A stretch of DNA of 64,000 bases from Massilia sp. Its GTDB lineage: Bacteria; Pseudomonadota; Gammaproteobacteria; Burkholderiales; Burkholderiaceae_D. The translations under genes were made by a program, and so were the position numbers. Every line of letters begins with the position of its first letter. Within the stretch, counting starts at the first letter, position 1. The DNA is taken from assembly GCA_045810465.1 (NCBI GenBank), contig JBJMVW010000221.1, forward strand, positions 23,197 to 87,196, in the 5' to 3' direction. Below the pieces are notes generated by a model. It searched no databases. It saw nothing but the letters and a program-made list of their open reading frames with translations, and was not told the DNA's origin. This document shows, piece by piece, positions 1 through 64,000 of this stretch.

Positions 1-390
1 GCTCACGTGGCCCTTCGGCTTGACCGCCGATGGCGCCACCGGCAGGTCGCCGTCCAGGAACACCGGGTCGGAGATGCGGCCCACGTGCCACAGCTGCAGG
101 ACGATGCGGCCGCCGGCCTTGTGCACCGCGTCCGTGACCTGTTTCCAGCCGTCGACCTGGGCGTCCGACCAGATGCCCGGGGTGTCGGCGTAGCCCACGC
201 CCTGCGGGGTGACGGCGGTCGCCTCCGAGAGGATCAGGCCGGCCGACGCGCGCTGCGCGTAGTATTCGGTCATCAGCGCGTTGGGCACGCGGTCGCCACC
301 GATTGCGCGGGCGCGGGTCAGCGGCGCCATGACGATGCGGTTGGGCAGTTCGAACGCGCCAATCTTGATCGGGTCAAACAGTGTAGTCAT
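1..390 (-). CDS. NADH:flavin oxidoreductase / alkene reductase, Old Yellow Enzyme family (N-terminal ~130 aa; gene continues past window start)
   Basis: Reverse translation from ATG at 388-390 gives MTTLFDPIKIGAFELPNRIVMAPLTRAR...HKAGGRIVLQLWHVGRIS, the conserved OYE/NemA N-terminus. Absent from the ORF track because it is open at the window edge. Confidence 0.8.
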   Translation of the reverse strand, partial: MTTLFDPIKIGAFELPNRIVMAPLTRARAIGGDRVPNALMTEYYAQRASAGLILSEATAVTPQGVGYADTPGIWSDAQVDGWKQVTDAVHKAGGRIVLQLWHVGRISDPVFLDGDLPVAPSAVKPKGHVS

Positions 391-399
391 GCGGAACTC

Positions 400-696
400 C
401 TATAGTCCGTTGTTCAGTTGGGCGAGGAAGGCTTCAATCAGCTCCTCGTTACGTTGGAAGAACACCCACTGGCCGACGCGTTTCGAGGTGACCAGCCCGG
501 CACGTTGCAGCGTGGCCAGGTGCACCGACACGGTCGACTGCGCCAACCCGGCGCGCTGGTCGATCTGCTTGCAGCACACGCCCATGTCGAACGGAAGTTC
601 CTGCTGCGGAAAGTGCAGTTGCGGCTCCTTGAGCCACTGCAAAATGTCGCGCCGCACCGGATTAGCCAGCGCCTTGTGGATTGCGTCGATGTCCAA
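400..696 (-). CDS. ArsR/SmtB family transcriptional regulator (98 aa, TTG start)
   Basis: ORF 400..696(-). HTH region ...DQRAGLAQSTVSVHLATLQRAGLV... is typical ArsR. 9 nt upstream of the OYE gene, so a likely operon. Confidence 0.8.
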   Translation of the reverse strand: MDIDAIHKALANPVRRDILQWLKEPQLHFPQQELPFDMGVCCKQIDQRAGLAQSTVSVHLATLQRAGLVTSKRVGQWVFFQRNEELIEAFLAQLNNGL

Positions 697-713
697 TGGG
701 TTCTCCTGTATCG

Positions 714-760
714 AATTCTTTCGAATCCAATATCGTCATATTACGATATGTTTGGATTCT
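714..760. promoter_or_regulatory. Imperfect inverted repeat upstream of arsR-like gene (candidate operator)
   Basis: GAATCCAATATCGT-CATATT-ACGATATGTTTGGATTC lies 25-65 nt upstream of the TTG start of the ArsR gene. Arms are near reverse complements with one 3-nt indel. Confidence 0.3.
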
Positions 761-772
761 CTGCCGAGAGCG

Positions 773-1669
773 CTATCGGGCAGGGCGCGCGAGCGCCCAC
801 AGCCGGGCGCCGAACTGGTTCAAGGCCAGGCCTCCGAGCACCAGGGCGCCAGCGGCCATCTTCCACCACTGCAGCGGTTCGCCCAGCACCAGGGCGGCAC
901 TGAGCATCCCCGCGACCGGCACGAGCAGGCTGAACGGGGCGACGGCGGCGGCCTCGTATTTGCGGATCAGCATCGACCAGATGCCGAAGCCGAGGATCGT
1001 GTTCGGATACGACTGGAACAGCACGGCGCCCAGCGTGCGCCAGGAAAAGTTGTGCGCCGCCGTTTGCCAGGCGGCGCTTCCCTCGGCCAGCAGCGAGGCC
1101 ACCAGCAGCGGCGGCGCCGCCAGCAGGGCGCCCCAGACCACCAGCGACAGCGCGTTGACCGTTCCCATCTTGCGGGTCACGATATTGGCGAGTGCCCAGC
1201 ACAATCCGCGGAGCACGAGCAGCGCGAAACCGAGCACGGTCGCATGGCCTTCCAGGTTGGCGGCGACCAGGCCCATGCCGGCCAGCGCGACCACCGCGCC
1301 GGCCAGTTGCGCGCGGCGAGGGCGCTCGCCCAGCATCAACACCGCCAGGCCGATCGTGAAGAAGGCCTGCAACTGGATCACCAGCGACGCCAGGCCCGCC
1401 GGCAGTCCGAGCTTAATACCGGTAAACAGCAAGGTGAACTGGAGCGCGAACTGGAACATGCCGTAAGCCGCGACCAGCTTCCAGCCCGTGCGCGGTCGCG
1501 GCACGAAGAACACCAGCGGCAGTGCGGCGAACACGAAGCGCAGCGCGGTGAACAGAATCGGCGGCAAGTCCTGCAGCCCGATCTTGATGACCACGAAATT
1601 CACGCCCCAGATCGCGACGACCCCCAGCGCGACCAGGATATCCGTCGCCGTCATTGTTTGTTTCATGCC
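773..1669 (-). CDS. EamA/DMT superfamily transporter (10 TM)
   Basis: ORF 773..1753(-). Credible start at [15 protein letters not shown] (1669). Two EamA-like halves and hydrophobic TM periodicity. Confidence 0.75.
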
Positions 1670-1770
1670 TGTCCCCGGTTTTGGATGATTATCGCCGAGA
1701 ATTGCTGGTGCTATACTTGCCGGTCTTTTTTTGCTATGCCCGGCCGCTTGCACGCCGAGGCGGGGAGCGT

Positions 1771-2094
1771 CGGATGAGCTGGATCATTTTGTTTGTTGCC
1801 GGTCTGCTGGAAGTGGCCTGGGCCGTCGGCCTGAAGTACACCGCCGGGTTCACCCGCCTGTGGCCGTCCGTGTTCACGCTCGTGACCATGGCCGCCAGCA
1901 TCGGCATGCTCGGCCTGGCCTTGCGCCAGCTGCCGCTCGGCACCGCCTACGCGGTCTGGACTGGGATCGGCACCATTGGCACCGCAATCGTCGGCATGGC
2001 CGTGCTGGGCGAACCCGCCGGCGCACTGCGCCTCGGCTCGATCGCGCTGATCGCGATCGGCATCGCCGGGCTCAAGCTGCTCACGCCTGCCTAG
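1771..2094 (+). CDS. sugE: SMR-family small multidrug/guanidinium exporter (SugE/Gdx-like, 107 aa)
   Basis: Internal start [26 protein letters not shown]... of ORF 1654..2094. Four TM segments with the conserved Glu in TM1 (LLEVAW). Confidence 0.8.
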
Positions 2095-2293
2095 CACCTC
2101 CTCAGTTCCTTTCCGCCCGTAACCTCGGACGACGCGGTGCTCATAAGCATCTGATTATTCGGGGAAATCCAGATTTCAAAGAACCCGGTGTCCGTTTGAT
2201 TTGCGTCGTCGCGCCCGGTCGCGACATCGCCAAGATGGCAGCTCTTCGCTGCCATTGAGCCGCGAGCTCGTTCAGACAACCGGGAACTCCCTG

Positions 2294-3295
2294 ATGATTC
2301 TTCTCACCGGCGTCGCCGGTTTTATCGGCATGCATGTCACGCGCCGCCTGCTCGCGCAAGGCCACGAGGTACTCGGCGTCGACCACATGGGCCCCGGCCC
2401 CGACCCGGCGCTCAAGGCGCGGCGCCTGGCGGATTTGCTCAATGCGCCAGGCTTCCGCTTTACCCGCCTCGACCTGGCCGACACCGAGGCGACCGGGCGC
2501 CTGTTCGACGAGCAGCGCTTCGATTGCGTGATCCATCTCGCGGCCCAGACCGGCGTCCGCTACTCGGCCGAGCATCCGCACGAGTGCGTGAGGAACAATG
2601 TGGTCGGCTTTGCCAACGTGATCGAAAATTGCCGGCGCCAGCAGGTCGGCCACCTGCTGTACGCGAGCAGTTCGAGCACGTATGGCGCCAACCGCCAGCT
2701 GCCGTTTTCCGAGCATCACGCGGTCGACCACCCGGTCAGCCTGTACGCCGCGACCAAGCGCAGCGACGAGCTGCTGGCGCACAGCTACAGCCACCTGTAC
2801 CGCCTGCCGACCACCGGCCTGCGGTTTTTCACCGTCTACGGTCCCTGGGGCCGGCCGGACATGGCGCCGATGCTGTTCGCCGACGCGATCGCGCAGGGCC
2901 GGCCGATCGAGGTCTTCAACGGCGGCAACATGCTGCGCGACTTCACCTACATCGACGACGTGGTCGAATCGGTGGTGCGCCTGATGGAACAGCCGGCCGC
3001 GCCCGATCCGGGCTTCGACCCCGCGCATCCCGACCCGGCCACCAGCTATGCGCCTTACCGCATCTACAACGTCGGAAACCAGCAGCCGGTCGCGCTGCTC
3101 GAATTCATCGAAGCGCTCGAACAGGCGCTCGGACGCAAGGCGGAGCGGCTGATGCGGCCCATGCCCGGCGCCGACATGCAGGCCACTTGCGCCGACACGC
3201 ATGACCTCGAACAGGCAATCCACTGGACCCCGGCCACCCCGCTCGCCACCGGCATCGAGCGTTTCGTGCGCTGGTATGAAAGCTACCATGCGTGA
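2294..3295 (+). CDS. NAD-dependent sugar-nucleotide epimerase/dehydratase (SDR; UDP-glucuronate/UDP-hexose 4-epimerase-like)
   Basis: MILLTGVAGFIGMHV (GxxGxxG Rossmann motif), catalytic YxxxK (LYAATKRSDE). First gene of a 5-gene operon. Confidence 0.8.
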   Translation: MILLTGVAGFIGMHVTRRLLAQGHEVLGVDHMGPGPDPALKARRLADLLNAPGFRFTRLDLADTEATGRLFDEQRFDCVIHLAAQTGVRYSAEHPHECVRNNVVGFANVIENCRRQQVGHLLYASSSSTYGANRQLPFSEHHAVDHPVSLYAATKRSDELLAHSYSHLYRLPTTGLRFFTVYGPWGRPDMAPMLFADAIAQGRPIEVFNGGNMLRDFTYIDDVVESVVRLMEQPAAPDPGFDPAHPDPATSYAPYRIYNVGNQQPVALLEFIEALEQALGRKAERLMRPMPGADMQATCADTHDLEQAIHWTPATPLATGIERFVRWYESYHA

Positions 3296-4349
3296 CCTGC
3301 GCCAGATGCCGGTCCGGGTGCCAGGCGCCACCGAGCGCCGCGACCCCGAGCGCCTGTCGATCGTGGTGCCGATGTACAACGAGGAAGACAACGTGCTGCC
3401 GCTGGTAACGCAGGTGCAGGCGGCGATGGCGGCCTCGCCGTGGCCGTGGCAACTGATCCTGATCGACGATGGCAGCCGCGACCGTACGGCCGAGCGCATC
3501 CGCCAGGCGGTGGCGGGCTGTCCCGAACACATCGGCGCGGTCATCCTGCGGCGTAACTTCGGTCAGACCGCGGCGATGCAGGCCGGCATCGACCTGGCCG
3601 ACGGGAGCATCATCGCCACGCTCGATGGCGACCTGCAAAACAATCCACACGACATCGTGCGCATGGTGCGCCGCCTGCTCGACGAGGATCTCGACCTGCT
3701 GGTCGGCTGGCGCCGCGCGCGCCAGGACAACCTGTGGCTGCGCAAGGTCCCGTCCTGGCTGGCCAACCGGCTGATCGTCGCGGTCACCGGCGTGCGCCTG
3801 CACGATTACGGCTGTTCACTGAAAATCTTCCGCGCCTCGGTCATCCGCCAGGTGCGCCTGTATGGCGAAATGCATCGCTTCATTCCGACCTGGGTGGCGA
3901 CGGTGACTGCGCCCGACCGCATCAAGGAAGAGCCGGTCAGCCACTTTGCACGAGTGCACGGGCAGTCCAAATACGGCTTGTCGCGCACCTTCAAGGTGCT
4001 GCTCGACCTGTTGTCGATGTATTTCTTTTCGCGCTTTCGCGCCAGCCCCGGGCACTTCTTCGGCCGCATCGGCCTGCTGTGCGGGTTCGGCGGCAGCCTT
4101 GCGCTGCTGTGGCTCGGGTGGCGCAAGTTCGTCGACGGCGACTCGATCGCCAACCGGCCCTTGCTGATGCTCGGTGTGCTGCTGGCTGTGATCGGAGTGC
4201 AGTTCATCTGCACCGGCATCGTCACCGAAATGCTGGCGCGCACGTATTTCGAGGCGGCCGGGATCCGCACTTACCTGGTGCGCGAAATCCTTGGGGGAGC
4301 CGCAAGCGCCCAGGGGAGCCGTGCCGACGGCTCGGCGGAGGCATCTTGA
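3288..4349 (+). CDS. Family 2 glycosyltransferase, ArnC/polyprenyl-phosphate sugar transferase-like
   Basis: ATG at 3288 overlaps the epimerase stop (ATGCGTGA). LSIVVPMYNEEDN...LILIDDGSRDRT...DGDLQ motifs (DXD) plus two C-terminal TM helices, as in ArnC/DPM1. Confidence 0.8.
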   Translation: MRDLRQMPVRVPGATERRDPERLSIVVPMYNEEDNVLPLVTQVQAAMAASPWPWQLILIDDGSRDRTAERIRQAVAGCPEHIGAVILRRNFGQTAAMQAGIDLADGSIIATLDGDLQNNPHDIVRMVRRLLDEDLDLLVGWRRARQDNLWLRKVPSWLANRLIVAVTGVRLHDYGCSLKIFRASVIRQVRLYGEMHRFIPTWVATVTAPDRIKEEPVSHFARVHGQSKYGLSRTFKVLLDLLSMYFFSRFRASPGHFFGRIGLLCGFGGSLALLWLGWRKFVDGDSIANRPLLMLGVLLAVIGVQFICTGIVTEMLARTYFEAAGIRTYLVREILGGAASAQGSRADGSAEAS

Positions 4350-5941
4350 GGAAGGCGCCAGCCCTGCAGCGCGTGCACGGCGCGCGCGGCCTGTGGCTGG
4401 CGGCGCGCGGCACGCTGGCGCCGGCCGCGCCGCCGCTGCTGCTGGCCGCGGCGGTGTATCTCGGGCTGTTCTTCCAGCTGGGCGGGTTCCCCTTGTTCGA
4501 CGTCGACGAAGGCGCGTTCAGCGAGGCAACGCGCGAAATGCTGGCGCGCGGCGATTACGTCACCACCTGGCTCAATGGGCAGCCGCGCTTCGACAAGCCG
4601 ATCCTGGTCTACTGGCTGCAGGCGCTCTCGGTTTCGCTGTTCGGCGTCGACGAGTTCGCGTTCCGGCTGCCGTCGGCACTGGCGGGTACTGCCTGGATCG
4701 CAGCGATTTTCGCATTCACGCGCCGCCAGTTCGACCAGGCCACCGGCTACGCCGCGGCGATGATCGGCGCCACCACGCTCGGCGTGTGCGTGATCGGGCG
4801 CGGCGCGATCGCGGACGCGCTGCTCAACCTGTTCCTGGCGCTGGCGATGTTCGACATTTTCCGCTACCAGCAGCAGGCGCGGGCGCGCTACCGCTACCGC
4901 GCCTTCCTGTGGATGGGGCTGGGCCTGCTGACCAAGGGGCCGGTGGCGCTGCTGGTGCCGTTCGCGGTCAGCGGGGTGGCGTTTGCGCTGCACGGGCAGT
5001 GGCGGCAGTGGGCGAAGGCCGTGCTCGATCCGCGCGGCTGGCTGGTCCTGGCCGCGGTCGCGGGGCCCTGGTACGTGCTCGAATACCTGCGCCAGGGCGA
5101 TGCCTTTATCGCCGGCTTCTTCCTGCGCCACAACGTCGAACGCTTCATGTCACCGCTGCAGGGGCACAGCGGCAATCTCTTCTATTATTTTCCGGTCGTG
5201 CTGCTGGTGCTGCTGCCGTACAGCGGACTGTTCCTGCACGTGCTGCCGCGGCTGCGGCAACTGCGCGCCGACCGGCTCGATACCTTCCTGTGGTGCTGGT
5301 TCCTGTTCGTGTTCGTGTTCTTTTCGTTCGCCGGGACCAAGCTGCCGCACTACCTGCTGTATGGCATCACGCCACTCTTCGTGCTGATGGCGCGCCACCG
5401 CGCCGGGCTGGCGTCGCGCCTGCTGGCCTTTGCGCCGCCCGTGCTGCTGCTGGCGCTGGTGGTTGCCCTGCCACACGCGCTGCGCGCTTTCGCCCCCGCT
5501 GCCCGCAACCTGTACTTCCGCGAGATGCTGACCCGGGTCGACGTCTTCGGCCCGGGCTGGCAACTGGCCGCGTCGGCGCTGCTGCTGGCGGCGCTGGGGC
5601 TGGCGCTGGTGCCGCCTGGCGCGGTGTGGCCGCGCCTGGCCGGCTGCGCATTCCTGTGCTCGTTTGCGGTCGGCGCCCTGGTGCTGCCGGCCGTGGCCGA
5701 GCTGCAGCAAGGGCCGGTCAAGGAAGCGGCGCTGCTGGCACGCGCGGCACGGCTGCCGGTCCGGACCTGGCAATTCAACGTTCCCAGTTTCAGCGTCTAC
5801 CGGGGCGCGGTGACCGAACGCGCGGCTGTGCTGCGGCCGGGCGAGGTGATCCTGACACGCAGCGACGAATTGCAGCGCCTGGGCGATGTACAGGTGCTGT
5901 ACCGCAAGGGTGGCGTGGTGCTGGCCCGGATGCCGCCGTGA
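4346..5941 (+). CDS. ArnT/PMT-like glycosyltransferase (GT39/GT83), 4-amino-arabinose-transferase-like
   Basis: Frame of ORF 3734..5941. Credible start TTG 4346 overlapping the GT2 stop (alternative GTG a few codons downstream). N-terminus FDVDEGAFSEATREMLARGDYVTTW...FDKPILVYWL is the ArnT/PMT periplasmic loop 1 signature; about 12 TM helices. Confidence 0.7.
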   Translation: MRKAPALQRVHGARGLWLAARGTLAPAAPPLLLAAAVYLGLFFQLGGFPLFDVDEGAFSEATREMLARGDYVTTWLNGQPRFDKPILVYWLQALSVSLFGVDEFAFRLPSALAGTAWIAAIFAFTRRQFDQATGYAAAMIGATTLGVCVIGRGAIADALLNLFLALAMFDIFRYQQQARARYRYRAFLWMGLGLLTKGPVALLVPFAVSGVAFALHGQWRQWAKAVLDPRGWLVLAAVAGPWYVLEYLRQGDAFIAGFFLRHNVERFMSPLQGHSGNLFYYFPVVLLVLLPYSGLFLHVLPRLRQLRADRLDTFLWCWFLFVFVFFSFAGTKLPHYLLYGITPLFVLMARHRAGLASRLLAFAPPVLLLALVVALPHALRAFAPAARNLYFREMLTRVDVFGPGWQLAASALLLAALGLALVPPGAVWPRLAGCAFLCSFAVGALVLPAVAELQQGPVKEAALLARAARLPVRTWQFNVPSFSVYRGAVTERAAVLRPGEVILTRSDELQRLGDVQVLYRKGGVVLARMPP

Positions 5942-5945
5942 GGAC

Positions 5946-6743
5946 ATGATGAGCAAACTGCCGCTGTCGGCCTGGGCCTGGCTGCCGCCGCTGGTGGCCG
6001 CGACGCTGTTCGCGCTGATTGCGCTGTCCGGCGCCAACCACAACCTGTTCCTGTTGCTCAATCACGAGGGCGGCCCGCTGGGCGAAAATTTCTGGGTCAA
6101 CCTGACACTGCTTGGCGACGGCGCGGTGGCTCTGGCGCTGGTGCTCCCCTGCATCAAGCGCTCGCCGCAGTGCCTCTGGTCGGCCCTGATCGCGGCCGTC
6201 GTCGCCGCTTTGCTGGTGCAGGGTTTGAAGCAGGTCGTCAACGTGCCACGTCCGCTCGGTGTGTTCCGGCCTGGCGATTTCTACCATTGGGGGCCGGCCT
6301 ACCGGGCCGTGTCGTTCCCGTCCGGCCACGCGGCGGCGATCTTCGCCATCACCGGTATCTGGATCATGGGACTGTCGCGCCATTACCTGCTGCGCGCGGC
6401 CCTGCTGGCGGTGGCGCTGCTGGTGAGCCTGTCGCGCGTGATGGTGGGCGTGCACTGGCCGCTCGACCTGCTGGGCGGCATGTTGGCGGGCTGGGCCGCC
6501 GCATGGACCGGCCTGGCGCTGTACGCGCGCTGGGGCTGGAAAACCTCCGGAATCGGCGGCTTCGCGGCCGGTGTCGTGCTGCTGGTGATTGCCGGCGCCT
6601 TGCTGGTCAGCCGGCATATCGGGATACCGGCGGTGCTGCCGTTGCAGCGCACGCTCGGCGCGGTGTGCCTGGTCTGGGGGGCGTGGGAAATGGTCCGGAT
6701 GCTGCCGCGGGCGCAGCTGCGGCGCCAGCCGAAAGGGGAGTGA
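5946..6743 (+). CDS. PAP2-family membrane phosphatase (lipid A phosphatase LpxE/LpxF-like or undecaprenyl-PP phosphatase)
   Basis: Starts 5 nt after the ArnT-like stop. PAP2 motifs KQVVNVPRP...PSGH...SRVMVGVHWPLD. Confidence 0.75.
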   Translation: MMSKLPLSAWAWLPPLVAATLFALIALSGANHNLFLLLNHEGGPLGENFWVNLTLLGDGAVALALVLPCIKRSPQCLWSALIAAVVAALLVQGLKQVVNVPRPLGVFRPGDFYHWGPAYRAVSFPSGHAAAIFAITGIWIMGLSRHYLLRAALLAVALLVSLSRVMVGVHWPLDLLGGMLAGWAAAWTGLALYARWGWKTSGIGGFAAGVVLLVIAGALLVSRHIGIPAVLPLQRTLGAVCLVWGAWEMVRMLPRAQLRRQPKGE

Positions 6744-6744
6744 C

Positions 6745-7032
6745 ATGGACGAAAACCTGCTCTGGCTACTGGTTGGCTTTGGCGGCCAGGCCCTGTTCAT
6801 GGGGCGTTTCGTGATCCAGTGGTTCGTCAGCGAACGCCAGCGCAGGAGCGTGATCCCGGTGTCGTTCTGGTACTTCAGCATCCTGGGCGCGCTGGTGTTG
6901 CTGGTGTACGCGGTGCACCGGCGCGATCCGGTGTTCATCGCGGGCCAGTCGCTCGGGGTGCTGATTTACCTGCGCAATTTGCACCTGATCCGGCTCGAAC
7001 GGGCGGGAGCACGCGAACAGACGCAGCGATGA
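6745..7032 (+). CDS. Small membrane protein with lipid-A-biosynthesis N-terminal (LAB_N-like) domain
   Basis: ATG 1 nt after the PAP2 stop. MDENLLWLLVGFGGQALFMGRFVIQWFVSERQRRSVIPVSFWYFSILGALVLLVYAVHRRDPVFIAG matches LAB_N small proteins that accompany ArnC-like GT2 genes. Confidence 0.6.
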   Translation: MDENLLWLLVGFGGQALFMGRFVIQWFVSERQRRSVIPVSFWYFSILGALVLLVYAVHRRDPVFIAGQSLGVLIYLRNLHLIRLERAGAREQTQR

Positions 7033-7060
7033 ACCCGTGCACCAACGGGTTCGGCAGCGC

Positions 7061-8071
7061 TCAGCCGCGCCCGAACTCCGGATTCGGCCGCGTCATGTAG
7101 TACCACTCCTGGTTCGGCCCGGCGTTGGCGTCGGGGAACAGGATGCGGCCGCTGAACTCGGCCAGCACCGCGGTGCCGTCGGCGCGCACGCCGATCTGCT
7201 CGCCCTCGGTGACCGCATCGAAGCTGGCCCAGGTGCGCGAGAATTTGTCGCTGGCATCGATCTTGTCGTGCACGTTGACCATCGCCAGCGCTTCCATTTC
7301 CTCGAACGGCACCGGCGCCGGCTCCGGCGCATCGATGATCTTCAGGAACGCGAGCGTATTCATGATCGCGCGGTACGCAACCTCGGGCGCCGCCGGGTCC
7401 TCGTGCTGGCCGCATTCGAGCGTCAGCGCGTAACCGCCGGTGGTACGCATGTACTCGGTGGTGCCGACGCCGTAGCGCAGTACGGTTTCGAGTTCCGCCG
7501 CATTGCCGCGGCTGCGCCGTTGCACACCCTGGCCATAGGCCGCCATCCAGCCGGTCACGAAGCGGCGCACGCCCAGCCGGCGCGCCAGCGCGCGCTCCTT
7601 TGCCGAGTGATGGAACGGCTCGAGCGGGCCGTCATTGTCGGCCGGTCCGACCATCACGAACGGTTCGCCGTTCTTCGCGTTGAACGAGTGCAGGTCGAGC
7701 AGCACGTCGTGTTGCGCCAGCAGCGGGCACAGCCAGTTGGCGACCTGGTCCTCGAAGTCCTGCGGATTCTCTTTCGGGAACAGGTTGCGGTTCAGGTTGC
7801 GGTCGCCCGAGCGCGTTCCCTGCGCGTAGGCCAGCGGGTTGACGATAGGGACGAATGTGACACTGCCTGCCGCGACCCGCAGCCTGCCGCTGTCGAGCTC
7901 GTCCATGACGCGCCGGATCGCCGTGGTGCCGCAGGTCTCGTTGCCGTGGGTGGCGCCCATGACGATCACGCGCGGACCCTGGCCCAGCCCGGTATAGTTG
8001 ACGGATTTGAACTGCAGGTCGCGTGCGGAAGTCATTACTGTGGTGATCCAGGGAAATTTCGGTGTTCTCAT
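7061..8071 (-). CDS. Succinylglutamate desuccinylase/aspartoacylase family zinc hydrolase
   Basis: ORF 7061..8071(-). GATHGNETCGT...E...H zinc-ligand pattern of the AstE/AspA (M14-like) family. Alternative start at 8035. Confidence 0.7.
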   Translation of the reverse strand: MRTPKFPWITTVMTSARDLQFKSVNYTGLGQGPRVIVMGATHGNETCGTTAIRRVMDELDSGRLRVAAGSVTFVPIVNPLAYAQGTRSGDRNLNRNLFPKENPQDFEDQVANWLCPLLAQHDVLLDLHSFNAKNGEPFVMVGPADNDGPLEPFHHSAKERALARRLGVRRFVTGWMAAYGQGVQRRSRGNAAELETVLRYGVGTTEYMRTTGGYALTLECGQHEDPAAPEVAYRAIMNTLAFLKIIDAPEPAPVPFEEMEALAMVNVHDKIDASDKFSRTWASFDAVTEGEQIGVRADGTAVLAEFSGRILFPDANAGPNQEWYYMTRPNPEFGRG

Positions 8072-8143
8072 TTTAGGGGAAACGCTGGCGTCTGTGGGGG
8101 CGGCGTGGCATCATCCGCAACTTCATCAAGGCAGAGCAGCAGC

Positions 8144-9301
8144 ATGACCCAGCCACCCACCACCGTGCGCGTCCACGGCCTCGACACCCTGCGCGCGCTC
8201 GCCGTCAGCCTGGTGGTGCTGCACCATTACGTGCTGTTCGTCAGCCGCCGCCCGACTTTCGGCTGGGTCGGCGAGATCGGCTGGGCCGGGGTCGACCTGT
8301 TCTTTGCACTGTCGGGCTACCTGATCGGCAACCAGATTTTCAGTGCGATGCGCAGTGGCGACGGCTTCTCGCTGCGCAACTTCTACGCGCGCCGCTTCCT
8401 GCGCACCTTGCCCAACTTCTGGGTGGTGCTCGCGCTGTACGCGCTGTGGCCGGCGTTCCGCGGCGATGCGCCGCTGCTGCCGCTCTGGAAGTACCTGAGT
8501 TTCACCCAGAATTACCTGCTCGAGCCGGGCACCGCGTTTTCGCACGCGTGGTCGCTGTCGATCGAAGAACAGTTCTATATGGTGCTGCCGGCGGCCGCAC
8601 TGGCGGCCGGCATGCTGCGGCGCTCCGTCGGCTGGGCGTGGCTCGCCATCGGCCTGGCGTTCGCCGCGGGCATGCTCACCCGCGCGCACCTGTGGCTCGA
8701 CGTCGTCGACGGCGAGCGCTACTGGAGCCACCACTACTATAAATACATCTACTACTCGACCTTTTGCCGTTTCGACGAGCTGCTGGCCGGGGTGGCGCTG
8801 GCCCTGCTCAAGAACTACCACCCGCGGGCCTGGCGCCGCCTCACGGGCTACGGCAACCGCACGCTGGCGCTCGGCGTGGCGCTTGCCGGGCTCGGATTCT
8901 GGCTGTTCCTGCGCGACCACTACGGCTTTGCGATGACCGTGTTCGGCTACCCGCTGCTGGCGCTCGGGTTTTCGCTGCTGATCGTGGCGGCCCTGTCCGA
9001 AGGATCGCTGCTGCGCGCTGTGCGGGTGCCGGGCGCGGGCAGCCTCGCGTTGTGGTCGTATGCGATCTACCTGACGCATAAGCAGGTCTGCATTCTCGCC
9101 GCCGAACCACTGCGCGCGCTCGGCTACGGCCCCGATTCGCCGCTCGCGATCGCCGCCATGCTCGCGCTGTCGCTGCTGGCAGGATGGCTGCTGTACCGGC
9201 TTGTCGAAACGCCGTTCATGGCGCTGCGCGCACGCTGGTTCCCATCCAATCGTGGCCGCCGTAGGGCGCCTAATTCACGATCCGCGCCTGCGCTTCGATG
9301 A
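8144..9301 (+). CDS. Acyltransferase family 3 (OafA/OpgC-like) membrane protein
   Basis: Internal start MTQPPTTVRVHGLDTLRALAVSLVVLHH of frame 7037..9301. Conserved acyltransferase_3 N-terminus and about 10 TM helices. Confidence 0.75.
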   Translation: MTQPPTTVRVHGLDTLRALAVSLVVLHHYVLFVSRRPTFGWVGEIGWAGVDLFFALSGYLIGNQIFSAMRSGDGFSLRNFYARRFLRTLPNFWVVLALYALWPAFRGDAPLLPLWKYLSFTQNYLLEPGTAFSHAWSLSIEEQFYMVLPAAALAAGMLRRSVGWAWLAIGLAFAAGMLTRAHLWLDVVDGERYWSHHYYKYIYYSTFCRFDELLAGVALALLKNYHPRAWRRLTGYGNRTLALGVALAGLGFWLFLRDHYGFAMTVFGYPLLALGFSLLIVAALSEGSLLRAVRVPGAGSLALWSYAIYLTHKQVCILAAEPLRALGYGPDSPLAIAAMLALSLLAGWLLYRLVETPFMALRARWFPSNRGRRRAPNSRSAPALR

Positions 9302-9785
9302 CGTCGAACGGCGCGGCCATCGCGCCGAGAAAGGCGAGCAGGGCCTGCGCCCGCTCGGGCATCTCGAGGCCTTCGGTGCGCTCGACGGCCGCGCGCAGGC
9401 CCGGCATCGCTTCGAGCGTATGCGGGCTGCGGTAGGCGTCGACCAGCATCTTCGCGAGGTCGTGCGGACTGCCGCAGGAACGCCGCAGGCGGGCATCGAT
9501 CACGGCCAGCAGCGCGCGCTGCATGCGCGGCGTCGGGTTGGCGATGTGCGCGAACACGGCGGGCGTGTTGGCGATGGACTCGCACAGCGCGTTTTCGATC
9601 TGGTCCGGCTTCATGTCGGACGCGATGTCGAAGTACGCGCGGTCCCAGCGCGTGCGCGCGTACGCGTGCCCGGCCGGGAAGGAGTCGAGGGTTTCAAACC
9701 CGAGCGCAGTGCTGGCGCGCGCGAGCAGGTCGAGCAGGACGGGGATCAGCGGCATGGCGGGTGGGAAGGGGATGGACGCATGCAT
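9270..9785 (-). CDS. Hypothetical protein (171 aa)
   Basis: ORF 9270..9866(-); likely start MHASIPFPPAMPLIPVLL. Non-biased composition, no recognisable motif. Convergent 31-nt overlap with the acyltransferase gene. Confidence 0.45.
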   Translation of the reverse strand: MHASIPFPPAMPLIPVLLDLLARASTALGFETLDSFPAGHAYARTRWDRAYFDIASDMKPDQIENALCESIANTPAVFAHIANPTPRMQRALLAVIDARLRRSCGSPHDLAKMLVDAYRSPHTLEAMPGLRAAVERTEGLEMPERAQALLAFLGAMAAPFDVIEAQARIVN

Positions 9786-9822
9786 GGGAGTGTAGCGCAA
9801 GCGTGGGAAGCGGGCTTCTGAA

Positions 9823-9933
9823 CGTCGTTCCCGCGCAGGCGGGAACCCATGCCGAGCTTGATGCACCTGCGGCTTCGTTGCTGTGCCGGGAAGTGCGAGC
9901 CGGTTATGGGTTCCCGCTTTCGCGGGAACGACG
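9823..9933. repeat. Pair of REP-like 20-bp palindromes in inverted orientation (BIME-like)
   Basis: cgtcGTTCCCGCgcagGCGGGAACcca (9823-9849) and tgggGTTCCCGCtttcGCGGGAACgacg (9906-9933) are reverse complements of each other, each an 8-bp stem hairpin, in a 155-bp intergenic gap. Confidence 0.6.
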
Positions 9934-9941
9934 TGCTTCAG

Positions 9942-10814
9942 TCAGGCGAACCGGCCAGCCCTGAAGTCCTCGACCGCCTGGAACAGCTCGGCCTGGGTGT
10001 TCATCACGAACGGGCCGTACTGCGCGATCGGCTCGTTCAGCGGACGGCCGGCGAGCAGCAGCAGGCGGCTGGCAGGGCCGGCCTTGATGCGCACGCCATC
10101 GGCGCCGGCTGCGTTGTCGAGGATCGCCATGCGCGCCTGCGGCACGCCTTTGCCCTCGACCGCCACCTCGCCGCGGAACACGTAGATGAACGCGTTGTGC
10201 CCGGCCGGAAGTAGCTGTTCGAAGCTCGCGCCTTCCGGCAGCTCGATGTCGAGGTACAGCGGTTCGGTTCCCGCGCGCTGCACCGCGCCTTCGATCCCGT
10301 GGCTGCTGCCCGCGATCACCTGCACCGTCGCGCCGCTGTCCGAGGTAAAACGCGGCACCTCGGCGTTCGGGATGTCGCGGTACCACGGCTCGGACATCTT
10401 GTCCGTCGACGGCAGGTTGAGCCACAGCTGGAAGCCCTCCATCAGGCCTTCCTCCTGTTCCGGCATCTCGGAGTGGACCACGCCGCGGCCGGCGGTCATC
10501 CACTGCACGCCGCCGTTCGTGACCAGGCCTTCGTTGCCGGCGCTGTCGCGGTGGCGCATCCGGCCCGTCAGCATGTAGGTCACGGTCTCGAAGCCGCGGT
10601 GCGGGTGCTCCGGGAAGCCGGCGATGTAGTCACCCGGCTTGTCGCTGCCAAAGGCATCGAGCATCAGGAACGGATCCAGGCGGCGCTGCAGCGGTTGGGT
10701 CAACACGCGGTTGATCTTCACCCCGGCGCCGTCCATTACGAACTGGCCGTTGATCAGGCGTTCCACGCCGCGCGAGCTGGTCACGCCTTGCTGGTTCAAC
10801 TGTTGTGTCATCAT
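9942..10814 (-). CDS. Pirin family protein (bicupin, quercetin 2,3-dioxygenase-like)
   Basis: HPHRGFETVTYML...GVQWMTAGRGVVHSEMP pirin metal-binding motifs. Confidence 0.8.
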   Translation of the reverse strand: MMTQQLNQQGVTSSRGVERLINGQFVMDGAGVKINRVLTQPLQRRLDPFLMLDAFGSDKPGDYIAGFPEHPHRGFETVTYMLTGRMRHRDSAGNEGLVTNGGVQWMTAGRGVVHSEMPEQEEGLMEGFQLWLNLPSTDKMSEPWYRDIPNAEVPRFTSDSGATVQVIAGSSHGIEGAVQRAGTEPLYLDIELPEGASFEQLLPAGHNAFIYVFRGEVAVEGKGVPQARMAILDNAAGADGVRIKAGPASRLLLLAGRPLNEPIAQYGPFVMNTQAELFQAVEDFRAGRFA

Positions 10815-10844
10815 TCTCTCCTGTTTGCGCCGCCCGGGCCAGGC

Positions 10845-11441
10845 TCAGGCCAGCGCGGTTTCGACCTGCGCGTCGGCCTCGGCGCGGCCTTTGGCGGCGG
10901 CGTCAGGACCCATCGCCTGGGCAGCCGAGTACACGAAGGTCGCGTCGGTCATGCCGACAAAGTTGAGCAGCATGCGGATGTGCGGCACTTGCGGGTCGGC
11001 GTTGTCCGGATAGATGCCGCCGCGCGAGGTCGCCACGAACGCTTTCTTGCCCTTCAGCAGGCCTTCCGGACCGGATTCGGTATAGCGGAAGGTGACGCCG
11101 GCGCGGGCGATCGCGTCGAACCAGGTCTTCAGTTGCACGGACATGCCAAAGTTATACATCGGCGCGCCCAGCACGACCACGTCGGCAGCCTGCACTTCGG
11201 CGATCAGCGCGTCGTCCAGCGCCACGCGGGCGGCCTGCTGCGGGCTGCGCTTGTCGGCCGGGGTGAACAGGGCGCCGAGCGCCGCGTCGTCCAGCACCGG
11301 GTGCGGGTTGGCGGCGACGTCACGCACCTTGACTTGGGCGCCCGGGTTGGCGGCGACCAGTTTGGCGACGATTGCATTGGCTACGCGGGACGATTCGGAT
11401 TCGGCACCGCGGACGCTCGAGTTGATCTGCAGGATGTTCAT
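10845..11441 (-). CDS. azoR: FMN-dependent NADH-azoreductase
   Basis: [12 protein letters not shown]...[20 protein letters not shown] matches the AzoR/AcpD family over full length. Confidence 0.8.
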
Positions 11442-11552
11442 TGTGTTGTTCCTTCTAGTGAATGGTCTTCGATGGAAACTACTTTAGCAGTTCCAAAATC
11501 AAACCGGAAGACGCTAGAATGGATAACATTATTCAGCCAGTGGAACAATCGC

Positions 11553-12467
11553 ATGGACGTCGAACCGAACGACCTTTTACTGTTCGCCCGCATTGTCGAG
11601 GCCGGCAGCTTCAGCCAGGCGGCGCTGCGTGTCGACCTGCCGAAGTCGACCGTATCGCGCCGGATCGCACTGCTCGAGGCAAAGCTGGGCGAACGCCTGC
11701 TGCAGCGGACCACCCGCAAACTGGTGGTCACCGAATTCGGCGCCAGCCTGCTCGAGCATGCGCGCAAGGTGGTGGAGGAGGTCGAGGCGGCCGGCGCGCT
11801 GGTGCAGCACCGCCAGCTCGAGCCGAGCGGCCGGCTGCGCATCTCGCTGCCGGGCGACTTCGCGAACATGGGGCTCAACGACGTCATCGCGCGCTTCATG
11901 GCGCGCTACCCGGCGGTGACGCTGGAACTCGACCTGTCGCCACGCCGGGTCGACCTGGTGGCGGAGAATTTCGACATCGCGATCCGCATGGGCGACCTGC
12001 CGGACGATTCGTCGCTGCACGCGCGCCGGGTCGTGCTCGAGCGTTTCGGGCTGTACGCCGCGCCGTCCTACATTGCCCAGCGCGGGCTGCCGGAGCAGCC
12101 CGACGACCTGCTCGAACACGACCTGCTGTGCATCCTGAGCCGCAGCGGCGGCGCGGCGCCATGGGTGCTCACGCGCGGCAAGGTGCGGTGGGAGCGCGAA
12201 CTGCCGGCGCGGCTGTCCGCCAACTCGCCCGACCTGCTCACGCGTATCGCCTGCAGCGGCGCCGGGATCGCTGCCAGTTCCGACCTGTTCGCGGGTCCCC
12301 ATGTGCGCAAGGGAGAGCTGGTGCGGGTGCTGCCCGAATGGGACCTGCCGGTGGCCACGGGGTGGGCCGTATTCCCCGGCCGGCGCCTGATGCCCGCCAA
12401 GACGCGCGCGTTCCTGGATATGGTCGAAGAGATGTGCTGCGAAGGGAAGGGCGGGGAGCCGGTGTAA
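11553..12467 (+). CDS. LysR-family transcriptional regulator
   Basis: Divergent from azoR. MDVEPNDLLLFARIVEAGSFSQAALRVDLPKSTVSRRIALLE N-terminal HTH plus C-terminal substrate-binding domain. Alternative start at 11472. Confidence 0.75.
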   Translation: MDVEPNDLLLFARIVEAGSFSQAALRVDLPKSTVSRRIALLEAKLGERLLQRTTRKLVVTEFGASLLEHARKVVEEVEAAGALVQHRQLEPSGRLRISLPGDFANMGLNDVIARFMARYPAVTLELDLSPRRVDLVAENFDIAIRMGDLPDDSSLHARRVVLERFGLYAAPSYIAQRGLPEQPDDLLEHDLLCILSRSGGAAPWVLTRGKVRWERELPARLSANSPDLLTRIACSGAGIAASSDLFAGPHVRKGELVRVLPEWDLPVATGWAVFPGRRLMPAKTRAFLDMVEEMCCEGKGGEPV

Positions 12468-12543
12468 CCTGGACGACGTGGCAGGGCGGCGGGTAACGGG
12501 GCGGTAGGGTGCGCACCGGTGCGCAGGCGGTCCGCCGCCCGTG

Positions 12544-13410
12544 TTACCGCGCGGTGGTTCGTGCCGGCCGATTCCCCATCATTTCGCCCAGCCGCACCTT
12601 GCGCTCCGGCGCCCATTCCGGGTTGAATTGAATCGTATCCTTCTGAAACAGCATCACGACCGTCGAACCGAGAAGGAAGCGTCCCATCTCTTCGCCTTTC
12701 TTCAGCACCACCTGGCCAGGTTCATAAGTCCATTCGCAGATGCGCGTCATGCGCGGCGGGTTGACCACGCCGTGCCAGACCGTTGCCATGCTGCCGACGA
12801 TGGTCGCGCCGACCAGCGTCATCACGAACGGGCCATGCTCGTCCGACTCGAACACGCACACCACGCGCTCGTTGCGCGCGAACAGTCCCGGCACGCCGCG
12901 CGCGGTGGTCGGGTTCACCGAAAACAGCGCGCCCGGCACGTAGATCATGCGGGTCAGGCGGCCGTCGCACGGCATGTGGATGCGGTGGTAGTCCTTGGGG
13001 CTCAGGTACAGGTTGGCGAAGCAGCCGTGCTGGAAGTGCGACGCCAGCGCCGCGTCACCGCCAACCAGTTCGGTGGTGGTGAACTTGTGGCCCTTGGCCT
13101 GGAAAATGTGGTGGTCGTCGACGCTGCCGAACTGGCTGATCGCGCCATCGACCGGGCAGATGTAATCGGCATCGGCCAGCGGGCGCACGCCGTCGCGCAA
13201 GGGGCGCGTGAAGAATTCGTTAAAGCTCGCATAGCTGGCGATGTCGGCGTTGACGGCTTCGTCCATGTCGACGCCATACTTGCCGACGAACCAGCGGATC
13301 AGCCTGGTCGTCATCGCGCCACCTTTGGCGCCGGCGACGCGACCGGCGAACGAGGTCAGCGCCTGCTTGGGCATCACGTATTGCGGCAGTACTTTGAATC
13401 GATCGGACAC
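12544..13410 (-). CDS. psd: Phosphatidylserine decarboxylase proenzyme
   Basis: Full-length Psd similarity, including the LGSTVV self-cleavage site (G-S-T). Confidence 0.85.
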   Translation of the reverse strand: MSDRFKVLPQYVMPKQALTSFAGRVAGAKGGAMTTRLIRWFVGKYGVDMDEAVNADIASYASFNEFFTRPLRDGVRPLADADYICPVDGAISQFGSVDDHHIFQAKGHKFTTTELVGGDAALASHFQHGCFANLYLSPKDYHRIHMPCDGRLTRMIYVPGALFSVNPTTARGVPGLFARNERVVCVFESDEHGPFVMTLVGATIVGSMATVWHGVVNPPRMTRICEWTYEPGQVVLKKGEEMGRFLLGSTVVMLFQKDTIQFNPEWAPERKVRLGEMMGNRPARTTAR

Positions 13411-13525
13411 GATGGAAGCCTCAAACTGTAACGATGGCGCATTATAACGGGGGTGCTGACGGGTATCAGCATTTTTGCGGCCGGCGATGCTTGCGTGGCC
13501 AGCCTCAGCGTCCTAGGATGTGACA

Positions 13526-13831
13526 ATGGAAGACAGGGTAGCAAAACTCGAGGTTTCAGTTACCGACATTCGCGAAAGGCTGGCGAAGATCGAATTTCGC
13601 CTGGAAGACACGCGCAATGAAGTCGCTGCGCTGAAGGTGGAAATGCATAAAGGATTTGCCGAGATGATCAAATGGGTGGTCGGCACGGCCATCGTCCTCG
13701 GCGCAACTGGCATCACAGTCATCACCTTCGTCCTCAATTACGCGTCTCCCCGCGCGCTGCCCGCGCAACCCGCACCAATTGTCATCCAGCTGCCGGCCCA
13801 GCCTGCGGCGCAGTTGCCCGGCAGGCCCTAG
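13526..13831 (+). CDS. Hypothetical membrane-anchored coiled-coil protein
   Basis: MEDRVAKLEVSVTDIRERLAKIEFRLEDTRNEVAALKVEMHKGFAEMIKWVVGTAIVLGATGITVITFVLNY: coiled coil plus one TM helix, Pro/Ala-rich tail. GTG at 13520 is an alternative start. Confidence 0.45.
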   Translation: MEDRVAKLEVSVTDIRERLAKIEFRLEDTRNEVAALKVEMHKGFAEMIKWVVGTAIVLGATGITVITFVLNYASPRALPAQPAPIVIQLPAQPAAQLPGRP

Positions 13832-13865
13832 GCAAGCGCACGCCCTGGCCGCTACCAAACGGTTT

Positions 13866-15356
13866 TTAGTGGCGTGGCCGTTTTCGTTTGCCCTGGCGCT
13901 TCAGAGCTGGCTTGGCCTTCGCCAGGGTGGCCGCCACCCATTTCATCAGGGCAGGTTCGTCCGCCATATTGCCCGCATAGGGCAGGTCGGGCACAAACGG
14001 CTCGCGCGTGGCCTGGAATGCCGTGTAGATCGCGGATGGGAGCGTGATCGAGCCATTGCCGCTGGGGAGATTGAACCGGTTGATCTCGCCATACGGCGAA
14101 TAGCCGAGCGTTGACTCGCCCACCAGCACGGTATCGGCCATCGAACTGATTTGCTGGACGAAGTTCATGCAGGAGCTGAAGCAGCCCCGGTTGATCACGG
14201 CGGCAACGCGCGGTCCGCCCGGCCGTTTGCGTACCTGCGCTGCCAGCGCCGCCGCCTGCTCACGTGTGCCGCCTTCGACCTGGGCCATTTTTTCGCCGCC
14301 GCGAATGGCCATTTCCAGCTTGTGCAGGGTATCCTCGAATTCGCCTTTGGACGCGGCGTACTCCGGCAGGCTGGCATAGCGCTGGTACACGCCGACGGTG
14401 GCCTGGTCCGCGATCAGCAGTTTGGAATACGCGGCGGTGTCGCCCAAACGTTCGCCGTATTCCTTGCCGTAGAGCGCTTGCAGTGCGCGGTTGCCCCAGC
14501 TCGAATCGCCGCCGCCATTGCCGCGCAGGTCGAATACCACCCAGTCCGATTTCTTGAGCGCCGCCAGTTGCGGATACAGTTTCTCGTAAGGCGCCGCGGA
14601 AATGCCGCCATTGAAGTCCGGCATGGCAACCCAATGCATGCCGGCTGCGAGCGGATAGAGGCCGACTGGCCGGCCCTTGGCCGCATACTGTTTGCGCACT
14701 TGCTCGATGCGTTCGGCGCCGATGCCGTCCGCAACCGCCCGCAGCGGCAAATCGTAGCGGCGGCTGCTGCCGTCGGCCAGCGTGAAGGCACATTGCTTGG
14801 GCGTCCAGCCCAGGCCGAGGTCGAACATCGACTGCCTGGCGGCTTCGCTGGCGGCGGTGGCATATTCCAGGCTGTGATTGATGAAGGGCGCGACCTTACT
14901 CTTCAGATAGGTGCCGATCCAGACGCCGTCGCAGCTCTGCACGGTGGCGTCGCGCGGCGGCAGCGCTTGCGGCCAGTTCGATTCCGACCAGATGACGCGG
15001 TATTGGCCGTCAACCCGGTCGAGCACGATGCCGGTCCAGGCCTGGATCTTGAGTTGCAAGTTGATGCCGGTGTGCGGGTCACCGAAGCCGTTGATGAAGC
15101 GCACCATTGCGCGGCGGTAGTCCTGCTCGGTCTTTACATTGGCTGCTTCGATCATGCCGCCGCGCCCGCCGGCTTCCAGCGGAGCGATCACGTCGAGCTG
15201 CCCCGTGACGGCGCCAGCGTGGCTGCTGCGTATGGTATCGATGGCGAACTGCATGTCCTGCTGGGCGGCGGCGCTCCAGTCCGTGGCGCCCGGAGCGGCG
15301 TGGGCCAGCGCGGTACAGAGGATAAGCGGGGCAACGAGGAGGTTGGATGACGGCAT
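13866..15356 (-). CDS. S41-family (C-terminal processing/tail-specific) peptidase, secreted
   Basis: Start at MPSSNLLVAPLILCTALAHAAP (signal peptide). VVFDLRGNGGGDSSWG matches the S41 catalytic-Ser region. Confidence 0.7.
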   Translation of the reverse strand: MPSSNLLVAPLILCTALAHAAPGATDWSAAAQQDMQFAIDTIRSSHAGAVTGQLDVIAPLEAGGRGGMIEAANVKTEQDYRRAMVRFINGFGDPHTGINLQLKIQAWTGIVLDRVDGQYRVIWSESNWPQALPPRDATVQSCDGVWIGTYLKSKVAPFINHSLEYATAASEAARQSMFDLGLGWTPKQCAFTLADGSSRRYDLPLRAVADGIGAERIEQVRKQYAAKGRPVGLYPLAAGMHWVAMPDFNGGISAAPYEKLYPQLAALKKSDWVVFDLRGNGGGDSSWGNRALQALYGKEYGERLGDTAAYSKLLIADQATVGVYQRYASLPEYAASKGEFEDTLHKLEMAIRGGEKMAQVEGGTREQAAALAAQVRKRPGGPRVAAVINRGCFSSCMNFVQQISSMADTVLVGESTLGYSPYGEINRFNLPSGNGSITLPSAIYTAFQATREPFVPDLPYAGNMADEPALMKWVAATLAKAKPALKRQGKRKRPRH

Positions 15357-15540
15357 CGGTTTCCTATTGAGCTGTAAGCGTAGAGCTGGCCGGGCGGATT
15401 CTCCACTAAAATTATTTTCTTGGCAACCAAGGTCCCTGCCTGGAGATCCATGGCATACATACCAAAAATATATTCCCGCGAGCAACAAAAAAGCGGCGAA
15501 CTGACAGACAATGGTGTTCCCAATAAATTGTCTGTTCAAT

Positions 15541-17745
15541 ATGCGCCGCTACACGATCCGCTTGACCATGCTCGCCGGCGCCATTGCCGCCGTGACGCCG
15601 GCCTTCGCCCAGGAAGCGCAGCCCGCCACGACCAGCAAACCTGTCGTCACCCAGAAGACCGAGACTGATGAGTCAAAACTGCAGAAAGTCGAAGTGCGCG
15701 GCAGCGCCGAGGCGTACGATCCCCGGCGCGACGACACCGCCAGCAAGATCGTGGTCAACCATGAGGAAATCGTCAAGTACGGCGACACCAATGTGCTCGA
15801 CGTATTGAAGCGCGTGCCGGGCGTGACCGTCAGCGGAGCGGCCGGGCGCGGCGGCGAGATCCGCATGCGCGGCCTGGGCAGCGGCTACACGCAGATCCTG
15901 ATCAACGGCGAGCGCGCGCCGGCCGGCTTTTCGATGGATACGCTGTCGCCGGACGTGATCGAACGGATCGAGGTGCTGCGCGCCGCCAGCGCCGAGTTCT
16001 CGACCCAGTCGATCGCCGGCACCATCAACATCGTCCTGAAAAAGGTGATCAAGAACGCGCAGCGCGAACTGAAGCTCGGTTACGGCGCCGGCGCCGGCGT
16101 GCGCAGCCCGACCGCGAACCTGCAGCTGTCGGACCGCGCCGGCAAGATGTCGTATTCGCTGACCGCCAACCTGTTCCAGCAGCGCTTCGACCGCGACACG
16201 GGAACGGTGGAGCAGGGTTACAACCTGGCCGGCGAGCAGAACCTGCTGCGCAACAGTGGTTCGAACGAGGTCGGCCGGGTGGTGGCCATGAACCTCAGCC
16301 CGCGCCTGAACTGGACCCTGGACGGTGGCGACACCCTGACCTCGCAGTCCTTCCTGAACGTCAACCGGTTCCGGGTTCGCGACCGCGTCCTGGCCGCGAC
16401 TCTTCAGGGCGATCCGCCGCCGTATCCGGTCCAGCAGATGTCCCTGACCAACGATAACGAGTTTTTCCGGACCGACCTGAACTGGGTGCACAAGCTGGCG
16501 TCCGGCGCCAAGCTGGACATGAAGATCGGCGGTGTAATCGGTGGCCTGGCGAATACGACCTACCGCGCCGGCACCGGCAACCCGCGCTATGACGACTGGA
16601 ACCGCGTGATCGACTCCAAAGGGACCGATCGCGGCCTGAGCTCGACCGGCAAATACACCAATCCGCTGTTGGAAGGCCATTCGCTGGCGATCGGCTGGGA
16701 CGGCGGCTACAACACCCGCGACGACGAACGCCATGAACGCGATTTCCTGCAGCCCGAGGTGGCGATTCCCGGCGGCGACGAAGACTACAGGTCAGCCGTC
16801 AAGCGCCTTGCGCTGTACGCTCAGGACGAATGGAACGTGACCAAGAGCTGGTCGGTGTACCTGGGCATGCGCTGGGAAGGCATCCGGATCCGTACCGAAG
16901 GCAATACCTTTGCCACCGCCGCGTCCAGTTCCAGCGTCTGGAGCCCGCTGCTGCAAACGCTCTGGAAGCTGCCCGGCACCAAGGGCGACCAGGTCCGCTT
17001 TGCCGTCACCCGCACCTACAAGGCGCCCGGCCTGCAAAGCCTGATCCCGCACCGCTTCACCTCCGTGAACAACAGCCAGGTCTCGCCCGACTCGCAGGGC
17101 AATCCGAACCTGAAGCCCGAGCTCGCGCTCGGTTTCGACGCCTCCTACGAACACTATTGGGCCGAGGGCGCGCTGCTGTCGGTCAGCACCTCCATGCGGC
17201 GCATCGACGACTACACCCGCAACCTGACCGTGTTCGAGGACGGCCGCTGGGTGTCGCTGCCGACCAACGCCGGACGGGCGCAAACGCGCGGCCTCGAACT
17301 GGAAGCGAAGTTCCCGCTCAAGTCCTTGCGGGCCAACGCACCGGCCATCGACCTGCGCGCCAGCCTGTCGCGCAACTGGTCGAGTGTCGACTCGGTGCCC
17401 GGGCCGAACAACCGGCTCGACCAGCAAACCCCGCTGTCGGCCAACTTCGGGCTCGACTACAAAGCCGGCGCGTTGACCACCGGCGGCAGCTTCGGCTTCA
17501 AGAACGGCGGCATGGTGCGGGTATCGGACCGGCAGACCGCCTATGTCAGCGTGCGGCGCGACCTGGACCTGTACGTGCTCTGGAAATTCGACCCGAAATA
17601 CCAGTTGCGCATCGCGGTCTCGAATGTCCTCGGCCAGGACTATATCAACGAGCGAAGCTATGCCGGCGCCGAGGGCGAACTGCGCAGCCGCTGGGCGTAT
17701 CCGGCCAGCGCCAATGTGCGCGCGACGATGGAAATGAAGTTCTGA
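15541..17745 (+). CDS. TonB-dependent outer-membrane receptor
   Basis: Signal peptide, TonB box-like DESKLQKVEV, plug domain (NVLDVLKRVPGVTVSG...IRMRGLG), C-terminal aromatic terminus MEMKF. Confidence 0.85.
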   Translation: MRRYTIRLTMLAGAIAAVTPAFAQEAQPATTSKPVVTQKTETDESKLQKVEVRGSAEAYDPRRDDTASKIVVNHEEIVKYGDTNVLDVLKRVPGVTVSGAAGRGGEIRMRGLGSGYTQILINGERAPAGFSMDTLSPDVIERIEVLRAASAEFSTQSIAGTINIVLKKVIKNAQRELKLGYGAGAGVRSPTANLQLSDRAGKMSYSLTANLFQQRFDRDTGTVEQGYNLAGEQNLLRNSGSNEVGRVVAMNLSPRLNWTLDGGDTLTSQSFLNVNRFRVRDRVLAATLQGDPPPYPVQQMSLTNDNEFFRTDLNWVHKLASGAKLDMKIGGVIGGLANTTYRAGTGNPRYDDWNRVIDSKGTDRGLSSTGKYTNPLLEGHSLAIGWDGGYNTRDDERHERDFLQPEVAIPGGDEDYRSAVKRLALYAQDEWNVTKSWSVYLGMRWEGIRIRTEGNTFATAASSSSVWSPLLQTLWKLPGTKGDQVRFAVTRTYKAPGLQSLIPHRFTSVNNSQVSPDSQGNPNLKPELALGFDASYEHYWAEGALLSVSTSMRRIDDYTRNLTVFEDGRWVSLPTNAGRAQTRGLELEAKFPLKSLRANAPAIDLRASLSRNWSSVDSVPGPNNRLDQQTPLSANFGLDYKAGALTTGGSFGFKNGGMVRVSDRQTAYVSVRRDLDLYVLWKFDPKYQLRIAVSNVLGQDYINERSYAGAEGELRSRWAYPASANVRATMEMKF

Positions 17746-17773
17746 TTCAGGTGCCGATGAAAGGCCAGCCGGG

Positions 17774-19009
17774 TCATGCGCGCGCCCGGTGGGTGCTGAA
17801 GTAGCGCTGCGCCGCGATGGTCGCCAGCGCCTGCATCGCCGCGCAGACGTAGAAGGTGCTGCCGATGCGCCAGTCCTGCGCCGGCAGCCGGCTGGCCGCG
17901 CCGAGGATCGCGGTGCCCAGCAGCGGCATCAGGATCACGCCCAGGCTGCCGATCGACTGCAGGGATCCCATCAGCTCACCCTGTTCGCTGGCCGGCGTGG
18001 CCTTCGAGATGATGCCCTGCAGCGCCGGGCCGGCGGCGAAGGCGAGCAGGTTACACAGGATGAACACGTACATCATCCAGCCGCGCGTGGCCAGGCCATA
18101 CAGCAGGTAGGTGATCGCGCCGGACCCGAGCCCGAGCAGCGACAGCCGCACCTCGCCCAGGCGCCGGATCAGCACCGCCAGCAGGCCGGCCTGCACCACC
18201 GCGGCGGACAAGCCCACGCAAAACAGCGCGATGCCGTTGTCGCGCGGGGTCCAGTTGAAGCGGAAGGTCGTGTACAGCACCCAGGTCGCGTGCAGCATCA
18301 TTTGCGGGAAGGTGGTCAGGACGTACACCACCACCAGGCCGCGCACGTCGCGCCGGCGCACCAGCTTGAGCAGCGCCGCGAACGGGTTCACGCGCGCCAG
18401 CCGCAACGGTTCGCGCCGCGCCGCCGGCAGCGACTCGGGGACCATCAGCCAGCCGTACAACAGGTTGGCCGCCGACAGGCCGGCCGCCACGTAAAACGGC
18501 AGGTGCAGGCCGACGCTGCCGAGCAGCCCGCCAAGCATCGGCCCGCAGATGAAGCCGAGCCCGAACGCGGCGCCGATCTTGCCGAAGCTGCTGGCGCGGT
18601 TCTCGTGGCTCGAGATGTCCGACGCGTAGGCCGAGGCGACCGACATGCTGGCCGAGGACATGCCGCCGATGACGCGACCGAGGAACAGGAACAACAGGTT
18701 GGGCGCCCACGCGGTGACCAGGAAGTTGGCGCACATGCCGGCCATCGAATACATCAGCACCGGCCGGCGTCCGACCCGGTCGCTGATCGCACCGAGCATC
18801 GGCATGCACAGGAACTGCATCAGCCCGAACACCATCGTCATCACGCCGAACCACAGCGACTGCGCCTCGCGCCCGCTGACGAATTCGCCGACCAGCAGCG
18901 GCAGCACCGGGACGATCAGGCCGATGCCGAGCATGTCGATGAACACGCAGACCAGGACGAAGTTCAGGTTCCCGGCAGAGGCCTTCTGGAGGGTGGCGCT
19001 GGAGCTCAT
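17774..19009 (-). CDS. MFS transporter, tetracycline-resistance TetA/TCR-like
   Basis: 12 TM. Motif A GAISDRVGRRPVL and the overall TetA-class pattern. Confidence 0.8.
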   Translation of the reverse strand: MSSSATLQKASAGNLNFVLVCVFIDMLGIGLIVPVLPLLVGEFVSGREAQSLWFGVMTMVFGLMQFLCMPMLGAISDRVGRRPVLMYSMAGMCANFLVTAWAPNLLFLFLGRVIGGMSSASMSVASAYASDISSHENRASSFGKIGAAFGLGFICGPMLGGLLGSVGLHLPFYVAAGLSAANLLYGWLMVPESLPAARREPLRLARVNPFAALLKLVRRRDVRGLVVVYVLTTFPQMMLHATWVLYTTFRFNWTPRDNGIALFCVGLSAAVVQAGLLAVLIRRLGEVRLSLLGLGSGAITYLLYGLATRGWMMYVFILCNLLAFAAGPALQGIISKATPASEQGELMGSLQSIGSLGVILMPLLGTAILGAASRLPAQDWRIGSTFYVCAAMQALATIAAQRYFSTHRARA

Positions 19010-19151
19010 GGCGGTCGGCCGTAGCCGGGCTGGACGAAAACCCTATCTTAGCATCGGCGCTGGCGAAAGCATCCGCGGCGCCGCGCTTAAGAATACGCTT
19101 GGCAAGCCGGCGCAAGCGTCGCACAATCGGGCATCACATCAGGAGAGCGCC

Positions 19152-19637
19152 ATGCGCCTTGCCACGATCACCAGCGCCGCGCTGCTTGCCGCGGTCTGCC
19201 TGCAGTCAGCCTTCGGAGCCGAACAGATGAACTTCCAGGAATCCATCGCCGTCGAGTCCAGCGCGGGCAGGGTGCTGGTGCACGTCACGGTCGACAACCA
19301 GGGCGAGAGCCCGGTGTATGTGCCGCGCGCGGTGGCCAGCGAACATGAGCTGTGGGGCCGGCTGTTCGAGGTGCGCGACCTTGCGAGCGGCCAGGTCCTC
19401 GAGTACACCGGCCCGATGGTCAAGCGCGGGCCCTTGACGAGCGCCGATTACCTGCCGGTCCCGCCGCACAGAAAACACAGCAATACGCTCGACATCACCG
19501 ACGCCTACGCGTTCAGGCAGGGGACGCACAGCTACCAGCTCAGCTACCCTGGCACTTACCTGACGAATGTCGCCAGGCTCGATGCTGCGGCGCAGGTGGC
19601 GCCCGCGCCGGTGCAGTTCACCCACACCGGCCGGTAA
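19152..19637 (+). CDS. Secreted protein homologous to the propeptide of the adjacent M35 protease (161 aa)
   Basis: RBS AGGAGAG 6 nt upstream. Signal peptide MRLATITSAALLAAVCLQSAFGA. Region VHVTVDNQGESPVYVPRAV...LFEVRDLASGQVLEYTGPMVKRGPLTSADYLPV aligns with VVTVTITNTSSTPQYVLKW...LFDVTRDGLPVPYLGAHAKRPAPTAADYYLL of the protease precursor. Confidence 0.55.
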   Translation: MRLATITSAALLAAVCLQSAFGAEQMNFQESIAVESSAGRVLVHVTVDNQGESPVYVPRAVASEHELWGRLFEVRDLASGQVLEYTGPMVKRGPLTSADYLPVPPHRKHSNTLDITDAYAFRQGTHSYQLSYPGTYLTNVARLDAAAQVAPAPVQFTHTGR

Positions 19638-19646
19638 CGCTACCCC

Positions 19647-28306: not shown

Positions 28307-28864
28307 ATGACGATGACTGGACTGGACCGCAAACTGCAGGAAAGGCTGCTGCTGGCACGCCGCAGCGAAGGTGATCGCCTGGTGCTGGCCGACGAGGTGC
28401 TGGGCGCGGCGCTCGACGGCAGCCGCCCGCTGACCGTCAACGAGCGCGCCGCGCTCGAAGCCTCGCCGCTGACCGTGCGCCGCCTGCGCCAGCTTTCCAT
28501 CGAGCGCCGCAGCGCCGCGAACGATTGCGCCTGGAACGGCAGCGCCGGCATGCTGCGCGCCGCCGACAACGGCGCCGCGCTGGCCGAACTGGCGACCGAC
28601 GACGGCTGCTGGACCCTGCATTTTGTCGGCCGCGACGGCGACTCGCGCGTGATCCTGCAGCTGGCCGCCGGCGCGCCTTTCGCCGCGCGCCTGCTGCGCG
28701 AACAGGCGATGCTGCGGGTAGTCGATGGCGGCGGCGCAGTGGTGCTGCAGGGCCGGCTGGATGCCGACGGCGAGTGCGAGGCCGCGTGGCCGTTCGCCAG
28801 CGCGCCTGCCGCCCACTTCCAGCGCGCCGGCGCCGCGTTCGCGGTCGAACCGCTGCGGCCCTGA
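28307..28864 (+). CDS. Hypothetical protein (185 aa)
   Basis: RBS GAAGGAG 7 nt upstream. Starts 12 nt after the previous stop. Confidence 0.5.
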   Translation: MTMTGLDRKLQERLLLARRSEGDRLVLADEVLGAALDGSRPLTVNERAALEASPLTVRRLRQLSIERRSAANDCAWNGSAGMLRAADNGAALAELATDDGCWTLHFVGRDGDSRVILQLAAGAPFAARLLREQAMLRVVDGGGAVVLQGRLDADGECEAAWPFASAPAAHFQRAGAAFAVEPLRP

Positions 28865-28867
28865 CGC

Positions 28868-29917
28868 ATGCTCGGCCTGTTCAAACGCTTGGGGCCGCAG
28901 GCCGGGGTCGACACCTCGGCCCTGGGCGCAAGCGCGCTGGCGCTGCCGATGCCGTCCGCTCGCGTGGTGCCGGCCGCTTGCACTGGTGTGGTGGTCGCGA
29001 GTAGCGGCAGCACGCGCCGAGTGGCCGAGGGCGCCAGGCTGGTGCTGGCCGAGGGCGAGCGCGCGTTCTGCTTCCACCCAGGCCCCTACAGCGCGGAGCT
29101 GGCGCCGTTCGCGGCGGCGCCCGAGATCGGGCTGCGGGTCGCGTTCGCGGTCGATCGCCCCGACCCGCGCGCGATCCAACAGCGCTTTGACCTGTACCTT
29201 GCGAGCGAAGGCGGCGACGGGGTCGGGCTGGCCGCCTTCGTGGCCGCTGTCGAGGCGGCGCTGCAGCGTGAACTGGCCCAGGGCAACCTCGAACTGCCCC
29301 CGTGCACCACGCTGGAGGAATGGAACGCCTTCCGGGCCGGGTTCGACCAGTTGCTGTATTCCCGCTTTGGGGTGACGGTCGACGATTGCGTGCCGGTCGA
29401 CCTGGGCGAGTGCCGCGACTACGCCGCCATGCTGGAGGGACGCGCCGCGGCCGCACCCGTGGCCGCGATGGCCCCGCCCGAGGCACCGCATACGGCGCTG
29501 GCGTTCGATCCGGCGTGCGCCGATGCGGCTGCATTGCGGCGCCTGTTCCTCGAACTGCCATGCGTGATGTGCGCGTTGCGCGTTGCGGTGCTGCCGGCCG
29601 GGCAGGCGCTGTTCCGCCAGCACCAGGCGCTGCTGCAGCGCCTCGATTTGGTGAGCCTGTCCGTCGCGACCATGCCGGCACTCGAACTGGAAGCGCCGGG
29701 CCAGCCGCTTGCGCCCGGCCAGCAGTTGCGCCGCGCCCGCCACAGCAGCCGCGCCGCGGTCGGGCTGGACGAGGCATGGGCGCTGCTTGCGCGCCTCGAG
29801 CATGCCGGCGAGGCGCAACTGGCGGCGCTGTTCGACGAAGCCGACCGCATCGTCGCCAACCTGGAACACGACACGGCCGGCCGCCGCGCCGTGGCCGGCG
29901 AAACGGAGGGAGCATGA
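28868..29917 (+). CDS. Hypothetical protein (349 aa)
   Basis: Starts 3 nt after the previous stop. The next gene overlaps it via ATGA. Confidence 0.5.
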   Translation: MLGLFKRLGPQAGVDTSALGASALALPMPSARVVPAACTGVVVASSGSTRRVAEGARLVLAEGERAFCFHPGPYSAELAPFAAAPEIGLRVAFAVDRPDPRAIQQRFDLYLASEGGDGVGLAAFVAAVEAALQRELAQGNLELPPCTTLEEWNAFRAGFDQLLYSRFGVTVDDCVPVDLGECRDYAAMLEGRAAAAPVAAMAPPEAPHTALAFDPACADAAALRRLFLELPCVMCALRVAVLPAGQALFRQHQALLQRLDLVSLSVATMPALELEAPGQPLAPGQQLRRARHSSRAAVGLDEAWALLARLEHAGEAQLAALFDEADRIVANLEHDTAGRRAVAGETEGA

Positions 29918-30918
29918 TTGCGCTGCCCGTCGGCGCCGAATGCCGCAGCATGCTGGCCGACGGCTCGCTGCTGACGGTGAGCGCGACCCGGCGCGAACGC
30001 GCAGGCCGGGCCGACGTCAAGTGCAGCGCGGGTGGCAACCTGGCGCTGGCCGGACGGATGCAGCAGGTGGTGCGCCTCGCGCGCCTGACCGAAGCGCGCC
30101 TGGACAGCCGCGACCAGGTCGTGATCAGCATGGACCGGCCGCCGCAGGATCATGAACGCGACTGGGAACTGGCCGTGGTGCTGGCCGACCGCATGGTGCG
30201 CGGCCTGTTCCACGGCGCCGGCGCCGTGTGCGCCAACGGCTGGTCCGACGAATGGCACCTGGGCCGCGTCACGGGACACGACCTGCACGAGGCCCCGGCC
30301 CACGTGCTGCTCGGCGGCGAGGGCGGTTTGCCGCACCTGGGCGCGTTGGCCGGGCGGCCCGACCAGTCGGCGGCGGTGTCAAGCGCGCGCGCCTGGTTCC
30401 CGCTGCGCAGTGGTGGCATCAACGATAGCCTGTGCTGGGTCGAGGTGAGCGTATATCCGCTCGCGCACGACGGCGCCGACGAGGAAGCGTCGATCGCCGT
30501 GCCTGGCCTCGACGCTGCGCGCCAGTTGGCGGTGCGCCAGGCGCTGGTCGGCGCGCGCCATTTCGATGGCCGTGCGCTTGGGCGCTGGCGCAGCGTGGTG
30601 CGCTTCGGGCAGGACCGGTTCCAGGGCAATTCGTATGAACTGGCGCTGGTGATGGCCGACCGCCTGGCGCGCGGCCGCGAGTTCCTGCCGCGCGGGCGCA
30701 TTGTCGCCAGCGGCTGTTCGGCCGCCTGGCACGTGGGGCGCGTGGATACGGTGGAGGCGCTGGCGCCGAAATGCGCGCTGATCCTGCACAGCGCGGCGCC
30801 GGGCGACCGCATCCTGCTGCCGAAGGCGTGGAAGCCAGGGCTTCCGCCCGGGTACGCGGACGCGCTGCGGGCGAAGGGCGCGAGCCTGGCCTGCGTGGAG
30901 CGGATCGGGATCATTTGA
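29914..30918 (+). CDS. Protein with tandem Lon-protease C-terminal (S16-like) domains, second copy retaining candidate Ser/Lys dyad
   Basis: RBS GGAGGG; ATGA overlap. Internal duplication: DWELAVVLADRMVRGLF...GWSDEWHLGRVTG and NSYELALVMADRLARGREFLPRGRIVASGCSAAWHVGRVDTVEALAPKCALILHSAAPGDRILLPK. Compare Lon [51 protein letters not shown]. Confidence 0.5.
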   Translation: MIALPVGAECRSMLADGSLLTVSATRRERAGRADVKCSAGGNLALAGRMQQVVRLARLTEARLDSRDQVVISMDRPPQDHERDWELAVVLADRMVRGLFHGAGAVCANGWSDEWHLGRVTGHDLHEAPAHVLLGGEGGLPHLGALAGRPDQSAAVSSARAWFPLRSGGINDSLCWVEVSVYPLAHDGADEEASIAVPGLDAARQLAVRQALVGARHFDGRALGRWRSVVRFGQDRFQGNSYELALVMADRLARGREFLPRGRIVASGCSAAWHVGRVDTVEALAPKCALILHSAAPGDRILLPKAWKPGLPPGYADALRAKGASLACVERIGII

Positions 30919-31031
30919 GCTGTGTCGCGCACGCTTGCGGCACGTGCGGCGCCAGCGGGCTGTGCACTGCTAGAATCGACCTCGGCAGTATCGCGCGTCG
31001 CAGCGTGCACAATGACAACCAGGAGTCGGAT

Positions 31032-32969
31032 ATGTTCCAGATGTTCGGTTTTGGCGGGGCCGGGTGCCCGCGCTGTGGACACAAGGACGCGGACAAGGCG
31101 GGCTATTGCGCCCGTTGCGGGCTGACGCCCGGCGCGCCGCGCAACGCGCCGGTGCTGCGCGAGAACCGCTGGGTCGCCGGTCCCGACGAACTGGCGGTAT
31201 TCTTTGGCGTGCGCGAGCTGGCGGGCGTGTTCGTCAAGACGCTGCGCGTGCCGGCCACCGCGCGCGCCTACATCCTGCAGGGCGACAAGGCGACCGAAGT
31301 GCCCCAGGGCGAATACGAGATCGAAGGCTTTTTCACGCGCCTGAACCACCTGCTGCGCGACCAGCATGCCGAGATCCTGGTCACCCGCACCGGCGCGCTG
31401 CCGGTCGAATTCGCGTTCGACGGCCTGCCGACCGCCGAACACCTCGAGGTAGCGGCGCGCTTCACGGTCAGCGTCAAGATCGAGAACGTGCCCGCGTTCG
31501 CGCGCCACTTCATGACCATGCCGGGCACCATCGGCAGCGCCCAGCTGCGCGAACTGTTGTCCGCGCCGGTACGCCAGTTTGCAGCCGAATTCATCGCCGC
31601 CCGATCGATCCGCGAGATGGCCGACAACCGTGAGCTGCGCGCGCAGCTCGACGAACGGCTGCAGGGCGCCCTCAAGCTGCTGCTGGCCCAGTACGGGCTG
31701 GCGGTGTCGCAGGTCGACACGCTGGCCCTGTGCCACGACAAGTTCGACGCCAACCGGAAGCGCATCGGCAGCCTGTGGCTGGTGGCGGACGAGCGCCACG
31801 TGCAGCTCGAACATGCGAAGCACCTCGACCAGCTGTACAACGACGAGGAATGGCAGCGCATCCGGCGCGAGGAACAGGAGGCGCGCCTGCGGCACAAGCG
31901 CGCCGAGCTGCGCCAGCTTGAAACCATCGAGCGCGCCGAGTTGTCGCTGGCGGGCGCCGAACGCGCGCACGCGATCCGCTCGCGCGAGATCGACCTGTAC
32001 GGGCGCATCGTCGAATCGAAGTCGCGCCGCCAGGCGATCGAACGCGGCGCCGGTGACCTGCTGGCCGACCTCGAACACGACATCGCCAAAAAAGGCGCGC
32101 AGCGCGCCGGCGAGGCCGCCGGGTGGGAGCACGTGCGCGCGCTGGCCGGGATCAGGATGCGCACCGAGCTCGAGGTCGCGCAGCAGGAGGCGCGCCAGTC
32201 GCGCGTGCTGGCGCAGCAGCGCTTTTCGCACCAGCTGCTGCAGCAGCAGATCAGGAACAAGATCGAGCAGGTGCGCCAGATCGAGGACGCGGCGCACCAG
32301 CGTGCCGAGCTCGCGCGGCTGCGCGACAGCGAGCTGGTGGCGGAGCGCCGCGCGCGCGCGCTCGACGACGAGGAACACGCGGCGCGCTACCAGCTGCTGG
32401 TATTGGCCAATGCGGCGCGGCGGCGCGAGGCCGAGCGCGAGCTGGAATGGGAGGAAGAACTGGCCCTGGGCCGCAAGCGCGAGCTGCTGCGCAGCGAATC
32501 CTTGCAGGCGGAGGAAGCGGCGCAACAGCTCGAGGCAATGCGCCGCAGTGGCGCATCGGCCCACGCGCTTGCCCAGCACGAAAAGCTGCTGCGCACGATC
32601 GAGGCCGATCACCTGCACCAGCGCGGCGCGCACCAGTTGCAGCAGGAGCTTGAAGCGCGCCGCGATGCGCACGAGATCGCCCGCAGCGAGTCGTTCGCGG
32701 CGATGGACGATGCCGCAAAGCTGGCGCTGGCGCCGGCCTCGAACGCCGCGGTGCTGGGCGACTACCTGAAGACGCGGGTGCACGCCGCCATGGACCCCGG
32801 CCAGCTCGCGGCGCTGGCCGGGGTGGTCGCGGCAACCAACAGCGTGGCGCCGCTCGACGCCGCGCGCATGGCGCAGGAACGCGCCGACCAGGAACGCGCG
32901 CAGCGCGACGCCGAGGTGGAAAACGAACGCCGCCACCAGCTTGACCTGCTCGCGCTCCGGAAGCCCTGA
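31032..32969 (+). CDS. Zinc-ribbon + SPFH (band-7) + long coiled-coil protein (flotillin/YqiK-like)
   Basis: RBS AGGAG. CPRCGH...CARCG zinc ribbon; SPFH-like core (...SAQLRELLSAPVRQFAAEFIAARSIREMADNRELRAQLDERLQGALKLLLAQYGLAVSQVDTLAL); about 350 aa of E/R/A/Q-rich coiled coil. Confidence 0.65.
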   Translation: MFQMFGFGGAGCPRCGHKDADKAGYCARCGLTPGAPRNAPVLRENRWVAGPDELAVFFGVRELAGVFVKTLRVPATARAYILQGDKATEVPQGEYEIEGFFTRLNHLLRDQHAEILVTRTGALPVEFAFDGLPTAEHLEVAARFTVSVKIENVPAFARHFMTMPGTIGSAQLRELLSAPVRQFAAEFIAARSIREMADNRELRAQLDERLQGALKLLLAQYGLAVSQVDTLALCHDKFDANRKRIGSLWLVADERHVQLEHAKHLDQLYNDEEWQRIRREEQEARLRHKRAELRQLETIERAELSLAGAERAHAIRSREIDLYGRIVESKSRRQAIERGAGDLLADLEHDIAKKGAQRAGEAAGWEHVRALAGIRMRTELEVAQQEARQSRVLAQQRFSHQLLQQQIRNKIEQVRQIEDAAHQRAELARLRDSELVAERRARALDDEEHAARYQLLVLANAARRREAERELEWEEELALGRKRELLRSESLQAEEAAQQLEAMRRSGASAHALAQHEKLLRTIEADHLHQRGAHQLQQELEARRDAHEIARSESFAAMDDAAKLALAPASNAAVLGDYLKTRVHAAMDPGQLAALAGVVAATNSVAPLDAARMAQERADQERAQRDAEVENERRHQLDLLALRKP

Positions 32970-32976
32970 TCCGGTC

Positions 32977-35121
32977 ATGCAAACGGCCATCGACAAGATC
33001 CGCGAATTGCGCGCGCTGCACGAGGACGGCCTGTTGAGCCGCCACGAGTTCGACCTGCGCAAGGACGCGATCCTCGATGCCGCCTGCGCCACGCCGGTGG
33101 AGCTGCCGCCGGCGCATGAAGCGGCCGCCGGGCGCCCCGGCACCGAGATCGGCCTGATGGCTGGCCAGGAGCTTGGGCCGCCCGCGCGCCGCTATCGCCT
33201 CGAGCGCCTGATTGCGTGCGGCAGCGTGGCCCAGGTGTGGCAGGCCACCGACCTCGCGACCCAGGCCGAGCTGGGCCACAGCGCGCAGGTGGCGCTGAAG
33301 ATCCTGGCCCCGCAACTGACCCGGAACGCGAACTACGCGCGCCTGCTGGTCGAGGAAGCGGCTCGCGCGCGGCGGCTCGCGCACGAACACATCGTGCGGG
33401 TGTACGACTGGGCGCGGGACCCTGCCACCGCGAGCTACTTCATCATCATGGAATGGCTGGAGGGCGCCGACCTCGACACCCTGCTGGCGCGCGATGGCCC
33501 GCCCGGCGTGGCGCGCGCGCTGGAACTGCTCGCGCCGGTCGCCGCGGCGCTCGACTATGCGTGGGACAAGCACCGGCTGGTCCACCGCGACATCAAACCG
33601 GCCAATGTGTTCGTGACCAAAAAGGGCGAAGTCAAGCTGCTCGATTTCGGCATCGCGGCGCGTGCACGCGCGACGGCCGGCGGGTCGGTGCTGGAAGCGC
33701 CGGCCAGCTCGGGGACCGCGGGCTACCGCGCGCCGGAGGCCGGTGTGCCGGGGCGGCGCCCGGAGCCAACGCTCGATGTCTACGCGGTCGCGGTGATGTT
33801 TTACCAGATGGTGAGCACAGGCCTGCCGTTCGGGCCTGCGCGCCAGGCTGGGGATACCCCGGCCAGGCCCGACTGCCTTGGCGAGCATCAGTGGCGCACG
33901 CTGCAGGCCGGTTTTGCGCCGGATCCCGCGGCGCGCCCGGCAACCGTGGGCGAACTGCTGGCGCGCCTGCGCGACAGCGCCAGCAAAGTAGTGGCGCAGC
34001 CAGCAATCGAAGCACCGAAGGCCGCGCCCGCCAAGGCTGAACCCCAGGGGACGCAGGTGCTATTGGCGCGCCAGCGACGCGAGCGCGAGAAGCAGGAGCG
34101 CGCAGCCGCCGAATCGGCTCGCCTCAAACGCAAGGAAGCGCTGCGCCAGCAGCTGCTCGCGCGGCGCGCCGAGGACGCCGAAAAAGCGAGGCTGTCCAAA
34201 GAGGAGGCGCGGCGCAAGGCACTGCAGGCGCGTGCGGCCGGCGCGTACCTGGTGCAGCAACAGCGCGAGCGCATGCTACCCGCTGGCCGCGACGAAGCCG
34301 GTTCGCAACCCGTCCTGCGCGATCGCTTCATCGACGGTGGCGGCGCGGGTCCTGCACTGGTGCCGCTCCCCGCCGGACGATTTCAAATGGGCTCACCCGA
34401 GCATGAGCACGACATCGCGCTGCAGGCCGGCGCGCGCAAGCACTGGCTGGCGCGCGAGCTGCCGCGGCATTGGGTCGACATCGGGCGCGCTTTTGCGCTG
34501 GGCCGCTATCCGGTCACCGTCGGGGAGTGGCGCGAGTTCGCGGCCGCCACCGGTTGGCATGGGAAGGGCGCGGTTGACTGGCAGTGCCCCGGCTTTGCGC
34601 AGGCCGACGCGCACCCGGTGGTCGGCATCACATGGCACGACGCGCAGCAGTACCTGCGCTGGCTGTCGGCGCACACCGGCCAGGCCTACCGCCTGCCGAG
34701 CGAAGCGGAGTGGGAATACGCCTGCCGCGCCGGCACCAAAACCGCCTTCAGCTGCGGCGACACCATCAGCACCGAGCTCGCCAATTACGACGGCACCTTT
34801 AGCTACAACGCCGGGCCGCGCGGCGTGTTCCGCCAAGGGACGACAGCGGTGGGCAGTTTTGCGCCCAATCCGTGGGGCCTGTTCGACATGCACGGCAACG
34901 TGTGGGAATGGGTGCAGGACACGGTCCATGACAACTACGACGGCGCCCCGCTCGACGGCAGCGCGTGGGAGGAGGGCGGCGACCAGGCCCGCCGCATCCT
35001 GCGCGGCGGCTCCTGGCTGTACCACCCGCGCTACCTGCGCTCGGCGCTGCGCAACGGGTTCTCGGCCGCCCTGTGCAATGACATCGTCGGCTTCCGGGTG
35101 GCGAGGGACCTGCCGCGATAG
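32977..35121 (+). CDS. SHOCT domain / Ser-Thr protein kinase / FGE-sulfatase (SUMF1-like) domain fusion
   Basis: N-terminal IDKIRELRALHEDGLLSRHEFDLRKDAIL (SHOCT). Kinase motifs HRDIKPANVFV, DFGIA, GTAGYRAPE. C-terminal RLPSEAEWEYACRAGTKT...GNVWEWVQD...RGGSW (FGE-sulfatase). Confidence 0.8.
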   Translation: MQTAIDKIRELRALHEDGLLSRHEFDLRKDAILDAACATPVELPPAHEAAAGRPGTEIGLMAGQELGPPARRYRLERLIACGSVAQVWQATDLATQAELGHSAQVALKILAPQLTRNANYARLLVEEAARARRLAHEHIVRVYDWARDPATASYFIIMEWLEGADLDTLLARDGPPGVARALELLAPVAAALDYAWDKHRLVHRDIKPANVFVTKKGEVKLLDFGIAARARATAGGSVLEAPASSGTAGYRAPEAGVPGRRPEPTLDVYAVAVMFYQMVSTGLPFGPARQAGDTPARPDCLGEHQWRTLQAGFAPDPAARPATVGELLARLRDSASKVVAQPAIEAPKAAPAKAEPQGTQVLLARQRREREKQERAAAESARLKRKEALRQQLLARRAEDAEKARLSKEEARRKALQARAAGAYLVQQQRERMLPAGRDEAGSQPVLRDRFIDGGGAGPALVPLPAGRFQMGSPEHEHDIALQAGARKHWLARELPRHWVDIGRAFALGRYPVTVGEWREFAAATGWHGKGAVDWQCPGFAQADAHPVVGITWHDAQQYLRWLSAHTGQAYRLPSEAEWEYACRAGTKTAFSCGDTISTELANYDGTFSYNAGPRGVFRQGTTAVGSFAPNPWGLFDMHGNVWEWVQDTVHDNYDGAPLDGSAWEEGGDQARRILRGGSWLYHPRYLRSALRNGFSAALCNDIVGFRVARDLPR

Positions 35122-35266
35122 CTGCGCCGGTTCGCTGCGATATACTGGCGGTTTCGTTCAACATCGCTCCCGCCAATGCGCTTCGTTTCTTGCCTTGCTC
35201 TCGTTCGTCGCTCGCCGGCCGGGTCCATCGGCGGGTCGCCCTTGACCTCGTGCGTGACAAACGACC

Positions 35267-35944
35267 GTGCCCCATCTGCTCGATAACATCTTCTGGAATA
35301 CGCTGACCGGCCCGCACGCGCGCTACGCCAGCGGCACCGCCGACGCGCGCCGGTATGCGCCGGGCTTCTCGCCGATCGTCGGCTTCCCGGATCCCGGCCA
35401 GCCGAACCTGGCCGCCCTGCTGCCGTTCTGCGAGCCGGGCGAACAGTTCTATTGCGACGGCTGGTCCGGTCCCGCGCCGCAAGGCTGGTCCATCGTGGCC
35501 GAGTCCACCATGTTCCGCATGATCTGGGATGGCGCCACGCCGCAGGTGGACGAAGCGCCGGACGCCACCGCACTCGGTCCGCAGCATGCGGCACAAGCGC
35601 TGGAGCTGGCGCTGCTGACGCGTCCCGGCCCGTTTGGCCCGCGTACCCCCGAGCTGGGCGAGTACTTCGGCTATTTCGAGGACGAGCGGCTGGTCGCCAT
35701 GGCGGGCGAGCGCATGGCAGCGCCCGGCCTGCGCGAGATCAGCGGCGTTTGCACCCATCCCGCTTTCCAGGGCCGCGGCATGGCGCGCCGGCTCATGCTC
35801 AAGCTGGTGCGCCGCCAGCTCGGGCGCGGCGAGACGCCGTTCCTGCACGTGATGCGCGAAAACGCGGCTGCGCACGGGCTCTACCTGCGCATGGGTTTTC
35901 GCGACCATTGCGAAACGGTGGTCCGGGTCGTCACGCCCGGTTGA
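35267..35944 (+). CDS. GNAT-family N-acetyltransferase (FR47-like)
   Basis: GTG start. C-terminal acetyl-CoA-binding motif CTHPAFQGRGMARRLM. Confidence 0.65.
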   Translation: MPHLLDNIFWNTLTGPHARYASGTADARRYAPGFSPIVGFPDPGQPNLAALLPFCEPGEQFYCDGWSGPAPQGWSIVAESTMFRMIWDGATPQVDEAPDATALGPQHAAQALELALLTRPGPFGPRTPELGEYFGYFEDERLVAMAGERMAAPGLREISGVCTHPAFQGRGMARRLMLKLVRRQLGRGETPFLHVMRENAAAHGLYLRMGFRDHCETVVRVVTPG

Positions 35945-36019
35945 GGCGGGCGCAGCCCGGTAGGGCGCGATAGTTTGGTGTACATTGTGGACTCCGATCC
36001 CCGATCACAGGAGCCTCGC

Positions 36020-36418
36020 ATGAGCATCACCGTCCGCCGCGATACTTCGCGCCCCATGCGCCACACCGTCCATGTGCGCAACCACGAGTTCGTCGTTGAC
36101 GGCACCATCGCCGAAGGCGGTGACGATGCCGGGCCCAGCGCGCACGACCTGTACGACGCCGCGCTCGGCACCTGCAAGGCGCTGACCGTGGCCTGGTACG
36201 CGCACCGCAAGGGCATGCCGTTGGGGGACGTCGAGGTCACGGTCGAGCGCGACGACAGCGCCGAGCGCCAGGGCGTGTACAAGCTGGGGACCACGCTGCG
36301 CCTGGGCGGCGACCTGTCCGACGCGCAGCGCCAGGAACTGCTGGCGGTCGCCGCCAAGTGCCCCGTGCACAAGCTGATGACCGCGGTAACCACCGAAATC
36401 ACCACCACATTGGGCTGA
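36020..36418 (+). CDS. OsmC/Ohr family peroxiredoxin
   Basis: MSITVRRD...AALGTCKALTVAWYA...AAKCPVHKL (two conserved Cys). Confidence 0.75.
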   Translation: MSITVRRDTSRPMRHTVHVRNHEFVVDGTIAEGGDDAGPSAHDLYDAALGTCKALTVAWYAHRKGMPLGDVEVTVERDDSAERQGVYKLGTTLRLGGDLSDAQRQELLAVAAKCPVHKLMTAVTTEITTTLG

Positions 36419-36421
36419 ACC

Positions 36422-37315
36422 ATGGCGATCGCTTATCTGTTCAAACCGCACGACAAGGACCTCGGCGGCGGATTCACGGTGCGCCGCGTCCTGCCGGCTG
36501 CCGCCAGGCAGGCGGTGGGGCCGTTCCTGTTCTTCGACCACATGGGGCCGGTGGAGGCCGAACCGGGCGCGAAGCACGACGTGCGCCCGCACCCGCACAT
36601 TGGCCTGGCCACCGTGACCTACCTGTTCGAAGGCGCCATCATGCACCGCGACAGCCTTGGCACGGTGCAGCGCATCGAGCCCGGCGCGATCAACCTGATG
36701 ACCGCGGGCAGCGGCATCGTGCATTCGGAACGCACGCCCGAAGACCTGGTCGGCACGCGGCGCCGCACGCATGGCCTGCAGCTGTGGGCCGCACTGCCGC
36801 GCACGCACGAGGAAACCGAGCCGCACTTTTCGCACACGCCCGCCAGCGACATTCCCGACGTGGCGTTCGATGGCGGCCGCGCGCGGGTCCTGATCGGCGC
36901 CGCGTTCGGCGCAAGCTCGCCGGTGCCCACCGTCAGCGAGACCTTGTACCTCGACGTGCACCTCGATGCCGGCAAGGCGATGATGCTCGACCGCCTGCCC
37001 GAGGAGGCCGCGCTGTATGCGATCAGCGGCGACATCGCGATCGACGGCGAACTGGTGCCGGAGCACACGATGGCGATGCTCGAACCCGACATGGCGGTGC
37101 GGGTGGCGTCGCAGGCCGGCGCGCGCTTCGTCGTCATCGGCGGCGCGCCGCTCGACGGACGCCGCTTCATCTACTGGAACTTCGTGTCCTCGAATCCGGA
37201 ACGCATCGAGCGTGCCGCCAGCGAGTGGGAGCAGGACCGCTACGCGCCGGTGCCGGGCGATACCGAGCGCATTCCGCTGCCGCCGAATTGGCCGGCCTGG
37301 AAGCGTCCGGCCTAG
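36422..37315 (+). CDS. Pirin family protein (second paralogue)
   Basis: HPHIGLATVTYLFEG...GSGIVHSE pirin motifs. Confidence 0.8.
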   Translation: MAIAYLFKPHDKDLGGGFTVRRVLPAAARQAVGPFLFFDHMGPVEAEPGAKHDVRPHPHIGLATVTYLFEGAIMHRDSLGTVQRIEPGAINLMTAGSGIVHSERTPEDLVGTRRRTHGLQLWAALPRTHEETEPHFSHTPASDIPDVAFDGGRARVLIGAAFGASSPVPTVSETLYLDVHLDAGKAMMLDRLPEEAALYAISGDIAIDGELVPEHTMAMLEPDMAVRVASQAGARFVVIGGAPLDGRRFIYWNFVSSNPERIERAASEWEQDRYAPVPGDTERIPLPPNWPAWKRPA

Positions 37316-37520
37316 CTGGGCCGGCCACGGCCGGGTGGAACTTTCGCGAGCGCGGGCGCACTAAACACTGGTGTCTCGCCGCGAAAGGGAAGGGTTCCGC
37401 CATGACCATACCGCCACACCTCCGGATTCCGCTGATCGTATTCTCGCTGCAGGCCGTGCTGCTGGCGGGCTCTGCGATGGTGTTCCTCGTACTGTTGCCG
37501 GGCCAGCACTAGGCGGCGGC

Positions 37521-38984
37521 TCAGCCGGCCGCCCGGCGTTCGACCGGGCCTGCGCGCCGGCGGTCGCCATCGCCTGCGCGCTCGGCAAACGCTTCCGGAT
37601 ACGGTCCGCCGGCAAAGCTTAGCGGGCCCGGCAGGCCGCACAGCCGGTCGAGCGGCAAGCCCGGCGCCAGCGCGGTTTCGTGGCCGGTGGCAGGGTCGAG
37701 GTGCCAGAAGCCGCCGTCGCGGTGGAACAGGAACGGCAGCAGCCGCGCCTGCGGCATTGCCTCGAGCCCGGCTTCGCCCGGATGCCGCTCCGGATCCAGC
37801 AGGCAATAGCATTCGGCGCCGGCCCCGCCGTCGGCGCGATGCAGGATCACGCCGTTGGGCAGCAGCGCCGTGACCGTCAGCACCACCACGCCCCGGATAC
37901 TGGCTGTCAGCTCGATGCGCATGCCGAGCCGGAGCGGCACCGGCACATGCTTGCCGGGCCAGGCTCCGTCGACCAGCAAGCCGTAGCGCGACACATCCTC
38001 GACCTGGTAGCCGTCGCGGCCGCGCCGGATGACCGCGTGGCGTCCCGACAGCCTGCGCGTCAGGCCAGACCGGTCCGCGCGCTCGTCGCTGAAGTGGCAC
38101 AGCAACAGGTCGGCCTCAGGCTCCTCCTGGTAACGGCCCAGCACCACCTCGTCCATTGCAAACAGGCGCACGTGGCCGGGCATTCCCGGCGCCGCATTGA
38201 CCAGGCAGGCCGCGCGGGCCGGGCAGGGATGCGGGCCGGCGTGGGCTGGCGTGTCGATTTCGATCAGGTCCTCGTCCCACGCGATCGTCGCGAGGCCGAC
38301 GTCGACCTTGCCCGGCTCCGCATCGAGATTGAGCTGCGCGATCGAGGCGTCGCGCGCGCTGACTTCGATGTCGAGCCGGCCGCTGGCCTGCGCGTTCACG
38401 CGCGCGATCGAGGCGTCGTCCGCGATGACGCGCACGTTCTTGTGGGTCGCGAGGAAGGCCTGGTGGATGTCGGCCAGCGTCGCGTCGGGGCGCGGCACAT
38501 TGACCACCAGCGTGCAGACCCAGCTGCGGGCCGAGCCAGGGATATGCTCGTGCCGGCTGTGCAGTTCGAGTTCGATGCGGTGCTGGCCGTGCTCGACCCC
38601 CCGCGAGGAAAACTCGATGAACACGGGGCGCCAATCGCCGCGCAGGGTGCGCGTGAACGTGTGGCGCTCGCCACCGTGCAGCACCAGTGCCGACTGCGCC
38701 AGCATCGCCAGCTGCGGCGCGGCGTCCATCGGCATGCCGCGCAGTTCGAGCTTGAGGGCCTGCCGGCCGCCGGCGGCGCGCGGGTCGAAACCGCTCACGT
38801 GCAGGTGCGGGCGCGGCAGCGGCGGCCGCGGCAGGATCGGATCAGGAGCAGCAGGGGCGTTGGGGCTGGCGGCAGGTGCAGGCTGCGGCGCTTGCCGATG
38901 GCCGTGCTGGCACGCCGCCTCGCCTGGCATCACCCAGACGGTGCAATGCGGATGCTCGGGATTGCGGCACTTGTTCATCGGCAA
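37521..38984 (-). CDS. FHA-domain protein with N-terminal Cys/His-rich (zinc-ribbon-like) segment
   Basis: FHA signature ...RRLSGRHAVIRRGRDGYQVEDVSRYGLLVDGA... N-terminus CRNPEHPHCTVWVMPGEAACQHGH. Confidence 0.65.
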   Translation of the reverse strand: MPMNKCRNPEHPHCTVWVMPGEAACQHGHRQAPQPAPAASPNAPAAPDPILPRPPLPRPHLHVSGFDPRAAGGRQALKLELRGMPMDAAPQLAMLAQSALVLHGGERHTFTRTLRGDWRPVFIEFSSRGVEHGQHRIELELHSRHEHIPGSARSWVCTLVVNVPRPDATLADIHQAFLATHKNVRVIADDASIARVNAQASGRLDIEVSARDASIAQLNLDAEPGKVDVGLATIAWDEDLIEIDTPAHAGPHPCPARAACLVNAAPGMPGHVRLFAMDEVVLGRYQEEPEADLLLCHFSDERADRSGLTRRLSGRHAVIRRGRDGYQVEDVSRYGLLVDGAWPGKHVPVPLRLGMRIELTASIRGVVVLTVTALLPNGVILHRADGGAGAECYCLLDPERHPGEAGLEAMPQARLLPFLFHRDGGFWHLDPATGHETALAPGLPLDRLCGLPGPLSFAGGPYPEAFAERAGDGDRRRAGPVERRAAG

Positions 38985-39115
38985 AACCAGTATGTGTACC
39001 GGCCGAGCTTACGCGTTTCCGCTGAACCGTGGCGCTCGCTATTCCCCGTGCCCACGCGCATGCATGCCTGAGTTGACTTTCGCGTGGGCACGGGGCGCCC
39101 ACCCTACTCCTCGCC

Positions 39116-40369
39116 TTAGATCGGCGTGTTGCGCTTGCCGGTGGCCAGCAGGGCGGCGTTGACCAGCACGCAGGCGCCGGCCGTTGCCAACGCGGCGCGC
39201 ACGCCGTAACCATCGGCGATCCGGCCCCAGAACAGGCTGCCCGCCGTGTAACCGCCTGCCATCACGAACAGGTAGATCGATAGCGTGCGGGCCCGCACCG
39301 TCGCCGGGAACGACAGCTGGGCCGCGGCGTTGAGCGTCGAGACGGTGGCCGACCAGGCCATGCCGCCGCAGACGATCAGCGGCACCAGTACCGCGAGCGA
39401 ATGGATGAACGGCATCGCGACCAGCATCGTCCCGTACACCAGCAGCGCGGCGGCCAGCACGTTGGTCTTGTCGAAGCGTGCGCGGATGTTCGGGAGGCAG
39501 AACGCGGCCGCCACCGCGCCCGCGCCCAGGCTCCCCATCAGCAGCCCGAACACGTGTGCGTCCATCCGCAGCACGTCGCGCACGAATACCGGCAGCAGGC
39601 CGGCGAATGCAATCGTCGAAAAGAACACGGTGCACACGTTGCGCAGGATGCGGCGGTAGCGCGGGCAGGCCAGCGCGGTGCGCAGGCCATGGCCCAGGCG
39701 TTCGAGGAAGGCGCCGTCGACGGTCGTTTGCGGCGTGCGCTCGCGCCACCACGACCAGTACACCAGCAGCAGCCCGGCAAACGACAGCGCGTTCGCCAGG
39801 AACAGGGCGCCCGGCCCGATCCACTTGAACAGCAGCCCGCCCAGAGCGGGACCGATGATCGCCGCGACGTTGTACGACAGGTTGTTGAGGGTGGCGGCCG
39901 CCTCGACTTCATCGGCCTCGACCAGGCCGGACATCGCAGCCTGCCAGGCCGGCCACAAGAACGCCGAACCGGCGCCCAGGCAGAACGTGACCGCGAGGAC
40001 CGGCGCGCTGGTCGCGTGGCCGCTGATCACCAGCAGCGCCATCGCCGATGCGCACAGCGCCATGAACAGATTACAGAAGAACAGGAATTTGGGACGGTCG
40101 ACGGCGTCCGCGACCACGCCGGCAAACAGCGTGAACAGGAAGATCGGGATGTAGGTCGCGGTCTGCACCAGTGTGGTGGTCGATGCCGAATGCGACAGCG
40201 ACGCGATCAGCCAGGCCGAGGCGAAGGTCTGGGTCCAGGTGCCGAGGTTCGAGACCAGGTTCGCGCACCACAGCCACCGGTAGCGCGGGTGCCGCAGCGG
40301 CTGCATCAGCGGGACTTTGCGGCGCGATCGGGGAGCGGCCAGCGGGGCGGTCAGGCTATCTTTCGACAT
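39116..40369 (-). CDS. MFS transporter (EntS/DUF-type, 12 TM)
   Basis: ORF 39116..40369(-); alternative start at 40306 (MQPLRHPRYRWLW). MFS hydrophobicity pattern. Confidence 0.75.
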   Translation of the reverse strand: MSKDSLTAPLAAPRSRRKVPLMQPLRHPRYRWLWCANLVSNLGTWTQTFASAWLIASLSHSASTTTLVQTATYIPIFLFTLFAGVVADAVDRPKFLFFCNLFMALCASAMALLVISGHATSAPVLAVTFCLGAGSAFLWPAWQAAMSGLVEADEVEAAATLNNLSYNVAAIIGPALGGLLFKWIGPGALFLANALSFAGLLLVYWSWWRERTPQTTVDGAFLERLGHGLRTALACPRYRRILRNVCTVFFSTIAFAGLLPVFVRDVLRMDAHVFGLLMGSLGAGAVAAAFCLPNIRARFDKTNVLAAALLVYGTMLVAMPFIHSLAVLVPLIVCGGMAWSATVSTLNAAAQLSFPATVRARTLSIYLFVMAGGYTAGSLFWGRIADGYGVRAALATAGACVLVNAALLATGKRNTPI

Positions 40370-40477
40370 GGTGGGACCAGTCTACGTTTGCTCGGTGTTG
40401 CTCGTCAACAAAACTGCTCTACAGCAATAGCGGTCTATGGTATTTTCATGGTTTTGCCAACGTGACAGTCCGACAAG

Positions 40478-41053
40478 ATGCTGATCCGTCCAATCGAGCA
40501 AACCGACATCGCGGCGGTGGCGCGCCTGCTGCACGCCCTCGCGCGCGAGTTCATCGTCCACGAAGCGAGCGTGGAGGAGGCGTGCACCTTCCTGCGTGAA
40601 AACGACGAGGACAGCCTGCGCGGTTTCATCGAGCGCGGCTACGCCTACCACGTGGCGCTGGCCGGCGGCGAGATCGCCGGCTTCGTCGCGGTGCGCGAGC
40701 GCAGCCACCTGTACCACCTGTTCGTCGACAAACGCTGGCAGCGCCAGGGCCTGGCGCGGCGCCTGTGGGACGTGGCGCGCAGCGCGGCGCTCGCCGCCGG
40801 CAACGGCGGCACATTCACGGTCAACTCATCGAACCTCGCGGTGCCGGTGTACGAGTCGTTCGGATTCGTGCGCACCGCGCCCATGCAGTGCGTGCGCGGT
40901 GTGCGTTTCAACCCGATGCTGCTGACGCTACCCGTGTCGCGTGCGCTCGGGAGCGCACACTACGGCATCGTCAGCGCCGCGCCTCATTTTGCTTTCGCAG
41001 CCACAGGCTGCTTACCCAGCCGCGCTGTGCGCGCCCGTCTACCCGCACGCTGA
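40478..41053 (+). CDS. GNAT-family N-acetyltransferase
   Basis: MLIRPIEQTDIAAV...VDKRWQRQGLARRLW (Q/RxxGxG/A acetyl-CoA motif). Confidence 0.6.
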   Translation: MLIRPIEQTDIAAVARLLHALAREFIVHEASVEEACTFLRENDEDSLRGFIERGYAYHVALAGGEIAGFVAVRERSHLYHLFVDKRWQRQGLARRLWDVARSAALAAGNGGTFTVNSSNLAVPVYESFGFVRTAPMQCVRGVRFNPMLLTLPVSRALGSAHYGIVSAAPHFAFAATGCLPSRAVRARLPAR

Positions 41054-41411
41054 CCTCCCACCAGTCGCCGCTGCGCACACCGGTTGGCGTGACGGCGGCG
41101 CCTGCCGGGACCACGGCGACGCGGCGCGCCGATACGCCGGTGCCGGTGCGCAGGTTCAGGTCGTCGTAGGCGCGGTAGCTGGAACCCAACGCGCCCGCCG
41201 CGTTCGCCAATTGCGCGGCGTGCGCGGGCGGCGCGTCGAACAACCGAAGCAGCCCGCTCCCGATCCCGACGGTGCCCACCACCAGCACCGCGAGCGCGCG
41301 CGCGTTCGGCCGGCGCCACCAGCCGTGCGGCGTCAGCCAGGCGGCCAGGATCAGGGTCGCCACCAGCGCCGCGCAAAACACGGCCACGGTTAATACGGTC
41401 GCGGCGCCCAT
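40971..41411 (-). CDS. Membrane-anchored SH3b-domain protein (146 aa)
   Basis: Only the C-terminal part of long ORF 40971..41903(-) is credible. ATG at 41409-41411 is 7 nt downstream of the FHA gene stop. TM helix plus YDDLNLRTGTGVSARRVAVVPAGAAVTPTGVRSGDWWEVSVRVDGRAQRGWVSSLWL (SH3_3-like). Confidence 0.55.
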   Translation of the reverse strand: MGAATVLTVAVFCAALVATLILAAWLTPHGWWRRPNARALAVLVVGTVGIGSGLLRLFDAPPAHAAQLANAAGALGSSYRAYDDLNLRTGTGVSARRVAVVPAGAAVTPTGVRSGDWWEVSVRVDGRAQRGWVSSLWLRKQNEARR

Positions 41412-41418
41412 CGCTGGC

Positions 41419-42969
41419 CTACGCGTCGAAGCGCAGCACGTAATGGCCCGCCACCAGGTGGTGCCCCGGCGGCAGCAGGTATGGGCGCTCGGCCGATGCG
41501 TCCTCGATCGCCGCCACGTAGCGCAACTCGTCGTCGAGGTGGTACAGCGCCTGGGTCGGCGACAGGCGCGCGATCCGGTAGCCATCCGGCGCGGCTTCGA
41601 AGCTGAAGGCGTTGCGCGACAGGCCAAGCCGGTCCGCGCTGGCGGTATCGACGCCATCGGCACGGCGCAGGAAGCGCGGCGAATCGAGCACCCGCAGCGC
41701 GGCCAGCATCGGCGCGCTGCGCCCGAACACGAACGGCATGCCGGTGGCGACCGGCAGGCCGGGCGCCTGCGGCAGGCACAGGATCGCGCGGTAGCGCTCG
41801 GCCATCGCGGGAGCGACCGCCAGCAGGCGCACCGCGGTCGCGTCGAGCGGCGTGAAACTGGACGGCACGTCGATCCGCTGGCGTCCGGCGGCTGTGATCG
41901 CATGCACGTCGTCCGCGTCGTCGACCGCGAAGCTGATCACCGCATCCTTTCCATGCGGCGTAGGCGCCAGCGCGCGATTGAGGCCGATTTCGAGGGCCAG
42001 CGCGCCGGTCTCGCGGTAGCGCGACAGGCGCGGCAACGCGAGCGCGGCCAGGCTCACGCGCTGGCGCGCGACCGGCGCATAGGTGGCGTCGCTTTCCGGC
42101 GCCGGCGCCGCCTGGGGCGGCCGCTGGGCGACGGGGACGGCGGTCAGCTCGGGGTCGGCATCGAGCTGGCCGCGCGCCTTCCACACGGCCGGCGCCGCAA
42201 TCGGCCGCGCCGTCGGCATCGGCGCGGCCGGGACGCCGGTCCGCGTCACTTTCATGAACAGGCGCGGCGCACCGCCCGCAGCGTCGGCGCCCGCGCGCCT
42301 GGCGCGGATCGTGTAGTAGCCGCTGGCGGCGTCGAAGCTGCAATCGAAAGCGTCCTTCGGGCGCACCTGGACTTCGATCGGCGCGTCCGGCCCATCGTTC
42401 ACCAGCAGCACTGCGCCCTGGTCGCCGAACGGCCAGCCCGGCACCGCGTGGGTGGCGCTGGCTTCGTCCTGCCCGACCAGGGTCAGGCGCTGGTTCGGGT
42501 AGATCGGGCACACCGGGTGCCAGATCGCGCTGTCGCGCGAGACGCTCACCGTGTACAGTATTTTCTCGCCCGGGGCCGGCAGGTACACCGCGTGGCCGAA
42601 CTTGACTTCGACCTGGCCCGGTTCGAGCGTCCCGGCGCCGACCACGTCGTAGCGCACTTCGTCGCTGCCGAGCAGGTCGCCGAAGTCTTTCTGGTGCAGT
42701 GCGGCCAGCGTTTGCGCGAGGTCGCGCACGCGGGCGCCGCGCGTGAGGTGGCGGTCGTCGTCGACGTCGTCCTGCGGCAGCACCAGTGTCACGTGCGAGA
42801 AGCAGCGCGTGGCCATCCGTCCGCGCTGCTCGCGCGGCGAGCGCTCGAGCAGGTCGCGCAGCAGGGGGCGGCGCGCGAACAGCGCCAGCCCCGGCGCCTG
42901 CCAGAGCGCTTCGGCATTGAACACATCGTGAACCTTGCCAAGCACTTCATGTTGGACATAGACCGGCAT
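41419..42969 (-). CDS. FhaA-like protein: N-terminal uncharacterised domain + C-terminal FHA domain
   Basis: C-terminal ...GLSRNAFSFEAAPDGYRIARLSPTQALYHLDDELRYVAAIE...GHHLVAGHYVLRF (FHA-like). 23-nt overlap with the upstream FHA-SEDS gene. Confidence 0.6.
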   Translation of the reverse strand: MPVYVQHEVLGKVHDVFNAEALWQAPGLALFARRPLLRDLLERSPREQRGRMATRCFSHVTLVLPQDDVDDDRHLTRGARVRDLAQTLAALHQKDFGDLLGSDEVRYDVVGAGTLEPGQVEVKFGHAVYLPAPGEKILYTVSVSRDSAIWHPVCPIYPNQRLTLVGQDEASATHAVPGWPFGDQGAVLLVNDGPDAPIEVQVRPKDAFDCSFDAASGYYTIRARRAGADAAGGAPRLFMKVTRTGVPAAPMPTARPIAAPAVWKARGQLDADPELTAVPVAQRPPQAAPAPESDATYAPVARQRVSLAALALPRLSRYRETGALALEIGLNRALAPTPHGKDAVISFAVDDADDVHAITAAGRQRIDVPSSFTPLDATAVRLLAVAPAMAERYRAILCLPQAPGLPVATGMPFVFGRSAPMLAALRVLDSPRFLRRADGVDTASADRLGLSRNAFSFEAAPDGYRIARLSPTQALYHLDDELRYVAAIEDASAERPYLLPPGHHLVAGHYVLRFDA

Positions 42970-45289
42970 GATGACTCTCCTCTAAAGATTGGGCGCTCGC
43001 CGCATCGAACGCTAGCAGGGGGCAGATGAAAAACAGCAGGTGCGAGCCGCCGGCCGACAAAAAGCTCATCGGCTGGCCCATGATCGGGAAGATGGCGAGG
43101 TTGGTCCCCCACGACAGCAGGAAGTGGCCGAGCACGAAGCCGGCCCCGCCGCACAGCGCAAAGCAGCGAAAGCGCGCCAGCCACGCGTGGCGGAAGTCGC
43201 GCGCCTGCACGCTCGCGGCCCAAGCGCGGGCGGCGGTCTGCAGCAGGCCGACCAGGAACAGCGCCTGCAGCGCCCACAGTGCCAGTGCGGCGGCCAGGCC
43301 GTGCCGGTTCACGAAGAACGAGGGCGCGAAGTCGTCCTGCACCGCCGGGATGCGGGTGGCGGGGCCGGCCGGCTGTCCGAGTGTGCTCACGCCGAGCAGG
43401 CTGTCGGTCCCGAGCCAGCCGCCCTCGGCGACCGCACTGGCGCCCAGCAGCAGCTGCTGGCCGGTGTGCGGGTGCGTGGCCGGATCGAGCCAGACCAGGA
43501 AACGGTCGGCGTAAAAATCAAACTGCGCGAGCTGCGCCGGGCCGGCGCTGCGCAGGGCGCCGATGCCGAGCACCGTGGCGCAGGCCAGCGCCGCCAGCGC
43601 CAGCACCGCCGACGGCCTGCGCGCGGCCAGCGCCCAGGCCAGCGCCATCGTGCCGCCCCATACCAGCAGCAGGATCAGCGGCGAATAATCGTCCACCTGG
43701 ACCAGCGCCACGCCGAGCAGGGTCACGAACAGCAGCGCGGGCGCGAATAGCCGCAGCCAGCGCAGCGCGGTCGCGCCGGTGTGGGCGCCAAGGCCGATCG
43801 CCATGCAGTGCGCGGTAAGGGCGGCCAGCGCGAGCTTGGCGAATTCGACCGGCTGCAGGTCGAACACGCCGGTTTCGTCACCGTGGATCACCTGCAGCGC
43901 CAGCGCTGCAAGGGCGCCGGCGGCGAGCAGCAGCAACCAGCGTTCGGCCCGGGCTTGCGGCATCGGGATGCGCGGCAGCGCTGTGCAAAGCCAGGTGCCC
44001 GCCCCAAGGCCGAGCGCCAGCAGTGCCGCGCTCTTGTGGAAGTGGCGCGGCCACGACGAGTCCATCACGCCCAGCCCCAGTTCGAGCTGGGCCAGCAGGC
44101 CGGCCGCGAGCAGCAGCACGCCAGCCATGAAGGCCAGGTCGAGGCGCCTCGGCGCCAGCGTCGCGTACCACAGGGCCGCCCACGCCAGCATCAGCGACAG
44201 CCCGATGGCGGGCGGCGTTCCGCCACGCTGGAGCACGAGCGAGCCGAGGCCGGCCACGACCAGCAGGGCGCCGGCGGCCGACCGGATTGCCGCGCCGGTG
44301 CGCTGGGTGCGCGTGCTCCGGCGCCAGGCGGCACAGGCGCCAGCCAGCACGGCGCAGCCGAGCGCCAGCGCGCACAGCCACCCAACTGGCAGCGGCGCCG
44401 CCCACAGGCTGCGCCGCTGCCATTGCCACGTTACCTGCGGTGGCAACTGGACCTGGCGCTCGGCATACAGCCCCACATGGCTGACGGGCCGCAGGCGCAG
44501 CGTGGCCCCATCGGCCGCTGCCAGCAGCCTGGTGTGGCCAGCCACGATCGCGCCGGCGCCGCCGAGGGCTTCCTCCAGGCGCGCCAGCTCGGTCGCGCTG
44601 TCGCCGTCGATGATGACCAGCGGCGTACGGCCCGCGCCCGCCGGTGCGTTCAGCAGCAGCGTCGGGCCGACGCTTGCGATGGACGCACTGCCAGGCGCCA
44701 CGCCCGCGATGCCGATCCGGTTGCCGCAGTGGAGATTGCCGCCGAAGGTGATCGGCCCGGCCAGCGAGAGCGCATGCGGCATGCAGCGGTTCCAGGCCGC
44801 GGTGGCGCGCGCGCCGATGCCGGCGCCGGGGCAGGGCGGTTGGGCAGCGCCGTCGCGCTCGAGGGTCGCGCCGTCGTAGTGCCAGCGGTGGGAGGCGCCG
44901 GTGAAGCGGGCGTCGCGTGCGCTGGCCGCGGCGACATCGAACGCTGCGACGCCAAGCTGGAAGCGCTGTCCCGCGTGCAGCGGCGTGCTGCCGGTCGCGC
45001 GGTCCTTGCCGTCGCGCTGGACCAGCAATTGGCGGCCGCCGGCGTTGTGCAGCCACCAGGCGCCCGCGCCATCGCGCCGCAGCGCCAGGTGGGACTGGTC
45101 GGCCTGCGGCGCCGCCAGCTCGTGGCGGCCAAGCGTGAGCGACTCCCCCGGCAGCAGCGTGACCTCGATGGATTCGGGCGCCCAGGCGGCCGGTGCGCGC
45201 AGCAGGCATAGCAACTGCAGCGCGCACAGGAGGGCGAGCGCGCAAGCGGCCGGCGACAGCTCCGCGGCGGACCTGGCGTACCTGTTCAT
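42947..45289 (-). CDS. FHA-domain / SEDS-family (RodA/FtsW-like) peptidoglycan glycosyltransferase fusion
   Basis: N-terminal LTLGRHELAAP...SHLALRRDG...GQRFQLG (FHA-like). About 10 TM helices. C-terminal SEDS signature ...NLAIFPIMGQPMSFLSAGGSHLLFF. 4-nt overlap with the kinase gene. Confidence 0.75.
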   Translation of the reverse strand: MNRYARSAAELSPAACALALLCALQLLCLLRAPAAWAPESIEVTLLPGESLTLGRHELAAPQADQSHLALRRDGAGAWWLHNAGGRQLLVQRDGKDRATGSTPLHAGQRFQLGVAAFDVAAASARDARFTGASHRWHYDGATLERDGAAQPPCPGAGIGARATAAWNRCMPHALSLAGPITFGGNLHCGNRIGIAGVAPGSASIASVGPTLLLNAPAGAGRTPLVIIDGDSATELARLEEALGGAGAIVAGHTRLLAAADGATLRLRPVSHVGLYAERQVQLPPQVTWQWQRRSLWAAPLPVGWLCALALGCAVLAGACAAWRRSTRTQRTGAAIRSAAGALLVVAGLGSLVLQRGGTPPAIGLSLMLAWAALWYATLAPRRLDLAFMAGVLLLAAGLLAQLELGLGVMDSSWPRHFHKSAALLALGLGAGTWLCTALPRIPMPQARAERWLLLLAAGALAALALQVIHGDETGVFDLQPVEFAKLALAALTAHCMAIGLGAHTGATALRWLRLFAPALLFVTLLGVALVQVDDYSPLILLLVWGGTMALAWALAARRPSAVLALAALACATVLGIGALRSAGPAQLAQFDFYADRFLVWLDPATHPHTGQQLLLGASAVAEGGWLGTDSLLGVSTLGQPAGPATRIPAVQDDFAPSFFVNRHGLAAALALWALQALFLVGLLQTAARAWAASVQARDFRHAWLARFRCFALCGGAGFVLGHFLLSWGTNLAIFPIMGQPMSFLSAGGSHLLFFICPLLAFDAASAQSLEESHHAGLCPT

Positions 45290-46275
45290 GCCGCGCTCCG
45301 CCAGCTGGCTGGCGCCTGCACGGCTTGCCGTACCCGCGCGATCATCCGGCTGATCTCGAGTGCATGGCGCGGCCGCTGTTCGCGCCGCGCGGCGAGCAAC
45401 GAGCGCAGCATGTCCAGCGCCGCGCCGCCACGGTGCGCCGAGCGCGCTGCCACGCCCGCGCGCTGCGCGAACAGCACTTCCTCGCCGGCGTCGAGCACGG
45501 GCGGCAGCGCGCCGCCGTGCTGCGCCAGCAGCCGGTTGGCCCCGCCCGGGCCGTGTGCCCGGAAGGCTTCACCGCAGGCGCTGCAAAAGCGCAGCGGCTG
45601 GCCACCGGTGACGAGGTAATAGAACAGCGCCCCGAGCGCGAAATAATCGGTGCGCGCGTCGGTGTGGTAACCCTGCGCGCGATCGCCGAAGAACTGTTCG
45701 GGCGCCTGCCAGTTCGCGGTGCCGGTGTACGAATGCGGATGCGGCTCGGACAGCAGCCGGTTGGTGCCGAAGTCGGCCAGCTTCAGGCCGCGCTGGCCGT
45801 CGAGCAGCAGGTTGCCGGGCTTGAGGTCGAGGTAGCGCCAGCCGTACTGGTGGACCTTGGCCAGCGCCTGGTTGACCTGCGCGATCCAGTCGAGCGCCAG
45901 CATGAACGGGATCGGACGGCCCGCTGCGCGCCGGGCGGCGACGTGCCGGCCAAGGTCGCCGTCGAGCAGTTCGAGCGCCATCGCCGGCAGCCCTTCATGG
46001 ACGCCGCTGTCGAGCAGGCGCACGATGTGGCGCTGGTCCCACGGCTGCAGCGCGCCGAGGAAGCCGATTTCATTGGTGGCGCAGGCGACCCAGCGATCGC
46101 GCTGGCCCGCATCGGCGCCCTCCATCTGCTCGCGGTTGACCAGCTTGATCGCGACCTGGCCGATGCGCGCCGGGCCGTCGGCGCGCCACAGCACGCCGTA
46201 CGCCGATCCCGCCAGCCGGTCGCGCAAGCGGTACTGGCCCGCGGCCAGCGTGACGATGGACCCTGCCTGCTGCAT
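45286..46275 (-). CDS. Ser/Thr protein kinase (Hanks-type, 329 aa, no obvious TM)
   Basis: Gly-rich loop region/VAIK (QVAIKLV), catalytic loop YLDLKPGNLLLD, DFG (LADFGTN), APE-like (WQAPEQ). Confidence 0.8.
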   Translation of the reverse strand: MQQAGSIVTLAAGQYRLRDRLAGSAYGVLWRADGPARIGQVAIKLVNREQMEGADAGQRDRWVACATNEIGFLGALQPWDQRHIVRLLDSGVHEGLPAMALELLDGDLGRHVAARRAAGRPIPFMLALDWIAQVNQALAKVHQYGWRYLDLKPGNLLLDGQRGLKLADFGTNRLLSEPHPHSYTGTANWQAPEQFFGDRAQGYHTDARTDYFALGALFYYLVTGGQPLRFCSACGEAFRAHGPGGANRLLAQHGGALPPVLDAGEEVLFAQRAGVAARSAHRGGAALDMLRSLLAARREQRPRHALEISRMIARVRQAVQAPASWRSAA

Positions 46276-46348
46276 GCTTCCTCCTCGCTCGTGCGGCCCG
46301 GTTGCCGCCGCCAGCAGCTAGCGGGGGGAGGGGAAAAACCGGCAGGCG

Positions 46349-46374
46349 AAAAAAAGCCGCGCACCCGGCGCGGC
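46349..46374 (-). terminator. Rho-independent terminator for the glycine-zipper gene
   Basis: On the minus strand: GCCGCGCC-GGGT-GCGCGGC followed by TTTTTTT, 24 nt after the stop at 46398. Confidence 0.65.
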
Positions 46375-46397
46375 TTCGTGTTTGCCAGCCCGGCCGA

Positions 46398-46886
46398 TCA
46401 GCGGCCGTGGCCCCAGCGGCCGCCATCGTGGCCGCGGTCGCCGCGGTCCCAACCACGGTCATGGCCGCGATCCCAGCCACGGTCATGGCCACGGTCGTAG
46501 TAGCCGCGGTCGTAGTAGCCACGGCCCGCGTTCACGTACACCACTTCCGGCCGGCTGTAGTAGCGCGGCTGTTCGTAGTACACCGGGCGCGACTCGACGT
46601 AGACCGGCGCCGGCTGGTAGTAGCTCGCGCTGCTATAGCCGCGGTTGTCGTAGTAGTAACCCGAGTTGTAGCGGCGGTCGTCGTTGGTCGACAGCGAGTT
46701 GCCCACTGCCGCGCCCAGCACGCCGCCGACGATTGCGCCGTCGCGTCCGCCTGCACCGTGCCCGATGGCGGCGCCGAGCAGCGCGCCGACAGCCGTGTTC
46801 GCCCCGCGATCGTCAGCCATTGCCGTGGTCGACGAGACGGCAGCAGCGGCCAGGATCACCGCACCAAAGCATTTCTTGTTCAACAT
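46398..46886 (-). CDS. Glycine-zipper (2TM/17-kDa-antigen-like) lipoprotein with Tyr/Arg/Asp-rich repetitive tail
   Basis: Signal peptide MLNKKCFGAVILAAAAV. GALLGAAIGHGAGGRDGAIVGGVLGAAVG glycine zipper. Tail YYDRGYYDRGHDRGWDRGHDRGWDRG. Confidence 0.6.
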   Translation of the reverse strand: MLNKKCFGAVILAAAAVSSTTAMADDRGANTAVGALLGAAIGHGAGGRDGAIVGGVLGAAVGNSLSTNDDRRYNSGYYYDNRGYSSASYYQPAPVYVESRPVYYEQPRYYSRPEVVYVNAGRGYYDRGYYDRGHDRGWDRGHDRGWDRGDRGHDGGRWGHGR

Positions 46887-47107
46887 GGCTTTTCCTTTTG
46901 CCCTCAACGAGGATCGGAATGATCACTGGAACGCCGGGCACGGTTGAACTATAGTCCCACAGGCCGGGGCCGCCATCTGTTCATACACAATATTACAAAT
47001 GGATATTTACAGGTAACATTCGCCAGGGCCATTCATTTTCCCCGGCCCCCTTGCACTCGGGTGATACTGCCCCATCTAGCCGGCATCACCGATTTCCACC
47101 TGCCGTC

Positions 47108-48244
47108 ATGCCCTCACGCCGTTCCATCCCGACCGTCCCCATCCTGCTGGCCTTGCTACATGCCTATATTGGCGTCCGGCTGCTGCCAGAGATGCAATTG
47201 GGGGGCCGCGGGATCGTGACCGGCGCGTTGCTGCTCCTGCTGTCGGCGGTGCTGGTGGCGATCGGCCTGCGCGCGCCCTCGCTCAAGCGCAGCCGCTGGT
47301 CCGGGCCGATTGCATGGGCGGGCTTGACGGCAATGGGCTTCTTTTCGTCCTTGCTGGTGCTGACTTTCCTGCGCGACATTTTGCTGCTGTTCCTTGCGCT
47401 GATCGGGGCCGGCGGCCCCTTGTTCACCCGCGATAGTGCGGTCGCGGTGCCGCTCATTGCGCTGGCGGTCACGCTGGTCGGCTTCGTCAACGCGCGGCGG
47501 GTGGCGCGCGTGGTCAACGTGGAGGTGCCGATCGACAACCTGCCACCTGGGCTGAACGGCTATTCGATCGCCCAGATTTCGGACATCCACGTCGGCCCGA
47601 CCATCAAGCGGCCGTACCTGAACGCGATCGTCAACCGGGTCAATGCGCTCAAGCCCGACGCAATCGCGGTCACCGGCGACCTGGTCGACGGCAGCGTGCA
47701 GCGCCTGGCCTTGCATACCGAACCGCTGCAGCGCCTGGCCGCGCCCCACGGCGCGTTTTTCGTGACCGGCAACCATGAATATTATTCGGGGGCCGAACCG
47801 TGGATCGCGGAGATGCGCCGGCTGGGCCTGACCGTCTTGTTGAACGAACACGTGGTGCGTGAGCGCAACGGCGCCGCCCTGATGATCGCCGGCGTGACCG
47901 ACTACAACGCGCACCACTTCCACGAATCGCACCGCAGCGACCCGCATGTTGCCGGCGCCGGCGCGCCAGACCATGTGCAGGTGCGCATCCTGCTTGCCCA
48001 CCAGCCGCGCAGCGCGGCCGCGGCGGCCGATGCCGGCTTCCACCTGCAACTGTCGGGGCACACGCACGGCGGCCAGTTCTTCCCGTGGAATTTGTTCGTG
48101 CCGCTGCAGCAGCCCTTCGTCGCCGGCCTGAACCGGGTGCGCGACCTGTGGGTCTACACCAGCCGCGGCACCGGCTACTGGGGCCCGCCCAAGCGCTTCG
48201 GTGCGCCCTCGGAAATCACCCTGATCCGGCTGGTTCCCGCCTGA
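47108..48244 (+). CDS. Membrane-anchored metallophosphoesterase (calcineurin-like, YkuE/YaeI-type)
   Basis: ISDIHVGPT...VTGDLVD...GNHEYY...LSGHTHGGQ phosphoesterase motifs after 3-4 TM helices. Confidence 0.75.
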   Translation: MPSRRSIPTVPILLALLHAYIGVRLLPEMQLGGRGIVTGALLLLLSAVLVAIGLRAPSLKRSRWSGPIAWAGLTAMGFFSSLLVLTFLRDILLLFLALIGAGGPLFTRDSAVAVPLIALAVTLVGFVNARRVARVVNVEVPIDNLPPGLNGYSIAQISDIHVGPTIKRPYLNAIVNRVNALKPDAIAVTGDLVDGSVQRLALHTEPLQRLAAPHGAFFVTGNHEYYSGAEPWIAEMRRLGLTVLLNEHVVRERNGAALMIAGVTDYNAHHFHESHRSDPHVAGAGAPDHVQVRILLAHQPRSAAAAADAGFHLQLSGHTHGGQFFPWNLFVPLQQPFVAGLNRVRDLWVYTSRGTGYWGPPKRFGAPSEITLIRLVPA

Positions 48245-48338
48245 GTCGGGATGTACAGACGGCAATAAACCTGAAGCAAAAAGTTTCCGGATGCGCTATT
48301 GTTAGATCCTTCGTACTCTCATCAAAGGATCGACAAGC

Positions 48339-49784
48339 ATGAACCGCCTTTCCCGCCGCCTTCCTGTCCTGACCGTCCTGGCCGCCTCCGTGCTGGCTGG
48401 TGCCGCCTTCGCCGCCAGCCCCGGCAACGATCCGGGCGCGCTCGCCAAAATCCGCGACACCGCGATGCAGAGCGACTACGCCTACCAGCGCCTGGAGGAC
48501 CTGACCGACCTGATCGGTCCGCGCCTGTCGGGCTCGGCGGGCGCGGCGGCGGCGGTGACCCAGGTCGCCGGGGAACTGCGCAAACTGGGCGCGAAGGTGA
48601 CGCTGCAGCCGGTCAAGGTGCCGCACTGGGTGCGCGGCGCCGAGTCGGCCGAACTGGTGGAGTACCAGGGCCGCCCGGCCGGGCTGTCGCAAAAGGTGGT
48701 GCTGGCCGCGCTCGGCGGATCCGGCGCGACCCCGGCCGGCGGCATCACGGCGCCGGTGCTGGTGCTGCACAGTTTTGACGAACTGAAGGCGAAGGCAAGC
48801 GAGGTCAAGGGCAAGATCGTGCTGTTCGACGTGCCGTTCGACCAGAACATGGCGGACCGCGGCCTGGCCGGCACGGCCTACGGCCAGGCGGTGGCCTACC
48901 GCGGCGCCGGTCCGCGCATGGCGGCCGAGATGGGCGCCGTGGCCGCGCTGGTGCGCGCCGTCGGCGGCGCCGCGTATCGCATCCCGCACACCGGCGCCAC
49001 CGGTTTCCAGGACGGCCGCATCCCGGCGGCCGCAGTCACGATCGAAGACGCGATGCTGATGAGCCGCCTGGCCAGGCGCGGCCCGCTGGCGATGCACCTG
49101 ACCCTGACCCCGCAAGCGCTGCCGGACGTCGACACCTACAACGTGATCGCCGACTGGCCGGGCAGCGACAAGCCGGACGAGGTGGTGATCGTCTCGGGCC
49201 ACCTCGATTCGTGGGACCTGGCGACCGGCGCCAACGACGACGCCTCGGGCGTAGCGAGCGCGATGGGCGTGATCGACACGCTGCGCAAGCTGGACTTGCG
49301 TGCGCGCCGCACGATCCGCGTGATCGCCTGGGCCAACGAGGAAAACGGCGGGCGCGGCGGCAATGGCTACCACGTCGCGCAACAGGCCAACGTCGAAAAG
49401 CACATCGGCGCTTACGAAGACGACAGTGGTTCGGGCCGCCCGTTCGGCATTCGCGCCAGCGTGGGCCCCGAGGCGGGCTAGCTGTTCGCTCCGCTCAAGT
49501 CCGCGCTGCAGGCGATCGGCGCCGGCGCGTTCCAGCGCGAGGATGTGCTGGGCACCGGCGACCTGCACGCGCTGGAAGCCGCGGGCGTGCCGAGCTTCGA
49601 GCCGCTGATCGACTCGTCGGACTACTTCAACTACCACCACACGCCGGCCGACACCTTCGACAAGGTCAATCCGGACAACCTGCGCCGCCACGTCGCCGTG
49701 ATGGCGACGACCGCCTGGTTCCTGGCCAACACCGACCAGCCGGTCGGCCGCGCCGCAGTCCCGGCCGGCGCGACGCGCCACTGA
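48339..49784 (+). pseudogene. M28-family aminopeptidase interrupted by an in-frame TAG (49479-49481)
   Basis: ORFs 48339..49481 and 49545..49784 are in the same frame. Translation continues through the TAG (...VGPEAG*LFAPLKSALQAIGAGAF...YHHTPADTFDKVN) with M28 motifs on both sides. Confidence 0.6.
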
Positions 49785-49856
49785 TGCAGGTTGTTCCCTT
49801 TGCCCGTCAGTAGGGAACTAAGCCATTGGGCAGCACGCTCTAACGAGGACTGCTCA

Positions 49857-50618
49857 ATGGAGGACATAATGAATGGACGCAAGAAACTGGCGGGGCAACG
49901 GATTGCGGTGCTGGTGGCGGACGGTTTCGAGCAGGTGGAACTGACCGCCCCGGTTGCCGCGCTGAAGGAGGCGGGGGCCGAGGTCGACATCATTTCGCTG
50001 CATCCGGGCCGGATCCGCGGCATGAACCTGCACCAGCCGGCCGAGCTGGTGGCGGTCGACAAAACGCTGGACCAGGTGCGCGCGCGCGACTATGACGGCT
50101 TGCTGATCCCGGGAGGGTTCATCAATCCCGACCACCTGCGCCAGTCGGCCCGCGCGCGCGACTTCGTGCGCGACTTCGACGTCAACGGCAAGCCGATTGC
50201 CACGCTGTGCCACGGGCCCTGGCTGCTGGCCTCGGCCGGGCTGACCCCGAACCGGACCCTGACCTCATGGCCCGGGGTGCGCGACGACATGGTCAATGCA
50301 GGCGCCACCTGGCTCGACCAGGAAGTGGTACGCGACGGTAACTGGGTGTCGAGCCGCGGCCCGCAGGACATGGTCGCCTTCATCCGCGACATGCTCCAGC
50401 TCTACGCCGGCGCGCCCGCCAGCAACGGGGCGCTGCGGCGCCGCCATTCCGATCCCCAGCGTGAAGAGCCCTCGACGATTCCGGGCCAGGCCATGCGCTG
50501 GCTGGGCACGCCGTCGGTGCGCACCATGCTTGGCCTGGCGCTGCTCGGCGTCGGCGTGGTCGCGGCAAACCGCGGGCGCGGCGGCGGCGGCGAACCGCCG
50601 GCGGCGCCGGGAAGCTGA
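49857..50618 (+). CDS. DJ-1/PfpI family protein (type-1 glutamine amidotransferase-like) with C-terminal hydrophobic extension
   Basis: IAVLVADGFEQVEL...ATLCHGPWLL (nucleophile elbow Cys-His). Confidence 0.75.
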   Translation: MEDIMNGRKKLAGQRIAVLVADGFEQVELTAPVAALKEAGAEVDIISLHPGRIRGMNLHQPAELVAVDKTLDQVRARDYDGLLIPGGFINPDHLRQSARARDFVRDFDVNGKPIATLCHGPWLLASAGLTPNRTLTSWPGVRDDMVNAGATWLDQEVVRDGNWVSSRGPQDMVAFIRDMLQLYAGAPASNGALRRRHSDPQREEPSTIPGQAMRWLGTPSVRTMLGLALLGVGVVAANRGRGGGGEPPAAPGS

Positions 50619-50733
50619 CGCGCCAATCCTGGCCGCCTGCAGCCTGGTGCTTGCCTGGACCGGGCGATGGCGGGCGCTAAGTTCCCGGTCGTGCGCGGGC
50701 GGCGAGGCCTCAGTGCGGCCGCTGCAACCGGCG

Positions 50734-51105
50734 TCACTGGATCGGTACCCGCCGCACGGCGCGCGCATGCCCACGGTAGGGCCGGCCGTAGACGGTCTGG
50801 ATTCCACTGGCAAAATTCTGGCCCCACACCAGCTGGGCCCGGGTTTCGTGGTGTTCGCTCGACCAGTACCAGGCGCGCTCGAATTGCTCGCGCAGGTTGG
50901 CGAACAGCAGCGACAGCTCGCGCCGGGTCGGCAGGTCGCCGCCGCGGCCGGCGGCCCACTCGCGCGCGGTTGGCCAACTGACGTCGCCTGCGTCCTCCGG
51001 CAACAAGATCAGGTGATAGTCGGGCGTGCCTTCCTTCCCGAGAATCAACCCGGCATACGATTCGCCTTCCTTCAACCCGTCTTTGACTTGTGCATGCTCG
51101 CCCAT
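50734..51105 (-). CDS. DUF1566 (Lcl C-terminal-like) domain protein
   Basis: YHLILLPEDAGDVSWPTAREWAAGRGGDLPTRRELSLLF matches the DUF1566 pattern (...WRLPT..EL..L). Confidence 0.5.
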   Translation of the reverse strand: MGEHAQVKDGLKEGESYAGLILGKEGTPDYHLILLPEDAGDVSWPTAREWAAGRGGDLPTRRELSLLFANLREQFERAWYWSSEHHETRAQLVWGQNFASGIQTVYGRPYRGHARAVRRVPIQ

Positions 51106-51261
51106 CGGGAATCCTTCGCATAGGTAGGTGCCAGCTAGCTAAGACTCCCGATCTCCCCGCTTAGTTGCCGCGCCTGCTGAGACATAGCTCATACCTTTGT
51201 TCGATGAGCGTGTAGCGATCGGCGCGGCCGCACCAGGCGCGAAAGGCGATGGCCGGGATGG

Positions 51262-51948
51262 TCAGGATTGCTCGGTGGTGTCCTCGAGCGGCAGCGCGAT
51301 CTGCGGCCCCTCGGTTCCCGCGCGGTTGACGGCGGTGCTGACCTTGAACCACTCGAACGCCTCGGGCGGCAGGGCGGTGGCGCGCGCCAGCTCGAGCGCC
51401 TGCGCGGGCGAGAGCGACGGGTCGAGCCACAGCGCGGCATCCTCGGCGCCGAGGACCACTGGCTTGCGGTCGTGAATGTCGAGCATGCCGGCTGTGGCGT
51501 CGTCGGTGACCAGCACAAAACCGGCCTCGGCGCGGTTCTCCTCGAACGGACCGAAGTTGGCCAGGGCCAGCATGAACAGCGGGCTGCCGTCCTTGCGGTG
51601 GATATGCCAGGGCTGCTTGCGGCCTTTCTCGCCGGTCCATTCGTACCAGCCGTCGGCCGCCACCACCGCGCGCCCGTTCTTGAGCAGGCGGCTCCAGTAG
51701 CGGTTGGTAAGCTTGTCCATGCGCGCATTGATACAGATGGGCACCTTGCCATCGGCCCACTTGGCGCGGTAGCTCCAGAAAACGTCGTCGATGCGGCGCT
51801 GGCCGTCCTGCACGTGCATTACCGGGCGGTAGGTGCCGGGCGATACGTTGTACGCCGGCACCGACTCACTGTCATAGACCGCGTCCGCCCAGCCGAAAAC
51901 GCTGGCGTAGTAGCGGGCAGTCTGGCTTTGGTCGAATCGTCCACACAT
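51262..51948 (-). CDS. yedK: SOS-response-associated peptidase (SRAP/YedK/HMCES family)
   Basis: Starts MCGRFDQ (Cys2 nucleophile); conserved SRAP core. Confidence 0.8.
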   Translation of the reverse strand: MCGRFDQSQTARYYASVFGWADAVYDSESVPAYNVSPGTYRPVMHVQDGQRRIDDVFWSYRAKWADGKVPICINARMDKLTNRYWSRLLKNGRAVVAADGWYEWTGEKGRKQPWHIHRKDGSPLFMLALANFGPFEENRAEAGFVLVTDDATAGMLDIHDRKPVVLGAEDAALWLDPSLSPAQALELARATALPPEAFEWFKVSTAVNRAGTEGPQIALPLEDTTEQS

Positions 51949-52001
51949 GGTCAGATAGTAACGCATTCGGCGACCGATGCGAGTCGCCTTGGGCTAAGGT
52001 G

Positions 52002-54218
52002 CTATTTTTCCTGTCCGAGCGCTGTGCGCACCCGCGCCCGGTTCAAAGGCACATCGCGCATGCGTACCCCGGTGGCGTCGGCAAACGCATTCGCGATGGC
52101 CGCCGAAGTCGGCCCCTGGGTCGCTTCGCCGGTGCCGAGGAAAGGCTGGCCGGGACGGTCGGCCAGGTGCACCTCGACCCGCCCCGGCATGTCCGGAAAG
52201 CGCAGGATCGGATAGCGGCCCCAGTCGCGGCTGGTGACCCCGGTGGTGGAGAAGCTGGCTTCCTCGCACAAGGTCCAGCTCGACGATTGCAGCAGCCCGC
52301 CTTCGATCTGGTTGCGGATGCCGTCCGGGTTCACGACTTCGCCCGCATCGACCGCGACCACGGCGCGCGTGATCCGCACCAGCCCGGTATCGCGCGCCAC
52401 CTGCACTTCCAGCGCAACGGCGGCATACGCGCCCAGGTTCTTGTAGCGGGCGAAGGCGAAACCGCGGCCGTGGCGCGGCGTGCGCCGGTAGCGATCCCAG
52501 CCGAAGCGTTCGGCGGCCAGCCGCACCACGTCCTGCGCGCGCGGGTCCTGCAGGTGGCGCAGCCGGAACGCCACCGGGTCGGCGTTGGCGGCGGCTGCCA
52601 GCTCATCCATGAAGCTTTCGATCGCGAACACATTGCCGTACGCGCCCAGCGAACGCAAGGCCGAGGTGCGCAGCGGCGCCTGCGCGATGAAATGGTGCGT
52701 CACGCGCGCATTCGGCAGCGCGTACAGCGGGATCGCGTTGCGGTCGCCGCCGCCCTCCGGCTGCGGCAGCGGCTTGGCCGGCGGCGCCACGAACGGCTTG
52801 TCCAGATGGGTTGCGGACAGCAGGTTGCCGGCGGCGCCGGGCCGGGCGTTGTGCGGCGGGCTCCAGACCTCGTAGGCCCAGTCGGCGATGCTGCCGGCGC
52901 TGTCGAGGGTCGCGGCGGCGCGCATGACCATCGGCGGGCCGAACGGTTCCCAGCCGTGTTCGTCTTCGCGCATCCATTGCACCCGCACCGGCCGGCCGGG
53001 CAGGGCGCGCGCCAGCAGCGCGGCGTCGGCCGCCACGTCGTCGGCCGCGTTGTGGCCATAACAGCCGGAGCCTTCGGCATGGATGCAGCGGACGCCTTCC
53101 TTCGGCACGGCCAGCATCTCGGCCAGCGCGTCGCGCAGCGGGTAGACGCCCTGGCTGTGCGTCCATACCGTGTATTCGCCATTGATGAGCTGGGCCACCG
53201 CGCACGAGGGCCCGATCGACGCGTGCAGTTGGAACGGCCGCCGGTAGACCGCTTCCAGCCGGCGCCCTTGCGCGCCGGCGCTGCCCTGCTGCAGGATCAC
53301 CGTGTCGTCGGCCCTGGCGCGCAGCACCGTTTGGTACAGCTCGGCCTGCGCCGGCAGCGTCGGTTGTTCGTCCCACGCCGCCGCGCCCGCCAGTGCCGCC
53401 GCCGCCTTCACCGCCTGGTATTCGCGCTGCGCTATGACGGCGAGGAAGCGGCCGTCACGCACCACCTTCAGCACGCCGGGCAGGCGCTCGACCACTGCCG
53501 TGTCGAGCGCGCGCAGGGTGGCGCCGGGGCTCGGTGGCCGCACGATGCGGCCATGCGCCATGCCGGGCAGGCGCAGGTCGTGCACGTAGGCCACGCCACC
53601 GCTGACCTTGGCCGGAATGTCGACCCGCGCCATCGCTTTGCCCATCACCGTATGCTCGCCAGGCGCGCGCAGCGGCGCCGTGCCGGTCGCCTGCACGTGC
53701 AGTGCGCGCCCCGCCACCAGCTCGCCGTAGCTGGCGCGCCGGCCGCCGCCCTCGACCACGCCGTTGGTCACGCGCAACTGCTCAACGGGCACGCCCAGCC
53801 GTTCCGCGGCGAGCCGCAGCACGATCGCGCGTACCTCGGCGGCGGCATGCCGGATCGCCGTGCCGCTGTCCTGCATCGAATGGCTGCCCGCCGTGTATTT
53901 CTCGTTGGGCGTGCGCGCGGTATCGGCCGTCACCAGCGTGATGCGCGCGGGCGCGACCACCAGTTCCTCGGCCGCGACCTGGATCAGTGCGGTCTTGATG
54001 CCTTGGCCGAGCTCCGCTTTGCCGGTGAACACAGTCACGCTGCCGTCCGCGCCGATGCGTATCCAGGCATCGAGCATCGGCTCTTCTTTCAGGCTGCCGG
54101 GCAGGGCGGGACCGCTGGTCGGCGCGGCGAGCGGTTGCAGCGAAAAGCCGAGCACCAGTGCGCCTGCGGCCAGGCCGAAGCGGCGCCGCCCGGGGTTGTC
54201 GAGGCCGTATTCGTTCAT
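52002..54218 (-). CDS. Molybdopterin-binding large subunit of an aldehyde/isoquinoline-oxidoreductase-type dehydrogenase (xanthine dehydrogenase family), Tat-exported
   Basis: Start MNEYGLDNPGRRRFGLAAG (twin-arginine). MoCo-binding domain similarity over about 730 aa. Confidence 0.8.
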   Translation of the reverse strand: MNEYGLDNPGRRRFGLAAGALVLGFSLQPLAAPTSGPALPGSLKEEPMLDAWIRIGADGSVTVFTGKAELGQGIKTALIQVAAEELVVAPARITLVTADTARTPNEKYTAGSHSMQDSGTAIRHAAAEVRAIVLRLAAERLGVPVEQLRVTNGVVEGGGRRASYGELVAGRALHVQATGTAPLRAPGEHTVMGKAMARVDIPAKVSGGVAYVHDLRLPGMAHGRIVRPPSPGATLRALDTAVVERLPGVLKVVRDGRFLAVIAQREYQAVKAAAALAGAAAWDEQPTLPAQAELYQTVLRARADDTVILQQGSAGAQGRRLEAVYRRPFQLHASIGPSCAVAQLINGEYTVWTHSQGVYPLRDALAEMLAVPKEGVRCIHAEGSGCYGHNAADDVAADAALLARALPGRPVRVQWMREDEHGWEPFGPPMVMRAAATLDSAGSIADWAYEVWSPPHNARPGAAGNLLSATHLDKPFVAPPAKPLPQPEGGGDRNAIPLYALPNARVTHHFIAQAPLRTSALRSLGAYGNVFAIESFMDELAAAANADPVAFRLRHLQDPRAQDVVRLAAERFGWDRYRRTPRHGRGFAFARYKNLGAYAAVALEVQVARDTGLVRITRAVVAVDAGEVVNPDGIRNQIEGGLLQSSSWTLCEEASFSTTGVTSRDWGRYPILRFPDMPGRVEVHLADRPGQPFLGTGEATQGPTSAAIANAFADATGVRMRDVPLNRARVRTALGQEK

Positions 54219-54709
54219 CGCTGGCCACCGTTCGCGGCGCCGGTGCCGTGCATCGCATCGGCCGCGCGCCGCACCGCGCGCAGGATCCGCATGTGGGTGC
54301 CGCAGCGGCACAGGTTGATCGCCATGTGGCGCCGGATCTCGGCGTCGGAGGGGTTGGTATTCGCCTCCAGCAACACCTGGGCGCGCATGATCATGCCCGC
54401 GATACAGTACCCGCACTGCGCCGCCTGTTCGTCGATGAAGGCGCGCTGCAGCACACCCGGGGCCTGCGCGCTGCCGAGCCCCTCGACCGTCCGCACCGGG
54501 CGCTGGGCGACCAGCGAGACCGGTAGCAGGCACGACATCGTCGCCTCCTTGCCGACCATCACGGTACAGGCGCCGCATTGCCCCAGGCCGCAGCCGAACT
54601 TGGCGCCGTTAAGCTGCAGGTCATCGCGCAGGACGTACAGCAACGGCGTGTCGGCGTCGGTATCGACCGATCGCGCCTTGCCGTTGACGTTCAGGGAAAA
54701 GACGCTCAT
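54215..54709 (-). CDS. (2Fe-2S)-binding small subunit
   Basis: MSVFSLNVNGK...GCGLGQCGACTV and CGYCIAGMIM...CRCGT cysteine clusters. ATGA overlap with the large subunit. Confidence 0.8.
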   Translation of the reverse strand: MSVFSLNVNGKARSVDTDADTPLLYVLRDDLQLNGAKFGCGLGQCGACTVMVGKEATMSCLLPVSLVAQRPVRTVEGLGSAQAPGVLQRAFIDEQAAQCGYCIAGMIMRAQVLLEANTNPSDAEIRRHMAINLCRCGTHMRILRAVRRAADAMHGTGAANGGQR

Positions 54710-56037
54710 GGTTGTTTCGCTTTCTGTACGGAAGCAGGCAGGTCGGGCCAGGGCGGCAAATGCGCCGCATGGCGCCGCAGGTAGGCGGCAAGCGCCACCA
54801 CCTGGTCGTCGGTCAGGGCGCCGGCAAACGCGGGCATCCACCGGCCTGGTTCGGCGGCGGGCGGCGCGATGCCGTCGCGGATGATATGGATCAGGCTGCG
54901 CGGATCGGGGTCGTACACCGCCACCGCGGCAGGCAACTGCAAGGCGCCGCCGGACGAGGCCTGGCGGCCGCCGTCGTGGCAGCGGGCACAGGCGCCTGCG
55001 TAGACTTCCGCGCCGGCACGGATCAGCTTTTCCTCGTCACTATTGCCGGGCGGCGGCATCGGCAGCGATTGGGCGCTGGCCTGGCGGGCGCCGGCGAGCG
55101 CGGCGTCCCGGGTCTGCGGCGAGGGCGTGCCCATGTGCGAATGGATGTAGGTGGCGATGGCGCGCACGTCGTTCTCGTCGGCGGCGGCAAGGCTCGTCAC
55201 CACGTCCTGCATGGGGCCGCCAGCCACGGCGTGATCGGCCGCGATGCCGGTGCGCAGGTAGGCGGTCAGCTGGTCGACCGTCCACGGCAGCGGCGAAGGC
55301 GAATGCGCGTTCAGCGCCGGGACGAACCAGCCCTCGGCCTCGCCGCCGCCGAGGTACTGGCGCTTTTCGGGGGCGCCCAGCGCGTTGCGCGGCGTGTGGC
55401 AGGCGCCGCAGTGGCCGAGCGCATCGACCAGGTAGGCGCCGCGGTTCCAGTCGGCGCCCTGGTCCGCTTGCGGCTGCACCGCCTGCTTGTCGAGGAACAG
55501 CAGGTTCCAGCCGGCGACGAGGGGGCGGAATCCGAACGGGAAGGTCATCTGGTTGTCGCGGGCCGGTGCGCGGATCGGGTCGCGCGTCATCACGAAGGCG
55601 TAGATCGCGCGGATGTCGTCGTCGGACAGGCGCGTGTAGTGGTCGTACGGGAAGGCGGGGTACAGGTGATGGCCATCGCGCGCGATGCCGCTACGCATCG
55701 CACGCATAAAGGCCTGTTCCGGCCAGCCGCCGATGCCGGTTGCGGCGTCCGGCGTGATGTTGGTGCTGTAGACCACGCCGAACGGGGTATGCAGCGGCAG
55801 GCCGCCCGCGTACGGCGAAGCGGGGTCGGCCGTGTGGCAGGTGGCGCAGGTGCCGACCGCCGCGAGCTGCGCGCCGCGCCGCACCTGGGCCGGGTCGAAA
55901 CGCTGGGCTGTGTTGGCGGGCAGCTTGTCGATGGCGGGGCGCCAGGCCAGCGCGAACGCGGCCACGGCCAGCACCGCGGCCAGCAGCAGTAGCCGGAACC
56001 ACCAGGATCGTTTCGCGCTGCGCCGCCGTTCCGCCAT
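54706..56037 (-). CDS. Membrane-bound tri-haem cytochrome c subunit
   Basis: Three CxxCH motifs (CATCH, CGACH, CARCH); N-terminal TM. Order cyt c -> FeS -> Moco as in membrane-bound aldehyde dehydrogenases. Confidence 0.75.
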   Translation of the reverse strand: MAERRRSAKRSWWFRLLLLAAVLAVAAFALAWRPAIDKLPANTAQRFDPAQVRRGAQLAAVGTCATCHTADPASPYAGGLPLHTPFGVVYSTNITPDAATGIGGWPEQAFMRAMRSGIARDGHHLYPAFPYDHYTRLSDDDIRAIYAFVMTRDPIRAPARDNQMTFPFGFRPLVAGWNLLFLDKQAVQPQADQGADWNRGAYLVDALGHCGACHTPRNALGAPEKRQYLGGGEAEGWFVPALNAHSPSPLPWTVDQLTAYLRTGIAADHAVAGGPMQDVVTSLAAADENDVRAIATYIHSHMGTPSPQTRDAALAGARQASAQSLPMPPPGNSDEEKLIRAGAEVYAGACARCHDGGRQASSGGALQLPAAVAVYDPDPRSLIHIIRDGIAPPAAEPGRWMPAFAGALTDDQVVALAAYLRRHAAHLPPWPDLPASVQKAKQP

Positions 56038-56159
56038 TGCTTCGTCCTTCCCGCTGTCAAGTGTTTGCCAGGGCGAATGCTGTGCGAAGTTCACACAGTC
56101 GTCTGTTAAGGAACGCGCATTCGACCATGACAGGCATCTGTCACAGGGTTTCCCTTGCA

Positions 56160-56536
56160 ACGAGGAAATAGATTAGCGCACTGATATTCGGATACGGCGG
56201 CGGGCGCCTGAAAACAATACGCCGTTTTATTGTCGATATTCTCACGGATAAACACAAATTCATAATATGACGGGAAAAGCAACGAAAATAATTTTATGCA
56301 CGGATGGCACCCCCGGCGTGAACTTTTTAATGTTTTAATGCTAATAGATTTTGATTTTCCACCAAAGGAAATCAGCTGTGTTTAGTTAATCGCCGCGCAT
56401 GGCACTTGAATAAACGCGCACCGCGACACGCATTATTAATTCCGACCCGCCCGCGCGCGACGAAAGAACCGGTTTGTGGCCGCAATGACTGGCTGGAAGT
56501 GGGGGCAATTGCTGATCGTCAGCCATATTTGCCCAA
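56160..56536. promoter_or_regulatory. AT-rich (~40% GC) intergenic region: divergent promoter region and compositional boundary
   Basis: 377 bp with a sharp GC drop relative to the ~68% flanks, between divergently transcribed operons. Confidence 0.4.

Positions 56537-64000: not shown

Follow-up and report, generated by a model that had tools for sequence, protein, structure and literature searches.

Gene G, at the centre of this analysis, encodes an ordinary member of an annotated protein family, and its three-domain architecture is already on record; the new part is the conserved and previously undescribed gene set that surrounds it, comprising a SEDS/PBP-like pair, an SPFH protein and a Lon-like protein. 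The value of the finding lies in this gene context and not in the G protein itself. From the association of the genes, we read G as an SPFH-docked cytoplasmic sensor kinase that would signal, through phosphothreonine and an FHA protein, to an accessory SEDS-bPBP machine, a reading that we hold with about as much confidence as doubt. Coordinates are counted from the first letter of the window, that is, the whole 64,000-nt stretch of DNA from a Massilia MAG that was analysed.

Domain architecture of G

32977..35121, + strand: G, SHOCT-like / Ser-Thr kinase / long helix / FGE(PvdO)-like protein, 714 aa (ORF, Pfam)
32986..33087, + strand: SHOCT-like bi-helical hairpin, G residues 4-37 (sub-cut-off Pfam SHOCT match, AlphaFold, orthologs)
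33187..33996, + strand: Hanks-type kinase domain, G residues 71-340 (Pkinase, PDB relatives, ortholog invariance)
34054..34275, + strand: Lys/Arg/Glu-rich 74-residue helix, a stalk or coiled-coil candidate, G residues 360-433 (AlphaFold)
34339..35118, + strand: FGE-sulfatase-fold (C-type-lectin-like) domain, closest to PvdO, G residues 455-714 (PF03781, PvdO)

G is encoded by a single ORF without interruption. A mechanical call places it at 32941-35121 with a TTG start; judged by ortholog alignment, the ATG at 32977 is the true start, since 40 orthologs show little or no variation at Met1 and the MQTAIDKIRELRAL after it. The GC3 of 0.86 is what coding sequence in this genome usually shows, and a Massilia sp. 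MAG protein matches G at 100% identity. No transmembrane or other hydrophobic segment was found by hydropathy, nor any signal peptide, and G is therefore predicted to be cytoplasmic. The protein carries a standing NCBI name, 'bifunctional serine/threonine-protein kinase/formylglycine-generating enzyme family protein', and its architecture is spread throughout Massilia, Telluria, Duganella, Rugamonas and Pseudoduganella.

The N-terminal hairpin is SHOCT-like. Pfam SHOCT (PF09851) aligns with residues 6-33 over 28/28 profile positions, scoring 17.6 bits (E 0.0033) against a gathering cut-off of 27. Relatives score 24.8, 26.6 and 28.7 bits, the last (a 54%-identical relative) exceeding the cut-off, and a precomputed PF09851 match is present in about half of the 120 orthologs listed. 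AlphaFold (AF2) predicts a helix-turn-helix at residues 4-37, with block pLDDT values of 85-93 for residues 1-30 and about 75 for residues 31-40. The hairpin is nearly invariant across 40 orthologs, and its pattern is retained in distant paralogs of 25-28% identity. According to the SHOCT founding paper (PMC3581485), SHOCT is mostly C-terminal in proteins, with N-terminal examples documented, and Band 7 is its most frequent fusion partner. For SHOCT-like hairpins a role in placing domains at the inner membrane leaflet has been predicted, and Band-7/2TM/SHOCT fusions exist (PMC11237479).

The kinase domain follows. Pfam Pkinase matches residues 75-286 (E 1.3e-31) and, among solved structures, PknB and PknA come nearest to it (E about 5e-30). 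In 40/40 orthologs there is no change at K108, E127, HRD203-205, K207, N210, DFG223-225, T247 or E254. In this MAG the glycine-rich loop departs slightly from the consensus (CGSVAQV versus HGGMGQV), with G82 invariant. Judged by these residues, which are those of a Hanks-type Ser/Thr kinase, the kinase looks active. Beyond it, AF2 models residues 360-433 as a single helix (pLDDT 72-89).

The C-terminal domain shares a fold and clear sequence homology with FGE and PvdO. Pfam FGE-sulfatase (PF03781) matches residues 459-710 over 253/255 profile positions (E 4.1e-57); the PvdO entry 5hha matches G at E 7.5e-42 and human FGE at E 2.4e-19. The domain is among the best-conserved regions of G, its C-terminal 40 residues being almost invariant among orthologs. 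True FGE requires the catalytic, copper-binding pair Cys336/Cys341. When the human FGE segment ...GGSYMCHRSYC... is aligned with G ...GGSWLYHPRYL..., the positions of this pair are taken by Tyr682 and Leu687, both invariant in 40 orthologs. Because both cysteines are absent, the domain cannot be a true formylglycine-generating enzyme.

Other identities for this domain were rejected. PvdO is a periplasmic, pyoverdine-specific maturation protein, unlike G, which has neither signal peptide nor transmembrane segment for export; the NCBIfam PvdO profile (NF051459, dihydropyoverdine dehydrogenase) matches G over its full length at 189.5 bits, against a cut-off of 500. An EgtB/OvoA-type sulfoxide synthase is likewise rejected, as EgtB TIGR03440 reaches 71.4 bits where 360 are required, through the C-terminal half of the profile only, and the Pfam scan of G found no DinB-like iron-binding domain. 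Nor is G a DGR-diversified FGS variable protein: a template search with the last 820 nt of G found no copy longer than 40 nt within the window, Pfam found no DGR-type RT adjoining G, and the C-terminus is almost invariant.

The initial annotation had described G as one cytoplasmic protein with three domains. The single ORF, the Pfam FGE-sulfatase and Pkinase domains and the SHOCT-like hairpin bear this out, and every motif it quoted was found. Its Hanks kinase has an invariant catalytic core, its Lys/Arg/Glu-rich linker is present and is the predicted 74-residue helix, the lack of a hydrophobic segment agrees with the location proposed, and its suggestion that the domain does not make formylglycine, with the cysteine check it called for, is upheld in 40/40 orthologs. 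Its 'SHOCT oligomerisation motif' stands as a SHOCT-like hairpin; the oligomerisation is unsupported by the only experiment in the founding paper (PMC3581485). The SHOCT addition is also not unusual, as it was thought to be, given the distribution of the architecture among Massilia relatives and an N-SHOCT/Pkinase/PG_binding/FGE-sulfatase protein listed in that same 2013 paper (PMC3581485), which has SHOCT, kinase and FGE-sulfatase in the order of G and differs in having PG_binding (PF01471) where G has the long charged helix. Finally, kinase-FGE fusions were held to be known mainly from Actinobacteria, Planctomycetes and myxobacteria, which is contradicted by the NCBI name, by Chlamydia Pkn1 (below) and by the catalogued 'Proteo1' STK family with a C-terminal FGE-sulfatase domain, for which DUF4384 is an alternative C-terminal domain (10.1101/2025.01.12.632604). 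Proteo1 and the NCBI name resemble G by architecture, as proteobacterial Hanks kinases with C-terminal FGE-sulfatase; neither description mentions SHOCT or the operon.

The operon upstream of G

G is the last gene of an operon with the order A, B, C, D, E, F, G.

23539..26754, + strand: A, single-pass membrane protein with a class-B-PBP-like transpeptidase domain, 1071 aa (Transpeptidase, TM)
27018..28295, + strand: B, orphan, 425 aa (start at Met37 of the mechanical ORF, from ortholog alignment)
28307..28864, + strand: C, orphan, 185 aa (syntenic in 78 loci)
28868..29917, + strand: D, orphan, 349 aa (syntenic in 76 loci; stop overlaps the E start, ATGA)
29914..30918, + strand: E, tandem Lon-protease-fold protein, 334 aa (second domain with invariant Ser240, Lys286)
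31032..32969, + strand: F, Zn-ribbon / SPFH (Band 7) / long Glu-Arg-Ala-rich, probably helical, protein, 645 aa (Band_7)

A has one transmembrane segment (residues 49-83) and a match to Transpeptidase PF00905 (E 1.8e-18), in which the motifs STFK741-744 (SxxK), SLN826-828 (SxN) and KTG1004-1006 are invariant in 45/45 orthologs; it is syntenic in 73 loci. B and C returned no family match in Pfam and other profile searches, and D nothing in Pfam, NCBIfam, PADLOC, PHROG or PDB sequences. E is assigned to the Lon proteolytic fold at the level of fold only. Its Ser240 and Lys286 are invariant and 46 residues apart, and by eye the pattern GNS...ASG...PK resembles GPS...MTG...KEK of Lon; the first repeat has Trp-Glu where the Ser would stand. 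An hhalign comparison of E with the E. coli Lon protease domain gave a probability of 0.2%, and a PDB profile search with E found no Lon. RadA and ComM have the Lon fold yet are non-proteases, and BrxL and CalpL, both defence proteins, are among the neighbours of E by fold.

F matches Band_7 (PF01145) at 28.9 bits, over the cut-off of 23.6 (E 1.4e-6), and its orthologs match Zn_Ribbon and Band_7; a search of the PDB found no sequence relative. Flotillins and stomatins are usually membrane-anchored. No hydrophobic or transmembrane segment was found in F, so membrane association of the F scaffold is assumed. The gap between the F stop (32969) and the G start is 7 nt. The initial annotation had put the coupling to a flotillin-like gene at 8 nt; the Band 7 assignment and the adjoining of the genes stand, with the gap one of 7 nt. 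An automatic count over 118 loci, including 80 metagenomic loci of the same locus type recovered with E, has G beginning -4 to +38 nt past the F stop in 104, and in 13 further loci the C-terminal half of G lies at the expected distance (one of these, on inspection, has an intact G and a 7-nt gap). Far from being unusual, as had been proposed, the coupling is strictly conserved and lies within a far larger gene system.

The convergent FHA gene and minus-strand operon

37521..38984, - strand: FHA protein with an N-terminal Cys/His-rich segment (zinc-ribbon-like by eye), 487 aa (FHA)
40971..41411, - strand: SH3b (SH3_3) protein, 146 aa, last of the minus-strand operon (SH3_3)
41419..42969, - strand: U516, orphan, 516 aa (beside the SEDS-like gene in L001 and L164)
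42947..45289, - strand: SEDS (FtsW/RodA)-like polytopic membrane protein, 780 aa (FTSW_RODA_SPOVE)
45286..46275, - strand: STK2, stand-alone Hanks kinase, 329 aa, first of the minus-strand operon (Pkinase, E 4.6e-25)

The FHA gene is convergent and downstream of G in at least 54 loci, directly adjacent to it in M. litorea, and its FHA domain scores 24.0 bits, over the cut-off of 20.7. The SH3_3 match is also above its cut-off (31.6 bits versus 27), and the position of this gene is kept in locus L001 and in the distant contig L164. U516 returned no family match in profile searches and is 69% identical in L001. The SEDS-like protein matches FTSW_RODA_SPOVE (PF01098) at E 1.2e-16. Since both it and A score far under the FtsW, RodA and PBP2 equivalog cut-offs, we take them to be divergent paralogs rather than the housekeeping pair. 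The position of STK2 is kept in M. litorea; a Metallophos gene adjoins it.

Conservation of the locus

The order A-B-C-D-E-F-G is found in all 80 GTDB loci wherever the contig extends far enough. The total sample is about 160 loci, mostly from one family-level clade (Oxalobacteraceae), and each related locus examined, in Massilia, Telluria, Duganella, Rugamonas and Pseudoduganella, is single-copy and keeps this order. The region downstream of G is variable, while the F-G spacing of a few nucleotides persists across genera. Synteny within Oxalobacteraceae could, taken alone, reflect common descent, and the argument for a functional module therefore rests mainly on one distant metagenomic contig, L164. 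This contig keeps eleven families at 30-45% protein identity in a rearranged order: B (37% identical), C (44%), D, E, G, FHA (32%, beside the G-like gene), F, SH3b, U516 (40.5%, full-length), the SEDS-like protein (40.5%) and the PBP-like protein A (36%). In the part of it examined, no stand-alone STK2 counterpart was seen. Ahead of the module stand a caspase, two caspase-FGE and three kinase-FGE genes in a row. A DUF4384 gene is present in this contig's version of the module. A 54%-identical relative in Massilia sp. W12 has an unrelated gene context.

This larger conserved system, with its PBP-like, Lon-like, FHA and SEDS proteins, had not been spotted in the initial annotation.

A proposed function in wall synthesis

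If G is the sensor kinase that we propose, its SHOCT-like hairpin would dock it on the F scaffold, or on the inner membrane leaflet beside F, with G probably translationally coupled to F and the 74-residue helix serving as a stalk or dimerisation element. The FGE/PvdO-like domain would be a lectin-fold module binding a cytoplasmic ligand or partner, candidates being a wall precursor or a protein of the module, and ligand binding may govern the activity of the kinase. The FHA protein of the convergent gene could then read phosphothreonine on module proteins or on G itself, at the invariant activation-loop residue Thr247. The output might be control of the SEDS/PBP-like machine, perhaps via E, in analogy to other SPFH proteins, which are repeatedly paired with proteases. 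The transpeptidase motifs of A, the SEDS-like match and the precedent of Pkn1 all favour a wall function. Extra SEDS/transpeptidase pairs with flanking Ser/Thr kinases recur across phyla (PMC12516126). Against it stand the lack of a recognisable fold or family for B, C, D and U516, the absence of a predicted membrane segment from F, the sub-cut-off SHOCT score of G, the fold-level assignment of E, the unrelated context of the W12 relative, and the run of caspase-FGE and kinase-FGE genes in the distant contig, which is more typical of conflict systems.

A bolder version, which we offer only tentatively, is that about twelve co-conserved genes (A, B, C, D, E, F, G, FHA, STK2, SEDS-like, U516 and SH3b) form a machine for morphogenesis or envelope repair, so far undescribed, in Gram-negative soil bacteria, with a dedicated third SEDS-bPBP synthase that is activated or placed by a wholly cytoplasmic sensor kinase of lectin fold. 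A flotillin-like, membrane-free cage would in this case be the site where the kinase is assembled, with a coupling to regulated proteolysis.

Alternative explanations

The main rival, which we regard as unlikely, is an anti-invader (phage or plasmid) system in which the FGE or 'FGS' domain senses a foreign molecule within the cell, the kinase, FHA and Lon-like proteins execute a response that is defensive or abortive, and the SPFH protein is a platform for assembly. FGS domains have been described as sensors of invaders inside the cell, in fusion with kinases, caspases, TIR and STAND NTPases (PMC7159879, PMC8195603, PMC12803255), and in the FGS conflict systems (Kaur et al. 2020, 2021), as in G, an FGE-fold intracellular binding module lies C-terminal to an effector or signalling domain. 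The caspase and FGE-fusion genes beside the module in the distant contig point the same way, as do BrxL and CalpL among the fold neighbours of E and the matches of the G kinase domain to the PD-T4-6 and MADS6 defence-kinase profiles of PADLOC. However, those PADLOC matches are confined to the generic kinase domain (residues about 70-290, up to 420), NCBIfam MAD6 scores 109.8 on G against a cut-off of 460, and B, C, D, E, F, the FHA protein and U516 have no PADLOC or PHROGs match; G is thus rejected as one of the known defence kinases PD-T4-6 or MADS MAD6. The locus is also single-copy and constant in gene order across Oxalobacteraceae genera, without the patchiness of a defence island, its FGE domain is highly conserved rather than diversifying, with no DGR-like template of the 3' end in the window, and the conserved SEDS-like/PBP-like partnership is no defence signature. 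Unlike the FGS conflict systems, the G locus has no STAND or vWA-MoxR NTPase and no DGR. If the anti-invader explanation were true, the locus would be a new multi-gene immune system with a lectin-fold sensor.

It is improbable that G is, in keeping with its NCBI name, a bifunctional enzyme, with a PvdO- or EgtB-type oxidative C-terminal domain working on a small molecule or a peptide and a kinase that regulates it or is regulated by it. The domain is much nearer PvdO than FGE, matching the whole PvdO profile, and holds many invariant residues, but it falls far under the PvdO cut-off, has no export signal such as periplasmic PvdO needs, lacks both FGE cysteines and a DinB-like partner domain, and sits in an operon in which Pfam finds no biosynthetic genes. 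Least probable of all is that G is an independent housekeeping kinase whose neighbours reflect inherited gene order without functional meaning: most of the loci come from one clade, where synteny by descent is possible, and the W12 relative lies in another context, but the same families recur in another order in a lineage with just 30-45% identity, the few-nucleotide F-G spacing holds from genus to genus while the sequence beyond G varies, and SHOCT-Band 7 fusions elsewhere (PMC3581485) tie both proteins together.

Comparison with known systems

The closest studied protein by architecture is Pkn1 of Chlamydia trachomatis, which is reported to be septal, to be needed for division, to affect peptidoglycan levels and to bind MreB, and whose C-terminal domain InterPro predicts to be sulfatase-modifying-factor-1-related (10.64898/2026.09.24.754023). 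Like G it has an N-terminal-side kinase and a C-terminal SUMF1/FGE-like domain, and its link to the wall fits the context of G. Unlike G, it has no SHOCT mentioned and no SPFH, Lon-like or FHA operon partners reported, and Chlamydiae are very far from Oxalobacteraceae.

The module also resembles the actinobacterial cluster fhaA-fhaB-pstP-rodA-pbpA-pknA-pknB, and G may be set beside the PASTA kinases PknB and StkP. Cluster and module each bring together genes for Hanks kinase(s), FHA protein(s), a SEDS protein and a class-B PBP. PknB, however, is a membrane-spanning receptor whose PASTA sensors lie outside the cell; G is cytoplasmic throughout and its sensor is FGE-like. The G module has no PP2C phosphatase, the Metallophos gene beside STK2 standing instead, and its SEDS-like and PBP-like proteins are unusually long; nothing in the actinobacterial cluster corresponds to the SPFH protein, the tandem Lon-like protein, B, C, D or U516. 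As in the SPFH-protease pairs HflKC-FtsH and stomatin-STOPP/NfeD, an SPFH scaffold (F) is encoded beside a candidate Ser-Lys-type protease (E), which has the fold of Lon and in this differs from those partners, with their ClpP/NfeD or FtsH folds.

Biological significance

Kinase-FGE fusions are common in bacteria, and Pkn1, the only studied example, has just recently been tied to division. The G locus provides a second setting, one that is genetically tractable and found in free-living Massilia, Duganella and Rugamonas, with testable links from SHOCT to Band 7, from the FGE domain to a wall ligand, from phosphothreonine to FHA and from SPFH to a protease; a fold has also been assigned to one of five orphan families. 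If the larger morphogenetic machine is real, Gram-negative bacteria would have in it an equivalent of the PASTA-kinase/FHA/RodA/PbpA circuit that senses from inside, and the widespread 'dead' FGE domain of bacterial kinases, including Pkn1, would gain a defined ligand from cell-wall metabolism.

A conserved gene array ends in G

G encodes a 714-aa protein with a SHOCT-like segment, a Ser/Thr kinase domain, a long helix and an FGE(PvdO)-like domain, and closes a gene array, A to G, that lies on one strand.

Genes of the A to G array (window coordinates, strand, product)
A: 23539-26754, +, membrane protein of 1071 aa, single-pass, transpeptidase domain
B: 27018-28295, +, orphan
C: 28307-28864, +, orphan
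D: 28868-29917, +, orphan
E: 29914-30918, +, tandem Lon-fold protein
F: 31032-32969, +, Zn-ribbon, SPFH/Band 7 and a long Glu-Arg-Ala-rich region (probably helical), no TM segment
G: 32977-35121, +, last gene of the array

We used the E protein to search one genome per GTDB species, which gave 127 loci, and checked gene order in the best 80 of these. The best 80 all belong to the Oxalobacteraceae (Massilia, Telluria, Duganella, Rugamonas and Pseudoduganella), and the order A-B-C-D-E-F-G is kept in every one of them where the contig is long enough, so that the coupling of G to the flotillin-like gene F is no oddity, contrary to the initial annotation. Its observation of tight spacing between the two genes stands, but the gap, put at 8 nt, is 7 nt, since F stops at 32969. 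An automatic count, which took in 80 further metagenomic loci found with E (close relatives of the same locus), placed the G start between -4 and +38 nt past the F stop in 104 of 118 loci; the 13 other loci are reporting gaps, and the one inspected has an intact 794-aa G lying 7 nt after F. As the best 80 of the GTDB and metagenome scans are all Oxalobacteraceae, the wider phyletic spread of the array rests on one contig, described below. In Massilia brevitalea, G (794 aa) has a far longer Pro/Ala-rich insert ahead of the long helix, and F (L021 11033-13276) has a further zinc-ribbon-like motif at its C-terminus, CANGHPACGSDRFCASCG, which window F lacks.

Across 45 orthologs of A, the SxxK, SxN and KTG motifs do not vary. 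G+C content peaks at 0.76 in window 24001-26000, within the Ala/Gly/Pro-rich region of A between its TM segment and transpeptidase domain, for which no family match was found. A promoter and terminator scan gave nothing better than shuffles. The 263-nt A-B intergenic region holds four copies of a REP-like element built on GGGTCAGAGTCRAATT, in alternating orientation (window 26754-26908), which build long AT-rich palindromes and occupy the place where a promoter for B to G would be expected; two more copies lie about 1.1 kb upstream of A (22343-22401). Six copies were seen against zero expected, none occurs in 163 related loci, and the element appears to be specific to this genome.

Orphan families and the Lon-fold protein E

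Searches of Pfam, NCBIfam, PADLOC, PHROGs and PDB sequences, including searches with family profiles, gave no match for B, C, D, E or U516 (a 516-aa orphan encoded on the minus strand). E contains two Lon-fold domains in tandem, the second with an invariant Ser240 and Lys286 spaced as in the Lon-like motif and the first with Trp-Glu where the serine would stand. Homology to Lon at the level of sequence is not supported (hhalign against E. coli Lon, 0.2% probability, not significant; no PDB profile match), which leaves the match in fold. We take the Lon fold to be firm, whereas E may be a protease.

By eye, the C-terminus of B (LPTMQQLAALDxVSLPTLRKRRDAAIxRL, kept down to the distant contig) resembles a sigma region-4-type helix-turn-helix. 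The idea that B is sigma-like and C an anti-sigma factor, acting with E in a circuit of the CalpL/CalpT/CalpS style, found no support; the B family matched E. coli RpoE at 0.7% probability in hhalign (a weak test) and its PDB profile search was empty. The last 100 residues of U516 likewise look FHA-like by eye (FGR...LSRNAF...LVAGHYVLRF), and a divergent FHA domain was not supported there (hhalign against the family of the FHA protein, 0.1% probability).

An FHA gene and a minus-strand operon lie beyond G

Features downstream of G (window coordinates, strand, product)
35267-37315: GNAT acetyltransferase, OsmC-like protein and pirin, between G and the FHA gene
37521-38984, -: FHA-domain gene, convergent on G
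40971-41411, -: SH3b protein, minus-strand operon
41419-42969, -: U516 orphan, minus-strand operon
42947-45289, -: SEDS (FtsW/RodA)-like protein, 780 aa, minus-strand operon
45286-46275, -: STK2, a second, stand-alone kinase, minus-strand operon

At least 54 loci have the FHA gene convergent on G, and in Massilia litorea, which lacks the GNAT-OsmC-pirin block, it directly adjoins G; the spacer between the two holds variable cargo from genus to genus. The STK2/SEDS-like/U516/SH3b operon is also present in M. litorea. The scores of both the SEDS-like protein and A fall well short of the equivalog cut-offs for FtsW, RodA and PBP2, and the two are therefore divergent accessory paralogs. A calcineurin-like (Metallophos) phosphoesterase gene (window 47051-48244), about 0.8 kb past the STK2 start codon on the opposite strand, likewise follows STK2 in M. 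litorea, and its product could be the partner Ser/Thr phosphatase, a role usually filled by PP2C. Elsewhere in the window, a second pirin beside a flavodoxin-like FMN reductase (9942-11441) and an RNase H/RVT_3-like protein beside an HD-domain protein (20920-22246) appear to be ordinary genes of the chromosome with no relation to the module.

A distant contig retains the same families

A distant version of the module was found on one 522-kb metagenomic contig of 65% G+C (stretches L002 and L164), with proteins 30-45% identical to those of the window and a different gene order and orientation.

Module proteins on the distant contig (identity to the window protein)
A-like transpeptidase protein: 36%
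B-like: 37%
C-like: 44%
D-like and E-like: 30% and 34%
Zn-ribbon/Band 7 protein, convergent: 44-45%
G-like kinase-FGE, full length: 41%, same N-terminal bi-helical pattern
FHA-like: 32%
SH3b protein: present
U516-like: 40.5% over full length
SEDS-like: 40.5%
DUF4384 protein: L164 18790-19944, between the SEDS-like and PBP-like genes

That eleven families are kept together despite this divergence and rearrangement strongly indicates a single functional system, which is centred on the SEDS plus class-B-PBP-like pair. The DUF4384 gene is of note in that, according to the kinase atlas preprint, Proteo1 kinases carry either DUF4384 or FGE-sulfatase at the C-terminus (10.1101/2025.01.12.632604), a hint that the two domains have related roles. 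An apparent D-E gene fusion on this contig is probably not robust, as the same 90% cluster has separate 364-aa and 390-aa proteins. Upstream of the distant module (L002 1-11803) lie one caspase, two caspase-FGE and two further kinase-FGE genes, giving six FGE-domain or caspase-domain paralogs within 18 kb, a row reminiscent of the way paralogs expand in conflict systems.

G is a single protein with a putative binding domain

G is encoded in one unbroken frame (window 32977-35121, +) with a GC3 of 0.86, in a window of about 70% G+C, and its product is 100% identical to an NCBI record, 'MAG: Massilia sp.'. A mechanically called TTG start at 32941 was discarded, since it overlaps F and orthologs all start at the ATG at 32977; Met1 is invariant among 40 aligned orthologs (67-82% identity to the window protein). 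Two neighbouring genes in place of a fusion are excluded by the lack of an internal stop and by full-length orthologs everywhere. Thus, the single gene with three domains proposed by the initial annotation is upheld by its frame, by its orthologs and by three Pfam domains: FGE-sulfatase (residues 459-710, E 4.1e-57), Pkinase (75-286, E 1.3e-31) and SHOCT (6-33, the whole profile length, at 17.6 bits against a cut-off of 27). We regard the SHOCT call as credible at the family level because PF09851 is precomputed in about half of 120 listed orthologs, a 54%-identical relative scores 28.7 bits, the segment is the best-conserved stretch of the N-terminus among the 40 orthologs, and AlphaFold predicts a helix-turn-helix hairpin at residues 4-37 (block pLDDT 85-93 for residues 1-30 and about 75 for 31-40). 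The AF2 model, made from the 40 close orthologs, is poor as a whole (pLDDT 64, kinase N-lobe wrong) and was relied on for the hairpin and the long helix only, the Lys/Arg/Glu-rich linker being predicted as one 74-residue helix (360-433).

Hydropathy shows no hydrophobic segment across the 714 residues, and the whole protein is therefore predicted to be cytoplasmic. The nearest solved structures to its kinase domain are M. tuberculosis PknB and PknA (E ~5e-30). Lys108, Glu127, His203-Arg204-Asp205, Lys207, Asn210, Asp223-Phe224-Gly225, Thr247 and Glu254 are invariant in the 40 orthologs, the glycine-rich loop is slightly degenerate in the window protein, and to judge from these residues the cytoplasmic kinase is apparently active.

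The C-terminal domain is far closer to PvdO (5hha, E 7.5e-42) than to human FGE (E 2.4e-19). The two catalytic cysteines of human FGE align with Tyr682 and Leu687, which are unchanged in 40 of 40 orthologs; the domain reaches 189.5 bits against the curated PvdO cut-off of 500, and 71 against 360 for EgtB, and a Pfam scan found no DinB-like iron domain in G. For these reasons we conclude that the domain has the FGE fold yet is not an FGE, and the earlier suspicion of a non-catalytic domain is borne out by the replacement of both cysteines. The simplest reading of the domain is as a binding module, which fits the literature on 'FGS' domains of C-type-lectin fold, found fused to kinases, caspases, TIR and STAND NTPases (PMC7159879, PMC8195603; PMC12803255). 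G is not a DGR target: its C-terminus hardly varies among orthologs, and the window contains no template repeat.

The architecture itself is not new, and G is a member of an annotated family, its orthologs bearing the NCBI name 'bifunctional serine/threonine-protein kinase/formylglycine-generating enzyme family protein'. Proteo1, a proteobacterial kinase family, has a C-terminal FGE-sulfatase domain (10.1101/2025.01.12.632604), and the 2013 paper defining SHOCT (PMC3581485) describes a protein with N-terminal SHOCT, kinase, peptidoglycan-binding domain and C-terminal FGE-sulfatase, and cites Chlamydia Pkn1 as an example of a kinase fused to FGE. The initial annotation had placed such kinase fusions mainly in Actinobacteria, Planctomycetes and myxobacteria and considered the SHOCT addition unusual, neither of which agrees with these sources. 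The 2013 paper also names Band 7 as the commonest SHOCT fusion partner, and its own experiment does not support SHOCT oligomerisation. Of the best 150 matches in a search of 1.84 billion cluster representatives, only a handful of 50% clusters have all three parts of the architecture, so that G is a narrow lineage of a broad kind. In Massilia sp. W12 (CP147776, L003 10001-12331) a 48-54% identical relative, its SHOCT above the Pfam cut-off, is preceded by a response regulator, a HEAT-repeat protein and a GT2 glycosyltransferase with no A to F genes nearby, so that the architecture is not confined to the module.

A possible role at an accessory wall-synthesis machine

We give an even chance to G being an SPFH-docked cytoplasmic sensor kinase that signals via FHA to an accessory SEDS/PBP-like machine. 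An actinobacterial precedent is the fhaA-fhaB-pstP-rodA-pbpA-pknA-pknB cluster. A ligand or partner in the cytoplasm would be bound by the FGE-like domain, with binding gating the kinase, and the FHA protein would read the phosphothreonine marks. The output would be a tuning of the SEDS/PBP-like machine, possibly via proteolysis by E, since SPFH proteins are typically paired with proteases (HflKC-FtsH, stomatin-STOPP/NfeD). The SHOCT hairpin might set G on the SPFH scaffold or the neighbouring inner leaflet, given the SHOCT-Band 7 fusions described in PMC3581485 and the predicted anchoring of domains at the membrane by SHOCT-like hairpins (PMC11237479). Extra SEDS/transpeptidase pairs with flanking Ser/Thr kinases occur in several phyla (PMC12516126), and the kinase-SUMF1-like Pkn1 of Chlamydia is reported to be septal, division-essential, MreB-bound and linked to peptidoglycan levels (10.64898/2026.09.24.754023).

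Another way to view the module is as an anti-invader system, to which the FGS literature, the resemblance of E to BrxL and CalpL, and the row of caspase-FGE and kinase-FGE paralogs adjoining the distant module could all point. However, the PADLOC matches of G are to its generic kinase domain only and its neighbours have no PADLOC or PHROGs match, which removes a defence annotation of G; the module is syntenic and single-copy across the clade, its sensor domain is conserved and not diversifying, and its partners are wall-synthase genes, so that we consider a defence role unlikely. A truly bifunctional enzyme, as the closeness of the domain to PvdO could suggest, is very improbable with the cysteines and iron domain missing, scores under the PvdO and EgtB cut-offs and a predicted cytoplasmic location. 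That these genes adjoin without meaning is hardly credible given the distant contig.

The conserved module was not found described as a combination in the literature searched. It joins a SHOCT-kinase-FGE protein, a Zn-ribbon/SPFH protein, a tandem Lon-fold protein, an FHA protein, four orphan families and an accessory SEDS-bPBP pair. It is the conserved gene context, a larger system that the initial annotation had not seen, and not protein G, that is the main result.

Follow-up and report, generated by a model that had tools for sequence, protein, structure and literature searches.

The window analysed here is a stretch of 64,000 nucleotides of DNA from Massilia, a genus of soil bacteria. On its minus strand four genes follow one another: a Hanks-type Ser/Thr kinase (Kin329, 329 aa; 45286..46275), a SEDS protein (SEDS780, 780 aa; 42947..45289), a cytoplasmic FHA protein (P3, 516 aa; 41419..42969) and an SH3b protein (146 aa, start MGAATV...; 40971..41411). 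A preliminary description of the locus had claimed a translationally coupled operon of kinase, SEDS, FHA protein and SH3b genes with overlapping stop and start codons throughout. The coupled operon is borne out, and overlaps occur at two of the three junctions: kinase and SEDS780 share an ATGA, the end of SEDS780 and the start of P3 have 23 nt in common, with GAGGAG as ribosome-binding site, but P3 and the SH3b gene are separated by a 7-nt gap. The first three genes likewise lie where stated, the fourth is the 146-aa gene and not the 310-aa ORF, and all motifs quoted earlier are found in the sequence. GC3 is 0.86-0.90 across all four genes. P3 matches a protein of an NCBI Massilia MAG at 100% identity, by which the host is taken to be a Massilia sp. 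MAG. An intrinsic terminator (46360..46372, minus strand; terminator scan and sequence) closes the upstream Gly-zipper gene, so that the operon begins at the kinase. Taken as a whole, the earlier observation is partly confirmed and its interpretation partly supported.

The assignment of Kin329 as a Hanks-type kinase is confirmed by a Pfam Pkinase match of 4.6e-25 (89 bits versus a cut-off of 31.7) and by the catalytic residues, as K44, E69, D150 (codon 45826-45828), K152, N155, DFG168-170, T186 and APE191-193 do not vary among 76 orthologues. It is a non-RD kinase with YLD where HRD is expected, and it is soluble, having neither a TM segment nor a PASTA domain. Neither the loops of the SEDS protein nor the tail of the PBP showed a conserved Thr as a kinase target. 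The absence of a PP2C phosphatase noted previously holds among the scanned ORFs of the window. A divergent metallophosphoesterase (47051-48244), a multi-TM protein, was considered as the missing phosphatase and, though conceivable in that role, not adopted: its motifs DIHVG/GDLVDG/GNHE/GHTH do not read as the PPP-type GDxHG/GDxVDRG, and the Gly-zipper gene and the terminator stand between it and the operon.

SEDS780 matches Pfam FTSW_RODA_SPOVE (PF01098) at 1.2e-16 over residues 473-755 (61.2 bits versus a cut-off of 26.4). This agrees with its earlier naming as a SEDS protein, but the ten TM segments assigned to it fall short of the 14 hydropathy peaks observed, of which 10 lie at positions 400-755. 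In the predicted topology an anchor at the N-terminus is followed by a periplasmic domain, then by three extra TM helices (residues 297-380; 44150..44401, minus strand; hydropathy peaks at 311, 344 and 370) and a 10-TM SEDS glycosyltransferase core (residues 383-765; 42995..44143, minus strand), the latter placed by alignment to PaFtsW and by motif positions. The core carries QPVEFAK (479), VQDDF (650) and FLSAGGS (743), and QPVEFAK, RFxVWLDP, VQDDF and SAGGS are near-invariant across the family; when the family profile is aligned to P. aeruginosa FtsW (8bh1/8p1u), D653 falls on PaFtsW D275. A search of PDB sequences with SEDS780 alone returned no match, and with the family profile weak FtsW matches, which were the sole PDB matches found. 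The protein was rightly called non-canonical, reaching 55.5 bits against the NCBIfam ftsW equivalog (cut-off 337.5) and 54 bits against rodA (cut-off 336.7). Judged by its sequence, SEDS780 is a divergent SEDS glycosyltransferase that is probably active.

The N-terminal region of SEDS780 begins with a signal-anchor or TM helix, TM0a (residues 15-35; 45185..45247, minus strand; hydropathy peak 2.16), which is a helix at 13-30 in the AF2 model and is preceded by a mean of 2.4 Lys and Arg residues across homologues. Residues 36-125 (44915..45184, minus strand) adopt an FHA fold, and residues 126-296 (44402..44914, minus strand) form a second beta-rich subdomain in the AF2 model, for which no structural match was found. 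Neither Pfam at E<=1 nor NCBIfam gave an FHA match in SEDS780, and a Foldseek comparison of the N-terminal model with the PDB returned nothing significant. Ten TM segments lie between the FHA fold and ECL4, a periplasmic loop, which places both on the same side, and three lie between it and SEDS TM1 as aligned to TM1/ECL1 of PaFtsW. The distribution of Lys and Arg over the loops fits the positive-inside rule with the FHA fold outside. Cys153 and Cys188 are invariant in 121 homologues and also in distant relatives at 28-34% identity. From TM parity, positive-inside counts and the invariant Cys pair together, residues 36-296 are predicted to lie in the periplasm, and hence not in the cytoplasm with the kinase.

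The phosphothreonine pocket of this fold is degenerate. The position of Arg55 is occupied by R in 62 and Q in 43 of the 121 homologues and by S, A, D or E in the remainder, the position of the Ser ligand holds D, A or G, and conservation in the pocket is confined to the structural H67 and N82. Elsewhere in the fold R72 is invariant and R71 and D73 are, like H67 and N82, near-invariant; at position 98 most homologues have an Arg where the protein of the window has an Ala. As the fold is predicted to be extracytoplasmic, it probably does not read the marks set by the kinase.

P3 begins with an alpha/beta region (residues 1-245), followed by a linker rich in Pro and Ala (246-302), a beta domain (303-404) and, at the C-terminus, an FHA domain (405-516; 41422..41757, minus strand). 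The AF2 model has a pLDDT of 72.5, whereby the AF2 models were built on shallow alignments of 36-41 sequences. P3 matches no Pfam or NCBIfam family and gives no FHA (PF00498) match at E<=1, and phmmer and hmmsearch against PDB sequences returned nothing for it; a search of 1.84 billion representatives yielded only 189 related clusters at E<=1e-3. The HMM check for FHA thus failed in both proteins for which an FHA domain had been claimed, which formally refutes the claim, and for P3 it is rescued by fold and motif evidence. The C-terminus forms an 11-stranded beta-sandwich of the FHA fold. Over 36 relatives (18-49% identity) G416 and R417 (41719-41724) are near-invariant and S451 (S451-R452, 41614-41619) is invariant. 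The family consensus is SRxHF, Oxalobacteraceae carry SRNAF with the His replaced by Ala, and the equivalent of the usual Asn was not identified. Two of the 36 relatives do match the FHA HMM, at best with a sub-threshold E of 0.027, and the family consensus sequence matches Yop-YscD_cpl at 0.055, again below threshold. An insertion of about 30 aa between the GR and SR motifs probably accounts for the missed HMM match of P3.

The likening of P3 to FhaA holds loosely. A C-terminal FHA domain with candidate phosphothreonine ligands is present, but homology of the N-terminus to FhaA_N (DUF3662, PF12401) was rejected, since that model was hit in one of the 36 relatives at E 0.06 and not by the consensus sequence, and hhalign of the P3 N-terminus against the 2LC0 sequence gave a probability of 0.2%. 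The conserved candidate ligands of the C-terminal domain make an analogy to the actinobacterial control of SEDS proteins by kinase and FHA reasonable.

The product of the operon's last gene has two TM helices followed by an SH3_3 domain at the C-terminus (PF08239, 1.8e-7; 31.6 bits versus a cut-off of 27) at residues 84-138 (nt 40998-41162), predicted to be periplasmic, which verifies its description as a TM and SH3b protein. Downstream lies FHA487 (37521..38984, minus strand), with a zinc-ribbon-like N-terminus and a canonical FHA domain (Pfam FHA, 5.3e-5). In 71 of 80 loci it lies downstream of the four genes; it is the next detected gene after the SH3b gene in Duganella, and is a probable accessory member of the module. 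P3 and FHA487 were also considered as paralogues, which was rejected as BLASTP shows no significant similarity.

On the plus strand, PBP1071 (23539..26754) encodes a bitopic protein of 1071 aa with a C-terminal penicillin-binding transpeptidase domain (Pfam Transpeptidase, 1.8e-18). Across 119 homologues S741xxK, S826xN and K1004TG hardly vary at all, Thr1005 being present in 118 of them. Its operon is closed by KinFGE (32941..35121, plus strand; Pfam), which joins SHOCT, a Hanks kinase domain (Pkinase, 1.5e-31), a coiled coil and an FGE-sulfatase domain (4.4e-57); its start codon is uncertain and it is syntenic in 44 of 80 loci. This transpeptidase (23539-26754), the likely cognate one, the second FHA protein and the second kinase had been missed by the preliminary description. 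SPFH and SHOCT as well as two kinases are encoded near the operon, and HD and RVT_3 genes border the PBP1071 operon. PBP1071 and SEDS780 belong in the window to separate, convergent operons 16 kb apart, the PBP1071 operon being a conserved neighbour. Orthologues of PBP1071 also occur beside long SEDS and P3 genes, immediately upstream of the long SEDS gene in one metagenome contig and about 5 kb from it in a Desulfobulbia MAG. We regard PBP1071 as a candidate for the cognate bPBP partner of SEDS780.

The operon block is kept in Massilia, Telluria, Duganella and Rugamonas and is therefore not a chance arrangement. The synteny of kinase, SEDS, P3 and SH3b genes extends over 75-80 of 80 Oxalobacteraceae loci, with the SH3b gene found in 78. 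Among eight distant P3 contexts a long SEDS gene stands immediately upstream of P3 in five; a kinase occurs in five, an FGE-sulfatase domain in three, a long transpeptidase in two and a PP2C in one, the locus L090, where PP2C and an FHA-kinase lie within the same gene string. The long SEDS recurs with the wall-related SLT, LysM and SH3b genes, and further partners of the distant relatives are Peptidase_C14 with FGE-sulfatase, an FtsH-like AAA protease, IS elements and an integrase. Two relatives have kinase, P3 and SH3b genes without SEDS, which indicates that P3 can function without it. In the Desulfobulbia locus no kinase gene lies within 10 kb, and a canonical PBP2-RodA pair stands beside the long SEDS, so that the long SEDS there is an extra one. 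A description of the kinase-SEDS-P3-SH3b module was not found in the literature searched.

On the strength of the genes present, their domain folds, the conserved catalytic and binding residues, predicted topology and conserved neighbourhoods, all computed here, we propose with a probability of about 0.55 that the operon supplies one half, polymerase and regulation, of an accessory peptidoglycan synthase restricted in lineage, in which the parts have the following roles. SEDS780 would act as the glycosyltransferase and the atypical class-B-like transpeptidase PBP1071 as its likely partner. P3, co-translated with SEDS780, might serve as a cytoplasmic adaptor whose FHA domain reads phosphothreonine made by Kin329, be it on the kinase itself, the SEDS protein, the PBP tail or another partner, and could thereby recruit, localise or gate the synthase. 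The two-TM SH3b protein may tether or sense peptidoglycan from the periplasmic side. The FHA fold of SEDS780 would be periplasmic and no phosphothreonine reader; together with the Cys-containing beta domain it probably binds a periplasmic partner, for which the large non-catalytic part of PBP1071 or the SH3b protein are candidates, or a wall or lipid-linked ligand. We infer in this way enzymatic activity, the pairing of SEDS780 with PBP1071, the phospho-dependent link from kinase to P3, and a physiological role.

The preliminary description had pictured FhaB as fused to RodA and the SEDS protein as wired to an FHA domain. In that picture the N-terminal domain is a cytoplasmic FhaB/FipA-like phosphothreonine reader, through which the kinase gates the polymerase directly. 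We consider this very improbable: the TM counts to ECL4 and to SEDS TM1, the Lys and Arg distribution and the invariant Cys pair all put the domain on the predicted periplasmic side, and the Arg and Ser ligands are not conserved. A different objection to the accessory synthase arises from the divergence of SEDS780, with 61 bits in Pfam, 55 bits where equivalogs require 337 and no PDB match for the single sequence, and from its four extra TMs and large periplasmic domain. Such a protein could, instead of building wall, be a membrane-borne sensor or a scaffold, or it could polymerise, ligate or flip some other lipid-linked glycan, within envelope-stress signalling by kinases, FHA, SPFH and SHOCT proteins; the nearby SPFH, SHOCT and kinase genes and the versions of the module without SEDS would fit. 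We nevertheless judge it unlikely, if worth keeping in mind, because the SEDS catalytic motifs are near-invariant and the protein recurs with a transpeptidase of intact active site and with SLT, LysM and SH3b genes.

A role in conflict, defence or damage response was also weighed, in which kinase, PP2C, FHA and FGE-sulfatase sensors detect an attack on the envelope by phage, T6SS or lysins and trigger remodelling or repair of the wall. The variable, island-like partners in distant relatives and the HD and RVT_3 genes bordering the PBP operon point in this direction, as do matches of both kinase domains to the PADLOC models PD-T4-6 and Mad6. These matches are of a generic kinase-domain kind, however, and the Oxalobacteraceae block shows stable synteny and vertical conservation from genus to genus, unlike typical defence islands, which makes this role decidedly improbable. 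PADLOC gave no match for SEDS, P3, SH3b, FHA487, SPFH or the metallophosphoesterase; of two unknown ORFs one had no match and the other a marginal one to PDC-M03A (E 0.0075).

Beyond the accessory synthase, one may speculate that long SEDS and P3 form the core of an unrecognised, self-contained transmembrane machine that makes or repairs wall under certain conditions, an idea we hold to be doubtful. The periplasmic FHA fold and a disulfide-stabilised beta domain would sense a ligand, perhaps a lipid-linked pyrophosphate, a stem peptide or the state of a partner PBP, and kinase, PP2C and FHA would switch the polymerase on via P3 from within the cell. Were this true, it would be the first case of an FHA fold with a function outside the cytoplasm and, in diderm bacteria, the first of a SEDS protein gated by its own Ser/Thr kinase.

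SEDS-bPBP synthases are core wall-building machines and major antibiotic targets. To our knowledge, work on the control of wall synthesis by kinase and FHA has until now dealt with Actinobacteria and Firmicutes, where the kinases carry PASTA sensors. If the accessory synthase exists as proposed, diderm Proteobacteria and Desulfobacterota possess an additional SEDS-bPBP pair, which comes with a soluble kinase of its own and with a dedicated FHA adaptor of an uncharacterised family without a Pfam model. The module is compact and genetically separable, and thus suited to testing phosphorylation-dependent SEDS control; it is probably non-essential given a canonical pair alongside, as seen in the Desulfobulbia relative only and assumed for Massilia. 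SEDS780 may in addition exemplify an FHA fold employed outside the cytoplasm, and P3, the N-terminal domain of the long SEDS and the long PBP are families open to definition and naming.

In Actinobacteria the corresponding cluster is fhaA-fhaB(fipA)-pstP-rodA-pbpA-pknA-pknB (Rv0014c-Rv0020c in M. tuberculosis). Both systems have a genome-linked SEDS polymerase, a class-B-type transpeptidase, one or more Hanks kinases and FHA proteins, and P3 resembles FhaA in being cytoplasmic and in the order of its parts: a domain at the N-terminus, then a linker of low complexity and last an FHA domain with a GR and, in the family consensus, an SRxH motif. The differences are considerable. FhaA_N is not detected in P3; an equivalent of the TM-FHA protein FhaB is missing, the SEDS-fused FHA fold being degenerate and predicted to be periplasmic; and a PP2C is present in L090 only and not among the scanned ORFs of the window. 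Kin329 is soluble, non-RD and free of PASTA domains, SEDS780 has four extra TMs and a predicted periplasmic domain of 260 aa, and PBP1071 with its 1071 aa lacks the PBP_dimer domain. SEDS and PBP genes stand in separate operons in the window, and the organism itself is a diderm betaproteobacterium.

Some FHA-like domains lack phosphothreonine binding, namely the cytoplasmic domains of YscD/PrgH/MxiG of the T3SS and that of EssC. Those are cytoplasmic, whereas the fold of SEDS780 is predicted to be periplasmic with a conserved Cys pair in the adjoining subdomain, and its context is a SEDS polymerase and no secretion system. Firmicutes have accessory SEDS homologues, for example the PadR-controlled FtsW/RodA homologue of Listeria (cited in PMC11237479). 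The common traits are an extra SEDS paralogue to which an N-terminal module has been added and which has regulation of its own, presumably serving stress conditions; fused domain, regulators (PadR/HAAS versus kinase/FHA) and phylum differ, and the likeness is one of layout.

With the canonical pairs RodA-PBP2, FtsW-PBP3/FtsI and SpoVE-SpoVD, SEDS780 shares the 10-TM core, QPxEFAK, the DxF catalytic loop and SxGGS, and PBP1071 shares the SxxK, SxN and KTG motifs of the partner transpeptidases. It departs from them in scoring far below the FtsW/RodA equivalog cut-offs, in the large N-terminal additions on both proteins, in a position outside the dcw and mrd loci, and in having a kinase and a dedicated cytoplasmic FHA adaptor.

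The four genes under study are closely packed on the minus strand with a GC3 of 0.86-0.90 and encode a soluble Hanks-type kinase (Kin329, 45286-46275), a SEDS glycosyltransferase-like protein (SEDS780, 42947-45289), a 516-residue FHA protein (P3, 41419-42969) and an SH3_3 protein (SH3b, 40971-41411). The stop of Kin329 and the start of SEDS780 overlap in ATGA, and SEDS780 overlaps P3 by 23 nt with a GAGGAG ribosome-binding site ahead of P3. The stop/start overlaps which the preliminary description had claimed throughout the operon are present at these two junctions but not at the third, where 7 nt separate P3 from SH3b. A 310-residue ORF considered as the SH3b gene overlaps P3 and was discarded, the true start being MGAATV. 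As an intrinsic terminator at 46360-46372 closes the upstream Gly-zipper gene, the operon begins at Kin329. This upstream gene (46398-46907, minus strand) encodes a small secreted protein (Gly-zipper_Omp/YMGG) with a repetitive Tyr/Arg/Asp/Gly-rich tail; in Massilia sp. WF1, too, it directly precedes the kinase gene. A protein from an NCBI Massilia sp. MAG matches P3 at 100% identity, which makes the host an oxalobacteraceal betaproteobacterium. The four genes co-occur in 75-80 of 80 loci from Massilia, Telluria, Duganella and Rugamonas, and the P3 patterns were matched in 214 GTDB species genomes.

The kinase, SEDS and SH3b assignments were borne out by Pfam (Pkinase, 4.6e-25; FTSW_RODA_SPOVE, 1.2e-16; SH3_3, 1.8e-7). 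The FHA domains claimed for SEDS780 and P3 were detected neither by Pfam, even at E<=1, nor by NCBIfam, which formally speaks against both. All 76 Kin329 orthologues keep K44, E69, D150, K152, N155, DFG, T186 and APE, and the kinase is non-RD with YLD replacing HRD. SEDS780 retains QPVEFAK, RFxVWLDP, VQDDF and SAGGS, and its D653 aligns to D275 of P. aeruginosa FtsW (PaFtsW), the catalytic Asp. With ~55 bits against cut-offs of ~337 it is far from the NCBIfam FtsW and RodA equivalogs. The AF2 models were built on shallow alignments.

P3 belongs to a small family without a Pfam model, as only 189 clusters came out of 1.84 billion representative proteins searched with a profile. Among 36 relatives (18-49% identity) S451 does not vary and G416 and R417 hardly do; the consensus of the family is GR...SRxHF. 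In hhalign these residues are in register with GR and SRRH of the FhaA FHA domain (pairwise E 0.0011, probability only 8%). An insertion of ~30 residues separates the two motifs in P3 and is probably the reason why the HMMs fail. Judged by its motifs, the P3 FHA domain looks functional. The proposed FhaA architecture fits loosely at best, as the actinobacterial domain FhaA_N was not detectable in the N-terminal part. Another protein, of 487 residues (37521-38984, minus strand), has a canonical FHA domain (Pfam FHA 5.3e-5) and an N-terminus that is rich in Cys and His and resembles a zinc ribbon. It is encoded downstream of the operon in 71 of 80 loci, and in Duganella directly follows SH3b among the genes detected; no similarity to P3 was detectable.

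Instead of the ten transmembrane segments described at first, hydropathy of SEDS780 gives 14 peaks, one N-terminal, three at residues 311, 344 and 370, and ten in the SEDS core, whose TM1 corresponds to helix ~383-405 in the alignment of the SEDS780 family profile to PaFtsW. Counting from residues 36-296, three segments precede the start of TM1, which is cytoplasmic, and ten precede the periplasmic loop ECL4, so that the FHA-fold domain is predicted to be periplasmic by either count. The distribution of Lys and Arg (~20 in predicted inside loops vs ~3 in short predicted outside loops) is consistent with this location, and Cys153 and Cys188, invariant also in relatives at 28-34% identity, would fit a periplasmic disulfide. 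The pThr ligands are not retained: among 121 homologues the GR motif keeps its Arg in 62 and has Gln instead in 43, and the Ser position of the pThr pocket is D, A or G. The model of FhaB fused to RodA, in which the cytoplasmic kinase reads the SEDS-fused FHA domain directly, carries some weight as an alternative, but the predicted periplasmic location and the lost ligands do not support it. The domain consensus weakly matches Pfam Yop-YscD_cpl (E 0.0022). It resembles the FHA-like modules of YscD and PrgH, which are non-phospho-binding, and differs from them in its predicted position outside the membrane.

A conserved six-gene operon on the plus strand (23539-35121), syntenic in Duganella and Massilia, is convergent with the Kin329-SH3b operon. 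It begins with PBP1071, a 1071-residue transpeptidase (23539-26754) in which SxxK and SxN are invariant and KTG is present in 118 of 119 homologues. Behind it are genes for three proteins to which no function is assigned (26910-28295, 28868-29917, 29929-30918), for a coiled-coil protein with zinc-ribbon and SPFH/Band_7 domains (30771-32969) and for a protein that joins SHOCT, Hanks kinase and FGE-sulfatase domains (32941-35121). Overlapping HD-domain and RVT_3/RNase H-like genes (20920-22264, minus strand) adjoin it, also in Duganella. Two Pirin paralogues occur in the window (9942-10844, minus; 36422-37315, plus); the second shares an inserted block, which is placed between the convergent operons and differs from genus to genus, with OsmC and GNAT genes. 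On the other side, a multi-TM calcineurin-like metallophosphoesterase (47051-48244, plus strand) diverges from the Kin329 operon and is present in 60 of 80 loci; its motifs differ from the PPP type, which makes it an improbable candidate for the missing protein phosphatase. The M28 peptidase gene that follows (48339-49784, plus strand) is cut in two by a TAG in frame at 49479-49481. Peptidase_M28 is matched on either side of it and the Massilia sp. WF1 orthologue is a single 485-residue gene; the TAG is a nonsense mutation, pseudogene or MAG assembly error. From 56200 to 62000 the GC falls from ~0.70 to 0.60-0.62; this stretch, which carries Lipase_3, VWA_2 and unknown ORFs and terminates at tRNA-Leu(taa) (61565-61651, minus strand), may be a horizontally acquired island.

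The contexts of distant P3 relatives are the most informative result. A Desulfobulbia MAG clusters an orthologue of the long transpeptidase (43% identity), SLT, LysM, the long SEDS (34% identity over the full length) and P3 (32%), adjoining canonical PBP2-RodA-MltA genes. One metagenome contig has the order kinase, transpeptidase (1142 residues), SEDS (863 residues), P3, and locus L090 has PP2C, kinase+FHA, kinase+FGE-sulfatase, OmpA, a 547-residue protein, SEDS (839 residues), P3; further relatives combine SEDS-P3 with SH3_3 or FGE-sulfatase neighbours. By these shared contexts, long SEDS and P3 form an evolutionary core, with long PBP, Hanks kinases, PP2C, SH3b and FGE-sulfatase domains as recurrent partners. 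A SEDS-less variant (kinase, P3-like, SH3b-like) adjoins an LpxR gene in Massilia sp. W12 (L084 8925-12282) and elsewhere (L086 3834-7160), so that P3 can act with kinase and SH3b where no long SEDS is encoded alongside.

The best reading of the four-gene operon is that it would be part of an accessory synthase of peptidoglycan, composed of SEDS and a class-B penicillin-binding protein, for which PBP1071 is the candidate. P3 as a co-translated FHA adaptor would couple the cytoplasmic face of the synthase to Ser/Thr phosphorylation, for which Kin329 would be the source, while SH3b and the N-terminal domains of SEDS780 would act in the periplasm. Some weight is given to the SEDS-like protein being a sensor and not a polymerase, and likewise to a damage- or conflict-response system. 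For the latter, distant P3 relatives repeatedly adjoin a Peptidase_C14 and FGE-sulfatase protein, lie beside FtsH-like AAA+/M41 proteins (~957-1014 residues, two contexts) or beside the PP2C, kinase-FHA and kinase-FGE-sulfatase string (L088 3567-5849; L089 4488-7361; the metagenome contig of P0435; L090 1-4826), partners typical of signalling or conflict systems. The PADLOC results do not point to any known defence system. No description of the module was found in the literature searched, and its functional roles are those we infer.

Regarding the actinobacterial PknAB/FhaA/RodA/PbpA cluster, the Massilia module is not a member, because it is without detectable FhaA_N, cytoplasmic TM-FHA protein, PASTA kinase and, in agreement with the preliminary description, PP2C in the window. 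The look-alike originally proposed concerns the working of the module, in which its inferred function may be likened to that of the actinobacterial system.
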